A DNA stretch of 64,000 nucleotides, from the NCBI GenBank assembly GCA_965285935.1, contig OZ260665.1, positions 48,980,001-49,044,000 of the forward strand. Direction: 5' to 3'. The position numbers were made by a program, and so were the translations under genes. The notes beneath the pieces are model-generated. The model saw nothing but the letters and a program-made list of their open reading frames with translations. It was not told the DNA's origin and did not search any database. Source of the DNA: Ophelia neglecta. Lineage: Eukaryota. Numbering within the stretch: position 1 is the first letter of the stretch; every line of letters begins with the position of its first letter. Positions 1 to 64,000 of the stretch are shown in pieces.

Positions 1-3000
1 CTTCTATTTAAAAGTATCAAAGTAAGGGTGCTTTATGGAGCTAGGACAAGACAATCTTTACTCTAATCTGATTCAGTTTCACACTCCTGATATACAACTT
101 TGATTTAGGGCCTCCCTAAGTAAACTAATTTTGATTGTATTGGGCCAGTGTATTACATTTTCCACTATCTTATCTGATTGTTTCATGGCCCCAGGGGACA
201 CAGACAAACTTTATTACCAACACATACAAGGAAAGCTGCCATATGCCATTCTTGGCACGTATTGGGTTAATTTTTTCCCTATGGGAAATGCCTGGGAGCT
301 GAGAGATAATCTGAAGGCTTGATGGTAGCCAAGTAAAACCTGTAACAGATTTATCTAGAGGCTTATTCTCCACATATCTCCTGCCCGTGAATGTTAGAAC
401 TAGCTGACACACTGGTAGCTTTTTTCCTCTTACCATTTTATCGGAAGACAGAAGTCAATGTTAACATAAATCACATGAACTAGAGTGGCCTCAAATTTTA
501 ATGTTATGGACATGGTCTGCACATCATGTATCATTTCTTGGTACACTCAGTCAGTCAGTTAGCCAACACAAGTAACCAATGGAGAACAGTTAACTGACCC
601 ACTTCATGTTACATTGAGATACTGTCAGGAGTGATGCCAGCCACCCCACAGCTTTGGTTGGTAGAAACTTTGCTACCAGGCAAACATCATACTTCCCAAC
701 CAAAAAGATGTTAGGAACATCTCTCACCTGGCTGGCAGCTCATGTAAGATGTAGGAAACTATTTCAGTATTATACCCTATCCAGAACAGGATAATGAGCC
801 TCTAATATCCCAGACTGACAAGCAGCTTAGCAGCAATCGAGGTAAAGGTATATACATCAAATTCCACCGTCCAACTCAGCCGTCTTTTTAGTGTATGGGA
901 TTGTTAGTAAACTACTCACTGAGATTCAGCAGGTTGGTTAAGCTGTGCAGAGCCTATTTAGGGTGAAATATCACACGTGTCTGTGAAAGACAATTACAAT
1001 TAGACTGCCACACAAAACATGATTCCATTACACAGCCTTCCCTGAGATTTTTTGCTGCCCAGTGCTTTGATGTGCCTCAACTGATGTGCCATTAGATCCT
1101 TATTACTGTCACTGTTAATTGAACTGATCTATGGATCAGTGATAATGGAACAATGTAGGTGTTGCCAAGCAGCAACTCTTCATGGTGCTGAGGAAAATTA
1201 CCTACCCTCACATTGTGTAATCACACTTGAATCAGGCAATCTGGCAGTAAAGAGGTGAGAGGCAACAGCATGGGGAGAATTGAATTCTGTTAAAGGGACT
1301 TTCATCACTCTCAAACTGGCAGTTTTAATGATGAATTGATTGGTAAGAAGTTTTATAATGTATTGTCAAATTTCATCTCTACTCAAATGAACAATTACTT
1401 ACATTTCACTGGAGGTTGCTATCCTCAGAGATGAGTTACAGTTCCGTGCAATATTAAAGTGGCTAGGATCTCTCAAATTAGACGCTAGAGCTGGCTGTTT
1501 TGGCTTTGGTTTCCCTTTCCAATTTGTCTTGTTTTCATAATGCACAGATAGATCAATAGTCAGCCAATAAGTTAAATGGGGAGAGGCAGAGGTCTTCCCA
1601 TTGGAATTTGGCTTGAGCTACTTCACAGCTGGACACTGGCACTTCTATTGGTTCCATGCTGGTCACAGGTAATACAATACGCTGGACGTGATGCCAGGAA
1701 ATGAGAAAAGAAAGTTTGACCAGATGTCTCTAGAAGACCATGTTACCTCGCCAGTCTATTATTTCTCTACAAGCCGCTGCACAAAACAAGGCCAATGTTA
1801 AACAATTACATGAGATGACTTCTCTAACCTAATGCCTACCCAAATTAAATAAAATACTGAATATTGCAAATTTTGCAAAGTATGCTACCAGGTATTCACC
1901 TAGGCAGGGGAGAAATAAATATCATTAGAAACCAGTGGAAGCAGGAAAATCAGGTGATGAAAACTATAATCTAAACTAGGCTTTTCTGCCAGCCTCTAGC
2001 TACAAAACTATGGCATTACTTTCACGTCAAAATTATTCACAACCATCAATAAATTAAGCTTCAAAAACAAGAAAACCATTACCATCTTTTCAAGAGCAAT
2101 TTGCCATTTTAAAGGCAAGCCTGAAAGCATTCACCTATACCAAGAATCAAACACAGGCCGCCGATGAGCTAGGCGAGGATTCTAACCAGTATACTACTGG
2201 CCAGTTAGCCATGATTTCTTACAAGTAATAAACACATGAACAAGTAGAGTGCAAAAATGAATTCTTAACGAATATGTATTAAAGCAAAATGAACATATCC
2301 CAATCTTTCAGCTTGTTATGACTCTACCAGTGTATAGTGTTAGCTGACCCACCACATGTTACACTGATATACAGTCAGATCTGATGTGAGCCACCACATT
2401 TTTGGTTGACATGTACTTCACTATGACACTGCCCCTGTAGGACACTCACCCCTGTAGTCTGGAAGTTTGCATGCCTACAATTCCTGAAAACATTTATTGG
2501 CAGACCAGAGAAAAATGAATTGCTGATCAGATGGAATCCTTTTAGACTAGTCCTAAAACTATAGGCTTGCAAGTATGGTTAGCGTTGAAACTATAGTATA
2601 ATGTTGATTTTTTTCTAGTTGTGTATATTGTTAGCCCTACAATATATTTCCAGTTAAATTTAAAACTCTGTATCAAACCAACCCATGGCTTGGCTACAAG
2701 CTTGTGGGTCATAGAGTATATAGCCTCTGTCTTAGCCAGCCCTGATTAGCCGGATCAGGGAATTTCAGCCTTAGCTTTGGCATTCAACCGCCCACAAATG
2801 TTCAAGAAAGTGCTCAGTACAAACCTATTGAAAAACTCTTTAGTTACCGACTCATTACTACACCAGCCTCAGCCGGAGAATGAGGCGAGGTGATGTGGAA
2901 CTAGGGAGGCTGAGGAGAGCAAGCCCTCAATTTCCTTTCACTTACTATCAGCCAGATAACATTCTGTAGAATTCGCCTGCCTAAACAAACTATTCCACTA

Positions 3001-4358
3001 ATACTGCAAAACAAATGGTGTAGTAGAAAAAATACAGGCGCCTACTGCACCTAAAGTGAATATCAGCTGTTCCCAAAATACTTCACATAGCTGAGCTTAA
3101 TTGTTGCTAGCTGTTCTCAGTAATTTATTAAACATATTATTATTATTATTATTATCATCATAAATAATACTAAAACAGTATTTATTTACGTCATTTGCTT
3201 TAATGACATTTAATGTCGCATACTTCATATAAAAAGAACATGCTCACTAGCACTGTACATAAAGATAAAGTTACTTTTTTAATCCCCGAGTAGCAGCCTT
3301 TCATTGTTATTACACATGATTGCTCCAACAAATGTCTGCCCTATGCTTCCTTTTAAGTACTACTTTATGGTGAAAATTGCCACCGGAGAGACTCCGAAGC
3401 TCCTCCCAGGATCTTACCATGGTAATCTGCCAGTCAGTTTTACTAGATTGGTATTTAAGTGCCCATCCATGATAAATCGGGAAAGCAGAAATAAAGCTCT
3501 GTGGTAAACATTATATGTCAAAAGATCAAAGGTACTATCTATATATAGTCTAACATCAAGTATTGGGAAGCTACAGTTAATAAACACAATAATTCACTGA
3601 TCTCATTGGATGATCTTTGTGCTTTCACACCAATTTTGATCATGACAAATAAACAAGGCATTTAAAAATGCAACCCCCATTCTATCCATTGAAAGGGATA
3701 GTAAATATATTTTTCAGACAGTCCACCCCTGTTTAAGGATAAATAACTAGTCAAAACCCCTGTCCCTCTCCACCAAAATTTTGTTACTGCTCAAAACAGT
3801 TGAAATTGTCCAAAATGGCACAAAAGCAAAAGCTTGTCAAGAAAAGCACTCCTGTCTAAGAGTCTAAGCATATATAACCCGTCCCAGACCCAGCCCTTCC
3901 CCTACACACATTTTATTTGCTCAGCCATTAATGAAAAGCAAAAAAAAGTTGGCAAATAAACATATTCAGATGTCCACCAATAGTTAACCAGTTCATGTTA
4001 AGCCTATAATGCTACTTGCTTGTCAAAGTTAGCTCCATAGCTCTGATACTTTTTGCACAATCTTTTTAAGCAGCTTTTTGAACCATACTGCTGTAGATGA
4101 AGTAGTACAGGCACTACCCTGATGCCACCTGTCTCATACAAATTTCCCAGGCCTATAAACCATACCTGCGGAATATAGTTACTGGGGCCCTAATGACAAC
4201 AGCCTTAACAAAAGGCAAAGGCAGGGGGACGGCAGCAGCAGTGGCACAGGACATGGCCCAGTACATATCCCCCAAATTACGAGTGGGGGGCAATGACTGG
4301 TGTTTTTAGTCAATGATGACTATAAGTCTTGCTTACATTCCTGTCCAGCTTGACGAAA

Positions 4359-4482
4359 CCGGCAGTTCAATGGACTGTGGCTTCTTCAAAAGGCAGTTCA
4401 ATGGACTGTGGCTTCTTCAACTGGCAGTTCAATGGACTGTGGCTTCTTCAACCGGCAGTTGAATGGACAGTGGCTTCTTCAA
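4359..4482. repeat. 31-bp tandem repeat, 4 copies
   Basis: Unit ccggcagttcaatggactgtggcttcttcaa starts at 4359, 4390, 4421 and 4452. Confidence 0.93.
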
Positions 4483-7400
4483 CGGGATGATATATAGGCT
4501 TCCGTTATTGAAATGGGCATTACAGCAGAAATGAACAAGAATTTCCATAAAAGGCAAAAGAGACATAGGTTGTCAACACTGTGTTTTAGAACCAATGTAG
4601 GAGTCAATGAAATAACATATGTTAGGCGACATGTTGATCATTATCTGGTACTTGCACTTGACAAATGCTTATCATGTACAAAAAGTAGAGAATAATTATT
4701 AGTTTTATCCCTGGTGTCCTTATTGCATATTTGGTGTTTTTTCCTTGTAACTTCTCTGCCAGCTAAAATTGATAACTCCAGCCCGACTGTATGGATCAAC
4801 ATCAATGAAAAAATAGTATATGGGCTGTAACATGGGGACCTGGGCGTTTTGGGCCATAAATAAAATGTCCGGGGTGACTGTAAAAAATGCATCCAGAAAA
4901 CCTATGTTATAAAAATTACTCATTACAAAACAAACCAGGTCTATCAATGGACAAAATTAATCTGAAGTATTGGGTGACAATTTAATACAATTATTTTTTA
5001 TTTTTCTTATAATGAAAGTATAGGTAGTACTTCTAGTTCACTTCATACATTTATGTGAGAAATAGGAAATGTATGAAGTCATATCCATCTACATTCACTG
5101 CTTTTAGGGACATGATTAATAAACTTTTTTTCTGTTTCAAATAAAAAGTGTTTTTTACACTAATACGAGATTTTTGCCCCAGTGTGCATAAGCAACAACA
5201 ACCTTGTACAACTTCTCATTGAGGGGCTAACTTTAATGAACTGCACTTTAAATAAATATGTTAAAAGAAAGATATTGCAATCACTGAGACTTTCCAGTAT
5301 AGTGATACATCTCTTTTTGTCTGACAGAATGTATCCTTTTCAAACTGGACAACATGCATTATCAATAACCTTAACCTGCTGGTCATTTGATCCACCATAG
5401 TCTCTCTCTTGCCATTTTATAATTAATTGTCTGACCATCTGGCAACATTCCGCAGCACAGAATTTATCAACAGCAGCTTGACTCGCAAGGTGTGAATTGA
5501 ACGTAATAAATAATCACATACTAGTTCTTATAACTTCAGCTCTAGGTTATTCAATTAATATTTACTAGCATCATGTCTCTCTCTCAACATCTCTGTGAGA
5601 AGAAGTTTCCTGAATGAATAGGGTGTGAAAAAAAAGTCAAGTAAAATTGACTGAGGTGTGATGCACATAGTTTTGTTAGAAAGCAGAGGTACATTGTACA
5701 AACATAAATCTTCAACTAGAGTACCTCATCTTGTTGCTTAACACCAATTTGCCTGATTTTTTAGGCTTTTCAGGCAACAAATGTGAGAGATCCTTGGGGT
5801 TTTAACAGCAAATTTGATCTGTGTTTTCACACTCAATTTTCTTCAGAATATACATGTAACTAATACTGCAGTAAGAGTAACAATAAAAATAGGATTCTAG
5901 TATTTAATATCCTTTCTAAAGGAAGTTTCCATGCCATGCAGCATACTGTTACCAATGGGAAAACATAAATCAATGATAATTTGAGTTTTATCTTGAATGT
6001 TGAGAGATAAGATGAATTTGGTAGCAGGTTTTAGACAAATTCATAAAGCAGCATGCTCATTTGATATCAAGACATAAATAATAAATACCTATGGGTCAAC
6101 CTACACACAATAAACATTTGTTTGGTGAAGACCTTTAAAACATAAATTGTGCTCCACTGCTCTCATAGACAATAAAACCTGCTCAGCATGTGATTTGTGC
6201 CAGCCAACTGGTAATTCAACAGTATTTCAATCTTTTCACCAGTACACAGTAGATAGAGTACCAATGCACATTGAAAACTCTCTCTGAAGTGCACATAATA
6301 TCAAGTCTGTTCTAATCATAATATATCATAGGGTTTGCCACCTACACCCCTCCCACCCATCCCCCTGCCCCCTGTTTTGAAAATGGGTTGATCCATTTGT
6401 GTGTCTAGGGCATGTTATCAACAAAGCCTTATAGAGAGGACACAATTTGACTTTTATTAAGTTTATGTTGTTGTCTATAAATTAAATATTGCTAAAAAAT
6501 TATTTATTTCTAGCCAATGTATCTGTTCTATATTAAAAGTCGGTCCAACTTTCCAAAGAAAAGGGTCAGCAGAGACAGCAATTGAGGGTAGTAGCAGGGA
6601 CATACAAGGATGACTGTAGATGGTTTGGGGGAGGGGGGGATGCCTGGTTGGGGGTTCGATTAATCAATTAATAAATGGGAAGGGGGTATGATGTTGTGTA
6701 GCCATTAAGTTGTTGCCTGGGAAAAAAAACGTGCTGTAAGGAGACCCAGGGGGTTGAAAGTGCATGTAATGAACTTTCCAAACTATTAATGTTGATACAG
6801 GAAAACCTTGCCAATTTGGTGAGAGTCTCACTAATTGGAACATTTTCAGCTCGCGAGCCTTTCCCAGGTTAAGGTATATAACTTTACCCCCAACAATAGC
6901 GCAATCTCCCTCTTCTAGATCTAAGGATCACTAACTTGTACATTTTGTAATATATCGCTGACTAATATGACCTAGCCTATCATATCCCTGTTTTCAATGC
7001 AGGTAATAGCTGTAATGCTATCTAGCACTCATATATTTGATAATACCTGTATACAATGTCATGTATTTGTACCAACAGGCATTTTTATTTTTTCTTTGTG
7101 TTTAACAGGAATATCAATTGGGTAAAATGAGGATTTGGTCTTTAATTGTTTCTCATGGCATTAAAAAAATGATTTGTTCAGTCGAGTAATATAAGTTTCT
7201 TATATGGTAAGAAACATTATAGACCCCTTCATTGATTTAAATGTTATCCTTCTGATAAGATTTACCAGACAAGCATTTGCTTTGACCAATATGCTTTCTG
7301 ACCAGGTCTAAGTGCAATGCCCATTGATCTACAGTGATCTAATATTAGTTCATGAAAAATAGGACCATGGTATCCTTGAGTTATCCTAAAACTGTTAGAA

Positions 7401-9959
7401 AATATGTTGTGTTGGCCATTTTGTCTCTTGATGACATCTAAAATCTGTTATCTGTGCATCCCAAAATTATACACAGACTGTATGCTAAACTTGTATTATG
7501 TAACAAACAAATCCCTTGATTGGTTATTAACAGTATCCTTCTAGAAATGTTGATGGAGCAGACAGAGACCCCTGGACATCCAGTTAACATACTGAATTAT
7601 ACAGTCTCAGGCCTCTAATATAAAATAGTTGCAGATGCTGAGGTACCATGTCACATTTCAGAGCCAAATATAGAGAGGAGTCTATAAACTAAGCCCCAGG
7701 AAACTGGATTGTCAATGATACTATCCCAGGGGCCGATTCCTGGTAACTTAGACGATTCTTGGTAACTCAAATGTCAGGCAATGGACATCAACTAATTATC
7801 TATTACCTAGGCACCTTCATAATGAAGAAAATGCCACTGGCAAACACAGAACAGCATAAACTGAGTGTATCCTATGACGTCTGTCTGTGGTCACTGTATT
7901 ACATACAGTAGCTGCCAGGAGCAGATTGCTGTCTTCACATTCTCATCTGCTCAATGATGATCAGGTTTCACACAGCTTAACAAATAGGTTTCAAACAAAC
8001 CTCCAAACAGCTAGCAGTTTTGCAAGGATTCGTATTATGTCTTATAATAGAAAATATATATTAAAAGGCACATCTACGCAATAGCATGTACCTTCATACA
8101 TGTATATATTAAAAGAATGCCATCTATTGTATCACATTTACCCAATATGACAAAAAATAATAATTCATTTATTCATTCCTTCATTCACTCACTACATCAA
8201 TGGTTCACATCATGTGTCCTTCAAATCTTTACATTGCTACAAGATTAATAGCAGCAGGTGCACTGTCAACATTATTTTCGATTATCATTTCTTTGGGCCA
8301 ATATATAAATTAGATTTCAATTCATAATTAATAAGCTGGTGTGTGTAATGTATCATTGGCTTCAGCCTTCCTTGTTCTTTACTCACTGTTTATAATGTAC
8401 ACTGTATTGTACATTGTTACAGAATATGTACCAAGTAATGTTAATCATGCCACTAAATACATGTACATTTATCTGCTGGAATCAAACACTGAACTGAGGT
8501 GTCTGATGAAAGATCAAAGTCAGACTAACTATCAAGTCATATTGAAGAAATCCTAGTATGACAACTTTTATTAAAAAAAGTTTCATAGTAAACCATTCTC
8601 AAACAGTTGGGCACAAGTTCTATATTCATGTATGATATAAAGGGTTATTTGGAGATTACCCGGTACTTAGATACACATACATGTACATGTATTTATTTCA
8701 TTATGCGAACAATGAATCCATTTATTATATGAATGTCCCAAAAATTACAGAAAGGATTTCAGAAGTTGGAAAATGTCAAATACAGTACATCCTAAACAGA
8801 CATAATCAGTACCATGTTAGCAAATAATTCATGGTGTAACTGCTTCAAATTTTTACTAAACATTCCAGTTCCAGTTGTGCCTGTGGAACTTTTTCAAATT
8901 ATGTAGAATGGTCCATATAATACATGTGCATGTACCTGGAAAACCTATGAGCATCTGCTAAAATATCAAGATAAAAAAGGCCCGTAGTGGGATTTTTTAT
9001 GGCAGAGGATGCTAATGGCTGTGTTTTTCTTCTACCCTAGCCAGTTTATTGACAGTGAATAGGGCATAAAATCTTGCAGAGCGTAACTTTCAAGGACTTG
9101 TTTGCTTGCATTGCTTAATGTTCATTTTTACACAATCAGCTTCAATATTATTTTTTAATCATTGTTATTTATGTCTGCCAATAGTAGTTAATTACTGTAA
9201 TAAGCAATCTAAATAAACAAAACAATGAAACTCAATATTGTACGTGTACCTCTGACCTGAAGCAGACTTACGGGGAAACAAACATGAGGGCACTGCTAAA
9301 ATATGGAAACTCAATGTTCATGGAACTTTGTGTTGCACACCACATAATTACCTGCTTGGTATTAAACATTGATTTAAGGGGGTTGGTCAGCAGACATGCC
9401 AATTTAGACGAGGGGGGAGGGAGGGGGAGTATATGCCAAAGCAATGCAAAGGGCAGGCTATAGACTCGAGTTACGAGTTACCCGGGGAAGGACACTCTGA
9501 CAGACTGCTTAATTACTGACTGAAAAGGACCAGCTTGGTGCATGGTAAACTTCCCTCGGCTCATACTGTATGAGGCAAGGTGAATGTAGAGGATGGCATT
9601 ATGACACAAGAAAAATAAATACTGAATAAAAGGGAAGTAGACATGCCTGAACCCTTCCACTGGAAGCATAAAACTTCATGGCAAGCTAGTTTCAGTTCAT
9701 GACCAAACTTAATACCACACTAGACATAATACCTCAACTGTTAATCAATCATTTCAGCTGTCTTGGGAAATCATGGTCATATCATAAAAAATAGAATCAC
9801 TCCCAAACTCCTAATGGTCATTTTTTCATATCGCAAGGTTCTATGAAAAAAATAATTCATAACCTTAGGGCATCATTGCTGACAATGACTAATTTAAGCT
9901 CATTCTGACCAATATTGGTAAAATACTGATTTTTCTTCTTATGGATTGCTCATCCTTAT

Positions 9960-9985
9960 AACCAACCAACCAACCAACCAATCAA
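9960..9985. repeat. (ACCA)n microsatellite
   Basis: accaaccaaccaaccaaccaatcaa. Confidence 0.85.
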
Positions 9986-11466
9986 GATATAGTGAATAAC
10001 AATTGTTGATTTGAGAATGCACCTACGTCTATAGTTAGCCAAATCATTATTTTAAATGTTAGTTTAAAAGGCTACCCTGGTTACGTTTATTGGAAATTGG
10101 CATAAAATTAAAAGTGGAAATTGCCAATTTTGTTTTCCCCTGGTCAGGAACATGATCCTACTGTTGAGTTTCAAATCAATCTTACTACCCTTTGTCAAGT
10201 TCCTGCACCACTTTTCTTCTTCATTTTTCCTTGTGAATTTTTTCCTTCTGTCTTGTCAATGACTTGTCCAAAACCTTTTGTAAACCAACACACCTCAATG
10301 ATACCAGGACCCTTTCAGGAGCTTCAAGAATCTCAGTTCATTTTTAATGTCAAAGTTCACTTATGCACAGTTAGCCTAAGGAAAATATGTGAAGGCAACT
10401 TAAGGCTGTCATTTTAAGGAAATATAGCAAGCACTGTTTATCATTAATTTGTCTCTAGAAAAAAATAATGAAACTGTTCAAGATCAGGACTGTTGTAAAT
10501 TATATAAAATTCAAGAATACATCTATAGTCTGATGATCTGATATTAACGCTCCTGAGCAGACTGCACCACTATAATCCATGATAACAATTTGTCAAAGAG
10601 AGGAGACCTTTAAAATGCATCAGGTATAACTACCGGTAATTTGGTGGTGCCAGGTGGTGAGGCCTTGAAGGATTGCCAGAGCCAGTGAGAAGTTCCAGGC
10701 ATTGTTACACCTGTCTCCTTAAATCAAAAGCTGACAGGGCAGCCCTGTCCCCCTAGAGCCCAAATCATGAAAAAACCATGTTTTGCATAATAAGTGAACA
10801 CAACTTCATTTGTAAAACTATCAGAGCATACCTTCCCATAGGTTTTTTTCAGTAATAGACATAAGTCAAGGACAAGCAGCATGGACATGTATACCTCCAT
10901 CACATTATGTAACCAATACATCCATGTAAGAGTATCTGGTGGCTTTTTTCTTTCTGGATCAACCCGGTGGTATCAAATATGCTGGTATTAGTGACAACCT
11001 AAAAGCTTATTAGTGATTTAGACATTATTGCACTAATGAAGTTGTCTTAACAAAATGGGGTCACAGAAAAACAACTAAAAATACCTCCGGTGCCTTGTGA
11101 ATGAAGAGAAGAGATCATGGAATGTTTTTAATACTTTAAATACCAACAGGCAAAGTAAAAATGCTCATTGAATAATACATTCCCTGCTTTAGGGAATGTG
11201 ATCTCACGTCATCAAAAAAGATGCCAATCTGCCTTGAAAGAAGTGATATCACATATAAAAGTAGTTTTGACTGAAAGTCTATATTTATGAGCACTCATTG
11301 GATACCTACAAATTAGGTTTCAAAAAATAACTTACAACTCTGGCAATTATGTTCTTGTCTGGATAAAGATGATCATTTTTTACATAGGGAAATGTATTTT
11401 TGTCAAAGTTTCTATAAATATCTCAGTATTATAGCACACACATTGCAGACAATGTTTTGAGACAAG

Positions 11467-12105
11467 TATAACCGTGTTGATTTAAGTTAATTGTTGTTGG
11501 CCAACCTTATGGGAAGATTATATCTAGTATTTAGTTTAGTTATTGCTATGTGCCAGGAGTCTGTGAAGACAATGGGTTATCTGCTTTAATCGTGATCTGC
11601 CATCATCAGTGGCATATCTGGCATGTTGGCACTGGATAAGCTGGGATTGTAATTATTATATCTTCTCTTTTATCATTATTATTATTATCGTTTGTATGTA
11701 ACAGCTATGGTGGCAATGCAACCAGATTGGCTCCGATTAGGTAGATGTCAATTGCTGTCTGTATTTATATTAATTGCCATTGCTTGTAATAATTGTTTAG
11801 TGTGACACCTGGCAGTGCCCTATATAAACTGTGGTTAGATACTAGTGCGGTAGACTGGATTTCACCTCTGCAGGACACACATCTCTGGATCCCAGAGACA
11901 GGACCGGCCACTAGCCAGGACCTCCAGCCTTTAGCTCGGATTGCACCTGCACTGGACTGCCAGCTCTGTCTGTGACTCGTTTTCTATGCTTAATATCCAG
12001 TATTGTATATAAGCTACATCCCCAATAAAGTAAGTGATCAGTAGGAAGCCTCGAGTTGTTGTTATAACCTGGAATTGGAGCGGGACGCAAGGGACCCCGG
12101 TCATA
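11467..12105 (+). repeat. 5' LTR (639 bp)
   Basis: By eye identical to 13492-14130 except T11727 vs C13752. Contains TATATAAA (11821-11828) and AATAAA (12024-12029). Confidence 0.96.
11821..11828 (+). promoter_or_regulatory. LTR TATA box
   Basis: ccc-TATATAAA-c lies about 200 bp upstream of the LTR AATAAA, the usual U3-R-U5 layout. Confidence 0.7.
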
Positions 12106-12107
12106 TT

Positions 12108-12125
12108 TGGTGTGAGACGCGGGTT
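12108..12125 (+). other. Primer-binding site (tRNA-Leu-like)
   Basis: TGGTGTGAGACGCGGGTT starts 2 nt after the LTR end. It begins with TGG (complement of CCA) and resembles the complement of the tRNA-Leu 3' end (TGGTGTCAGAAGTGGGATTCGAAC) with several mismatches. Confidence 0.8.
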
Positions 12126-12281
12126 TGAACACTTTTCAGCTGTTCAAATCCCCAAACCTCTTTCTACAGAAGCGAGCAGACTCCACCATCACAGTGTTCT
12201 ACATTCCCAAAACTTCATCTACATCAGATTTAGACAATTCAAGTATTTTGTAAGTACTATCGGACCATTATTATAGCAAAC

Positions 12282-13418
12282 ATGGTTGGTCACATTGCAA
12301 CCTCCCAAAACCACTGCCACAGTCACTGTCAAGGAGCTGTCCCTGCATGCTGCAATGGTCACCACTGCTGTGTGCCTCAAAGTCTTAATGTGCCATGTGT
12401 GAACCAAGTTGTGTTGAGGAAAAAGAAGTCACCATCTACAGTAAGAAGAGATATTGCCAGAAAGCAAGAGTTTATGAAAAGGAAGTTTCAAACGAACAAC
12501 AGCCAAAACAAAATAAGCGAAAAAGCAGGTCAGAAATTAAAAGAGGTCATAGCTTCAAAGAATATAGAGATTGAAACGTTGAACCAGATACAGCAAAGTG
12601 CAAAAGTGACCAATGAAGCGACAGTCCAGGAATTGAAAAACCTGCTGAGGAACCAGAAAACTGTGATCGAGCACCTACAAGAAGACAAAGCAACAAGTCT
12701 AAAAGAAGTAAGCATATTAAAAGAAGAACTGGAATTTTTTCGGATGGGCTCAGCATCAGTGGCCTCCCTGCAAGAACAACTAGAAGAAGGCAAAACCAAG
12801 CATGAATCCTACTGTAAATCGCTCCATGACACACTAGACCATTGCAAGCAGGAGATGGCTAAACAAGGAAATAGCATCCAAAGTCTGACCACAGATCTCA
12901 ACGCCCTTATAACCAAAGACCAAAAATCTTTGTCAACAATACAACTTTTAACCACCAATGTGCAAGAACTAAGGCAGGTATTAGAGAATGATAAAGAATT
13001 TGAACGCTTGTTTAAAAATATAAAAGAATTTGATACAGAAATTTTAAAATATAGAGACGATGCTGATTATGAAAGTAAACATTTAACCTCTTTGTATAAC
13101 AAACTTATGGGAGAATGGGTATATTTTATGTCAAACTGGGATTTTATCCATTGTAACCATAAATCAAGCTATGAAAAACCATTGTGTATTTTGGATGAAG
13201 TGACACAAAATCTAGAGTATGTGAACGTGTTGGGTAACTCTTACCACAAATATTATCTGGTAGAGCCCACTTGTGGCTGTCCTCCAAAATGGTATGATGA
13301 TGTGCAAATGAGTAATCAAAAACTTATCAATGAATATCAAAAAAGGTATGATACCAAAATTCGGAAAAACAGTCGTTATTGTTCTGCGAAACCAATTTTT
13401 ACCAATACAAAAGTCTAG
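12282..13418 (+). CDS. 378-aa protein of unknown family: Cys/His-rich N-terminus, basic RKKKSPSTVRR motif, long coiled coil, aromatic/Cys-containing C-terminal domain
   Basis: By far the longest ORF in the window, with a strong context (gcaaacATGG), filling about 82% of the 1,386-bp internal region. No CCHC knuckle, D(S/T)G protease, YxDD RT or integrase motif seen. Confidence 0.85.
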   Translation: MVGHIATSQNHCHSHCQGAVPACCNGHHCCVPQSLNVPCVNQVVLRKKKSPSTVRRDIARKQEFMKRKFQTNNSQNKISEKAGQKLKEVIASKNIEIETLNQIQQSAKVTNEATVQELKNLLRNQKTVIEHLQEDKATSLKEVSILKEELEFFRMGSASVASLQEQLEEGKTKHESYCKSLHDTLDHCKQEMAKQGNSIQSLTTDLNALITKDQKSLSTIQLLTTNVQELRQVLENDKEFERLFKNIKEFDTEILKYRDDADYESKHLTSLYNKLMGEWVYFMSNWDFIHCNHKSSYEKPLCILDEVTQNLEYVNVLGNSYHKYYLVEPTCGCPPKWYDDVQMSNQKLINEYQKRYDTKIRKNSRYCSAKPIFTNTKV

Positions 13419-13476
13419 TTAATGCACTGAAAATTTTAGTTCAAAATTGATTTTTAGACACGGGAGTGTCTTGCTT

Positions 13477-13487
13477 GAAAAGAGAGG
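13477..13487 (+). other. Polypurine tract
   Basis: GAAAAGAGAGG lies 4 nt upstream of the 3' LTR. Confidence 0.85.
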
Positions 13488-13491
13488 CATA

Positions 13492-14130
13492 TATAACCGT
13501 GTTGATTTAAGTTAATTGTTGTTGGCCAACCTTATGGGAAGATTATATCTAGTATTTAGTTTAGTTATTGCTATGTGCCAGGAGTCTGTGAAGACAATGG
13601 GTTATCTGCTTTAATCGTGATCTGCCATCATCAGTGGCATATCTGGCATGTTGGCACTGGATAAGCTGGGATTGTAATTATTATATCTTCTCTTTTATCA
13701 TTATTATTATTATCGTTTGTATGTAACAGCTATGGTGGCAATGCAACCAGACTGGCTCCGATTAGGTAGATGTCAATTGCTGTCTGTATTTATATTAATT
13801 GCCATTGCTTGTAATAATTGTTTAGTGTGACACCTGGCAGTGCCCTATATAAACTGTGGTTAGATACTAGTGCGGTAGACTGGATTTCACCTCTGCAGGA
13901 CACACATCTCTGGATCCCAGAGACAGGACCGGCCACTAGCCAGGACCTCCAGCCTTTAGCTCGGATTGCACCTGCACTGGACTGCCAGCTCTGTCTGTGA
14001 CTCGTTTTCTATGCTTAATATCCAGTATTGTATATAAGCTACATCCCCAATAAAGTAAGTGATCAGTAGGAAGCCTCGAGTTGTTGTTATAACCTGGAAT
14101 TGGAGCGGGACGCAAGGGACCCCGGTCATA
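13492..14130 (+). repeat. 3' LTR (639 bp)
   Basis: Copy of the 5' LTR at an offset of 2025 bp; AATAAA at 14049-14054. Confidence 0.96.
14049..14054 (+). terminator. Polyadenylation signal of the 3' LTR
   Basis: AATAAA followed about 25 nt later by GT-rich gttgttgtt. Confidence 0.7.
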
Positions 14131-17100
14131 CAAGCATTGAACTTCTTACTGGTGCCTTCCCTTTTCATATGACTACCTAACCCTTTTAAATTTATACACA
14201 ATTTTCCCACTCCAACATTTTGAGTTTTAAATAAAACAAATTGTCATCATCAAATTCTATTAATATGACATTTTCATGGCAACTGGCTAAGTTTGGCTCA
14301 TTTTATCCACAGGAATCAGGATAAGGAAAACATACCATCTATGGACATGTACATCATCAGAAATATTAACAATCTTAGTATCAGATTTCTGACTCTCTGT
14401 TATGATATGTTACATATGTATGGTACACTACTTCACTTAGCATGTTTTTTAAGTGCACTTTCAGTCTCAAGAATTTACATGATTGACATTCTACAGGATT
14501 ACGTTTCTCTAAATATCCATTGGTTTATTGTGTTTGGCCTTGATAAAAATTTACCTGGAAGCAAAGATCTCTACAGGTTCTCCAATAATTATCATGCAAT
14601 ACCAATGTTTATAGGACATGTTAAATATAAAGTGCAAAGTGATCTACTTTGTGATTATTCGAAAGTATCATATTTTGATAAAACTACATTACATTATCCA
14701 AATAGACTCATTTCATTATGCAGGAGACCTACGGGCTCCATGGTATAAAAAACAGATTAAATTTGAAATATGTATGTTAGAAACACAGAGCCAACATTGC
14801 TTGGGGCAAAACTTGTAGTCACACATAAAACACTACACAAGTTCCACTTATGTTCAAATCAGCTATTTTTGTTTTGGTATTTATTTTTATAACCTAGATA
14901 CAAAGCCATACACATAGATATTCCTTTTACATAAGAAAGTAATCAATTTGAACCAACATAATATATGGTAAGGACCCACTTAATAGATGGTAACAAAGCT
15001 CCAACTCTCAAGGAGATCATGATACTTCCTAATTACAACTTCTTTCTTATCTTGATCCCACTTTCATTCCTTAATTACTCCAATGAACTTCCTTGGATAA
15101 TTCCAATATAAAACCAAGTTCTGGTCCATCAATCCCTTGCCGTCAGTCTGCCTTGTTTTAGGTCCCTCTTTTGCTTTTGTAGCTGTGGTGTAGCCTAATT
15201 CCCAAACTGGTTAAGCCTATCTATACTCCCCCCCCCCTCCTATTAAAATGCTCTCATCCTGTTTTGGTAAACAAGTGTGCCACATCATCTAAACAAAGTG
15301 GCACAATGTAAGAAATGCAGGTGTTGGGGTAGCTCCAACAGGATCATAGTTGGAGCTTAGCCAGAAGTAAAACTTACAGATATCACAAAAAACACTGGAA
15401 ATATGGCTGCTATATAGACATAGACAGAAGGTGTATTACATGAATATTGCTTAGCTTTGTGAGGTAGCTAGCCAGCTTAAAATTAGCTAGCAATAAAAAA
15501 TGAATCCTGAATCCTCTATAAGCATTGTTAGGTTTCTTACCTGAAGCTAGTCTATTGTAACTGTGTGTGACTAGCTTGGTTGTTTGTGCTATGATATTAC
15601 ACACAAAGGGAGTTTATAAGATTATTTACCAACAGCAGTTAATTACTTTAAAAAGTGTGTTAGAAAATATACTGACACTGTTACTTTGTTGCAGAAGCCA
15701 GGGAACACGGTGTGTATGTTGAAATATATTTTAATTTTCATCATCCTATTTTACACTACCCCAGACTCTTAACAAAACACTTTTTTATGGGCGGACAGAC
15801 AGAACAGCCTGTCATTTTAAAACTGAACTTCACAGGAATAGATGTGTCATTTTGACTTAACTAAGTACCTAGGACAATTGATTTTACATCACATGGGATC
15901 AGTTCTATTCAAGACAATCAGCATGTCAGTAATTATCCAATACAAACAGCAACCACCCCCAGAGAAAAAGCACTTGTAAAACTATGCCTCCTGATGGTTT
16001 TCTGATATCTCCTTACACCAGGAGCAATCCATCTCACTCTAGTTTCTATAGTGAACAGTTTCTTGCTGGGTGAAAAAGGAGAGGAGACTATAGAATAAAG
16101 CTGGCTAGGGAGAGAAAATGTTTTAGCAACATAGAAAAATATCGCCCTCAGGCTTCTAGACAGAATGGCTAGGAACATTATGACACCATTTTGATGTGAT
16201 GGTTTCTAGTGATATTTCACTCCCCTAGCAGCTGTTATCTTTCACTAGGTAATCCTCCTTCATTGCATCTTCACTGCACTGGGTAAGGCTAGGTGGAAGA
16301 CAGCCAAGAAACAATATTTCCTTAGTGTGTGATTGATTGGAAGTTTTTTTATACACACAACAATCATGGCCAAAGCATTAGCCAGTGATTTATGTGCTGC
16401 ATATGTATTAGCCTACACCCAAAATACAATTATCTCACATAATAAAACAGAATGGGATCAAAACATGCCAAGCGCAAGGCTTTAAAGTAAAGTTAAGATT
16501 GCCCATCAACCAGCCCAATATGAAAATGGATGGTTTTCCCACCCTTCAGATTAATGATAAAGAAGCCATATAAAATTGCAAAAGCTTGTTACATTTTGTT
16601 CATAAGCTCAGATGTATCAGCCTAATAGAGGAAGTCTAATCTCCTCCCTCAGACTGTATACTTTCAAGCTTAGATAAGAAGCTTGAAGATGACTCAGGAG
16701 GGATACTGATGGAGAGGGATGATTCTTTTATTGGGACACCCACTGGGAAATGCTATCAGACATCTTGCCATACTGCACATTACTGTCCATCACCTAACAT
16801 CATCCCCTCTGCACTGAAACTCAACAGTGAGCACAAATGTGGAATCTGTAGCATGCTCAAAGGTATTACTCAGGTACACATGCTATTCACCAGTTTACAC
16901 ATAGGGCACATCAGGTCTCCACATGAATAAACACACAGTACCCTTGACTCCATTAGAAAAAGTGAATAGCACCTCAAGCTCAGAATGAAAAAAAGTGAAG
17001 TTTTGCATGTTTTATTGGGACAGAACATTGTTAAATATTCACATATGTAATTGTAAAATATCACTTCTTAGTGATAAATAGATTCTGCTGGTTGAGATAT

Positions 17101-19155
17101 TTTCAATATGTTTCAACATTATATGAAAGATTTGTTTGCGAATTTTGGGGGTTTAACGACACATAAGCACCATGTGAATTTATATGAAAGAAGATACTTA
17201 AGTAAAATAATGTATGTTTAAGATGGAAAAGTTTGTAGACTGTCAACAACACAGCAAAAAAAAAAAGAAGAAAAACATGAAAAACGGAGCTCTTCTCATG
17301 GCAATTACAGTCTGAGTAGTCCTTATAAATGAATTGAAGACTTTCCAATGAAGCTATATTTCTGTTGCAGGCTTAGTTTCTACTCTTAAACAGAAACTAA
17401 AGATTGGCTATCTCAGGCAATTTTCAACAAATTCCAATGACACAAGTTCAAGGCAACCAAAGATAGAGCCCAGATTTTGACCAGACTATTTATCCAAGAA
17501 ATGTCAGTTTGATAACCCATCATACTGCCAGGTGAGAAGTGTTAGGGGCCGAGTAAGACTACGACAGGTGTTCTCTTCTTATGTCTAAATTAATGTATTG
17601 GCGAGATAGAGATAATATAACTTGCTCAAACATGTTCATACATTCCATCTCTTATTGAGTATTGTTTAATTTTCATGACAAACAAATGTGAAGCTTGGTA
17701 TTTTATAACTTAATTTGTATTAATGCTGAGTGTGAACAGTGAATGACTCAGATGATTGAGGTCATTGTTTTACACAAATAAGAGATTTTGTTAATATAAC
17801 TGAAGTGATACAAGTGAAGCATCTAAAAAAAAACACATAATTGGGACATCTTATGTTAATGCATTTTATTACTAAGGACTGTTGAATTCCATGACTTAAT
17901 AAACTTATGTTGCTCTTTGAACCCCTATACAATGCAGATCAGTCTGTTGTCTAGCCCTGAACACAGTTTCAAGCTTTGCTGTACCGAAATACTTTGATCT
18001 AATCTGAGATAAAATGTATAGTGCAAAAGTTTTTTTCTTGTGTACACATATTTATGAGAGGGAAAAACATGGAAGGTATTTAAAATCTGAATACAGAACT
18101 GTATAAGCAGAGTAAATTAACATTATCAGAAAGTCTGTATCATAAATTTAATAGCAAATTACCTGTTATTACACAAGGAGAACAAGTTGATTGGAGTAAC
18201 CGAAATCATCAATCAAACTCCTACATAACACAGGGAAATTGTAGAGCAGGTTCCATTCAAAGATAAATTGTTTTGATTATCAGTAAAAATACTTTGAACA
18301 TTCCGAACTGAATCATTCCAATGGAGGAAAGCCATTCTCAAAGAATCTGGTTGGACTGGTTTATACATTGGATAACATAACTTGGCTTACTAACACAAAA
18401 AGGAATAGCTTCAATCATGTATGTTTTGCTACAGGCTTACCGGTATTGTTCTACCTGTCAACAGCACAATGCTGGTTGAAACATTCAGCAAACAAATCTC
18501 ATATGAGTCTCCAGTACATATCATCTAGTCAGTCTCCCTAAACAGCAGGCTGGATATCTCAGAATCAGGTGTAATTGCTCCCGGACTGATGTGGATATCA
18601 TTGAACCAGGCTAGAGGAGTTCCATGTACACGCCATAGGCAGAACAAAGATGGAAGATCAAAATATTTACACTTCTTGGACTTCCACCCCAGGTCATATG
18701 AGAACCAGAGGTGATGATCCGTAAACTGACCAGCAGATTTCCATGTGGATCTCCTACCTGGATATCACATAGCCCGGGATGATAACCTACCTAGACAGTA
18801 CACACCAATCAGCTGAAAACACAATCAAGGAGCCTATAAAAGACAGGTTAACCTGTATAATACTTCTCCCCCCCCCCCCCCTCCACTATACAGTTCCATT
18901 GCCATGGCAAATAAATATGTCCAGAGTTTTTTGCTAATAACACCACCAGTCTGTTTGTTCTGCTGGAGAGCATTCTCCCTTACCAAGACACCTATGGAAT
19001 TATCATCAGAGGGAAGCTAGAACTGGTTGCACATCATCATATGCAACCAAATTAGCCTCACAAACTAAACCATTAATGTCCAGTTAGCTTGGAAAGCTAT
19101 GCAAATTGATGGCGCGACTGACAAGAGCAAGTGGCTCTTTCAACTCTTACAACTG

Positions 19156-19880
19156 AAAATTTGATAAGATGCATAAAATGTGGTTATACTTATAGATTCT
19201 CAATGTAGTTCTAGGCTCTAGATCTTACAGGTTATTTGTTTGTCATTGATAATCTGCGTGCTAACTACTTCCATGCACGAATGCAAGAAACACAACGCTA
19301 GCCACACACAATCAGGCTTCACATTTATAGCTAGGAGAATGAAAATGAGCAGTATACTAATTTATAAATGTAAGAACTCAATGTTATATATACCTACAAT
19401 AGGTTGAAAAGGCAATTTAATACATATAGCTGATTTATTCCTGATGAGACACATTAGTACCCGATGCCATTATAAGCAGTTAAAAGGCCTAGCTAGGAAT
19501 GGGAAATTGGGAGGATCTGACGAGCGAGTTTAAAAGCAAAGGGGAGTGGAGAGGCCTAATTGTAAATTTTTCCCAGTTTTAAGTGCTCCTGTTTTCTGTT
19601 TCATACATTAGAAAGTCTATGTTCTGAGTATGGCTTAAATGTCAATCTAGGTTCTAGATCTTAAATTAAAGGCACAAATCATGATTTTGGTGATTTGACC
19701 TTGAAGGTGGACACAAAAGTCAATATTGAGAAATTGATAAGATGGACAAGATATGCCTTCTTATAGTCTTCAGTGTTGACCTATCATGTAGATCTCAATT
19801 CAAAGGCAATGATCATGATATAAGTGATTTGATCATAAAATGCATATCAAGCTGAACTATGATAACTTGATAAGATGAGT
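19156..19880. repeat. Degenerate copies of a unit of roughly 130 bp from an old repeat
   Basis: The motif ttgataagatg recurs at about 19161, 19734 and 19867, and tagatct(t/c)a recurs at about 19219, 19655 and 19789. Confidence 0.5.
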
Positions 19881-21506
19881 AAAAAAACAATCCAAACCAG
19901 ATTTTGGCATTTTCTACCGACCCAAAACTGAGAACAGAAAAACAATGCTAGGGTCTCCTGTTTAAGGTGGTAAACAGTTTCAAAGCTCCTGGTGGCCATA
20001 TTGTTTCAGAGGGCTGACCAAAAACATAATTTCTAAGTGTTATACCTTCTTTTTTAAAGCTACGCTATCTGTACGAAATTGGTGACAGGCTAGAACCTGC
20101 TCTTTCACAGTACTCAAGTCCAACCAGACACACAGGCACATATACTATAACCAGGCTCACCCCAGACATACAAGCTTCTAGAATACAGAAAACGGCATTA
20201 TATTAAAAATAATGCAGATAAAGCCCCGCAATATGGACCAGCTTACTAATATTTGATGCAGATGTAGCCCCTAGGCAGGTTTTGCATCCTGTGGTAGAGA
20301 TTTACAACTAGCAAAACTACTGGTGTCATTGGCAGAAGGAACACCAGACAAAAATATGAACAAAAATTTGTACTCTAGCATTGACTGACAGACCAATAGA
20401 GTAGTGTAGCCATGTTACTACATGTATCTTATAGTATAATGGAGACCTCATGAAGAAGACTGTCTGTAAAAAGGTTCCAGCTATATGCTTCAACTAACAT
20501 TTATTGCTCATACCCCATTGAACAACAGATGTATAGCCTGAGAGAAAATCGTGTAAAAAGCAATTAAATTTTGTCCAAGTTCCAGTCAATGCTCTCTTAC
20601 TTTGCACTCCTATTGCACAAGAGATTTCAAGATCAACTGGCATTAATTTAACTATTGGGGTGAGGCCAGCTGTCAACAAGTTGGCAAAGTTAATGGTTTC
20701 CAGACATCACTGAGTGCTAATTGTTTTGAGGTTGAGTTATCTTGGAGAAAAAACTATGGTTTTATAATATAACAACACTACTCTGGAATAAAACCTCAGT
20801 AAAACCCATTTGTGTAAAGTGCCACTCCCAATGCAAATTCTTACATGTTTCTTTTAACCACAGTCTTCATTCCATTCGTGATTATCTATGAAGGTTTTAC
20901 TTGGCCAAAGTAAAATCTCCTGAGCTGATCTCAAGTAACTGATAACCCCACACACTTTTAAAAGATAACAACATTCCTTAATTTACAGTGAATGAAAACA
21001 AGTCCCCTTCAAGCTGTCAACCTTATGGCAGTACAGGCACTGCCAATTTAAGTTTTTCATCTACTCTCTACCCATTTGCTGCAAGTCCACCACCATAAAC
21101 GGGTAAAGGCACCTGCCACTACTAAAGCTTGCTTAACATTAAACCTGGGCTATATACATGTATATGCAAAACTCTCAAATTTGCAAGAAAAAGCCAAGTA
21201 TAAATGTCTGTACATGTCACCCAGGGCACAAGAGTGAGTTCAACACATTTCTTACTTATTGTAAAAAAGTATGCATAGTGTAAAATTGAAATAATAGTAG
21301 ACATCCTGTGAAAGTTATCTTGAAATTGGACTTCCTTATTTTCACTGTAAATGGGTCTGCCTGTTGTAGTTTTCTTTAAGCTCATGGACTTTGTTATATC
21401 TTTCTTATGTTTCCTTTTCTTCTGCCAAGAAAAACTTGGACCTACTCTACTGGTATATAATAGAATTCCCATATTGTTGGGTAAAGAGAGCAACTATAAT
21501 ACTTAC

Positions 21507-21641
21507 ATAGTTGTTTTTGAGATCAGTATGAGTATGTTCGATGCCATCGTCCAGTATGGTAATGACCACTCCTCGCCCTGTGTAGCCTCTCTCCCATGCT
21601 TTTATCACATTCATGTCAAAACCTCCCTCAGCTCCACCATG
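21507..21641 (-). CDS. Furin-2/PCSK5-like convertase, coding exon 4 (start of S8 catalytic domain, catalytic Asp)
   Basis: Reads gatgtag|[45 protein letters not shown]|gtaagt (135 nt). DMNV..AW..GYTG.GVV..ILDDG is diagnostic, and the GGA-x-x-G-x-DMNV start resembles invertebrate furin-2. I did not find the next exon (D..AS.D...HGTRCAGE) in 1-21506, so the gene probably continues left of the window. Confidence 0.97.
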
Positions 21642-23249
21642 CTACATCAAAACAAGAAACATGATTAATTCAATAAAAAATTTGCAGTAACCAAGAGGAC
21701 CTTGCCGGCAGTTATGATTTCAATCTTGGTCATTTTTAGTTAAAAGGAAAATAAAAATTTCATTTCTTCATCCTTGTCAGTCATGTTCTTCAAACCAATA
21801 TCAGTTTTAGTTATTTAATTGTGTGTTTAAAATGATTTTCTGACTACTCTGGTTATTATGTAAATCTGTAATAAATGGCCTGCCATTGCCTTCCCTCAAG
21901 TCACCCTGCATTAGGACAGGGCTTTTAAACGATACCTCTGAGGATGACATACAGAGAAAATTATGAATATTAGAGGAGCTGTGCAGAGTGTATCTCAGCC
22001 ACCATATACATGTACATGTACAGTCATAGTCAGATTACCTAGAAGTGGAGCTAAGTCACCAGATAGTGACACATGACTGGTATCATAGGGCCACTCATGT
22101 CAGGCCACGCCAGCTTTATATCTTTGTTTCGTGCTATTTGGAGCTAACTTCACACGTTTGACTCTTTAGCCTTGTAGAGGCACCAAAGGACTGACACAAG
22201 TGGAGTTAAGTGGAACTTGTGAGCCTGAATTTTGCCAAATATCAGTCAACCAATATACTCTACACTCCCTTGAAATACAAATGGTATTTCTCAGAAAACA
22301 GGTACCGGTACTTAGAAGAGCTCTTGACTTACTAATGTTTTTTAAAGACATAATTTACTGTACATTTTTCAAGCCAAATATTTGAATATGGCAAAGTAAA
22401 GTAGAAATATAATATTATGCACTACCAATCAAATTCAAACTATTGTATTTATTGATTTATTATTATTTTTAATAACCTAGTTACCGGTATAGCAATTATC
22501 ATGTATGTCTGCAGCCATTTTGATAAACAAAACTTGTATGCTAGATGGACATGTTGTTTAAGTCAATAATACTTAATAATATGAATGTTGTATAATTTTT
22601 CATAATGTTGCCAAAGGACTAGAACACATATACATATTTGTCAAATACATTGGAATATCAGCAATCATTTCTTCATTCAGTCATAGATATAGATGTATGG
22701 ATTATACATATCTATGGATCTGGCTATAATCAGATAAAGTGCCAATTTCCAGCCCCATATGATTCTGGCCAGCAAAATGAGCTGTTGGTAGTTTGTATAG
22801 GTAACTCCTCTATTTTCCTGCCAAGGCCGCCTAGGTCTGAGATCTCTGTCTGTACCTCAATTGATTCCCATTAAACACAAACTGTTTTTTCATGTCATGA
22901 TCATGTGTTTTTCCTCTGATATTTGATTTGGCTCCATTTCATAGTATTATTGTTGCAATGCAATATTTTGTATGGCACATGCCTGGGTTAATGATGGGTA
23001 GTTGTGGTCGCTCCTTCCTAACCTGATCTTATGCTGCGCCAGAGACTGTTGCCTGGCATTAGGGCAGTGGTTAATAGCAAATAGGGTAATAAATACCATT
23101 GTTGCCCGGGTATTCTGCTCTCTATAGAATACCTCTTTCCCAGAAAATTTGTTTTGTCCTTATATTCATGCAAGCTTTCATAGCACATCACCCACTCTGG
23201 TGCTGAAATGATAAATGTCTTTAGGATGTATCAAGGTGATAATACTTAC

Positions 23250-23366
23250 CAGGTACCATGTCTTAGGCCACAGTGCATCTCTGAAGTGTGGCTGCCATCC
23301 CCCTTCAGGGACAACATAATCCCTTTTAACTCGCTTTTGGACAATCTGCTGCTCTACCCAGGACAC
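23250..23366 (-). CDS. Furin-2/PCSK5-like convertase, coding exon 3 (autocatalytic KRVKR|D site)
   Basis: Reads tttcag|VSWVEQQIVQKRVKRDYVVPEGGWQPHFRDALWPKTWYL|gtaagt (117 nt). Contains V-x-W-x-EQQ...R-x-K-R|D and F-x-D-x-x-W-x-x-x-WYL. It lies inside supplied ORF 23178..23402. Confidence 0.97.
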
Positions 23367-23870
23367 CTGAAAGGCACAAAACGGAGAACCATTAGAATGC
23401 AATGATAATAAAAAGGCTCAACAACACAACAACACAGCAGTATTGCACACATAATGTTAGCCCATTTGTGTTTGTGCACATAAGTGTTTCTTTCATCTGT
23501 AGAAAAAAAATTGCTGGAATGGAGATCATTGTGTTTAGACTACAGACAATAAGCCACAATATTATAAATATATTTTACAACCAACACCCTTTGTGAATTT
23601 TGCTCATTGTGAATTTAACAACTTAAAAGACAAGCAAGCATTCGTTGCCAAGATAATGAGCCCTGAGCAAGCTTCAAGAGGGATTCACTGACAAAAATAG
23701 AGGCTGATAGTAAATTGTGTTTGGTGGGGACATTCTTTTATTTGGATAAGCTGCACTCAAAGTTGTAATAATATAAGCATGGTCAAATAACCGAAACATT
23801 GGGACAACAGTTTATATCAGAGATAACATATCCCTACTGATCAGGTCTGACTTAATGGGATTTCTCTTAA

Positions 23871-24120
23871 ACTAAATTTGTGGGTGTTTTTATTGATGAG
23901 CGACTCAAATGGTGTGAATATAATTTAAGACTATTTAAAATTATTTATATACTTAATAAGACAGTCAAATCATTCAGTATCTACTGCCAGGATACATATC
24001 CCACAAAGGTATGTTTTCCCTTCCATCTTTGTGATGAATATTTATTTATAATAATTTGTGTGTCTGTATGTTTATCAAACATAGTGCAATAAATGAACTT
24101 GACTTGAAACTAGACTTGAA
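23871..24120 (+). mobile_element. Degenerate LINE (CR1/L2-group) 3' remnant
   Basis: TKFVGVFIDERLKW resembles the K-F/Y-LGV-x-ID-x-x-L-x-W motif C-terminal to LINE RT. About 200 bp later come AATAAA (24088) and a degenerate (AACTTG)n-like tail. Confidence 0.6.
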
Positions 24121-26797
24121 TAATTTCTGTGTCAAGGTTTATTGAGAATGGTAAAAGGTAGGAAATTTGACTGAAAATGATAAAAATGCCCTTTAATATT
24201 TATTCCTCAACAACAAGGTAATGTATTAATATATCAAGACGAAGGAACACTGGGGTGAGGTGCTGGTTTGGTACACAGTGTTATCATGTAGGATCTTCTT
24301 ATATTACAAAATACTGATATAGCGATGTAATGGAAATTTTGTCAATAACTGCCTGCTAGGCAGATATACAATTTTTTTTAGTAATATCTGTGGAAAAAGG
24401 AGCATATCTGCTCAACAATGCTCTTCACATCAAATCCATATCTAACCAAAGGCAGACAAGAGACATTGTAGGTAAATGTCTCTAAAGGAACCTCAATACG
24501 TTATTGCTGCAATAAAGCTAACAAGCCCCATGCTCCGTTTGTTACAAATTAGCTGGCATTCACCCTCTTTTTTAGTAGGACTATCCTTGATGTTGGCTAG
24601 TAAGGTTTTCTAAATGTCATGAATATAATTTAAAATCAGGGAGACCTTTGCTCATTATAGCACACCAACAGCTTGTAATAACTAAACCTTTTCCTTCCTA
24701 ATTAGGGGGAGAGGTGGGATCCTTGGGATCATCATTTGGGCAGCTGCCTTGATAGACAAACCAGGACCTGGGATTTTAAGCCTTGATATTCCAGGATTCG
24801 GGAATTAACATAATTTGTGCGATGTAATTGAGCAAGATACTTTTAATTACTACAGTCTGGAAATCAAACGATACTTTTAATTTCCTGCGACTATTCTCTG
24901 TTTTACCTTATTGAGGTATAGTAAAAACTATTTGGCCTACCCTATTTTATAAAAAGCCAGATATGAAAAAATTGCAAGAGCATGTTTTGTCCCAATTTTT
25001 CAGAAATTGACACTGCTGTTCTCTGAGTCTCTTACCACAATTATTGTTGCTTTGCCCTTTGTAATGTCATGCTACCGGAAAGTACCCTATTGGCCAATAG
25101 CTATGTCCATGGCTTAATGGTAAATTATTCAAATGGTATAGATCAGAAATCAGAGGTATATGATACCTTTAGGTTATCTGCCCAGTAGTCTATTTTTTAT
25201 TTATATTTTGGTTCTTTATATGACGAGTTTCTGTTTTAAGTGCATAATGCAGACATATGCATAATGTAGGAGCAATGAGACATGATAATGACACCCACAG
25301 CATTGTGGCTAACCTCTCTCCCTCAACTCACACAAGTTTAGGGGAAAATATGTGTATTTTTGCCCTCTGAGCGCAGTTGTGCTGTTACAGCAGATAACCT
25401 TGCAGCCCTATACTGAGTATGGTAATTGAAAGCAAAACTTGACTTGAGTTCCTAAAGTAACAAGATGCTTTATTCGAAACATAAGGGAAAGCCTGAACAG
25501 AAAGATCCTTTGGTAACTACAACGAACCCATAAAGGAGATATATATTGCCTTAATTTTTTACCAGAGGAGTAAAAGAGGCATGCATTGTATTAGCTGCAT
25601 ATTTGCAGCATTTGATGATATGACCTTCATTTCCTTATGAATCCTAATGAAGGTTGTAAAAAGAAAAATATATGCTAAACATACTTAATGTGCTTGATGT
25701 AGCTTGATTTTTCCTCAGTTGTATATTATACATATATGTATAAAATAACAATGGATCATATAAATCATCATGACATGATGTACAAACAGACCATAGATGA
25801 AATGTTATACTGATAAATGATAAAAGCACATGACAGGAATACTGACATTGTAATGAGGAAAGAGGCTCAGGAGCAAATTCATCAATTATGCACCAATCCC
25901 CAGAGTGATGTTACACCACCCATCTGACAATAGCCTGACAACCAATTTATAAAGTAACATGCACTGCAGACCACTAACACCAAATTTGTTGTCAAACTAC
26001 AGCGACTCACAGGGAAAAAAACAATACAGCAGGCAACCATTATGTGTTCAAATGAGTTAATTCAAAGAAAAGAGCAATATGGCCTGACATTGGATATAGT
26101 AGATAGCATTGTTCAGATTGTTCCCAAAAGGTTCTGAATCTGACAGAAAGCAAGGGGCCACCATCAGCTGAAGATATCCTACAAAATGTGGTACAGGTTA
26201 TTGAGGGAAAGCTTCAAGACCTAGACCTCCCAATGCCCCTCAAGTGACTAATTTGCCTTATTCTGGCTTTATTTTAAAATCCATGGTGCCAAAAACGAGC
26301 AAGGGTGCTGGTTAAGTTGACAAAATCTGTCTGGAGACTGCTTGTTCTAGATCTAGAATAGCATTTGGAGCTGTAGCCGTTATGAACCAACTTAACATCT
26401 CTAACATGACCAGGGACGGTTGAGCTGAGGTGTTATTAACACCGGGGTACAAGACATGCCATCAGTACCTATTAGTTTTGCTTTGTTGGTATTACTTTTG
26501 TTGGAAGAACCACTCAGCAGGCTGTGAAGCTCACCTTCATAATAATACTAGACACTTATTGTAATGCAGATGTACATGTAGTTTTGAAGGTTACATGGCA
26601 CTGATGATATCCTATATATCTCTGTAAATGAATAGGATATCAGTATCACTTAGTAGTAGACTTAGCGACGAACCCACCAAAGGTGTGTATTACTAAGAAG
26701 TAAAAAATGACTATGAATCATGCAAAGACAATGTTCAGTTTTGGTGACTACTTTGAGAGACAAAAATGGTAAACTGAGCTATAGGCATGTCTCTGGG

Positions 26798-26912
26798 TAG
26801 CCATCCAACAGTACAGTACTCCTACTCGCTAGTCACCATTAAAGCCCCCTAGTGCTGTGCTCTAGGGCGCTTTGTGCTGATCTACTAGAAGGGAGTAATA
26901 GTGTGCAGACTA
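26798..26912. repeat. Short palindromic (fold-back) element, about 115 bp
   Basis: Nested arms aaagccccctag/ctagggcgcttt, tactcc/ggagta and tag/cta at the ends. Confidence 0.5.
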
Positions 26913-29900
26913 CGGGAAGAGCAGCACGCATTCGATAGATCCCAGTGGATTCATTAAATTAAAAGCTGTTTTCTAAAACAATTCCCCATATACCACCAGC
27001 GGAAACACAGTTCCTCTTCATCTTACTCACTGAGATACTAACATGTATGAAAGATCAGAAGGATAAAGTCTTCACGCACCTAGAACTATATAATCAGTAA
27101 CAAAAGTCAATAAATAGGGAAGGGACTAAGTCTTGTGAAATCATTGAAATCACTAATTACTAATAACTGCAGTTCACCTGTATGTTAGCCAAAGATTGAA
27201 CAAATTTTCCACAGCAGAAGTTGTCTCCGACAGAAGCTGCTTTTTTTACATTAATAGAATCCCCTGACAGTCAGGGGCCTGATCATCTTCCATCATGTCA
27301 AGTTTTAAAACAATTATGAAGTAATTACAAGACAATGTAACAAATATGTTAGACAGTTATTACTTAAACTGTCAATTTATGAACATACTGTGCATGTAAA
27401 TATATCCTAGTCCACTGTCAACCCCTAGAGTTTGTTCTTTTCTGGAGTTTTTCAGTGGCCATATGGTAGTTTGAGTGGTACAGTAGATGAGAACAATGCT
27501 GTGGATACAAAACAATCTGAGAAAAATCCAGGGCCGCTGCCAAAACATACAACATATAGTAGAGTGTACTTACATTTCTCCAACACCAGTTGGTCAAGAA
27601 TCTTTCAGAGGCGATAACACATAATATATTATTGAAAATCTATATATGGAAAATACTACATATGGCTCATACACTGCATTCAGAATGGTACAAACCACCC
27701 TGATTAGCATGTTGCATTCCCTGTTGCATTCCCACTGGATACAATTCTTGATGCAGTATGACTGGCTCCTCGCTCTCAGAACCTACATGTTAGTGTCTAA
27801 ACAAACCTACATATTACTCACCTCTCACTCTTACAGATACATACATGTATGATTGCATATTTATCAGTAAGATCTTATAACAGCGGATATTCTCTTGTTT
27901 TCTTTTTTTCCTGCGCTGGTAGTTTCTGGTAGTGTACCTGAGATTGTAATAAACAAGATCACCTATTCCAATCCTATTCACTATTCAAGATGTGTTATAA
28001 GCCAAGGGTTGCAGTTTATAAAAGTCAGAGCTAGCACCCTTTCTTCCAAGCAAATGGAGAAAAGGAATTGGAGGCTAAGTGAAAGAGCTAACGATGACAC
28101 TAGTGTGTAGTACTGTAGACATCTCCTTTCCCCCTTTGACTCAACACACCGACACACTAGGAAATAAAGAAGGATGTGTTTTAATTTGGGACAGGAACAT
28201 TTATTGATTGATGCTGTCAAGCAGATTATAATACAACTGCCAGTATGTTGGCTTAAGGAAAAAAAAACATCTCCAATTCAGCAATGATCAATTGTATTTG
28301 TGCACTAGGTGACCACTGTAGTGTAGACTCACTGAATCAATATCAGAACTCAATTGTACTGCTGTCAACTCCTATCTCTGGACATCATATATAAGTAATT
28401 ATCTATAAGACAGCTGCAAGAAGCAGTTGCTGACCAGTAGATAGCATTGCCATCACTGACTTCAGCATATGCCAGTCCTGTAACTGCATTTCAACAGGAA
28501 TGCTATTTCAAAGAAATAGTGATACTCAACGAGCACATTATACTTACAACGGCATTTGCTGCAGCAACTGGTACATACCCGAAGAAAGTTATCTGTGATA
28601 AAACTGTGCTGCTGCTTTCACAGACATTTTCATCATTGAAAGTTTGGCCCTTGCTACTATATATTCACAAGTTTGGTCACACTGAGGGATTATGGTCAGT
28701 GGGCAAGATCAAATCTCAGGTAGACCTTATACTGTTAAACATGCTTACTATATGTTCATATGCCTGCAAACAAGCAGCCAGAAGTACTGCTCTGGATAAC
28801 TTCACTTCTGCAGCTATAAACTTGGGACAACTCCAGATCAGATATGGAGGCATGGGTTCTGCACTTTGACTTGTCCCAATGAGTCCTCCTACCCTGTTAG
28901 CATTCTGTTGATGAGTTCACTTTGCTTCCAAGGGAAATCCCCCCACCCATACCCCTCCCCTCCCCTCTGTTGGTCATCTTAAAGCTATTTGATTTTTCCT
29001 TAAAAAATATATTAATCTTTTTACAATAGAAAGTACATGTATCAGGTTTCAATGAGCAAACATGCCTATCTGGAATAGCTACAAAATATCACTGGGTATG
29101 ATTTTGTGCCTGCCTGACTTTGATATACATGTACAATTATGTAGCCTGACAGCTGATAGGATATTGTGATGAACGGTGCCTTACTAATTTCAAATTACCG
29201 TACCCAATATCATTCATTGCTAATCAAACAAAATTCTGGTTAATCCTCCATTCACCAATCTTGAGTTTTCAGCAAGTGCAAGTGAGTTATGAAAATAATT
29301 TCTCGATTGCCACCTTGAACCGGCATTGAGACTGTATGGTCATCCAGGGGACTATTAATTTTAACGGTCAAAACTTCCTCAATACACAAAAGCAGATAAG
29401 GAATCAACCTAATCAATGCATTTTCTTGAAGTCAGACTTTATACTAGCACTCACAAACTGGAGCTCAGACATTAAAAAAAATTGCTTTTTCTTTTTGAAT
29501 CCATGAATACTTAATATTAACTTGTATGTGAGAACCGTGGCCATCTCATAAATACAGCTTCCTATGACCATTGGCCATTTCACACCTGCAGCCTCTTATA
29601 AACCATGGCTTTCTGCGAACAAAGCATGGTCATCTGAATACTGACCACAAATGAATCATTAACTATGGCCGTCTAAGAGCTTCAAGAACTATGGATAGCT
29701 GAGGGACCAGCTGCTCCTCAGAAGTACATGAACATACGAGAACTATATATGGCCAAATGAAACAGCTACAGCAAGTTGATGATCTGAGTCTGCTGTCCAC
29801 CAGAGAAACCAAGGCTCTGTGAAAACAGTGGCTGTGTGAGAACAAATTAGCCACTGGAGGAATGTGACTAGCTAAGAACAGTGGCCGTCTGACAAACACT

Positions 29901-30139
29901 AAACATAACAACAGTGTCATGAGAACAACTGACTTCTATAAACCATTTCAGATTTAGAACTTAAAAATATTTGGCTGCAAGCAAGGTATTATTTGTAATT
30001 GACAAATAAGAAAAAAAAGGCCATTATTTATCTGGATTTTTTTTTACAAATCACCCTGTCTCAGTTGTTGGTGCTATGTGGCTAGCACCCTCTGGATATA
30101 ACTAGTGTTAGGAATAGGCAACTGGGGGTTAATAAGATA

Positions 30140-30321
30140 TACTGTGAAACCTGTGAATTAATACCAGCAAGGGAATGGAAAATATTAGTTTTAATATAGA
30201 TGTGGTATGTTTAGATAAGTAAATTTTACAATAAAAAAATACATCACGGTTGTCATATAAGTGGCCCCAATAGACAGGTGGTCTGAAAACAGAGTTGGTC
30301 TTTGAGGCTCGTTTCCCTGTA
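30140..30321. mobile_element. Degenerate Tc1/mariner/pogo-type MITE
   Basis: TA-flanked imperfect TIRs: tactgtgaaacctgtgaattaatacca versus the reverse complement of the right end, tacagggaaacgagcctcaaagacca; subterminal gacaggtggtct motif. Confidence 0.5.
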
Positions 30322-33300
30322 CACATGTACCTACACATACCTTTCCTTTTCCACAGGAACTGCTGAAAAAAGATGAAAAAATAGTGATGCTGACTGACAT
30401 AAAGTTAAAACACAATAATTCTGCACCCTATATTATAGTGAACCATATAGCTTCTTCATTGTCTTCTCTGTTGATGCATTCATTTTATAAGAACCTTTTT
30501 TTTTGATCACATCTTATATTGTATTGAAATATTTCTACAGCATATAGTTATTAAAAATATGTAAAAAGAACCTATTTCTTATTACCCTTTTCTCGAGTGA
30601 GAGTGCTACCAAACTCTAAGTTTCCAACACTTTACTCAGGAAAGCAAACCCACATGTACTTCAGTACCCTGCTCACAGTGGTTTTTGATCCAATACTCAA
30701 TTCTACTAACTTTGGTATTCGGTAGTATTTCGGAACGCAAGCTGGCAAGTATACTAAGGAAGTAATAATTATTTCCTCAAATTAAACTATAAGAAAGTTA
30801 TATCAGAAGGAGTTATAGCTGAAGCACAACATTACATTCGTATAACCACTTGTGTATGTTTTTTAATGCAATCGCAATATGATAAATCAATGTAAAGCAT
30901 TATGCCCTTGCTGTTGGCACTTTTCAAGTGATGCCTCTGGGAAAAATCACAGGTCTTCCAGATAAACATACTAACATGGGACAGAGGCCTTGCTTTCCTC
31001 AAACTCTATCACAGTGTTTTTATCAGCAAAACTTACACTCCCTTGCCCATCAAGAACAAAATGTTCCTATTCCTTTGATTGTGTTTTGTGCTATGTCACC
31101 CTTGTGTCAGCCACTTGAAAATATCAATATCAAAGTGGTAAAACTGGAGCAAACCCAATCTCTATTTTTCAGATTTCAAACATTGTGACCAAAAAGAAGA
31201 CTGGTTCTTAGTGATGAAAGGAAGTCCCAAACATCAGCGGTGGCCTTCCTATAAATGTAGGTCTACCAACAGATTATCACAGCAACAGGGAAGACTGTTT
31301 AACCTCTGCTGATAGCCTGGAGAGTGAATAATAGCCAGGTGCTAGTAGAGAGGGAGAAGGTTGAGTCTTCTCTGGCCCAGAATGAAGCTGCTATAAACTG
31401 ATACCAAACACCAACTGACATGGACTGGTGCCATTTGACTCACTCAACTAGGCTCTGAATCCATGGCAGATACATCTACTTTATTACCTGGTGAGAAGCA
31501 TGTCAACAACAACATTGGAAAGAGAACACAGATATATTTGTTTTTGCAATCATATGATACTAGTGATGGCACTAAGGCATGTTTGGAATAATAGAAAAGA
31601 GCAACAAGCAACTGTCAGAGATCAGCCCAGCTGAGCCTGGTGAGGAATACTGATAGACATTGGGGGACTGGTGTTCTGGGATTCCTTGAAATTGAAAGGG
31701 ACCACTGATGTGGAGTTACTGAAGTTGGTAGTTAGTACATCAATTGACAATATCTAGGCCTTCCTTTGATTTTTCAACTTCTCTGAAAGAAAATATTGAT
31801 TCAGGCCCCAATGTGACTGATTAGTCTCCTTCAGAATTCCACAGATTAGGGGAAGTGGGTTACACAACTAATCTAGTGATCGGTAAGGGCCACAGATCAC
31901 CTAAGACCAGGCCTGTCAAACTGAGGGTATTGCACCACCAGCAGGGAAGCAGGGAGGGCAGCTCGGCTGTGAAATTCTTGTCCTCCAATGTTTGTCCTGA
32001 TAAACAATTGCAGGAGGTAGGCCAGCCAGCCATTAAATTGAAAACATCAATGCATCATAGCCAGGACATTGCTATGCACCATCAATTTCTGGCCTGCAAC
32101 ACACATAGTCAGAAAACCTATCATGGTTGTTCCAACACAAGGCCAAGCTCAAAGCAAACCTCCAGAGCCTACACAGCCTGCATTAGTTGAACACAGCCTG
32201 TAACGACATGAGACTTGATCAAGGCTTCAAATCTGCAGATGGTGCTGAATCAGGCGAAATGAGCACAATGGCAGTCAAACAAGTTTAAGGATAGATAATG
32301 ACTTGTAATGCTGGAGGCAGCAGTAATTTAACTCTTGAAAAATACTCTTCAAAGAAAATGTTTAGTCAAGATTGAGCTCTAAGTACATAAATAGACCATA
32401 CTACCTTCAGATCACTCCTCCTAATCTTTCAATATGCTGTTCAATATGCCACATGCCTATATAATCAGGCCCTTTCACAATAATTTTCTCATGAGGAAAG
32501 CTATCTGACTAAAATACATTTGCCACTGCCAAGGGGTCAGACAGACCATGAACTGACTTCTGGGGAAATAAATTCGCAGCAGGCTCTTTACTTAAACGAT
32601 CAATCTTGGTTTGACAATCCAAGAAAATCAGAGTCTAGCCAGTAATAATTCAAAGTGTTCCCAATTTGTAATGAATAAAAGCTATTCCTTGTGGTGTACT
32701 AAATATTTGGCCAACTAGGCTGAGCAGTGAACTCACTAAATCATTCATCTCCATCATAATACAACCACAAACATGAAAATCACTCATAAAATAGTTTACA
32801 GTTTAACACAATTTAAAACATATTATATATTTTTGCCCAATTTCTGCCATAGGCTTATTATACCTCTCTACAAGTTTTATTAATGCCATGATTGTGTTCC
32901 TTCATTGCTTTGCTTTTTCCTAGTTAATTCACACAACGAGGGACTACTATAGCAAATCTGGTAATATAAACACATACAGAGGAAAATTAAATTGCCATCT
33001 CCTTGATATGTATGATATTGGATTTCTTAATTATCAATTTACACAATCCAATAATCTGCTGAAAACCCTGATTATTAGGCTGAAATAGCCAGCAGGCACC
33101 AGACATAGCGCATGTTGAGCACAGGGTGACCTACATGTGCCATGCTTTGAGGGGCGTGCCCGGTAGGAGGGGTGTGCCATGGATGCTGGGGGCACTAAAA
33201 GCATCTTAGAGCTCTGACCCTGATAAGCAGGATGATAGAATGATTAGAGAGAATTCCTTTTGGATTACAGAATTCCTACAGGGTTACAGTTCATAATTAA

Positions 33301-36300
33301 TGCTACAGCAACTGCTTGCTGGTCACACCCATATAACTGACTGTGATGGCCATCATTAGCTGAATCAAGTGGGAACCTTGGGAATTGTTGATGCATTAAG
33401 GAAACATCCCAAAGACCAGACTGATTGGGTTTATTTAAAGCAATGAATACAGACCAGCTTTATTTATGGAAAGACAAAATGAATGCAGTCCATCTGGCTA
33501 TTGTTTCTATACAAAAAAAAGTGGGTTGTGGATTTTTACATTTCTTAGCCAGTGCTTGAAAATAAGGTCAAGTCAATCATGATACCAAAGTTCCCTAGGG
33601 GTGTCCTTCTAGGCTCATGGACTCTATGACCACTATACACTGGTACAATTATGCATGTATTCAGCTTCATATATACCAGCAGTGAAGTGGGTGAGCATGT
33701 TCCTAAAAATCCTTAACCTTAAACATGCTCAAGCAGGAGTGGGCCATATTCCAGAGGGGTTCAGAAGCACACTACACGGAGCTCTGATGCATGTGTGCAC
33801 ACTGGGGCTCTTGTTTACAGTGTGGTGTAAGGATATTACTTGACATACACTAGATATAGTCCTTGGTTATCAAGTGGTGTTTACTGTCTGTCTACATAGC
33901 AGGCTTCTACCCGTATGCTTGTCATCGCCATCATTTAGGTGCCATCAGCAAGGTAACACAGTATTGACTACACCGTAACAAGAATAATGCTACAACCTGT
34001 GACTAATACTTTGTTGTTCTTTTGAGAGCTCATTGTTGAAACTAAAGCTGACATGCTCTTACCATGCTTGCAGCCATCAAGAAAGTCTAAATGTTTTTTT
34101 TATGAAACCTAATTATGGCACACTTGATGCACAGTTGGCATTGGTTTAGTGATCCATCATAGAGCTTTGCTAATGGCATTCACTTTAAGTATTTGGTGAC
34201 AAATGGAGCAAAAGTGCTTAACCAAAAGGTACACTTAACAAAATATCAAGTAAATGCAACTTACAAAATGACACAGAGTCACTAGAGCACTTATAACAAA
34301 AGGAAACACATAGATCAACATCAGCAGCTACCCCAAGAAAATAGTTTCCTGCAGTATGCCCAAGTGACCGGAAGTTCTGGCAGGCAAGAGCAGAGTTATA
34401 GTTTATGAGACTAACAACCTGTAAGGAACGCCTAGAGCTGGCATTCATGGACTATAAGATCTACCAGCATAATCTGAGGGGAGAATTTTTTGCTCCTCTA
34501 TGTCAGTTGTTAAACATTATGACATATTTTATGATGCAACCAACTGATAATAGAAAAAAAAACATATAAATCAACATGGTTTGGCCATGCTTTTCTGCTT
34601 GGGACAATTTGAATGCAGATTATTTGGTTGGTGGTGTGAGGAGTTATTTTAGTTATAAGCAAAGAAGCCATGAAGTATAACTGCTGAGCAGACAATGAAC
34701 TTATCTGTAAGTGATCATTTTATGAAGACTGCAACTCAATCAAGCCAAGTGAACAACATAAGCCATACTTTTGATTGGATAAGGAGCCTTAAACATCATC
34801 TATATTTATAGACAAAAGTAAACATTTAGAACTACACACGTCACAGTGTTGGGCAAAGTGCTGAGTTTACAAACTGTTTTTTTATTTGGAAATCAAGAAA
34901 ACAAGCAGGAACCTTTTCAGTGCACCGTTTATCTGCAGACCCAGAAGCTGAACTATGGGATCATGTCCCAGACCGCTGTGGTGTATCACCAAGTCTGCAG
35001 CTCACCACAACACCCCTAATCTACACCACAAACAGGATCACCCTCTTAGAAAATTTCATTCACAGTATATTTGAATTCTGCTGGCAATTGGACTTTTTTC
35101 CACAGCCCATTGATTATTGTGTTGATTGTGGTCCTTGTACTTCAAGTGATATTTCGTGTCTAGTTTTTCTAGGACCAAACTACTTTACTGTTTATATCAG
35201 GTCTGTAATTCATGTGCCAATCTGATCAAATGTGAGGCTCAAATGGGGATAAAGTGGACAAAATGAAATTCAGATTGAATTCTGTATTACCAGGGTAGTT
35301 CATTCATCAGTTGCAAGGCAAAGGGATTTTATTGAATTGCTGATGTCTGAGAAAGCAGGCAAGCAAAATCCTAATTAAATATCAGCTATCAAAGTTGTCA
35401 GTGCAGCTTGTCTGATACTGATGTAAATGGGGCATCCTTGAGGGCAACTAGGGAGATGCTGACATGCTTCACACAGCCCTAGTTCTGATCAGGAGATGGT
35501 GACCCCGGCTGATGAGCTGCTGGTGACTTGCCGCGCCTGCCCAGAGATGGACCACTGATACTCCCAATCAGTGGTCTAGGAGGAGGGTCACTGAGGTGAT
35601 TATCAGGGCCCTACCACTTCCAGCCCCGGGTTTAGAAGGCAAGGGATGTCTCTGTCCTTGTCACTCTACCTTCAAAGCAGCAAATCAATATCTATCTGTA
35701 ACATGTCTGCATATGTTTGGGCCTTTTGCTGGTAAAAGGAAAACACAAATTAACAGGTTACAGAACTACAGCCTGAACACATAAAACACCTGGAAAAAAG
35801 CATTCCCTTTCAACCATTCAGGATCACGCATATTTACCAAATCTATACGGCCATTTTTTGCCAATTTTCTGGGATTGCAAACCATATGTTAGTTAGTTGC
35901 TCAGTGTAAACTCTGGCTTTCCTGCAAGACACATGTCAGACAGTGTGCAAGGAAGCTCCCTTCTTTACACCATACTTTCACCTTTGTGTAAATCAGCCAG
36001 CTTCATCCTGCCACTGTTTATAGAAGAGACCATCCCCAAGGCTTGGCAGATCAGAGGGTAAAGGACCTAACATTTTTTAAATCATAGCAGCTCACTGAAG
36101 AAAATCTGTAGACAATTAAATTTAGATTGAGATGGAGTAGAGGATGTTAGTTTCAACAGTTGTAAATAAACACCAAGCTGGAAAGCATGGCCTGTCTGTG
36201 ACATTTCCCTACCTTTTTAAAACATTGCAAAGGTTATATATCACATATCAATGTAAATCAGCATTTGAGTCAATTGAACCAAACCATAACATTTAATGGA

Positions 36301-37155
36301 GCAAACCATCCAAAAGCATTAGTCAATTTCAACAACAGATTTCCCATAAGTGGCCCAACTAAAATCCTTGGCAGTAAAGGATGTAATTATATCACCAATT
36401 AAATGAAGGTAACATGCTGTAAAGAAATGGTGGACACATTTTATTTGATATCAAGAGCAAGAAATCAAGGGAAGAATTCATCTTGAATGTCAAGAATTTT
36501 CCGTTCCCTCGGGTCAAATTAAGGATTTCTGCACTCATTCATTTGGGCAATCTGTGGGGCTGCTTGATTTCAATTTCAGTAATTCAATGATTCCTGTGAG
36601 TCCAGACACAAATCAATAGAACTTGTTGGAAACTCAAATAAGAAACTTGAGGAAAGGATTCAACTAAAGATAAGCAACATGGTCACAAGGAGACAAATCC
36701 CTCCCTAATCAGGAGAAACATTTCCCCATTATTACACTAAACTGAGTGCAGCTAATGGTAGCTTGTGATCTGAAGGGACATGGAGTAATTACTAATATTC
36801 CATCCTTAACCCTTTTGAACATCATTGTGATGAGCCATGAATTACATGAACAAAGTCAAGTACTGAAAGCCTTCACAAACGGGATGGTTAGACGCCAAGT
36901 CTGACCTCCTGAAAGATTGATCTAATGGCTTTCTGCATTTAACTGTCAACTCTGAACATGGCTCTAGGACAAAAATGTCTGTGACACACTGATGAATTGT
37001 GGTTGGCGGGAGCTTGTATTTTAGGACATTGCTTGACTTAATTACAAGAGACAAATCAATACAATTACTTTTATTAATATCATTGACTACAATAGCATGA
37101 GTATCAATCATACCATAATATGACTGCATGCTCGTTCTTCTAGAACACATTACTG

Positions 37156-38400
37156 GCAGACATAACTAAGAAGTGTAGTGGTAGACATAAGCATGTGGAG
37201 AAGTGGCTGGCATAACTAAGTAATGTAGGGGTAGACATAATCAAGTAGAGTAGTGGCAGACATAGCTAAGTTACATAGGGGTAGACATAATCAAGTAGAG
37301 TAGGGGCAGACATAGCTAAGTAATGTAGGGGTGGACATAATGAAGTAGAATAGTGGCAGACTTAGCTAAGTAATGTTGGGGTAGACATAATCAAGTAGAG
37401 TAGTGGCAGACATAGCTAAGTAATGTAGGGGTGGACATAATCAAGTAGAGTAGTGGCAGACATAACTAAGTAATGTAGGGGTAGACATAATCAAGAAGAG
37501 TAGTGGCAGACATAGCTAAGTAATGTAGGGGTGGACATAATCAAGTAGAGTAGTGGCAGACATAACTAAGTAATGTAGGGGTAGACAAAATCAAGTAGAG
37601 TAGTGGAAGACATAGCTAAGTTACATAGGGGTAGACATAATCAAGTAGAGTAGGGGCAGACATAGCTAAGTAATGTAGGGGTGGACATAATGAAGTAGAA
37701 TAGTGGCAGACTTAGCTAAGTAATGTTGGGGTAGACATAATCAAGTAGAGTAGTGGCAGACATAGCTAAGTAATGTAGGGGTGGACATAATCAAGTAGAG
37801 TAGTGGCAGACATAACTAAGTAATGTAGGGGTAGACAAAATCAAGTAGAGTAGTGGAAGACATAGCTAAGTTACATAGGGGTAGACATAATCAAGTAGAG
37901 TAGGGGCAGACATAGCTAAGTAATGTAGGGGTGGACATAATGAAGTAGAATAGTGGCAGACATAGCTAAGAAATGTTGGTGTAGACATGATCAAGTAGAG
38001 TAGTGGCAGACATAGCTAAGTTACATAGGGGTAGACATAATCAAGTAGAGTAGGGGCAGACATAGCTAAGTAATGTAGGGGTGGACATAATGAAGTAGAA
38101 TAGTGGCAGACATAGCTAAGTAATGTTGGGGTAGGCATAATCAAGTAGGGTAGAGGCAGACATAGCTAAGTTATGTAGGGGTAGACATAATCAAGTAGAG
38201 TAGTGGCAGACATAGCTAATTAATGTAGGGGTGGACATAATGAAGTAGAATAGTGGCAGACATAGCTAAGTAATGTTGGGGTAGACATAATCAAGTAGAG
38301 TAGTTGCAGACACAACCAAGTAGAGTAGTGGCAGACATAACTATGGAGAGAAGTGGCAGACACAACCAAGTAGAGTAATTGTTGACATAACCAAGTAGAG
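37156..38400. repeat. Minisatellite, 50-bp unit made of two related 25-mers, about 21 full units plus degenerate edges
   Basis: Consensus gtagacataatcaagtagagtagtg-gcagacatagctaagtaatgtaggg, in exact 50-bp register from 37231 to 38280. Confidence 0.97.
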
Positions 38401-39981
38401 AGTAAATGGTGTAGATTTAGTGGATTATGGGATGGCTTCGCTGCTCCAAATGACTTCAAAATTGAGCTTGTCTCTTTTTGTGTTGTAAGCTTAAGTATAC
38501 CTTTTGTGCCTTAGTAACCTCAAAATATAAAATGAGAAATAATTACTTATTGCAGTATTTGTATAAATTGCATTCAATTATAGGAACTCTGACTATATTC
38601 TATTATTCTATTATTATGAAATCAGATCACATAGTTTGCACTGATGGTCTTCCCTCCTTCTTAACAATTCTCTGACAAAGTTACAAGTGTCAGAGCGCAG
38701 AGTGTGGAGTGCGGAGGTAGGAGTGTGGAGTGCTGAGGACATGAGAAGTTTGCTGTGCCAGCAAGGTTGGATGTATGTTTACTGAAGTCAATTCATCGCC
38801 CCAAGGGGAGATAGGGAGGGCTATTATTACCTTCTTCTGCTCTTCCTTGGGCAGCTACAGCCAGTCAAATGTCACGCCTTCTGCCAGACGATGATTATGT
38901 ATAAATAGGAAGAATGATGGACAACTTTGTGTCTGTTTGGGGATGGCAGCAATACATCTTGTCTTGTTTGTACCATTTAAGATGCAAACATGGCCTTTGA
39001 TATACAGCAATGTACCAACTTAGTCACTGCTTTAGAAACATTAAGGCTTGATAGTCAAGTCTATGACACTTGATATTTTGAAGAATAAAATGTGATGAAA
39101 GAAAAAAAGAATACCGGGTATAAGCTCTACGCCTTGAAATGAGCACCTCCTGCAATTGCTTTAACAAAGTCACATTACCATTTTCAGGCAGTATCCTTAA
39201 ACTTTTTCAGTTTCATAGATCAAAATAACATTGGTCAACAATGACTGATGCATTGATATGCACTATGAAGGACTTTAAAAAAAAATCCAAATGTAGTATA
39301 TTTGATCAATATTCCCTTCTGTTAATTCCAAGAGTATGGTGAAAATGGTTTATTTGTATTTAAGATCTATACATTGTGGAAATCTTTTGGCAATCACCAT
39401 TTCATTTCTGTTTGATTGGTCAAGATTAGAAATATCTACAATGATTTTATCTATAATTGTCGTATAGTTAGAGGATGTGTTTCATACAAGGTTTGAGTCA
39501 TGATTCAATTATAGTATAAAACAAATTGAACAGTTACAACTTACAACAGTTCAAGTATAGTCAACAAGCCTCCCAGCAGCTAAAAGGAATTTTATTAACA
39601 TGTTTCTCATGATATGTGCCGTCATAGATACTCCCAAAAGTCCTTTCTTACATCAGACAATAGATAGGAATGGTTGCACAGCAACTGTTTCTCCAGCAGC
39701 TCTTAAGCATGCACATTGGTTTTCATGAGGCAGCTGAGGCTATAAACTCTGCCCTTTCTTTGAGAAAGCACCAGTACCTATCTGAGAAAGGCACAGGTTC
39801 TCCTCAGGTCATCTGAGGACCATACTGGCATATGAAATCATCATGAAATAAAAAACTTATTTATTTATTTATTCATCTCCAAGCAATGAAATCTTTGTGT
39901 TTCTGCTAATATAAACAACATTAGTTCTTGATCATTCCTTCCTTTTGTCTGTACTCTGTCACATAAAGAATAAGTTTGCTT

Positions 39982-40322
39982 GGGGGGGGGGGGGGAGAGA
40001 GAGATAAGCTCCATTTTGTTTAGACGGGGAAGTCCTGATTTGCTTCAGAATATCCAACCCATGCATGTAAATCATACCTAACAAATATGTACCTGTGCAT
40101 GTTAATTTTTCGGCTCTGGATTATCCATCCTTGATACGAATTGCCCGATTAAGCACCAACCGATGAAAGGGTTTGCCAAAAAAGGACCCACCCATGTAAG
40201 GCTTTGCCAAAAAAGGGCCCCATCCATGTAAATCCCGGCCCAGAAAAAACTACCCACGCAAGTGACATGTCCCCATATACCAATATATGGAGCTCCCCAC
40301 CCTCACCCCCACCCCTGTCCCG
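39982..40322. mobile_element. MITE-like element with G-run / C-run ends
   Basis: Left (G)n...agctccattttgtttagacgggg versus right-end reverse complement ggggagctccatatattggtatatgggg; internal 2x duplication of ggtttgccaaaaaagg.ccca.ccatgtaa at about 40169-40231. Confidence 0.5.
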
Positions 40323-43300
40323 AAGGTGTATGGCATAAAATTCCTGGTCAGGCTTTTATCACAGTCACTGCTTTCAAGTGTGACAATAGTGGCAAAGGGT
40401 AAAAAACTACAACAAAGGCCCTTAAAAGGTACTGTAATGCATCTTGCGTGTTAGGGAAATGTGACACATCCAATCACAACATGTTTCCTTGGCAGGGAAG
40501 TATACTGGACTTGTCTAATGGTTTAATTCATAGCAGCACCCACAGACCAAATCACCAAAAGTGGCCAGAACTCTATCAAAAAAGAGGCACTTTCATTGTC
40601 ACACTTCCGTTTTCATCCCCATACTTCCCCATTTATGGGTGATTTTTATAATGTCACAAAGAGACAAGTGATGCAATTTGTGTGTGATGTCATTATGGCC
40701 ACAAAAAAATCTCTTTACTGTTCTGAAGTACATACAAAAAACTGATTTGGTCTGCATGTGCATTTGCTAACAAGGAGACAATATAAGGAAAAACATCAAT
40801 GATTATTGAACCCCAGAAACCTAAATGGCAACCATTTTTGTCAGTGATCTTGCATGCTTTATGATAATATCACATATGCTGAACCAGATATTTAAATACT
40901 GAGTATAGACATCTCTGACTGTATGTTTAACAATTAATTGTTACAAACAAGGGATCAAGATGTTGACCTTGAATGGATTGATAACCAATACCCAAAACTC
41001 AATCACAGTAATAATCAACACACAAAACATAATGAATGATGGTGGGAATTTGGTTCCTACAATCTGAACTTGTCTTTGGTTTGGGCGAGTTTCATGATGA
41101 CCAAAGGTTAATTGGATTATTTGCAATACATCCTGGTGGTAGAGCATTTAGGGTAAAGTCTGTTTTCTTTTTCTTGGACTCAATTAGCAGGCATATATTT
41201 TGACTCAGAAATCTTATTGATTGCCTGCAAGCCACCTGCATGATGTATTTTTCTCAGAGAATAATATTTGATGATATTTTTACACAGAGAATATTATCTG
41301 ACTACCGTATGTACATTTCTGATTAATCATTTGATCAGTGGCAAACAACAATTAATCATCAATCAAATTAAATAAACATAACAACTCTTCCTGTTATGAC
41401 TGCTATTATCATGTCTTTTGTTCAGTTGGAGACAATAATATACATTTAAATAAAGACTTAAATAAAGAAATTTAACATTCTGTACGCTTTCCAAAGAAAT
41501 CTGCTGTGGCATGGCATGGCTTCCTGTTATCGACAAACAAAGCTCTATGCAATGCCATGTGGTTCTTTGGGTGTGTTCAGGGAGATGTTTCTATTAGACT
41601 GGTGGCCAGGAATACTACATACATGAAAGGGACATAATCTGCACAAATCATATACATCAACATTACTTCAGATCGTAGATGAAGACTTTAAAAAAAGTGT
41701 ACATATTTTCACTAACTAGGTAGGCACAACCACAAAAGCTTAAAGCAAATCCCAAGGGATATCCTAGTGAGATCTCTATGCAAATTTAATGCAGTGTCAG
41801 CATTATCTAAAATTGCAGCTTGCACGATCATTATATGCCATGCTAAATTAGGCAAATTCCCATTGCAAATCCCATTGTTTTGATTAGGGTGATACCACAT
41901 TGCAATTCTAATGGGTGATCAATAAAAAATCCTTGTAGAAAAAAATCTGAAAATAAGGCACATTTATCATCTATTTTGAAAGCTCAATAATTCTTATAAT
42001 GCTAAGAGACAATTCTGGAGATTCATCTCAGTTCCTGTTCTAAACTGGTTCCCAATACTTGGCTTGTTACAACGATGTCCAAATAGCAAATCTCCTCCTA
42101 ATGGGTTTCTTCTTATACCCCTGTGGCTAGGAAGATGGTAAAAGCATAGAGCATTGTGCAATTTCAGCATCATAGATGTGCAGTGTGCTCACTGTCTAGG
42201 CACTTTACAAAGGGTGTCTTTCCCTGCAGGTTCAAGCCGGAGATAAGCTTTCACCACGGAAGAATGCTGGAACCACAAAAGACACTGGCTTCCTGAAATG
42301 CTCATGATTTATTTCCTTGTAATTTAGTTTCACCACACAAACATGCCGAAGAAGACTAAAAAGGACATGAAGAAACAGCTTATTGTGTTTAGGCATGCAA
42401 AGCAGACCAACAAGCAATTTTTCCAAATTTGCTTTCCTAAATGAGTTATACTATGTTGCCAAATATCTCATATGATCTTGGGACTTCTGGCACAAGAAGA
42501 ATTTGTCAAAACCCGGGTCAATAACAATGTAGCCCAGATTGAGCTATCTCAAAGCCACTGGACAGTCAACAGCCAGATGACCTTCTAAGCATTCCTCCAA
42601 TATGGGAGGAGCATATTTAATCAGCTAGGCCCAAGTTTTGAAGATGATCTTTTACCACAGTGTTGCTGTTTACAACATTTAAGCATCAAAAGTTGTTACT
42701 AATATCACAAAATTATTGTCAACACTGTATATATTTTAGCTTATGAAAGAAACAGTACAGGAAGTGACAGAAAATTTGCTGCTAATGTGGAAATAGAAGA
42801 ATCTCAGGTGAGCGTTTGCAGAGAAGCAGCTTCCTTTTAAGCAAAGGAGAATGAAGAAAATTATTACTTTTTATACAGCCCTTTATTATCAATAAAACAA
42901 TGTAGGGAGCATTAGGTCAGTTTGGATGGAGCACATAAGAACAGTCAGAGAAAATATGGAAATATATGTACCTCAATAGAGACACTTTAGGGTGTAAAGA
43001 ACAACCATTCTTAGTAAATATGCTGCACTGATGAAAATGAAACAGAAGGGGAAATTAACATGATTAAAGACAAGGCATAATCACACATTTTGGTAAAATG
43101 CTTCCCAATGCACAAACATATAAATCATATTCTGATGTTACACAATTAATTTGAACAACAGATAGATATGTCACGCTAAAATATTTATATTCACAGGACA
43201 AAGCATGATATGGAAAAAAAATGGCAAAAAAATTGCATGCAAAGCCTCAAGTATAATAAGACCCTGACATCCAACAACTTGTCTTAAGGGAACCACATTA

Positions 43301-46300
43301 TTCCTTACCGGAAGCCAGTGGGCATCAAATGTGATCATTGAAAGATGTTTAATGCCCACAATAATCCAATTTGGTCCCATATATCACCAAATAAGTGTGA
43401 TTTAACTCATTAATTCATTAGTTTCCAGATTGAGATCTACCATTGCCAGCTGTATTTCTAACATCACCCGAGTAGCCTTTAAGTCGTTATCCTTGTGCAG
43501 GAAACAACAAATCACAAGTCACATTGTACAATGGAAGATATGGTCAGATTTCTGCTTCTGGGAAGAGAGTGGCTTGACTTGTCAGAGCCTATTACATGTA
43601 AACGAAAAAGGCTCTGGTCATTTCTCTGAATTTTTTGTTGTTTTGCAACAAAATCTGATGTTGGTTTTCTTCGCTTTATTAATCAGATGCTTTCAACATA
43701 AAGTTTATATTTCTAAAAAATAACTAAAATACATGTGTGGTATAAAAATTGCTAAATTATGTCCCAACTGATTACAAGAGTGTACAAGTTTTGTCTGCTA
43801 AATTAAAGGCTTTCACAATTCAAATGTGACAGCCCTATATTTTTCATTTTTTTCTCTCTAAGCTCTATGCTTCATACCTCAGCTCTTCTGGTTAAGTTTT
43901 ACCTGTTCACTGTGCACTGCCTAATTTATTTGAGATACAACCATTATGACACCATATTATCATACCATCTGTATATGGCCTTGTCCCAATTTGAACTATA
44001 TCAGAAAATCGCATCTCGAAAGCATGGGAACATCGCAACAACCTGTCTTTAAGTGGTGATAACTTGGCAGTAACTACGTCATAAAACCTGAAAACCCGTC
44101 CCCTACAAAAGGTAGGTGATTAGTCAGCAAGGCAATTCTGGGTATTAGTTCTGCTTGGACCACTGACACATTGTACCCTATGGCCAAATAACTTCTCTCT
44201 TGACTAAGTCATCCAGTACACGATATCCATGTCACTTGTCTTTGCACACAAATGTTCAGACTGTTCACATAATTCTCAAAGGTACCTATAATTATGAGTG
44301 TGCTTGCCAAACAAGTGCAGGTGCCATGCTTACAATGTCATACTAAAACTATGTCAGTCCCAGTATTTTGTGAAAGCAATGACATTTTTAGTCATTTTCT
44401 TCTTTCAAACAGTGACCAGTAATTTCCTGTGTAAACATGTATATTAATATTAACATGGCCCACTTTACCTCAAAACTGAAACTGATAAATTTAGGCCATT
44501 CTAAACCTCACACTTTGTTTAAATGAAGGCCCAGAAAAAAACATTGCAGTTGGAAAAAAAACAAATATCAAGCACACTTTAATCTGTATAAACATAGAGC
44601 AATAGCTTTGGGAAAAAAAGCCTAAGATACTAAGTAGTGTGGTATGACCATTTTGTGTCCATAAGGAGGGATCTGATTATTACTGTCTCACGCCTCATTT
44701 TACTAAAAAACATGTTAAATGACAAATTACTGACAAATTTCTGACAAATTACAGATAACTAATGAATTAATGCTTCTGTGAAAATAAAAACTTTAATTTT
44801 AGTATGATCACAAAACAACCTTTGATCTTTGCTGACTTTTCTTTGTCAAGTTTATTGTTTGTTAGAACATAACCCACCCTGCTGTCTGCATCAAAGCACT
44901 GTCAGGAATATATTACATCATTTTATCTAGTTATGGAAAAGTTAAACTGACAAGGAGATGTTTTTTGTATTCTTTATGACAGGTTCAACTAGATAAATCC
45001 CATGAAACATCTTTCCACAGTGACACAAATAACATACATATACATATAGCAAGTTTACAAAGAGTCAGATGGGGATTTAATAATATGTTAGAAATTCACT
45101 CTCTTAATCTGTTTTTGCATATCTGGAAGATATTAAATTGTTACAGTATATATTTATCCTACACCATATGTAATGTGGACTGTATAACAATTTAGAATTC
45201 ACAAGTATTCATGTTTGTCAATTCACTGCGTAAAAAAAGTGTGAGTTGTATTATTGTTTTAGAAGGAGTAGCCACAATTTTTTTTATGGGTGGATGGAAA
45301 GGGCAATAGTCATTGCAAACATTTGAAGAATGGAGCATAATCTGATTTTGCAATCTTTAATCAGCTGAGCTAAGGATGGGGACAATGATTCAACCAGCAA
45401 TCCACTATGCAAACAATTTCCTGACCAGTGTATTTGTAATTTGATCACTTGACTATTTCTTTATTTTTTGTCATATTTGGTAGGCATGAACAAAAATAAG
45501 AAGATGTAGCCCTTAGTAGTTAACTGTGTCTTTTAATACTGATGGTAGGTTATTAGGCAAAAATACAGATATAGCAAAGCATTTAAGAGTTTAAATGAAA
45601 ACATCAGTCAAAGTAATAACAAGGGTGTTTTCTAATGGAGACTTTTGGTAGATATTTTATTTCCCCAAATTTTATTGTAAAACATATCTATAGCTCCAAA
45701 AGGTCAAGAAGTGTCCAAATCAACCCAATTTGTTTCCATTTGAAATGGATATAAATGGCTAGAAAATGATTACAGTAGGTTAGTTTTTTTTTAAGTAGGT
45801 CAAGGTCAAAACGGACATAAGTGCTGAAATCAGAGTGAATCATTAAACCAACTTAACAAATAAAGAAGATATAGATCTACATGTAAGTTGATGTGGTAGG
45901 TCTGAATAACACATTTTTTTTGTTAAGCACTTCATTATCAGCTAAATATATACCTATTTTCTTTAAATTTTAATCTGCTCATACTAATGCTAAAAAACAC
46001 TTCCTCCCTGTCAAATGGGCAACAATTTTTGCACAAACCGGGAGACAACTTTAGTTCACCTAAGTAGCACGGGTAGCAGGGTGGTTATACCTGCATGTAT
46101 ACCAAACAAATGCCTTATGCATACAATGCATAATCGACATACATGTATGTGTGAAATTTATTTGCCATGAAATTACTGCTTGTACTGTTGACACTCAGTG
46201 GTGGTGATTGCAGAGGTCAAACCCCCAATTTTAATTCAGACAAATGAGAGAGAAGAAATTGGGGGAAGGGGCAAAATAAGATTATCAAATTTATCTATGA

Positions 46301-46395
46301 ACTGATAAAAATTGACAATAACTTATAAATAAATATAAAACTGACAAATTAGTTTCTACTGTTTAGGTTATGACCATTTTTTCATATTATCTTAC

Positions 46396-46500
46396 CTTGG
46401 GGTCTCGTTTTAACATTACATGGTGATGGCGGGAAGGATTTGTTGACCTTTTTGTTACTCGGTGATGCTCAAACAGGAAGAAATTGTCCAAGCTACCAAT
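46396..46500 (-). CDS. Furin-2/PCSK5-like convertase, coding exon 2 (prodomain)
   Basis: Reads ttttcttcag|IGSLDNFFLFEHHRVTKRSTNPSRHHHVMLKRDPK|gtaaga (105 nt, phase 0/0). Matches furin IFGDYYHFWHRGVTKRS...LQREPQ and PCSK5 IGALKDYYHFYH...KRS...EPK. Confidence 0.95.
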
Positions 46501-49500
46501 CTGAAGAAAAAAGAAATGTTACAATTATACCAATCTGCCAAAATAACTATGCTAGTAGAAATTTTAGAAACAATTTCAATTGCATGACTTTTTTGACTGA
46601 TTTAATGGACAACTTATCAAGGAATGGAATATAAATGAGCAGGAACTATGTATGTACATATGTGTAGGTTTTTGGCATATGACCACAGTTTTGTATTGAA
46701 AGACCAGCACCCACATATTTCCTCTCACAAGTTGTGTGCCAAAAGCCAAAAGTATGTACTTGATATGGCTACAGTACGGCAACATTAACATGTACTTGAA
46801 AGAACGGATAATAGTCATATTTCACCACATCAAATACAATGTACTAAGTGTACACAGAGTACATATAAAGACAGTCAGCAGCAAAAAATACATAACTAAT
46901 GTGAATTATAGGGCATATCATGAAAGAGAAGTATGTGTATGCAACAGAATTAATATTAGATCTACATGACATGGTAGTGTTTGGATTAGTAAGAATGACA
47001 TCAACAAAATACATGTATATGAACATTTTCAGGATGCCTGGTTTGAAAAAAATTATGCCTTGCAGCAAAATCAACCAAACAATTTAAAACCACCAGAATG
47101 TTTGGCAGAGCGGCAAATAAATGACAAACAATATCTGTTTAGCCACTTGACTTGTGTCCAACATTGTTGACTTCCCCATCACATCTCTTGATATGTAAAT
47201 TACATAATGGGCTGGTATTAATTATCAGCAGATCATGAACCATAACCAAGTCAATTGGTACGATATCATAAATTTCCCTTTTTGTTGTAACATGGTGAGG
47301 TAATAGCTGATTTGTTTTCCAAGTGCCTCTCACTAGCACTGTGTACTTTGTGGCGGTTCTAAAAATTTGGAGTTGAATACATTAATGAGTTAACAACAAG
47401 TCTTACGATGAATGTCATTATTTTATAATAAAAAGTCACTTTCTATAACTGCTTTGGATAAGAATGAATATGATGAAGAGATTAAATGAAATATAATGTT
47501 ATATCATCATATAGATAGGTATGTAATGTAACTGTTAAGCTTTTTAGCATGTACGAGTACAAGTACACCAAATTATTGCTGCCTCAAAATTCATGATTAT
47601 TAAGCAAAAGCTGCCTCAAATCAATTATTATTAAGTGTGTTTATCATCTTTCTTCATTTACAGTTTACTTCAGTTTTGGGCAATCAGATGAAAAGAAATC
47701 TCACTGTGGATGAAAGAGACAGCAGCCATGGTCAATAATATTGACATCAAACATTGAAAATATTTTACCTATTTGTTGCTTAATGGTATGGCCCTTAAAT
47801 TCTCAAAAGCATAAAAAAATTTAATTCAATTTGTTTACTTGCCAAGGCATATAAATTGATAAACAAAAACAGTAAACTGGCAAAAGTACAGTTTTCTACA
47901 GTATATGCACGACACAGTTGAAAGTAGTTTAAATAGTGAATGCAATAGCAATTGAGCTTATAAAATGACTAGTTTTTCATTTTATCGGAAAATAACGCAT
48001 GCATACAAAGTCACTGTAGCATTTATGGCGATACTTCTTTGCACAAGATAATTCTCTGATCTTACATTTAAGCTTAAAAAACTTGACAGCATAGCACTAT
48101 ATTCATCTAAACTGAGTAAAGGATGGTAAGATGTCAATTTTTTTGCCATCTGATATCAGTAAGTGTTAGCAATCAGGATTTGTAAGTGTCTAGTCCAGAT
48201 AGTGTGCAGCAAACATCTGCATTTAACATCTGCTCTAGGTATATTCCACTATATTGTTTTACTGCTAACCATGATAAATAAAGCCATGAGAAGACAGCAG
48301 TTACATCAGGGTATATTTCAGCATTTTCTACATCCCAGATATTAGCAATATATACACACATCTGCATGTACATATGTATATCAGATGATTAACACATAGC
48401 TGTCCTGAGGTTGTGCAACACATTGGATCCAATATGAGCCCATTGTAAAAATATTTATATATTGATCAAGTACTTGAACCATGTGTACTGGTATCTTATA
48501 TAAAATATGACTGTTTGGTAATGTTAGTCAACAGCGCACTTTCCATGAGAGCATCTCTTAAATTATATGTAAAAATACCATTCCTATCTATAACTTCATG
48601 TCACATGACTAAGGAAGGAAAGTCATTTAATTCACAAGTCTATGGTATATGGCAGAGTTCAAAGCATTTCTGTTTCTTTTTTATTAGATCTTACACACTG
48701 CTTTTTGTCTTAAAACAATTATTCAAATATGGAAAATTCTTAGGAGGAAAAAAGAATTCCACTAGTATTGAAGGAAGAATTGCTCCTCCTGTAACAACTC
48801 TCAATATTCAGGGGCTAGTTCTGGACATTGGTCATTTCAAACTGCCAATTGTTGACCTTCCCAAATTTGATGCGTTTTACATCAATATCACTTTAGTCAA
48901 TGTTGTCCTTGTCAACATTGGAAAAGGGTTTTTGCAATGCATATAAATGTCTGTCTTTTGAGATCAGTAAAGTGAATGTATGAATATACAGGATATATGT
49001 GCTTGTACTCATCTGATTAATCAGTATGCCACTAACATAGGAAACTTGAAAGCCTAGAGGGACCAGTTACTTATCTGCAAAGAATGGATGGGATCACAGT
49101 AATCTCCGAGGCACCAAGGGTGTCCCCATAAGAAATACCTCCAGACAATTCACACACCTGCCCCTACTATGTGAGAATACATGTATATTAGAAATACAAT
49201 TTTGAAACTGTATCTAACTTCAAGAAAGTTTTATGATATTGATTAACAATGCACTTATTGAAATTGTAGACATACCGGTACCGGTAGCATATTAAAATGT
49301 CAGTTGAATATTTATCTAGCTCTAGCATCTAGCTGCTATAGAAGCTTTGAAATATTTTATATGATCCACATTTATAAAACAAAGCAAAAGTACAGAAATA
49401 TGAGCACAAGTGATTCTGATAAAGTCAAAGTCTTAAAATTATTTTCTGTTTTGCATGGATGATTAATTTTACTTTTCAAACTGTTATTGGCTTTTACTTC

Positions 49501-52500
49501 ATGAAAGCAAAATGGAGCTATATTGGCCTGACTGCTTCAGGCAGACAGCTCCACTTCCAGATGAAGGCAATATAATATCCCCAGATGAAGGCCAATATAT
49601 GAGTTTATGTTGCCTCCAGTCAAAGCAAATAGCCATTTTTAATTTATACGTAGTTGAAAACCCTGACACAGTAATTAATCAAGGAATGAGAAATTAAGTT
49701 TGTACTATAATTCTTAAGTAATCTTGTTTCGTGCACAACATGCAAGGATAAAGGCTACTTACAAGTCGAACTAAATGGTTCACAAAGTTACCTGACTTTA
49801 ACTGACATTATAAAAAACCCAAGCAAGCTCATTCCTCACACATGTTTAAGGAAACATAATTTTAAACCTCAGTGCTTTTTATCCCCAAAATATATACTAA
49901 CCTTCGGGTTGCTGGTCTGAATTTATTTTATGCATTATGGTGAAGCTGTTCACAGACTAATGGAACTTAAATAAAAAAATTCTGGCCTGGTGATGAGTTA
50001 CATCACAGTGTGATGGCTTGTTATGTTTAACTGTGGTTATGGTAACACATCAACATCTAGCAACCAAATGGCACAGTGTGCTCCAACTGCAAAGGTTGGA
50101 CACTCGTTTAGCACTTTTTTTTTGGCAATTTAGATAAACAACCTGGAACAGGATAGAGAACTAAAGAATAAAGAAACAAAGAGATGTTTGCTTCCATCAA
50201 AATTTCAACTGAATGTGTCATGGTTCATAAAATCAGCCATTGCACAGCAGTAGATGGCAGAAAAATTTCACTGGAAACATTTCACAAAGTTTCCAAAAAA
50301 GAAATAAGATTAACAATGTACCAACTTATATTTTTTGGGGTATGTAACCCTAAATGTTATTTGTTTTGCCTTATTTTGTGGTCTCACTTGAACAAGCTGT
50401 TAAACAAAACACCTTACTATACACCATAGCATTACATCATAAACATGTCTGGCTTGAGATAACAGATACTTATAATCACTTTACTGGGTCTTGAGAAGGA
50501 TTTATTAACACAGGTCATGAGTTGAACCGGTTAATTAATAATCTAGCTCATTTTTATTCCACACAGTCCCCTGATATGATTACACTGCTGGGATATGAAT
50601 AGCACAGCTCTCTGCAATAAAATTGTCTACTCTGTTCTATAAAAACTTCCGGTTATCAAATATTTTGCCAATTGACTCATCATTATAAAAGTCAAATGTG
50701 AGGCAAAACAAATTGCCATCCCTGTAATGATCATTTGTATGGTTTTTCAATTTTAGAATTATCCACATTTTTAGAGCAAAAGTATTATTAAAGATATGGG
50801 TGAAATTAACAAGGCTCAGGGTTCATCTGCTTCAGTAATTGCTGAGTGTATAAATTTATTCGATGTACTTGTATGTGTAAATAGGTACACTCTGGTTCAC
50901 CAACATGTCCTAAACATTTAATGATTAGATGATGGATGTGTTCCTGATAGTCTAGTGATTGATGCCCTGGATTGAAGTGATGATATTTTAATCAGGATAA
51001 TCTAAATCCTGGCCACTTGTGATGATATGATTGTAAGAGATATCCAACATCAGCCTGGAAGAGAGTGGCGCAAAGAAACAGTCATGATATTAAAATTTAA
51101 CTTTATAGGATGATGGGCAGCTATCGAATTACCTCTGATTTGACCTGAAACTGGGAATACACAGTAAATGTACTACATGGGAATGATACCCAGTAAATAG
51201 TATGCCTGTACATACACATACACAAATAGCAGTATGCCATTTCAGGGACTATTTAGCCAATTGCAGTATAATTTACACACACTGTCCCATGATCACAGCT
51301 CTCTTTAAATTTGATTAATCTATCCAGTTTAATGGACAATTTGAGAATTTAATGGATTGGTTTAAGTACATCTCAAAAGTGAAGTTTGGAAGTTAAATGA
51401 GAATCGTGGTGGGATGTGACTTGGTTTGGTGATGTGACCCTCACATAACAATTAAGGTGTCTGCTTGACGATTCTGGAGTATATCATGCAGGGTGGATTT
51501 CTGCAGTAACACTGGTGGGTGCTAGGTGAAATGTGTCTGGACAGTGCCAAGTTTGCTTCTCACATAGAAATCATGGTAGAGTAATGACCAACAGACAAAC
51601 GGACAAACTGACAAAGACATCTCATGTCGTAAACCCAGTTTGTGAAGGACACAAATAGAAACCCCACAAATAAATCATAAGACTGCAAACACCAACCATT
51701 TGGATAACTATGTAAAGCAATTTGAAGAATTTGTACTTTGATAGGCTTATTATCTAAGTAAAGAATGTGCAGTTGTCCAACAAAATCACACAACGAAAAC
51801 ACAGTATCTATTGCCCGGCAGAGGCAGTTGGTGCATAGGTTTTTGGCCATCTAGCATTGCTAGCACTGCTAGAAAACACCCAGCCAAATATCTGACACTA
51901 GCTACAACCTCAACATGTCTTGTGGTCACTTTTTGCTGATCTATCTCTCATTTACAATATACTTTTACCTTTTGGGCTGCTGTCCAATGATTGCAATATC
52001 TCAAAATGTTGTAAGGCACTATCCACACCCAGTGTCTGGTACAAATCATCCCTGCCCTGCTCTTCCAAATTCAAAATACATTCTACATGTTATATGTTTA
52101 TGCAGAGTACCTGTCAATAAATGCATTTTAACAGAATCATGAAACTTTTAAAGGGGTTTAATGCAATGTTGATTTGCTAAGCTTTAACAGTGCATTTGGC
52201 ATTATTTGGTGTTTTGTGTTTTCTTTGAATTTTCTAGACCAACAACTTATAAATGTGTATACAGAGTTTAATTAAGGGACACCACATTATATTTGTCAGC
52301 GTAGACCAAACTAACCACATGTACTACCAGTACTAAATGCCTGGTCAAGTTTTAAAATGTTCCCAGCATTAACATAGGCCCTTTGCCATAATGCTGATTT
52401 TATTTGTGTAATATTCTCCTCATTCTCAATATTGATCTTTAGTAAACCATACATGAATACATATTGTACATATACATCTACTTGTACATTTATGTTACAT

Positions 52501-55500
52501 GTATCCAAATAGTTCACTTCTGCTTTGTAAATCACATTTTATTCTCTGTGACCTTTGCTGCAGCTCATTCGTGTTCAATCCAATACAATATATGACTGGA
52601 TACCTGAGGAAAATCATTCATAAAGGTCTTAACATATTGCTATATATACAATTGGTGGCTATTACTTTTCTTACACACAGAATCAGACTGTCACTATCAA
52701 GTTTCCTGAACTATGTGACCATGAACAAGCAAGTGACAGTGATTGGTCAAATCATGATAAAAATGCTATTACATGCCTTTCACTTTCTTTCAGAGTCGCC
52801 CATTGATCTTTTTTTCTCAACATAAATTGATCTAAATAATAAATTCAGCTGAAGGCTGTATGAAGGAAGAAGTAATTAACACCCTTATATGAATAAATAC
52901 CAGTAACAAATATAAAGTAAAAGCCATGTGTTATATAAGTCATAATGCCATTTTGTTGTCTTCTTATATTTTATTAGAAAAATGACCAAGTTACACCAGG
53001 TCAATAAAACATCAGACCATATGTTCAAATATTTGGCAATAAGTAATAAGTACCAGTAAGTTCATTTATGTCATGTGCAAACTAAATATAGAGGCTTTAC
53101 ATCAACTGCCAGGTTGGCACTTCCATCACCCACAAAAAGCCAACTCCGGGTCAGGTTCAAACATGCACACTCACTTGATAAAAACCTGAACAAATTGCTA
53201 CCTACCTACATTTATTATCAACAAATGGCCTGCTGTTAGTTCTTTCACCAGCACAATAAGCCCATTCATTTATATGCCTGTCCTATAAGGCTAAATATAT
53301 GGCATGCTATAATACACCTTCAAGCAGTTAAAGATAAACATCTGACTAAGAGACAGAAAGAGTTTGAAATTATACACAGTTCATGTCTGTTATTTTTTCG
53401 CTTTGCCTTAGCATACAAATTACCTTGAATATATAATTATGAGCATTGGAGTTGGTTTGGTCCTTTTTTTATAAATAAGTATCTTTGTGTTTTTAAAAAA
53501 TACATTCCTTTTAATAGAGCTGGACCAACGGTTATGCCCTCTAGCAATAATGTGTGCTTATTGTAGTTTAACTGGCAATTGCAAGTTATCAATGTCCTTT
53601 GTACTATTACTACTATTGGAAATTGTAACTAATTTGGTCAAAAAGTAACCAAATCCATGCACCCTATAACATTTGGTACAATTTTTCATTCACAGAATTG
53701 TTATAGCATGATGTTACATAGGTGCTACTGGTATAACTAAAGTGAGATGGACCTGGACTCACTCGACTTAAGACATTTACACAGATAATAACATATTTCT
53801 ATAAAAACTTTGCATCACTCCTCCTATACTTAATCTTGAATACCTGGGTAATTACTTTTTGCCACAATCATAAAAAAATGCCATCACCACAAAGCCATGA
53901 CCCCATAAAACAGCTGATGAAACAATGGCTGTCCATGGCATGAACCACTGGCCTAATGAGATTGCCACCATTTATACCGAGCAAATATTAATTTCCAGAA
54001 TATTTATCACTTTCCAATGGCAAAGAAGGACATGGGTAAATATTACTGGAGGTCGTGAAAGGCCTATCTCCATTTGCGATCCTGTTCAAGATTCCGGTCC
54101 ATGATTGATGTGCAGCTCATTACCTTGGGTCAAAAGCATAAAACCTGGCAATTTCAATCATTTTTCAGGCTGACTCAGCCTCGGCCATTTATTTCATTAA
54201 TAGCTGCTGTGTACCTGACTGACAGCTATGAGACCAAGGTAAGTGAGGAGAGAGGAACAAGTAATAGTGGGGAGCAAGGTTTCCTACTAGGAGCTGTCAG
54301 AGCTAGCAAGCATGCCAGTCAAAAATAAAAGTCATTGTAAGATCTCTCAGTCCACATATGACAGAAATGCTAACTGGCAGTCAGACTATTCTTATTGATA
54401 AGAATACAATAACATAGAAGCTCATCATAAAAATTATCAGATATATTGCCGCAATATGTTATTTTCATCTCCACATGTTCTGCACATCTAGGAATATAAA
54501 TGTCCACTTTCTTCCATTATATGATTTAAAGATAATCACTTGTGTAATTGTACAATAAGGCAGCAGCGTTCCTGTAATAATGTTTTTTTAAACTGTATAT
54601 GTACCGCATTGGGGAACAAATTGCCTGTGGTATCCTCTTAACCCCAAGGTAAGACAATACCGGTACTCTTATTACTATAATATTACCATGCCCTGACTGG
54701 GCCACTTCTTCAATAAATATTCAAAAATCCACATAATATACAGTAGTTTGTGGATGTGCCACATGAGCTTAACACATATAACCTATGTTAAAATTTGGCA
54801 AATGCGAGAGCTGTTTAGTGCACCTCAGCACAAGGGTATGATGTATGAAATCTGACACTCCATATGATATCATGAAGCCATATATAGTATTGGACCCTTC
54901 TCAACACCATGTAGTAGAATTACCAATTCACATATTGTTATTGTCATGGGCACAATAAAAAGTTTTATTAGAACAATAAGCCTATTAGGTTACTTCAAGC
55001 CATGTGTCACTTCTATAAAAACACTTTTTTTTCACAATTATTTATGTGTGAGCCCTGGTTTAGAAATTTAAACGTTATGTACTTTGACCTATGCAAAGTT
55101 TAAACAGTTTTCTATCTTCAAATTTTCCAAATTCCCTCAAACTGTACTATATTATTTTGTATAAAAGTCACAAGCCTGAGACTGTGATTCTTGATTTCTC
55201 TTTCAATTATATATCACGTAATAGGTATTAAGACTAAGATAAACATATATTACATCAGACTAAATCAACTTGCTAGAAACTCCAGTACTTGCTATTTACA
55301 TGGAAGTAGATCAACGTTGATAATCCAAGTATCTAATATCTATGGCAAGTTATAGGTACTGGCTGAAGCCTATGCTAATCTGCTTAATTGATATCCTTCT
55401 TGTACCAACAAGGTCAGCCAACTTCAGTTTTTAAACCAATCCATATTGTTCAATATACAAACTTGGACGGAGAAGGCCACAACTGACAAAGCCAATGAAC

Positions 55501-58359
55501 AATTTATTAATCTGCCTACCAAAGTTTAAACTTGACTGTCATAGACGGGAGGCTATCACATAATAGAACAACTCTAATACATGTAAATGTGCTGGTGTTG
55601 AGCCTAAGTCGAGAGGCATCAAGTTAGTTGGGGGAGGAATTAGTAACAGCAATGTACAAAAACTGCTTTCCCATTCTTTTGGATAAAAATGACACAAAAT
55701 TAACCTATTGTTGGTTTTGAATAAGCAATGGCCAAGGTATTCACATTATAAAAATAAACACAAAATACTCCAAGAAGAAGACGCATTGGGATAAACCGTG
55801 CTATTTTTCTTCTTGTCTCCTCCAGCTACTTAGGGCCGGTATTTGATAGTTAGGTTGAATTGTATTCTCAGCCCTGTATGTATAGCTTAAACCTTGTTTC
55901 AACAGAAATGTTAACAAAGGGTATGCATACATTCTAAAATAACGCCTAGCACTTACTACGGTTCATTTAATTAAATGTTCAAGTACACCTGTATAGAATA
56001 ATGTCTATCAGAAATGGGTGTGCATTATTATCTATATTTCCTTACAATATTTAATATCTTTGATATATTTGGCAATGGTGGTTCCATTATGTACAGGTTG
56101 GGCCAACTTTTATTTATTGCAATTGATTCTCTCTTTCAAGTAACCGTTTCTTTTTGATGACAAAATAAACCTTAAGCATGCTGATGCCACTGAATGTCAA
56201 CTAAAGGTGGTCAGTTTTAGACTTTGACAGTAATCCCCCATAGGAAAGTGAACAATGCAGCAGAGGTTTACAGACTGAGGAATCATCAAATAACACAACA
56301 AAGGCATGGGGAGAAGGGCAATTTGGCCAGGTGGGATCTTTTGTCCACCCTTTAATTATGCCCTGGTGGAGAGGCCATGCCTGTTCATCAAGGTGGTGGC
56401 ATGGTGCACAGTGGGTAAACTTGGCCAGCTGATATAGGACCACTTTCTCAGGCTGACATTTGTTTCACTGATTACACTAGTGGTTTCTTACTGACGTCGT
56501 CTCAAAACATCAGTTGGGAGTATCTTATTGGTTATGTTTTAGTTCAAAAAATACAACAAAAAAGTGACAGATTCCAGCATATTATGATTATCCTGATAAA
56601 GGCTCATCATTTATAATAACATGTGCCCTGGTACATGAGTTTTATCATGTTTTATTTCTATTAATAGAATAGCAATTCCTGAGAAGTAAATTACTTTCAT
56701 TGGAGAATTCCATGTGAATTACAGTAATTTGGCTTATTAAGGCCTACATATAATATTATTGCAAACATATTTTACAGCTTCTCAATAACAAGCATCTAAG
56801 TGTACTTACATGTACATGGTATATGTAACCTACACATTTTTGTTAAAAAAGATCTGTCTAACATATCTGTAAATCAAAATATTTGTTGCATTGGTTAACT
56901 TCTGGTATTTACAGAAGTCTCGATTTAGGGTACCTTCTGCTACATAACTACTTCTTAAAGCAGTTTAAATAATCTGTAAACCAAAGTTCCAAGGACCACC
57001 AATTTAGATTCATTTTCAGCTGATGCTAGGGGGTGAGTGTCAATTTTAAGTTCCAAAGGCAAGTTTAATATCTATAGGATTAGCTAAAAATGAACAGGTT
57101 AGAAATATATTTGTACCAGACAGGTATAAAATGAGCTGTAAAACTGTCTGTGGTTGACCAGGTTAGCCATGATCAGTTTTAAGGTTATGTAGTTTTATAG
57201 GGTTAAGCAACTGAAGACCAACTTTATCACAATGAAGTCCACTCAACCTTCTAAATGTGTTGACAGTGAAGCTTATCCATATCAGAGCACATATTTGCAT
57301 TTATATGTAACACATCGAGACATACCTGCAGTATCCAGCAATTGGTACTCGGATTGGCACACAATCACAAATTACTTTTGCTGTTTATCATCAAGGGCCA
57401 GGGTTAAAAAGAGTGTTTGAATTCAACAGCTTGTCAGAGCTATATGCTTAAAACTACATATCTACAGTAATGTTTTAGTACACAATATGCAAGCCATTTA
57501 AGATATCAGTACGGTCTTTCCTATATTCATTGTTATTGCTTATATTAGTTTGCATAAAGTGCCTTTCACTAATTGTGGATTGCATGTCCAATTGAAAATC
57601 TATTCTATTTATTCTTCTAATAGCATATAATCATTAAGTTCAGCCTTCTGCCATCGATGACTTATTCAAATGCTCTCATGGGACACTTAATATAAGCCTG
57701 AGGTGTATTTTTCAACACTAACCTGCAGATAATGATCTGTTCAATGATTAGAGCTCGTTATTTGGAAGGTAACTGATGGAATATAGCTTCAAGGTACAAC
57801 TATCCAAGGTTCACTGCCTACAGGGAGTATATACCATGGATACATCATAAATTGAATATACTTTCACTTTAGTTAACAATTCCAGCTCTATGGTGCATTG
57901 CAATCAGGCATTAACTGGCAATGGTCCTAATGTGGATATCTAGCCAATATGATAATTACGGAAGTGCATTGTTATACCTTACATTTGAATTAATCCATTG
58001 AAAATTGGTTCTTTGAAACAACATTAATTAGTACAAAACTGATATAAATAGGTATTATGTGCCCCCAGCCAACCACATTCAATTTCTTGTTTACAAATAC
58101 ATGCTTCTTAACACACAGGCAGAATAATTTTAGTTTGAAACTTTCATTGATATTGCTCTAAGTCATATAATTTTAACACTAAAGTCTATACAATAAGTGT
58201 GACGAATTTTAACAAATTTCTCCTGACTTCTGTATATATGTGACATACAATTTAAAATGTAGTCATTGCAAAGGACAATTGTCAGAATGTCCTAATATGT
58301 ACACCGATACATTGTCTTATAAATGGTCCGGAAAAAAAAGCAAATTATAGGTGTCTCAC

Positions 58360-58521
58360 CTTTCCCAGGTTCCTAAATCCATGAAGAGCCGCAATGTGAT
58401 TGGCGATGTTTTCTCCTCCTTTGATTTCTACTGCCCATTTATTAAGGAAAACATTAGCAATAGATCTTCCATGTAGACATATTAACACCAATAAAAATTT
58501 GGTCCATTGATCATATGCCAT
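58360..58521 (-). CDS. Furin-2/PCSK5-like proprotein convertase, coding exon 1 (signal peptide and start of prodomain)
   Basis: Translates MAYDQWTKFLLVLICLHGRSIANVFLNKWAVEIKGGENIANHIAALHGFRNLGK (54 aa). A hydrophobic signal peptide is followed by the N-x-WAV-x-I-x-GG...A...HGF-x-NLG pattern of kexin/furin (S8B) prodomains. ATG context is aagtcATGG; the donor is AAG|gtgaga, phase 0. Confidence 0.93.
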
Positions 58522-59180
58522 GACTTTGGCAAGACCGGCGGCAGTTGCTGCGGGTTGCTCTGCTGACAGATGCTGACTCCAGTTTGACAGTTGCTTGCAG
58601 TTTGGCTCTACTGGGATGCGGATTGCCTTCGGCTCAGGCTCCTCGCGTGTTCATCCGTCAGGCGCACCCAGAAATCGCCGACATGGGCACCCGCTTTCCT
58701 AGATTTCACTCATTTCTTAGGCTATTCAGGAGACACGATACAAAATGTTTATCCTGGCAGAACGGCGGTGCTGTACTCCCCGATTTAACGTCAGTCATAG
58801 TTGCGTGTTGGTTGCAAACATCCTTCTGCTACCAGCTGTCAAACAGCGGCTGGAAAACAGAGCTCTCTACGCCGGAGGTAGGAATACTATATACACACCG
58901 GGCTGTGTGGCGGAGTATAGCGTACTATGGCTTCAGTCAATCGGACACGCGCCAGCTCGAGGCCATATGTATCTGAACAGCACCGCCAGTGGACAACCTG
59001 CGGAGCTCGACCGGCGCTTGAGATCCGCAGATAAATTCACGAATTGTACATTTAAAACTCGATTCCATTCAAGCGCTTTAGAAGGCCGAATTAAAAGGTC
59101 CTTCATTGGCAAAGGCTGGGCACATTATAGGCTTGACCTTCCGCTCCGCGAGTCCCGCTCTTATAAGCTTTTAATCGCTT
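58522..59180 (-). promoter_or_regulatory. CpG-rich promoter / 5' UTR region of the convertase gene
   Basis: Abrupt rise in GC content and CpG density immediately upstream of the ATG, against a strongly CpG-depleted gene body. Confidence 0.7.
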
Positions 59181-59639
59181 TAATATAAAGTAATATATTG
59201 CTGATGAATACACTTTTCATATATTACATTAATCCACCATTCATTGATGAAAACATCACAACTGAATTTATTTTAAATTAGACACCCTACTAGCAATGGT
59301 TTTTTTTTTGGGGGGGGGGGGGCAGGGGGGTAAGGGAAGAAGAGGCAGGGACATATAATGCCTCAGTAGGAACTAGACGCATATATTTGTTCCAAGCCCC
59401 TAATATCTTTTATAATGCCTGGGAAAAGTTTAAAAGATAACTAAGATAATGTTTTACGAGTTTAAGGTCATCTTATGTTCATATTCAAGATGGATCTAAA
59501 TATGCATGGCTACCCAGTCCCGGCTCTTAATAAAAGTAACAGATATGAAAAAGTGAATAAACTTGTGCCAAATTTTCACTCTGATCACTTGGCATGGTGC
59601 TCCAAATAACCATAAAATGAAACTTAGTGGACATAGACC

Positions 59640-59662
59640 TATATATATATATATATATATAT
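59640..59662. repeat. (TA)n microsatellite
   Basis: About 11 TA units. Confidence 0.9.
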
Positions 59663-62600
59663 TTAATAACACCTTAGAAGAAGCATAAGTTTAAATACAA
59701 TAATTGGTTCCCTTTTGTAAAGCATAGGAAAAAATGCAGGGCATTGAGATATAACAAAGAAAGCGTCCCAGCACAAATTAAAAATTTGATTTCGTGTATG
59801 ATGCTAGGAATTAAATGGTTTCAATAACACAGAATTTGATACTACTTGATTGTGGTGCAGAACAGACTTTTGCATACTACTACACAGTACCTGCTACTTA
59901 CTAGTAGTGCACACTTATTGATTTTAATTGAGTATGAAAGGCTGAAGGTAGTAGTTTTAGAGCAAACTATTATAGTGACCAATAATTAACAGATGTCATA
60001 GAAAAAGGTAATATGATTGAGTTTTAGCTAGGGTAACTGCAGTGTGGGTGACAGCTATTTGAACCAGTTGCTATTCACAACTTACACTGTTAAGATGAGC
60101 ATGCATCGAACAATAAAGAACACAACTTTCTTATTGGATAGTTTGGATATTTGAAATGCATAGGTAAATGAACAAACAACACAATTTATTTAATTTCTAG
60201 GATATTTAAAGGTTATCCAAAAACACTTATTACTGTGGTGTGATGCATGTCAAAGGCAATCAGTGGTAGTATATTTGTTGGGAGAGGAGGAGGGGTTGGA
60301 CAGGTGTGTCATATGCTTTCATTTAGATTCACCATAATTAAAAGTAGTTGGCCTCACACAAGGCCTTACTTGGATTCCATCAGGTACCTAAAATAATAAG
60401 AAGTTTTATATTTGAACCATAGATGTTAATAACCATAATAGTTTTGAATGCAGTTTCTGAAATAAATTCCTTCATACATAATCATATGTATCACACTACA
60501 TACTCATACAAAATGGGTAGTGTACTTTATATAGGTAGTGTACTTATTAAACCATATATGACATATAACATGTTACATATTGAAGTGGATACACACACAC
60601 CTGTTTTGTGTATTCCAGTCAAGGATTCTGTCTGGGTGTGAGAATAAGACAGAACTCCTTTGTTAAGTCTAACTCAAACCCAATATATTGGCGTTTGTAT
60701 AACATCATATTAAGTTTAATACGAATGCCTTAGCGCATACATATCTACATACAAAATTTACCTGTTTGCAGATGATCATAAGATGTATAGAGAGGTGAGA
60801 GACACAAAGCACACCTTTTGGGCACTGCACTCCAAAAACATCTTGGCACTGGAAAAGGAAAGGAGGAGAATCTCAGCTCATCTCTGGGTTTTTCTTAAGG
60901 GGAAGACCCGATCAAAATATACTCACAAGTTTGCAGTTCAAACCAAATTTAACACAGCTGACACACGAGTACATTGGTACAAACTGGAAAAGGTTGCAGG
61001 CTAGACCCAAAAATTCTTCATTTGTGAACAGAACCACAAAACATCTGATGTTTGGAACTTCCTCCAAGAACAAGTGGTGACTGTACATTCGGTCAAGGCC
61101 TGGAATGCCGCTTTAATAGACAAACCCTGGCCCAACCAAGACTTTGTGTACGATAAAACTTCCCCACTACCCACCACTTATACTGCCAGATAAGGATTGC
61201 TCATGATTATACCCATCAAAAGTGATTTGGCACAAGAAGCCCTCCAGCCAGAAACTGTGCCTGTAAGTATCTGAAACATAAAGCCTGCCTAGCTTTGCCT
61301 GCCTTTGCAAAGGTGAACATTCTCTTCTTCAAAATAATGTTTTTTTTCATACAATCCGAATGATACTTACCAGGCAGTAGGAGAGGAGGGGGCTGTGTGT
61401 GTCTGTGGGGGGTGGGGGGAGTGGGGTAGTTGGATGGAGGCGGAGTAAGGTTAATGTTTTAATCTTCTTTTAACATATATATGGCACTAATAATTTGCCT
61501 AAAGAAACATACAGGCTTAATTTATTTCCATTTCCACCGATAAAATTGGAAACATTTTGGTGCAAAGTGCTTTTTTATACTTTTTACATTATGTTGTCAA
61601 AATCCATGCTAATAAATTAAAGTTAAGGAAGGTTTTCCAGTAAGAAAACATACATAGTTCAGAGTACACAAACCAGTCTCTGTGATTTTCTATAAATTTT
61701 TGAAGAATGGTTAATTTGTCATTTGTAAGGTAATTGTTCTGTGGATTGCCTCTTTCATGTTCTTTAGCCTTCAGGAGTGGGGAGGGGGGAGTTTATTTGA
61801 ATTAGAAAATTATAACTAGATTAAATTATAATTATAACTATATCTGATGGATTTGTTTACCTGACCAACCCTTACAGACCATTAACCCAGTTGCCCTCAA
61901 TGCTGATGACCCCGATGATGTCCCTGGATGATGATGAAGATAATAAACTCTTTATTCCTACTTTTTCTTTTAAATGTTGCCTTCAGGCAGCCCCTGGGTC
62001 AGAAGTGGCTTCCTTGTTTGGTGATGACAGTAGGAAAGTTCAAGTCTGACACTCGCGTCAGTAGACTGGGGCTATGTTTGGCATTCATAGCATAAAAACA
62101 TCCCTACCTAAAAATCAAACAGTTCTACTTGTTAAATACAATTGCTGTTCTGTTCTTTACAAGTCAGGGCACATTTGGATTTTTCAGTGGGATGGGGTAG
62201 CTAAAAAAAGGACAAAACATGTTGCAAATATATCAGACCAGGCACACTACTCAATAAACTACTCACAAAATATAATTAAGAAGAGCAAGTACTCTTTTTA
62301 AAACATAAAAGACATAGACCTTTTACTACTTCAACAAGAAAATTAATACTGTGAGTGTGTGGGAAAGGGGGGGGGAGGAAGGGGGCTGACAAACAAGATA
62401 TTCAAATTATCGCCAAGTAGCCTCCAGTATTAGAAGGAATTCGTAGGAGTTCGACCAATGGTGGATTTATTTGTTAATAAGGCCTCTTCCAGGAATTGTC
62501 CACAAGGGAGGGTTAGGTGGCATTTAAAAAATACCCTGAGCCAGACAGGCATGAAAGTCACCGCCCCAGAATGTGTAGATCTATACCTTTTAAAAGTGAT

Positions 62601-62903
62601 GTTCAGGTGCCTCCCACCTTCTTCACTAGTTGCCGAATGGCACAAATATTTGTTAATATTGATTTTGCTTATAAAAAAAGACACCTCTTGCATCCGGCAA
62701 GCATGAACCAAGAAAGTCACCCACTGCCAGCATATTTGGTTTAGTAACAAAAAATCTGCCCAGCTATGTTAGGGCAAGTAAAATCAAAATTACCTTCTTC
62801 TTGCAAATACCAATTATTGCACCACCCTCTTTGACATTCTTAAGACAACTATGTAATGGTTTTTCATTGAATGTTGTAATTTCACTCATGGTCACAGTTA
62901 AAA

Positions 62904-63086
62904 TACTGCAAATCTCTTATACTTCACAAGCCACTTATTTGGTGAATTTCGTGAGTACGTTCAAAACCTCGAAAATAGAAGTTCGCAAAAATTTTGGCAC
63001 AGTTTTGCAAAATTAGGGGCCGGCAAAATAATTTGTGTACCCAAATCGTAGACATTAAGTGCTGTGAAATTTAAGGATTTTACAGA
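62904..63086. mobile_element. Degenerate MITE
   Basis: Left end ctgcaaatctcttatacttcacaagccacttat versus right-end reverse complement ctgtaaaatccttaaatttcacagcacttaat. Confidence 0.6.
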
Positions 63087-63370
63087 GTTTCTCATAACAA
63101 ACATACAGATGACTTGAGAACCCAAGTGGAATATGTTAAGATAAAAAGATATTTAGCAGAGGCATTTATTCCCCTTCCTAAATATACACACTTCTTTTCA
63201 ATTCACTTTAGGGGGAGGTCATTTATTATGGAATGAGGGGAGGGCACAAAACATTTTTCAGGGTGGGGGGAAGGTCAAAGGTGGCTTTTCTTCCCAGGTC
63301 ACAATTAACCAATCATTGGACATCCTTTTTTGACATTGTCTTTTTTTCTTTTTTCATGTCCCTAAAATAA

Positions 63371-63875
63371 TTCGTGTGTCCTGCGTATAAGCGCATTCGC
63401 CTGTAATCGAATATAGGCACACCATGCACCTATATTCAAATAAGGTGCACTTTGCACTTAATGCATACGCTATACACTATACACAGCTGGACACTGACTA
63501 CAGAAGGGATTAATGTTACGGTACATGTAATTCCAGAAGATAAGTCTCACCTTTATGAAGGGTGGTCATCCCAGATCTTAGGGATATTTAATATATATTG
63601 CAGGGGGCAGGAGGTGCGGTGACTTGTGAAAAGCAACGCCCCAAAATTAAAAAATATGTTTCGGAGTAAGTGAATACCGTCTGCACACAAGCAAACCACT
63701 TCGCTCACACGCAATCGCACTCACACCCCTCCCCTCCTGCCAAATTCCCTCAATAACCTCCTTCGCCGGCCTGAGTTTTTACAACTGCCTCGCTTATAGG
63801 CGCATGGGTTTGTATTCGAATATTAGCGCACCCTTGAATATAAGCTCATGCGCCTTTATGCGCAATCATGCGATA
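63371..63875. mobile_element. Degenerate CpG-rich MITE-like element
   Basis: Both ends carry inverted copies of gcgtataagcgca / cctatattcgaata-type motifs, and CpG is locally retained. Confidence 0.5.
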
Positions 63876-64000
63876 CATGTCAATAACTAGTAGTTGTTTC
63901 GACACCTGTTATCTTGAAATCAGGGGATGGTAGTGCTTTTCAGCAGGGTCAAATAAATTGAAAACTGTAAACTTCGTGAGCTGTAAGCAGACCACAACGA

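What the first reader, a model, noticed from the sequence alone, without database searches (positions are those of the whole stretch)
11467..14130. Young, intact LTR element carrying only one unknown protein (no gag/pol): a candidate gene-carrying non-autonomous retroelement family
Seen: all cis signals for LTR retrotransposition are present (two 639-bp LTRs with one mismatch, TSD, PBS, PPT, TATA box, polyA signal). The 1.39-kb interior is a short leader, one clean 378-codon ORF and a short trailer. Known: non-autonomous LTR elements (TRIM/LARD) usually have non-coding interiors or decayed gag/pol. Inference: the element is mobilised in trans by a helper (probably Gypsy-like, given the 4-bp TSD and Leu-type PBS). 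The ORF's tight fit suggests it is maintained by selection, for example as a host-manipulation, anti-silencing or helper-hijacking factor.
Basis: partly seen in the sequence, partly recalled or inferred. Interest (0 to 1): 0.9.

Follow-up and report, generated by a model that had tools for sequence, protein, structure and literature searches.

The report
Small LTR element carrying one gene
A very recently inserted 2.7-kb retrovirus-like mobile element has no replication enzymes of its own but carries one intact, conserved gene for a coiled-coil protein of an unnamed family; this helper-dependent lifestyle is known in vertebrates, but the gene it carries is unfamiliar.

Summary
Two 639-bp LTRs (11467-12105, 13492-14130) differ at one base. 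They are flanked by a CAAG duplication and enclose a PBS-like site, a purine tract and one 378-codon ORF, by far the longest in the 64-kb window. No gag capsid, pol or env is detectable by sequence or predicted fold.

The ORF is a real gene. Three protein clusters from marine and other metagenomes are 24-31% identical over the full length. All share a Cys/His-rich basic N-terminus, a long coiled coil and a small C-terminal domain with invariant His/Cys/Trp. One relative's contig shows LTR end, PBS, ORF, purine tract, LTR and an unrelated flank, and no pol. This is therefore an old family of small single-gene LTR elements. Variation among copies of one relative points to purifying selection (dN/dS about 0.2-0.4).

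The C-terminal domain is predicted, at medium confidence, to have a chromodomain-like fold. No sequence evidence supports that.

Single-ORF, pol-less LTR elements are already known: zebrafish BHIKHARI, chicken ENS-1/ERNI, Xenopus 1a11 and xretpos. I rate this a new variant of a known kind. The helper, the tRNA primer type, the function and the host species remain unknown.

The parts
11463..11466 (.). Left copy of the target-site duplication (CAAG; possibly ACAAG from 11462)
11467..12105 (+). 5' LTR, 639 bp, termini TATAAC...GTCATA
   Evidence: one mismatch to the 3' LTR, at 11727
11821..11827 (+). TATA-like box in the LTR (same motif in the 3' LTR at 13846-13852)
   Evidence: read
12024..12029 (+). 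AATAAA poly(A) signal in the LTR (same motif in the 3' LTR at 14049-14054), 76 nt before the LTR end
   Evidence: relatives also have AATAAA 45-80 nt before the TGGTG site
12108..12130 (+). Primer-binding-site-like stretch starting TGGTG, 2 nt after the LTR; reads as the complement of a tRNA 3' end and T-arm
   Evidence: Relatives carry TGGTG directly at, or 1 nt after, the inferred LTR end. The tRNA isotype was not determined.
12106..12281 (+). Leader, 176 nt; contains a GTAAGT hexamer at 12250-12255
12282..13418 (+). Single intact ORF, 378 codons plus stop; no breaks
12312..12452 (+). N-terminal Cys/His cluster (residues 11-39) and Lys/Arg-rich stretch (residues 46-57), conserved in all four family proteins
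   Evidence: low model confidence here
12432..12986 (+). Long helical, coiled-coil-like region (residues 51-235); length varies between relatives
   Evidence: helices 51-106 and 112-235; pLDDT 82-93 for residues 120-230
13158..13394 (+). C-terminal domain (residues 293-371): three strands plus a helix, chromodomain-like in the model. Invariant H293, Y324, C331, C333, W337, C367.
   Evidence: no Pfam or PDB sequence match
13419..13491 (+). Trailer, 73 nt, with a small hairpin (13457-13470)
13477..13487 (+). Polypurine tract, 11 nt, 4 nt upstream of the 3' LTR
   Evidence: In relatives the purine run abuts the inferred LTR start.
13492..14130 (+). 3' LTR, 639 bp
14131..14134 (.). Right copy of the target-site duplication (CAAG)

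Best explanation
This is a recently integrated, helper-dependent (non-autonomous) LTR retroelement. It belongs to an old family whose members have lost gag capsid, pol and env and keep one gene.

Shown:
- The complete set of cis signals is present: LTRs with TATA and poly(A) signals, a PBS-like site, a purine tract and a target-site duplication.
- There are no enzyme genes.
- The ORF is conserved at full length in other genomes inside the same kind of LTR unit.

Inferred:
- An RNA of about 2.2 kb running from the 5' LTR to the 3' LTR serves as both mRNA and template.
- Reverse transcriptase and integrase come in trans from an unidentified autonomous element.
- The ORF product serves the element itself as an oligomeric adaptor. 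The coiled coil would multimerise it. The N-terminal Cys/His and basic stretch, together with the C-terminal chromodomain-like, probably metal-stabilised domain, would bind nucleic acid, chromatin or the helper's particle. In that role it would stand in for part of what Gag does (or, in chromoviruses, the integrase chromodomain), giving its own RNA or cDNA access to the helper machinery or to chromatin.
For: Structure: LTR identity 638/639, TSD, PBS-like site, PPT, TATA and AATAAA. The ORF is far beyond chance.

No enzymes: there are no Gag, RT, IN or Env families in Pfam. There is nothing in PDB by sequence. Foldseek against PDB and BFVD gives no capsid or envelope match. No transmembrane-like segment is present. 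The interior has room for only this ORF.

Family: phmmer over 1.84 billion representatives finds P0002, P0003 and P0004 (E 7e-14 to 4e-4), and P0003 and P0004 match across nearly the whole query. Reciprocal tblastn gives E 1e-12 to 1e-20. The alignment has 41 invariant columns.

Same element type in relatives: L009 shows LTR end | TGGTG site, ORF, purine run | 516-bp LTR | unrelated flank. L001 and L004-L011 are circular permutations of a 1.7-kb LTR-plus-interior unit. L002 and L003 show AATAAA, then a TGGTG site, a leader and the ORF.

Selection: between subgroups of the Tara-type relative, dN/dS is 0.22-0.36. Single-site variable codons split 9 synonymous to 7 non-synonymous, against a neutral synonymous share of 0.20 (p = 0.0013). 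The N- and C-terminal domains are almost free of amino-acid change.

Fold: a long helix is followed by three strands and a helix. Both the whole-protein and the domain-only models return chromodomains and chromoshadow domains almost exclusively (probability up to 1.0, TM 0.65-0.75 relative to the target).

Precedent: gag-only non-autonomous ERVs are young and active in zebrafish and chicken (PMC12067270).
Against: - Only one copy is in the window, and I could not search the source genome. Family size, insertion polymorphism and the helper are unknown.
- No autonomous element with matching LTR ends or PBS, or with a related protein, turned up in any collection.
- The functional part is inference. 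The models have medium confidence (pLDDT 66-68, four sequences). Foldseek E-values are weak (0.04-1). The Pfam Chromo models do not match.
- Within one subgroup of the relatives dN/dS is about 1.
- The relatives' contigs are short-read metagenome assemblies that may be mosaics.
- The LTR ends are not TG...CA, and the purine tract is 4 nt from the LTR.
Confidence: 0.55

Rival explanations
1. The ORF is a strongly diverged or truncated Gag. It would be the N-terminal coiled-coil part of the Gag of a foamy-like, lokiretrovirus-like or ERV-L-like helper. The element would then be an ordinary gag-only deletion derivative of the BHIKHARI or ENS-1 type.
For: Bik-1 Gag and ERNI have an extended N-terminal coiled coil. 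Their elements lack pol and env, are young and occur in vertebrates (PMC12067270). Some lokiretroviruses carry a coiled-coil 'smc'-like region (PMC7947760). The window ORF is mostly a long helix, and the window has vertebrate-like CpG depletion.
Against: The model shows no capsid-like helical bundle after the coiled coil; instead there is a small strand-rich domain. Pfam, PDB and BFVD give no Gag or capsid hit. No Gly-rich or zinc-knuckle tail is present. I could not compare directly with those Gag proteins.
Confidence: 0.22
2. The ORF is an ancient in-frame deletion chimera of a chromovirus-type Ty3/Gypsy element. An N-terminal piece of Gag would be fused to the chromodomain that ends the integrase, which lies just before the purine tract in such elements.
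For: The chromodomain-like fold sits at the very C-terminus, 73 nt before the 3' LTR. A BFVD hit to a virophage integrase (rank 10, probability 0.66) fits a domain of this kind. A 4-5 bp TSD is compatible.
Against: No sequence match to Chromo, rve or Gag models. The N-terminal two thirds do not look like a Gypsy Gag. The same architecture is kept in four lineages at 24-40% identity, so any such deletion is old and the product has since evolved as a gene in its own right.
Confidence: 0.1
3. The protein mainly serves the host: a developmental or chromatin gene carried on a mobile element, as proposed for Bik-1, Bik-2 and ERNI. In that case it is maintained by host-level selection rather than for the element's spread.
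For: [quoted passage not shown] Xenopus 1a11 and xretpos(L) show stage-specific embryonic expression (PMC4585706).
Against: No expression or phenotype data exist for this family. This reading does not exclude the best explanation. The copy here looks like a fresh insertion, probably antisense in an intron, not a fixed locus.
Confidence: 0.08
4. The ORF is a passenger: a host gene captured between LTRs, or a chance-preserved ORF, with no role and no selection.
For: The copy is so young that its intactness alone proves nothing (1 LTR mismatch).
Against: Full-length relatives at 24-31% identity all lie in LTR units. No host-gene relative was found among 1.84 billion representatives. Copies show an excess of synonymous change.
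Confidence: 0.04

Closest known systems
BHIKHARI-1 and BHIKHARI-2 (crestin) of zebrafish: non-autonomous lokiretrovirus-derived ERVs that encode only Gag (PMC12067270)
   Same: LTR-flanked, with no pol or env. One long ORF beginning with an extended coiled coil. Young copies with near-identical LTRs and perfect TSDs. Vertebrate host.
   Different: Bik-1 Gag is 617 aa and has a capsid domain and a Gly-rich tail. Here the protein is 378 aa, with no capsid fold predicted, a Cys/His-rich N-terminus and a chromodomain-like C-terminal domain. The element is also much smaller (2.66 kb). Sequence relation not testable here.
ENS-1/ERNI of chicken (non-autonomous variant of ENS-3/Soprano, sister to ERV-L) (PMC12067270)
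   Same: Non-autonomous LTR element with one ORF. The protein has a long N-terminal coiled coil. The family is very young.
   Different: ERNI is predicted to have a retroviral capsid fold and a disordered C-terminus. Its autonomous partner (ENS-3) is known, whereas none is known here.
Xenopus laevis 1a11, xretpos(L) and lambda-olt 2-1 (PMC4585706)
   Same: LTR elements with PBS and PPT, one ORF and no pol homology. They occur at tens to hundreds of copies.
   Different: 1a11 encodes a 71-kDa Gag-like protein, and xretpos(L) is reported to use tRNA-Arg. Four of the six published qPCR primers for these elements find no match in the window at up to 3 mismatches, so this is not a close copy. A distant relation was not testable.
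TRIM, LARD and TR-GAG classes of non-autonomous plant LTR retrotransposons (PMC13570524, PMC6022998)
   Same: Small LTR elements that keep cis signals and depend on a helper. TR-GAG elements keep a single gag ORF.
   Different: TRIM and LARD interiors are non-coding. TR-GAG carries a recognisable Gag. Those are plant elements, whereas this is an animal genome and the ORF is not recognisable as Gag.
Chromoviruses (Ty3/Gypsy elements whose integrase ends in a chromodomain) (own knowledge)
   Same: A chromodomain-type fold encoded at the 3' end of the coding region of an LTR element, just before the purine tract. It could tether to chromatin.
   Different: In chromoviruses the domain is part of a full integrase in an autonomous element and matches the Chromo sequence family. 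Here it follows a coiled coil, has invariant Cys/His and gives no sequence match.

Membership tests
LTR retroelement (structural definition) | Two direct long terminal repeats of near-identical sequence | tested here: met
   639 bp each, 638/639 identical
LTR retroelement (structural definition) | Target-site duplication of 4-6 bp directly outside the LTRs | tested here: met
   CAAG on both sides; 5 bp (ACAAG) equally possible
LTR retroelement (structural definition) | tRNA primer-binding site next to the 5' LTR and a polypurine tract next to the 3' LTR | tested here: met
   A TGGTG... stretch starts 2 nt after the LTR and reads as the complement of a tRNA 3' end. An 11-nt purine run lies 4 nt before the 3' LTR. 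Relatives have the same layout. The tRNA isotype was not determined.
LTR retroelement (structural definition) | TG...CA dinucleotide termini | tested here: not met
   Termini are TA...TA (TATAAC...GTCATA). Inferred LTR starts in relatives are TAT or TGT, with ends in ATA. Non-TG/CA ends occur in a minority of LTR elements (own knowledge).
Autonomous LTR retrotransposon or endogenous retrovirus | Genes for capsid-type Gag, protease, reverse transcriptase/RNase H and integrase | tested here: not met
   The interior is 1386 bp with one 378-codon ORF. No such Pfam family matches at E up to 10. Foldseek gives no such fold.
TRIM / LARD | Interior without coding capacity | tested here: not met
   The ORF is intact and conserved in relatives
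Gag-only non-autonomous ERVs (BHIKHARI, ENS-1/ERNI, 1a11 type) | Single ORF between LTRs, no pol or env | tested here: met
Gag-only non-autonomous ERVs (BHIKHARI, ENS-1/ERNI, 1a11 type) | Extended N-terminal coiled coil | tested here: met
   Helices 51-106 and 112-235 in the model, pLDDT up to 93
Gag-only non-autonomous ERVs (BHIKHARI, ENS-1/ERNI, 1a11 type) | Retroviral capsid fold in the ORF product | tested here: not met
   After the coiled coil come two short helices, then three strands and a helix. There is no capsid hit in PDB or BFVD. Caveat: the model has medium confidence.
Gag-only non-autonomous ERVs (BHIKHARI, ENS-1/ERNI, 1a11 type) | Sequence relation to those proteins, or LTR and PBS shared with a known autonomous partner | not testable with these tools
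   I had no permitted route to the comparator sequences. None came back as a named hit. Four of the six published X. laevis qPCR primers do not match.
Chromodomain superfamily | Three-stranded antiparallel sheet packed against a C-terminal helix | tested here: inconclusive
   The fold is predicted in both models, and the Foldseek top lists are almost all chromo or chromoshadow domains (probability 0.9-1.0, TM 0.65-0.75 per target). However, E-values are 0.04-1 and pLDDT is 66-68 from only 4 sequences.
Chromodomain superfamily | Match to the Chromo sequence profiles | tested here: not met
   No Chromo family at E up to 10 for the whole protein or for the four C-terminal domains. The PDB profile search found no chromodomain.
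Chromodomain superfamily | Aromatic cage that binds methyl-lysine | not tested
Invariant Tyr and Trp exist, but their placement is unknown.
Retroviral Env | Signal peptide and membrane-spanning segment | tested here: not met
   Maximum 19-residue hydropathy is 0.1-1.05 in all four proteins

The most novel reading that the evidence does not exclude
This is an old, widely spread lineage of miniature LTR retroelements, found from this CpG-depleted animal genome to organisms sampled in ocean plankton metagenomes. It would have replaced the whole gag-pol set by one self-made protein that is not a Gag. That protein would be an oligomeric, metal-binding reader with a chromodomain-type fold. The element would use it to tether itself to chromatin or to interfere with chromatin-based silencing while borrowing enzymes from a helper. 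That would make it a parasite-of-a-parasite with its own chromatin effector.
Probability: 0.3. Interest if true: 0.8.

Novelty: new variant of a known kind. Interest (0 to 1): 0.6.

Why it matters
Helper-dependent LTR elements that keep one gene are turning out to be young, active and sometimes developmentally important in vertebrates (BHIKHARI, ENS-1/ERNI). In every described case the retained gene is a recognisable Gag.

Here the retained gene shows no capsid by sequence or fold. It is conserved across very distant genomes in the same miniature element, and it may end in a chromatin-reader-type domain. If confirmed, it would show a second solution to the question of what a non-autonomous retroelement must encode for itself.

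It would also add an unnamed protein family to retroelement annotation. Such families are usually masked before gene calling and are therefore nearly absent from protein databases: I found 3 clusters among 1.84 billion representatives.

Tried and rejected
- Sequence searches of the ORF gave only chance-level coiled-coil hits: Pfam at E up to 10, PDB phmmer, and a PDB profile search of the C-terminal domain.
- Word-indexed protein searches added nothing real. The single ORF found nothing. The family alignment found only P0003 plus a spurious coiled-coil protein, P0015. P0002 found only itself.
- The best phmmer hit, P0001, is a 7162-aa insect 'perilipin-4' matched 16 times by a 44-residue stretch. 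I rejected it as a repeat or amphipathic-helix artefact.
- The exact-protein look-up of the window ORF was not on record.
- Locus scans with the family alignment found nothing: metagenome contigs twice and viral contigs once. This means no pol-bearing relative and no extra members.
- Rfam on the window and on the element gave nothing real, and there are no tRNA genes in the window. The tRNA matching the PBS therefore stayed unidentified. A literature string search for the PBS also failed.
- BLASTN and TBLASTN of the LTR, the interior and the family proteins against the window found no second copy or solo LTR.
- Pfam on 100 other ORFs of the window found no RT, integrase or transposase, so no helper lies nearby. 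It found only convertase exons.
- Four published qPCR primers (two for xretpos(L), one for lambda-olt 2-1, one for 1a11) gave no match.
- I rejected a tandem gene array as the explanation for the relatives' permuted contigs, because L009 runs from the LTR end into unrelated flank.
- I rejected Env because there is no hydrophobic segment.
Full report
**1. Observation**

The repeat search and a base-by-base comparison confirm two direct repeats of 639 bp, at 11467-12105 and 13492-14130. They differ only at 11727/13752. CAAG lies directly outside both ends. Because the last LTR base is A and the left flank reads ACAAG, a 5-bp duplication with 638-bp LTRs is equally possible. The '4-bp TSD' therefore cannot be used to name the helper.

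The termini read TATAAC...GTCATA rather than TG...CA. The other cis signals are as follows:
- Two bases after the 5' LTR, a stretch beginning TGGTG (12108-12130) reads as the complement of a tRNA 3' end and T-arm.
- An 11-nt purine run (13477-13487) lies 4 nt before the 3' LTR.
- The LTR holds TATATAA (11821) and AATAAA (12024).
- The interior is 1386 bp: a 176-nt leader, one ORF (12282-13418, 378 codons) and a 73-nt trailer.

The ORF is the longest in the window by a factor of 2.5. The next longest is 147 aa, and the longest in 200 shuffles is 200 aa. The expected number of 394-codon open stretches is about 6e-9. One difference in 639 bp means the insertion is very young. My estimate is a few hundred thousand years at typical vertebrate rates of 1-3e-9 per site per year, but the species, and so the rate, is unknown.

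**2. What the element lacks**

- No Pfam family for Gag, protease, RT, RNase H, integrase or Env matches the ORF at E up to 10.
- PDB by sequence gives only chance coiled-coil hits.
- None of the four family proteins has a membrane-spanning-like segment.
- No second copy, solo LTR or relative of the protein lies elsewhere in the window.
- Among 100 other ORFs of the window scanned with Pfam, none is an RT, integrase or transposase.

The element cannot be autonomous.

**3. The ORF is a member of a real, conserved family**

An exhaustive phmmer search of 1.84 billion representatives returned four hits. One, P0001, is a repeat artefact: an insect 'perilipin-4' matched 16 times by one 44-residue stretch. 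The other three are real relatives. P0003 and P0004 match across nearly the whole query:
- P0002: 284 aa.
- P0003: 381 aa as called, with the likely start Met giving about 339 aa.
- P0004: 345 aa.

They are 24-31% identical to the window protein and 33-40% identical to each other. Reciprocal tblastn against the window gives E 1e-12 to 1e-20. The alignment has 41 invariant columns. These are concentrated in an N-terminal run of His and Cys followed by a Lys/Arg-rich stretch, and in the last 90 or so residues. Invariant residues there include H293, Y324, C331, C333, P334, P335, W337 and C367 in window numbering. The helical middle varies in length.

None of the relatives carries a name. They come from ENA and Logan assemblies of marine metagenomes, including Tara Oceans, and from one JGI metagenome. 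The word-indexed searches and the locus scans added no further members.

**4. The relatives sit in the same kind of element**

- L009 (2466 bp) reads in this order: end of an LTR with AATAAA, a TGGTG... site, a 241-nt leader, the 284-codon ORF, a 79-nt trailer ending in a purine run, and a 516-bp LTR. Then 688 bp of unrelated flank follows. That flank begins exactly where the 5' copy continues into the TGGTG site. This is an LTR-interior-LTR element of about 2.2 kb without pol.
- L001 and L004-L011 are circular permutations of the same 1.7-kb LTR-plus-interior unit. This is expected when short reads from a multi-copy LTR family are assembled.
- L002 and L003 (P0003 and P0004) show the same order: AATAAA, a TGGTG site 45-80 nt later, a leader and the ORF. 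In L002 a trailer, a purine run and an inferred 330-bp LTR follow.

The PBS-like sites all begin TGGTG but differ after that. The LTRs of the different lineages do not align. The architecture is therefore old, while the non-coding DNA has turned over.

**5. Selection**

I compared the natural copies pairwise and built no consensus. All 10 ORF copies read in the Tara-type relative are intact, with zero stops and zero frameshifts. This is ascertainment-biased, because they were found through called proteins.
- Between subgroups, dN/dS is 0.22-0.36 at dS of about 0.06. Within one subgroup it is about 1, based on very few changes.
- By site counts, single-site variable codons split 9 synonymous to 7 non-synonymous, where neutrality predicts a synonymous share of 0.20 (p = 0.0013). 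Six more codons carry more than one change.
- Amino-acid changes fall mostly in the coiled coil. The N-terminal 60 residues have 6 synonymous to 1 non-synonymous change, and the C-terminal 94 residues have 1 to 0.

Together with the full-length conservation at 24-31% identity, this shows long-term purifying selection on the two terminal domains. One unexplained point remains. In these contigs the LTR and the trailer are almost invariant (0-1 mismatch), while the ORF differs at up to 24 sites and the leader is highly variable. The variants also occur in different combinations. Either the assemblies are mosaics or the lineages recombine.

**6. What the protein looks like**

AlphaFold2 with the four-sequence alignment gives medium confidence (mean pLDDT 66). 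Residues 1-49 are unmodelled. Helices span 51-106 and 112-235 (pLDDT 82-93 over 120-230), followed by two short helices. Three strands (300-310, 321-329, 336-339) and a helix (346-362) complete the model.

Foldseek against PDB returns chromodomains and chromoshadow domains almost exclusively: CBX, HP1, CHD1, SUV39H1, Rhino and cpSRP43. E-values are 0.04-0.6 and probability reaches 0.97. The C-terminal domain modelled alone (pLDDT 68) gives the same list, with TM 0.65-0.75 relative to the roughly 60-residue targets. Against predicted viral structures there is no Gag or Env match. One of the better hits is a virophage integrase.

Sequence profiles do not support a chromodomain. I therefore treat 'chromodomain-like fold' as a lead at about even odds, not as membership. 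The invariant His and three Cys suggest a bound metal, which is inference. No capsid-type helical bundle is predicted.

**7. Comparison with what is known**

Pol-less LTR elements with a single ORF are documented in vertebrates:
- Zebrafish BHIKHARI-1 and -2 (crestin) are non-autonomous lokiretrovirus relatives that encode only a Gag with an N-terminal coiled coil, a capsid domain and a Gly-rich tail. They have polymorphic young insertions.
- Chicken ENS-1 encodes ERNI, a coiled coil plus capsid (PMC12067270).
- Xenopus 1a11 encodes a 71-kDa Gag-like protein. Xenopus xretpos(L) and lambda-olt 2-1 also lack pol homology (PMC4585706).
- Plants have TR-GAG elements beside the non-coding TRIM and LARD classes (PMC13570524, PMC6022998).

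The present element shares the lifestyle and the coiled coil. It differs in its small size, in the lack of a predicted capsid domain, and in its conserved Cys/His N-terminus and chromo-like C-terminal domain. Four of the six published X. laevis qPCR primers do not match the window, which excludes only close identity. I could not compare the ORF with Bik Gag, ERNI, 1a11 or the xretpos ORF. None came back as a named hit, and fetching sequences of animal proviruses by accession is barred. I left that step out.

**8. Mechanism**

*Shown:* a complete cis set, no enzymes, and a conserved ORF.

*Inferred:*
- Transcription runs from about 30 nt after the TATA box (about 11850) to about 20 nt after the AATAAA of the 3' LTR (about 14070). 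This gives an RNA of about 2.2 kb that is both mRNA and template.
- Priming occurs at the TGGTG site and at the purine tract.
- Integration by a helper's integrase produces the 4-5-bp duplication.
- The protein acts for the element as an oligomeric adaptor. It would bind nucleic acid, chromatin or helper particles through its terminal domains.

The rivals are listed with their tests: a truncated Gag of a coiled-coil-Gag ERV, a chimera of Gag and the integrase chromodomain, a host-serving gene, and a neutral passenger.

**9. Context**

The window is AT-rich (37% G+C) with CpG observed/expected of 0.22, while the element itself has 0.41. This fits a heavily methylated, vertebrate-like genome and a young insert. 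The species could not be identified.

I do not take the window for human, for three reasons:
- The convertase exons are only distantly similar to the mammalian PC1/3 pro-domain in PDB.
- The element's relatives are from aquatic metagenomes.
- Rfam reported no matches anywhere in the window.

On the minus strand lie exons of a proprotein convertase gene:
- The start Met, signal peptide and beginning of the pro-domain are at about 58350-58520.
- The end of the pro-domain, with a basic cleavage motif, lies in 23181-23417.
- The first 24 positions of the S8 catalytic domain lie in 21450-21641.

I did not find the remaining exons in the ORFs tested at lower coordinates. The element probably lies antisense in a large intron of this gene, but this is unproven.

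**10. Conduct**

Scripts printed counts only. No gene of the element or of its relatives is broken, so there are no breaks to count.

One slip to report. None was entered in a tool, a note or this report, and no conclusion rests on them.

Noticed in passing
window 58348-58650 (-), 23181-23417 (-), 21450-21641 (-): These are exons of a proprotein convertase (subtilisin/kexin-type, S8) gene on the minus strand. The first holds the start Met, signal peptide and start of the pro-domain (PF16470, E 1.5e-6; closest PDB match is the PC1/3 pro-domain). The second holds the end of the pro-domain with a basic cleavage motif. The third holds the first 24 positions of Peptidase_S8 (E 6e-5). At least about 35 kb separates the first two. 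The LTR element probably lies antisense in a downstream intron.
   Followed up: partly
window 37154-38400: A satellite-like tandem array: a 50-bp unit made of two diverged 25-bp halves, about 25 copies, 87% matches. The region has a strong positive GC skew (0.15-0.22).
   Followed up: no
window 4357-4483; 40151-40231: Two short tandem repeats with 31-bp units (4.1 and 2.6 copies).
   Followed up: no
window 12030-12035 and 12250-12255: Two GTAAGT hexamers, which match the splice-donor consensus. One lies directly after the AATAAA in the LTR. The other lies in the leader, 27 nt before the ATG, where retroviruses have their major splice donor. No downstream gene exists to splice to, so this may be chance.
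   Followed up: no
L009:1224-1243 and L002:221-239; window 13457-13470: A block of about 20 nt just upstream of the purine tract is nearly identical in two lineages whose proteins are only about 33% identical and whose LTRs do not align. The window has a small hairpin at the same place. This is a possible shared cis element.
   Followed up: partly
L009:1779-2466: The flank of the Tara-type element contains the LTR end, a TGGTG-type site and the leader start of a second, diverged element of the same family. Several subfamilies therefore coexist and cluster in that genome.
   Followed up: no
L001, L004-L011 against L009: The LTR (516 bp) and trailer are almost invariant between contigs (0-1 mismatch). 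The ORF differs at up to 24 sites and the leader is only 85-100% identical, with indels. ORF and leader variants occur in different combinations. Either the assemblies are mosaics, or lineages recombine and LTRs are homogenised.
   Followed up: partly
window 11467-14130 versus the rest: CpG observed/expected is 0.41 in the element against 0.22 in the surrounding 61 kb. This fits a recent arrival that has not yet decayed by methylation-driven mutation.
   Followed up: no

Follow-up and report, generated by a model that had tools for sequence, protein, structure and literature searches.

Several vertebrate LTR elements are non-autonomous and carry a single open reading frame (ORF), among them zebrafish BHIKHARI Bik-1/Bik-2 (crestin), chicken ENS-1/ERNI, and Xenopus 1a11 and xretpos. 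As far as they are described in the available text of two sources (PMC12067270, PMC4585706), these elements share with the one analysed here the flanking LTRs, a young and insertion-polymorphic state, an N-terminal coiled coil and the lack of pol, the last being stated for 1a11 and xretpos (PMC4585706). The Bik and ERNI ORFs are described there as Gag with a predicted capsid domain (617 aa in the case of Bik-1; PMC12067270), whereas the 378-aa product found here, P0001, shows no capsid fold in its predicted models or among the fold matches listed; a predicted chromodomain of its own sets it apart from what the published descriptions say of Bik and ERNI. There is a functional parallel in ERNI, which is reported to recruit HP1-gamma via a C-terminal box, without a chromodomain of its own in the part of the source available (PMC9365273).

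Another comparison is offered by the chromoviruses (Ty3/Gypsy), which are likewise LTR elements encoding a chromodomain fold, but on the integrase; the accessible portions of PMC2774666, PMC3350952 and PMC13524379 report LTR-element chromodomains at the integrase C-terminus. In our case, the domain ends a stand-alone coiled-coil protein, there is no integrase, and the sequence is far more divergent, with no Pfam match. Bdelloid rotifer LTR retrotransposons also carry cargo that is neither gag nor env, including coiled-coil types, for which an auxiliary role has been proposed; unlike P0001, these are third ORFs of autonomous elements and, in the text available, without a chromodomain (PMC5408684). 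In the literature that we searched, vertebrate single-ORF LTR elements encode Gag, and the chromodomains of LTR elements are integrase tails. The cargo of the present element is most likely not Gag but a coiled-coil protein with a divergent chromodomain, an architecture that we did not find described in the titles and opening abstracts of that literature; an entry in Repbase, Dfam or a supplement may exist.

The LTR element and its insertion

The window, by which we mean the whole stretch of 64,000 nucleotides that was analysed, contains an LTR element of 2,664 bp. Its interior of 1386 bp has the 378-aa frame as the sole long ORF (Table 1). The anatomy of the element is solid. In all three runs, which come from one sample, contigs join position 11461 to 14130 and skip 2668 bases, that is, the 2664-bp element plus one copy of the 4-bp duplication. 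The joint marks the empty site and confirms both the element borders and the duplication.

The same runs contain diverged sister copies, with 25 of 285 and 32 of 377 bases differing in ungapped comparison, and beside the latter a further copy that is identical over 377 bases. One sister copy has a 1004-base internal deletion (window 12112-13117) and a slightly different primer site, and another has a 276-base internal deletion (window 13131-13408). Read depth over the ORF and the LTRs is higher than over the flanks, and depth is here no measure of copy number. Given the empty site, the diverged sisters and the internally deleted copies, the insertion is young and polymorphic, and the element belongs to a multi-copy family that has subfamilies.

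Both LTRs are without the canonical TG...CA ends and have TAT...ATA instead, so that TA stands symmetrically at both ends in place of the usual TG/CA. No report of such non-canonical TA-type ends in vertebrates was found in the literature searched. The Troyka LTR retrotransposons also have non-canonical ends, but these are described as CG...CG with a 3-bp duplication (PMC12440569, in the text available), as compared to TA...TA with a 4-bp duplication here.

A Pfam search of the 1386-bp interior gave no match to reverse transcriptase, integrase or protease, so the element has no pol of its own. It is established that non-autonomous LTR elements are copied in trans, and since this one carries the sequence signals that reverse transcription and integration require but none of the enzymes, it must be copied in this way. 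The non-canonical TA ends of both LTRs mean that the integrase of the partner must accept such ends. A check for self-priming of the Tf1/sushi type found no complement of at least 6 nt in the LTR.

Table 1. Features of the LTR element and of its protein, with positions in the window
Feature	Position	Strand	Basis
Target-site duplication, left copy, 4 bp	11463..11466	+	sequence and empty-site joint
5' LTR, 639 bp, ends TAT...ATA	11467..12105	+	LTR comparison
TATA box in 5' LTR	11821-11828		
AATAAA in 5' LTR	12024-12029		
Primer-binding-site-like stretch, TGG start, 2 nt past 5' LTR	12108..12125	+	sequence directly
Splice-donor-like GTAAGT in leader (putative), 26 nt upstream of ATG	12250..12255	+	sequence only
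Intact ORF, 378 aa (P0001); start ATG, A at -3, G at +4	12282..13418	+	
Cys/His cluster, aa 11-39	12312..12398	+	low model confidence
Basic Ser-Pro motif, then predicted helix, aa 46-68	12417..12485	+	sequence, alignment, model
Coiled coil, aa 112-256	12615..13049	+	heptad test, AlphaFold, fold search
Helix ahead of chromo-like domain, aa 263-285	13068..13136	+	models; kept in relatives
Predicted chromodomain fold, aa 294-362, three strands and helix	13161..13367	+	models, fold searches; sequence tests weak
Polypurine tract, 11 purines, 4 nt ahead of 3' LTR	13477..13487	+	sequence directly
3' LTR, 639 bp	13492..14130	+	1 mismatch with 5' LTR
Target-site duplication, right copy	14131..14134	+	sequence and empty-site joint

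The protein and its distant relatives

The ORF that a sequence-only reading of the window had described is real: the frame is free of stops, it is the longest of the 19 ORFs of at least 100 aa in the window, and the stop frequency of the window predicts about 2e-7 frames of this kind by chance. The compositional features that this reading had pointed out were found as well, namely a Cys/His cluster at aa 11-39 (7 Cys, 5 His), a strongly basic stretch at aa 46-68 (11 K/R against 2 D/E), an E/K/Q/L-rich middle part (45% of aa 71-260) with a heptad periodicity over aa 80-260 that was matched by none of 500 shuffles, and a C-terminus rich in W/Y/F (15% of aa 261-378). It had also held that the protein is not Env-like, and indeed P0001 has neither a signal peptide nor a transmembrane anchor; there is no membrane helix, since the highest 19-residue hydropathy is only 0.62. 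The CCHC knuckle is absent, as had been said, and so are a Gly/Arg-rich C-terminal nucleic-acid tail and any Pfam match to gag.

AlphaFold predicts a single helix for aa 112-235 (pLDDT mostly 82-93), and by eye Ile/Val predominate at the a positions of the coiled-coil heptads and Leu at the d positions. P0001, with its long coiled coil, is probably a nuclear protein. We looked for an internal duplication of the Cys/His motif in the DNA, and the result was not significant (402 of 1000 shuffles).

A HMMER search over 1.84 billion representative proteins gave four matches, three of which were kept as full-length relatives: P0003, P0004 and P0005 (E = 7e-14, 8e-9 and 4e-4). The fourth, P0002, is a repetitive thrips protein with a low-complexity match to the coiled coil; P0016, also a low-complexity coiled-coil match, was dropped. 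BLASTP identities are 24-31% between P0001 and the relatives and 29-35% among the relatives themselves. Taken separately, the first 70 residues and the last 118 both find all three relatives (pairwise E of 1e-7 to 2e-3 and of 8e-13 to 1e-7, respectively), while the coiled coil between these conserved ends drifts. Each of the three distant relatives has all of the parts: His/Cys-basic motif, coiled coil and C-terminal domain. Because proteins at 24-31% identity keep both ends together, the architecture is, judging from the alignments, old and not a recent chimera.

Which residues are invariant in all four sequences? In the basic motif these are K48, K49, S50, P51, S52, R55, R56, D57 and R60; this strongly conserved Ser-Pro motif likely serves in nuclear localisation or nucleic-acid contact. 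In the C-terminal domain they are H293, P300, I303, L304, D305, Y324, L326, V327, C331, C333, P334, P335, W337, I349, K354 and C367. The two Cys/His patterns that had been proposed from the sequence stand in part. The N-terminal cluster is present, but half of it is an extension particular to the lineage of this copy: P0003 and P0005 begin level with about aa 21 of P0001, and because these two relatives start there, the first half of the cluster is a lineage addition. Only H27, H28, C29 and C30 (12360-12371) are invariant in it. From the C-terminal pattern H293, C331, C333 and C367 are invariant, but H290, C291, C302 and H322 are variable. The four invariant residues may form a structural zinc site.

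None of the relatives has a name. ENA, JGI and Logan assemblies are their only sources, and all appear as unbroken ORFs: P0003 represents a cluster of 11 full-length variants, whose contigs measure 1.6-3.5 kb, and the contigs of P0004 and P0005 measure 1.9 and 1.4 kb. Since the ORFs are unbroken on contigs of 1.4-3.5 kb, their sequences suggest intronless mobile copies; they could also be transcripts. Within the P0003 cluster (P0003 and P0006-P0015) a few substitutions are combined in a mosaic manner, as would be expected of recombining copies or alleles, and most changes fall into aa 56-78, just past the basic motif. Searching by pattern for the loci of the relatives, we could confirm 0 among 222, 163 and 303 matches. 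A word-indexed search with P0001 of a collection of 5.8 billion proteins led to 1789 candidates, none of which was kept, and further searching likewise brought in no new member.

Other databases had little to say about this family. For P0001, Pfam gave three weak helical matches, all below the cut-off, and no Chromo match; for P0003, P0004 and P0005 there were generic coiled-coil matches, none above the cut-off among the matches listed, and again no Chromo. By sequence, P0001 found one myosin fragment in the PDB (E = 0.14) and the profile of its C-terminus found two chance matches. In the ESM Atlas, aa 240-378 had no usable match and P0005 matched generic coiled-coil clusters alone (0.89-0.90). 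A confident match along its length to a retrotransposon capsid or a well-known host protein would have spoken against the earlier description of P0001; neither such a match nor one to an envelope came up among the matches listed.

Another idea is that the ORF derives from a poorly studied host gene, captured in spliced form, and rides in the element as a passenger. LTR elements do capture extra ORFs (PMC5408684, in the part available). Furthermore, the ORF may be dispensable in cis, because there are sister copies that have lost 276 or 1004 bp internally, and synonymous changes are not enriched among the 8 listed sites at which sister copies differ (3 of 8 are synonymous, too few to show selection). 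On the other hand, no named host protein was found in the 5.8-billion collection or among the 1.84 billion representatives, the relatives are unbroken ORFs on short contigs, and four proteins with identities of only 24-40% have all remained intact and share the invariant residues. An open gene with both ends conserved across such deep divergence suggests selection, and we consider a passenger rather unlikely.

The coding DNA had been reported to become more AT-rich after about 12980, and a chimeric origin had been suggested as a possible reason. The change as such is real (GC3 is 0.44 before 12980 and 0.28 after it), but its onset is better placed near 12918 (codon 213), the best change point for GC3 (permutation p = 0.026). 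The step comes mostly from the two-fold pyrimidine codons, with C in 32 of 58 before and 12 of 61 after, a difference reached in 4 of 3000 permutations. A chimeric origin of the architecture does not follow from it: the relatives have the N-terminal motif as well as the C-terminal domain, and the change point lies inside the coiled coil. Recombination between diverged element subfamilies is a candidate that would explain the codon step.

The step also bears on the possibility that the protein is a chromovirus leftover, with the chromodomain of an integrase tail fused to a foreign coiled coil and with the AT shift near 12918 as the join. Chromodomains of LTR elements are normally located at the integrase C-terminus, as the available text of PMC2774666 and PMC3350952 has it, and the codon shift is significant. 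However, both parts co-occur in the relatives, so any fusion would have to be ancient, and codon 213 is not at a domain border. The C-terminal profile, run over 1437 candidates, gave three matches, all stand-alone, and no longer or pol-fused form, which counts as weak evidence. We regard such a leftover as improbable.

A predicted fold for the C-terminal domain

The sequence-only reading had called the C-terminal domain novel. This label we would replace: by AlphaFold and fold searches it is most likely a divergent chromodomain fold. The AlphaFold models rest on an alignment of four sequences, with a pLDDT of 48-76 over the C-terminal domain. In the full model, long helices run as far as aa 256 and a further helix covers 263-285; after these come three strands (300-310, 321-329, 336-339) and a last helix (346-362). 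Folding the domain alone (the short model) gave the same order of three strands and a helix. Three strands followed by a C-terminal helix is the layout described for chromodomains (PMC3350952, in its available text), and both predicted models have it, with the helix capping a three-stranded sheet.

Using Foldseek, we found that 40 of the 42 matches listed for the full model are chromo or chromoshadow proteins (CBX7 with a probability of 0.97 and a target TM of 0.70), and that 38 of the 45 listed for the short model are chromo. None of these matches reached E = 0.001, the best values being 0.047 for the short model and 0.058 for the full model. A re-alignment of the full model, which is a second look at the 685 chains of Foldseek itself, listed 50 matches, all of them chromo or chromoshadow domains. 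MPP8 had a Z of 8.4 with an rmsd of 1.9 Å over 58 of 61 residues, and CBX7 and SUV39H1 both had a Z of 8.1, so that the top scores are tied. In an unbiased search of 48,161 chains, 46 of the 50 matches listed fall on the long helices and are coiled coils or otherwise helical proteins; the remaining 4 cover aa 294-366, and all are chromodomains, with Z of 7.2-7.9.

Compared to the host proteins MPP8, CBX7, SUV39H1, Rhino/Oxpecker, HP1 shadow and Chd1, the domain overlays with Z of 6.7-8.4 and an rmsd of mostly 1.4-3 Å over 48-61 residues. It differs from them in its sequence (5-21% identity), in the apparent absence of the cage aromatics and in its conserved His/Cys, and the remainder of P0001 matches none of these proteins.

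The results for the short model are less uniform. Its best Z is 4.2, with 23 chromo and 9 chemokine structures among the 50 matches listed, and 42 chromo and 8 chemokine structures among the 50 matches of another listing. Potentially, the C-terminus could have a different fold of three strands plus a helix, chemokine-like or new and stabilised by zinc, with no role in chromatin. With the short model, chemokines score as well as chromodomains do (Z of 3.7-4.2), the sequence tests described below are not significant, and conserved Cys/His are not a feature of chromodomains. On the other hand, no chemokine appears among the matches listed for the full model (42 from Foldseek, 50 re-aligned), the overlay identity is 10-22% to classical chromodomains versus 3-10% to chemokines, and the protein has no signal peptide. 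A fold other than a chromodomain therefore seems to us very improbable.

Can the similarity be seen in the sequence? Pfam found no match to PF00385 (Chromo) in P0001 or in P0003-P0005. For a closer comparison, chromodomains were collected by motif from viral contigs, and all nine that were sent to Pfam were confirmed as PF00385. We built a profile on the 14 distinct ones among 17 loci. Of the four C-terminal parts, that of P0003 stood out from shuffles (1 of 500), and this in another register; the other three did not. With hhalign against the nine confirmed domains we obtained E = 0.02 and a probability of 2%, a score that was reached by 18 of 300 column shuffles. The register of this alignment is the expected one; it pairs the Y-L-V strand, residue W337 and the final helix with their chromodomain counterparts. 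Of the chromo-box motif (aromatic-L-V-K-W/y-x-g; PMC3350952), P0001 has 3 of 7 positions and the relatives have 4 of 7, as counted by eye. Among the collected loci, nine (L007, L008, L011-L013, L015, L017-L019) are near-identical chromodomain-like ORFs on contigs of 4-21 kb from the viral IMG/VR set; from this group L007 was confirmed as PF00385.

Taking the models and searches together, aa 294-362 very probably have a chromodomain fold, and a descent from chromodomains is probable too. We stop short of certainty on both because the results for the short model and for the sequence profiles run against a chromodomain reading.

The residues at the positions of the methyl-lysine cage are E298, P329 and G332 in P0001, none of which is aromatic, as read from the hhalign register and ungapped counting. 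Y297 adjoins the cage position E298 and is not conserved. In the relatives, by the sequence register, one of three positions is aromatic, the middle one only. The cage thus appears to be missing from the domain. Chromodomains without a cage are described elsewhere, namely the shadow domains and those of plant chromovirus group II; the cage residues are likewise lacking in the latter, and its ligands are not known according to the text available (PMC3350952). In contrast, the domains of vertebrate chromoviruses are assigned to group I and said to have their cage intact, which P0001 appears not to have.

Possible roles and genomic surroundings

While the anatomy can be read from the DNA and the fold is probable, the function of the protein can only be inferred. 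The explanation that we prefer, and in which our confidence is evenly poised, is that of a recent LTR element without gag, pol and env, whose protein associates with itself and works on chromatin in the nucleus, to the advantage of the element family. Going by the models, P0001 likely acts on host chromatin and not in particle building, because there is no capsid gene and the coiled coil ends in a predicted chromodomain fold.

In such a scheme the element would be copied in trans by an autonomous partner, probably of the Ty3/Gypsy type, which would use the primer site, the purine tract and the LTRs of the element itself. The coiled-coil rod would dimerise and present two chromo-like heads, and the basic Ser-Pro motif would take the protein into the nucleus or bind it to nucleic acid. 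Because the methyl-lysine cage appears to be absent, the heads would not be readers of H3K9me3 and would bind DNA, RNA or a protein motif instead, as has been proposed for shadow and group II chromodomains. As an outcome, the LTRs would stay transcribed or integration would be steered.

A different role that has to be weighed is that of a stand-in for Gag or ORF1, in which the coiled coil oligomerises while the basic motif and the cage-less head bind the element's own RNA and bring it into the particles of the partner. The position of the ORF is that of gag, directly past the primer site and a splice-donor-like hexamer; the single-ORF elements Bik-1/2 and ENS-1 are described as encoding Gag with an N-terminal coiled coil (PMC12067270, available text), and some chromodomains bind RNA or DNA (PMC3350952, likewise). 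This reading is opposed by the lack of the CCHC knuckle and of a gag match, and by the structures: both models contain strands and not an all-helical domain of the size of a capsid. No capsid was found among the matches listed of six fold searches. The PDB fold matches listed also contain no integrase core and no envelope, and a library of viral structures gave no match at E = 0.001. We think of a Gag stand-in as possible though unlikely.

A more specific form of the chromatin factor can be proposed tentatively. MPP8 is reported to be linked to the HUSH silencing complex. A dimeric, cage-less and possibly zinc-braced factor might be a decoy or antagonist of host chromodomain silencers (of the HP1 or MPP8/HUSH type) and keep both the element and its partner active; our confidence in this is low. 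If true, it would be an anti-silencing factor encoded by a transposon, in a family that has dropped gag, pol and env and retained a chromatin protein of its own.

What makes the locus useful is that a stand-alone product with a coiled coil and a predicted chromodomain fold, conserved to about 25% identity, points to an unannotated family of mobile proteins, which may engage host chromatin directly. This family is blank in Pfam and in the protein atlas, and a predicted fold can now be given to it. With its single small and intact gene, the element lends itself to the question of whether LTR elements make counter-silencing or targeting factors of their own.

As for the surroundings, the DNA of the window is depleted in CpG (0.23), a depletion of the kind seen in vertebrates, with a CpG-rich stretch at about 58.5-59.5 kb, and Rfam had no match over the whole window. 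Two exons of a proprotein-convertase (furin-like) gene, 58348-58650 (-) and 21450-21641 (-), encode an S8 pro-domain and the first part of the S8 domain. The introns of this gene measure tens of kb, and the LTR element is antisense to it. Because a search of the window with short motifs showed no further exon, the sequence makes it likely that the element lies inside an intron of this gene. A short interspersed repeat of about 200 bp at 10086-10292 is single in the window and has many diverged copies in the runs. Two tandem arrays (4357-4483 and 40151-40231) both have a 31-bp period with units that differ, and a minisatellite at 37154-38400 consists of 25-bp units arranged as a 50-bp dimer in about 25 copies, with a strong G skew.
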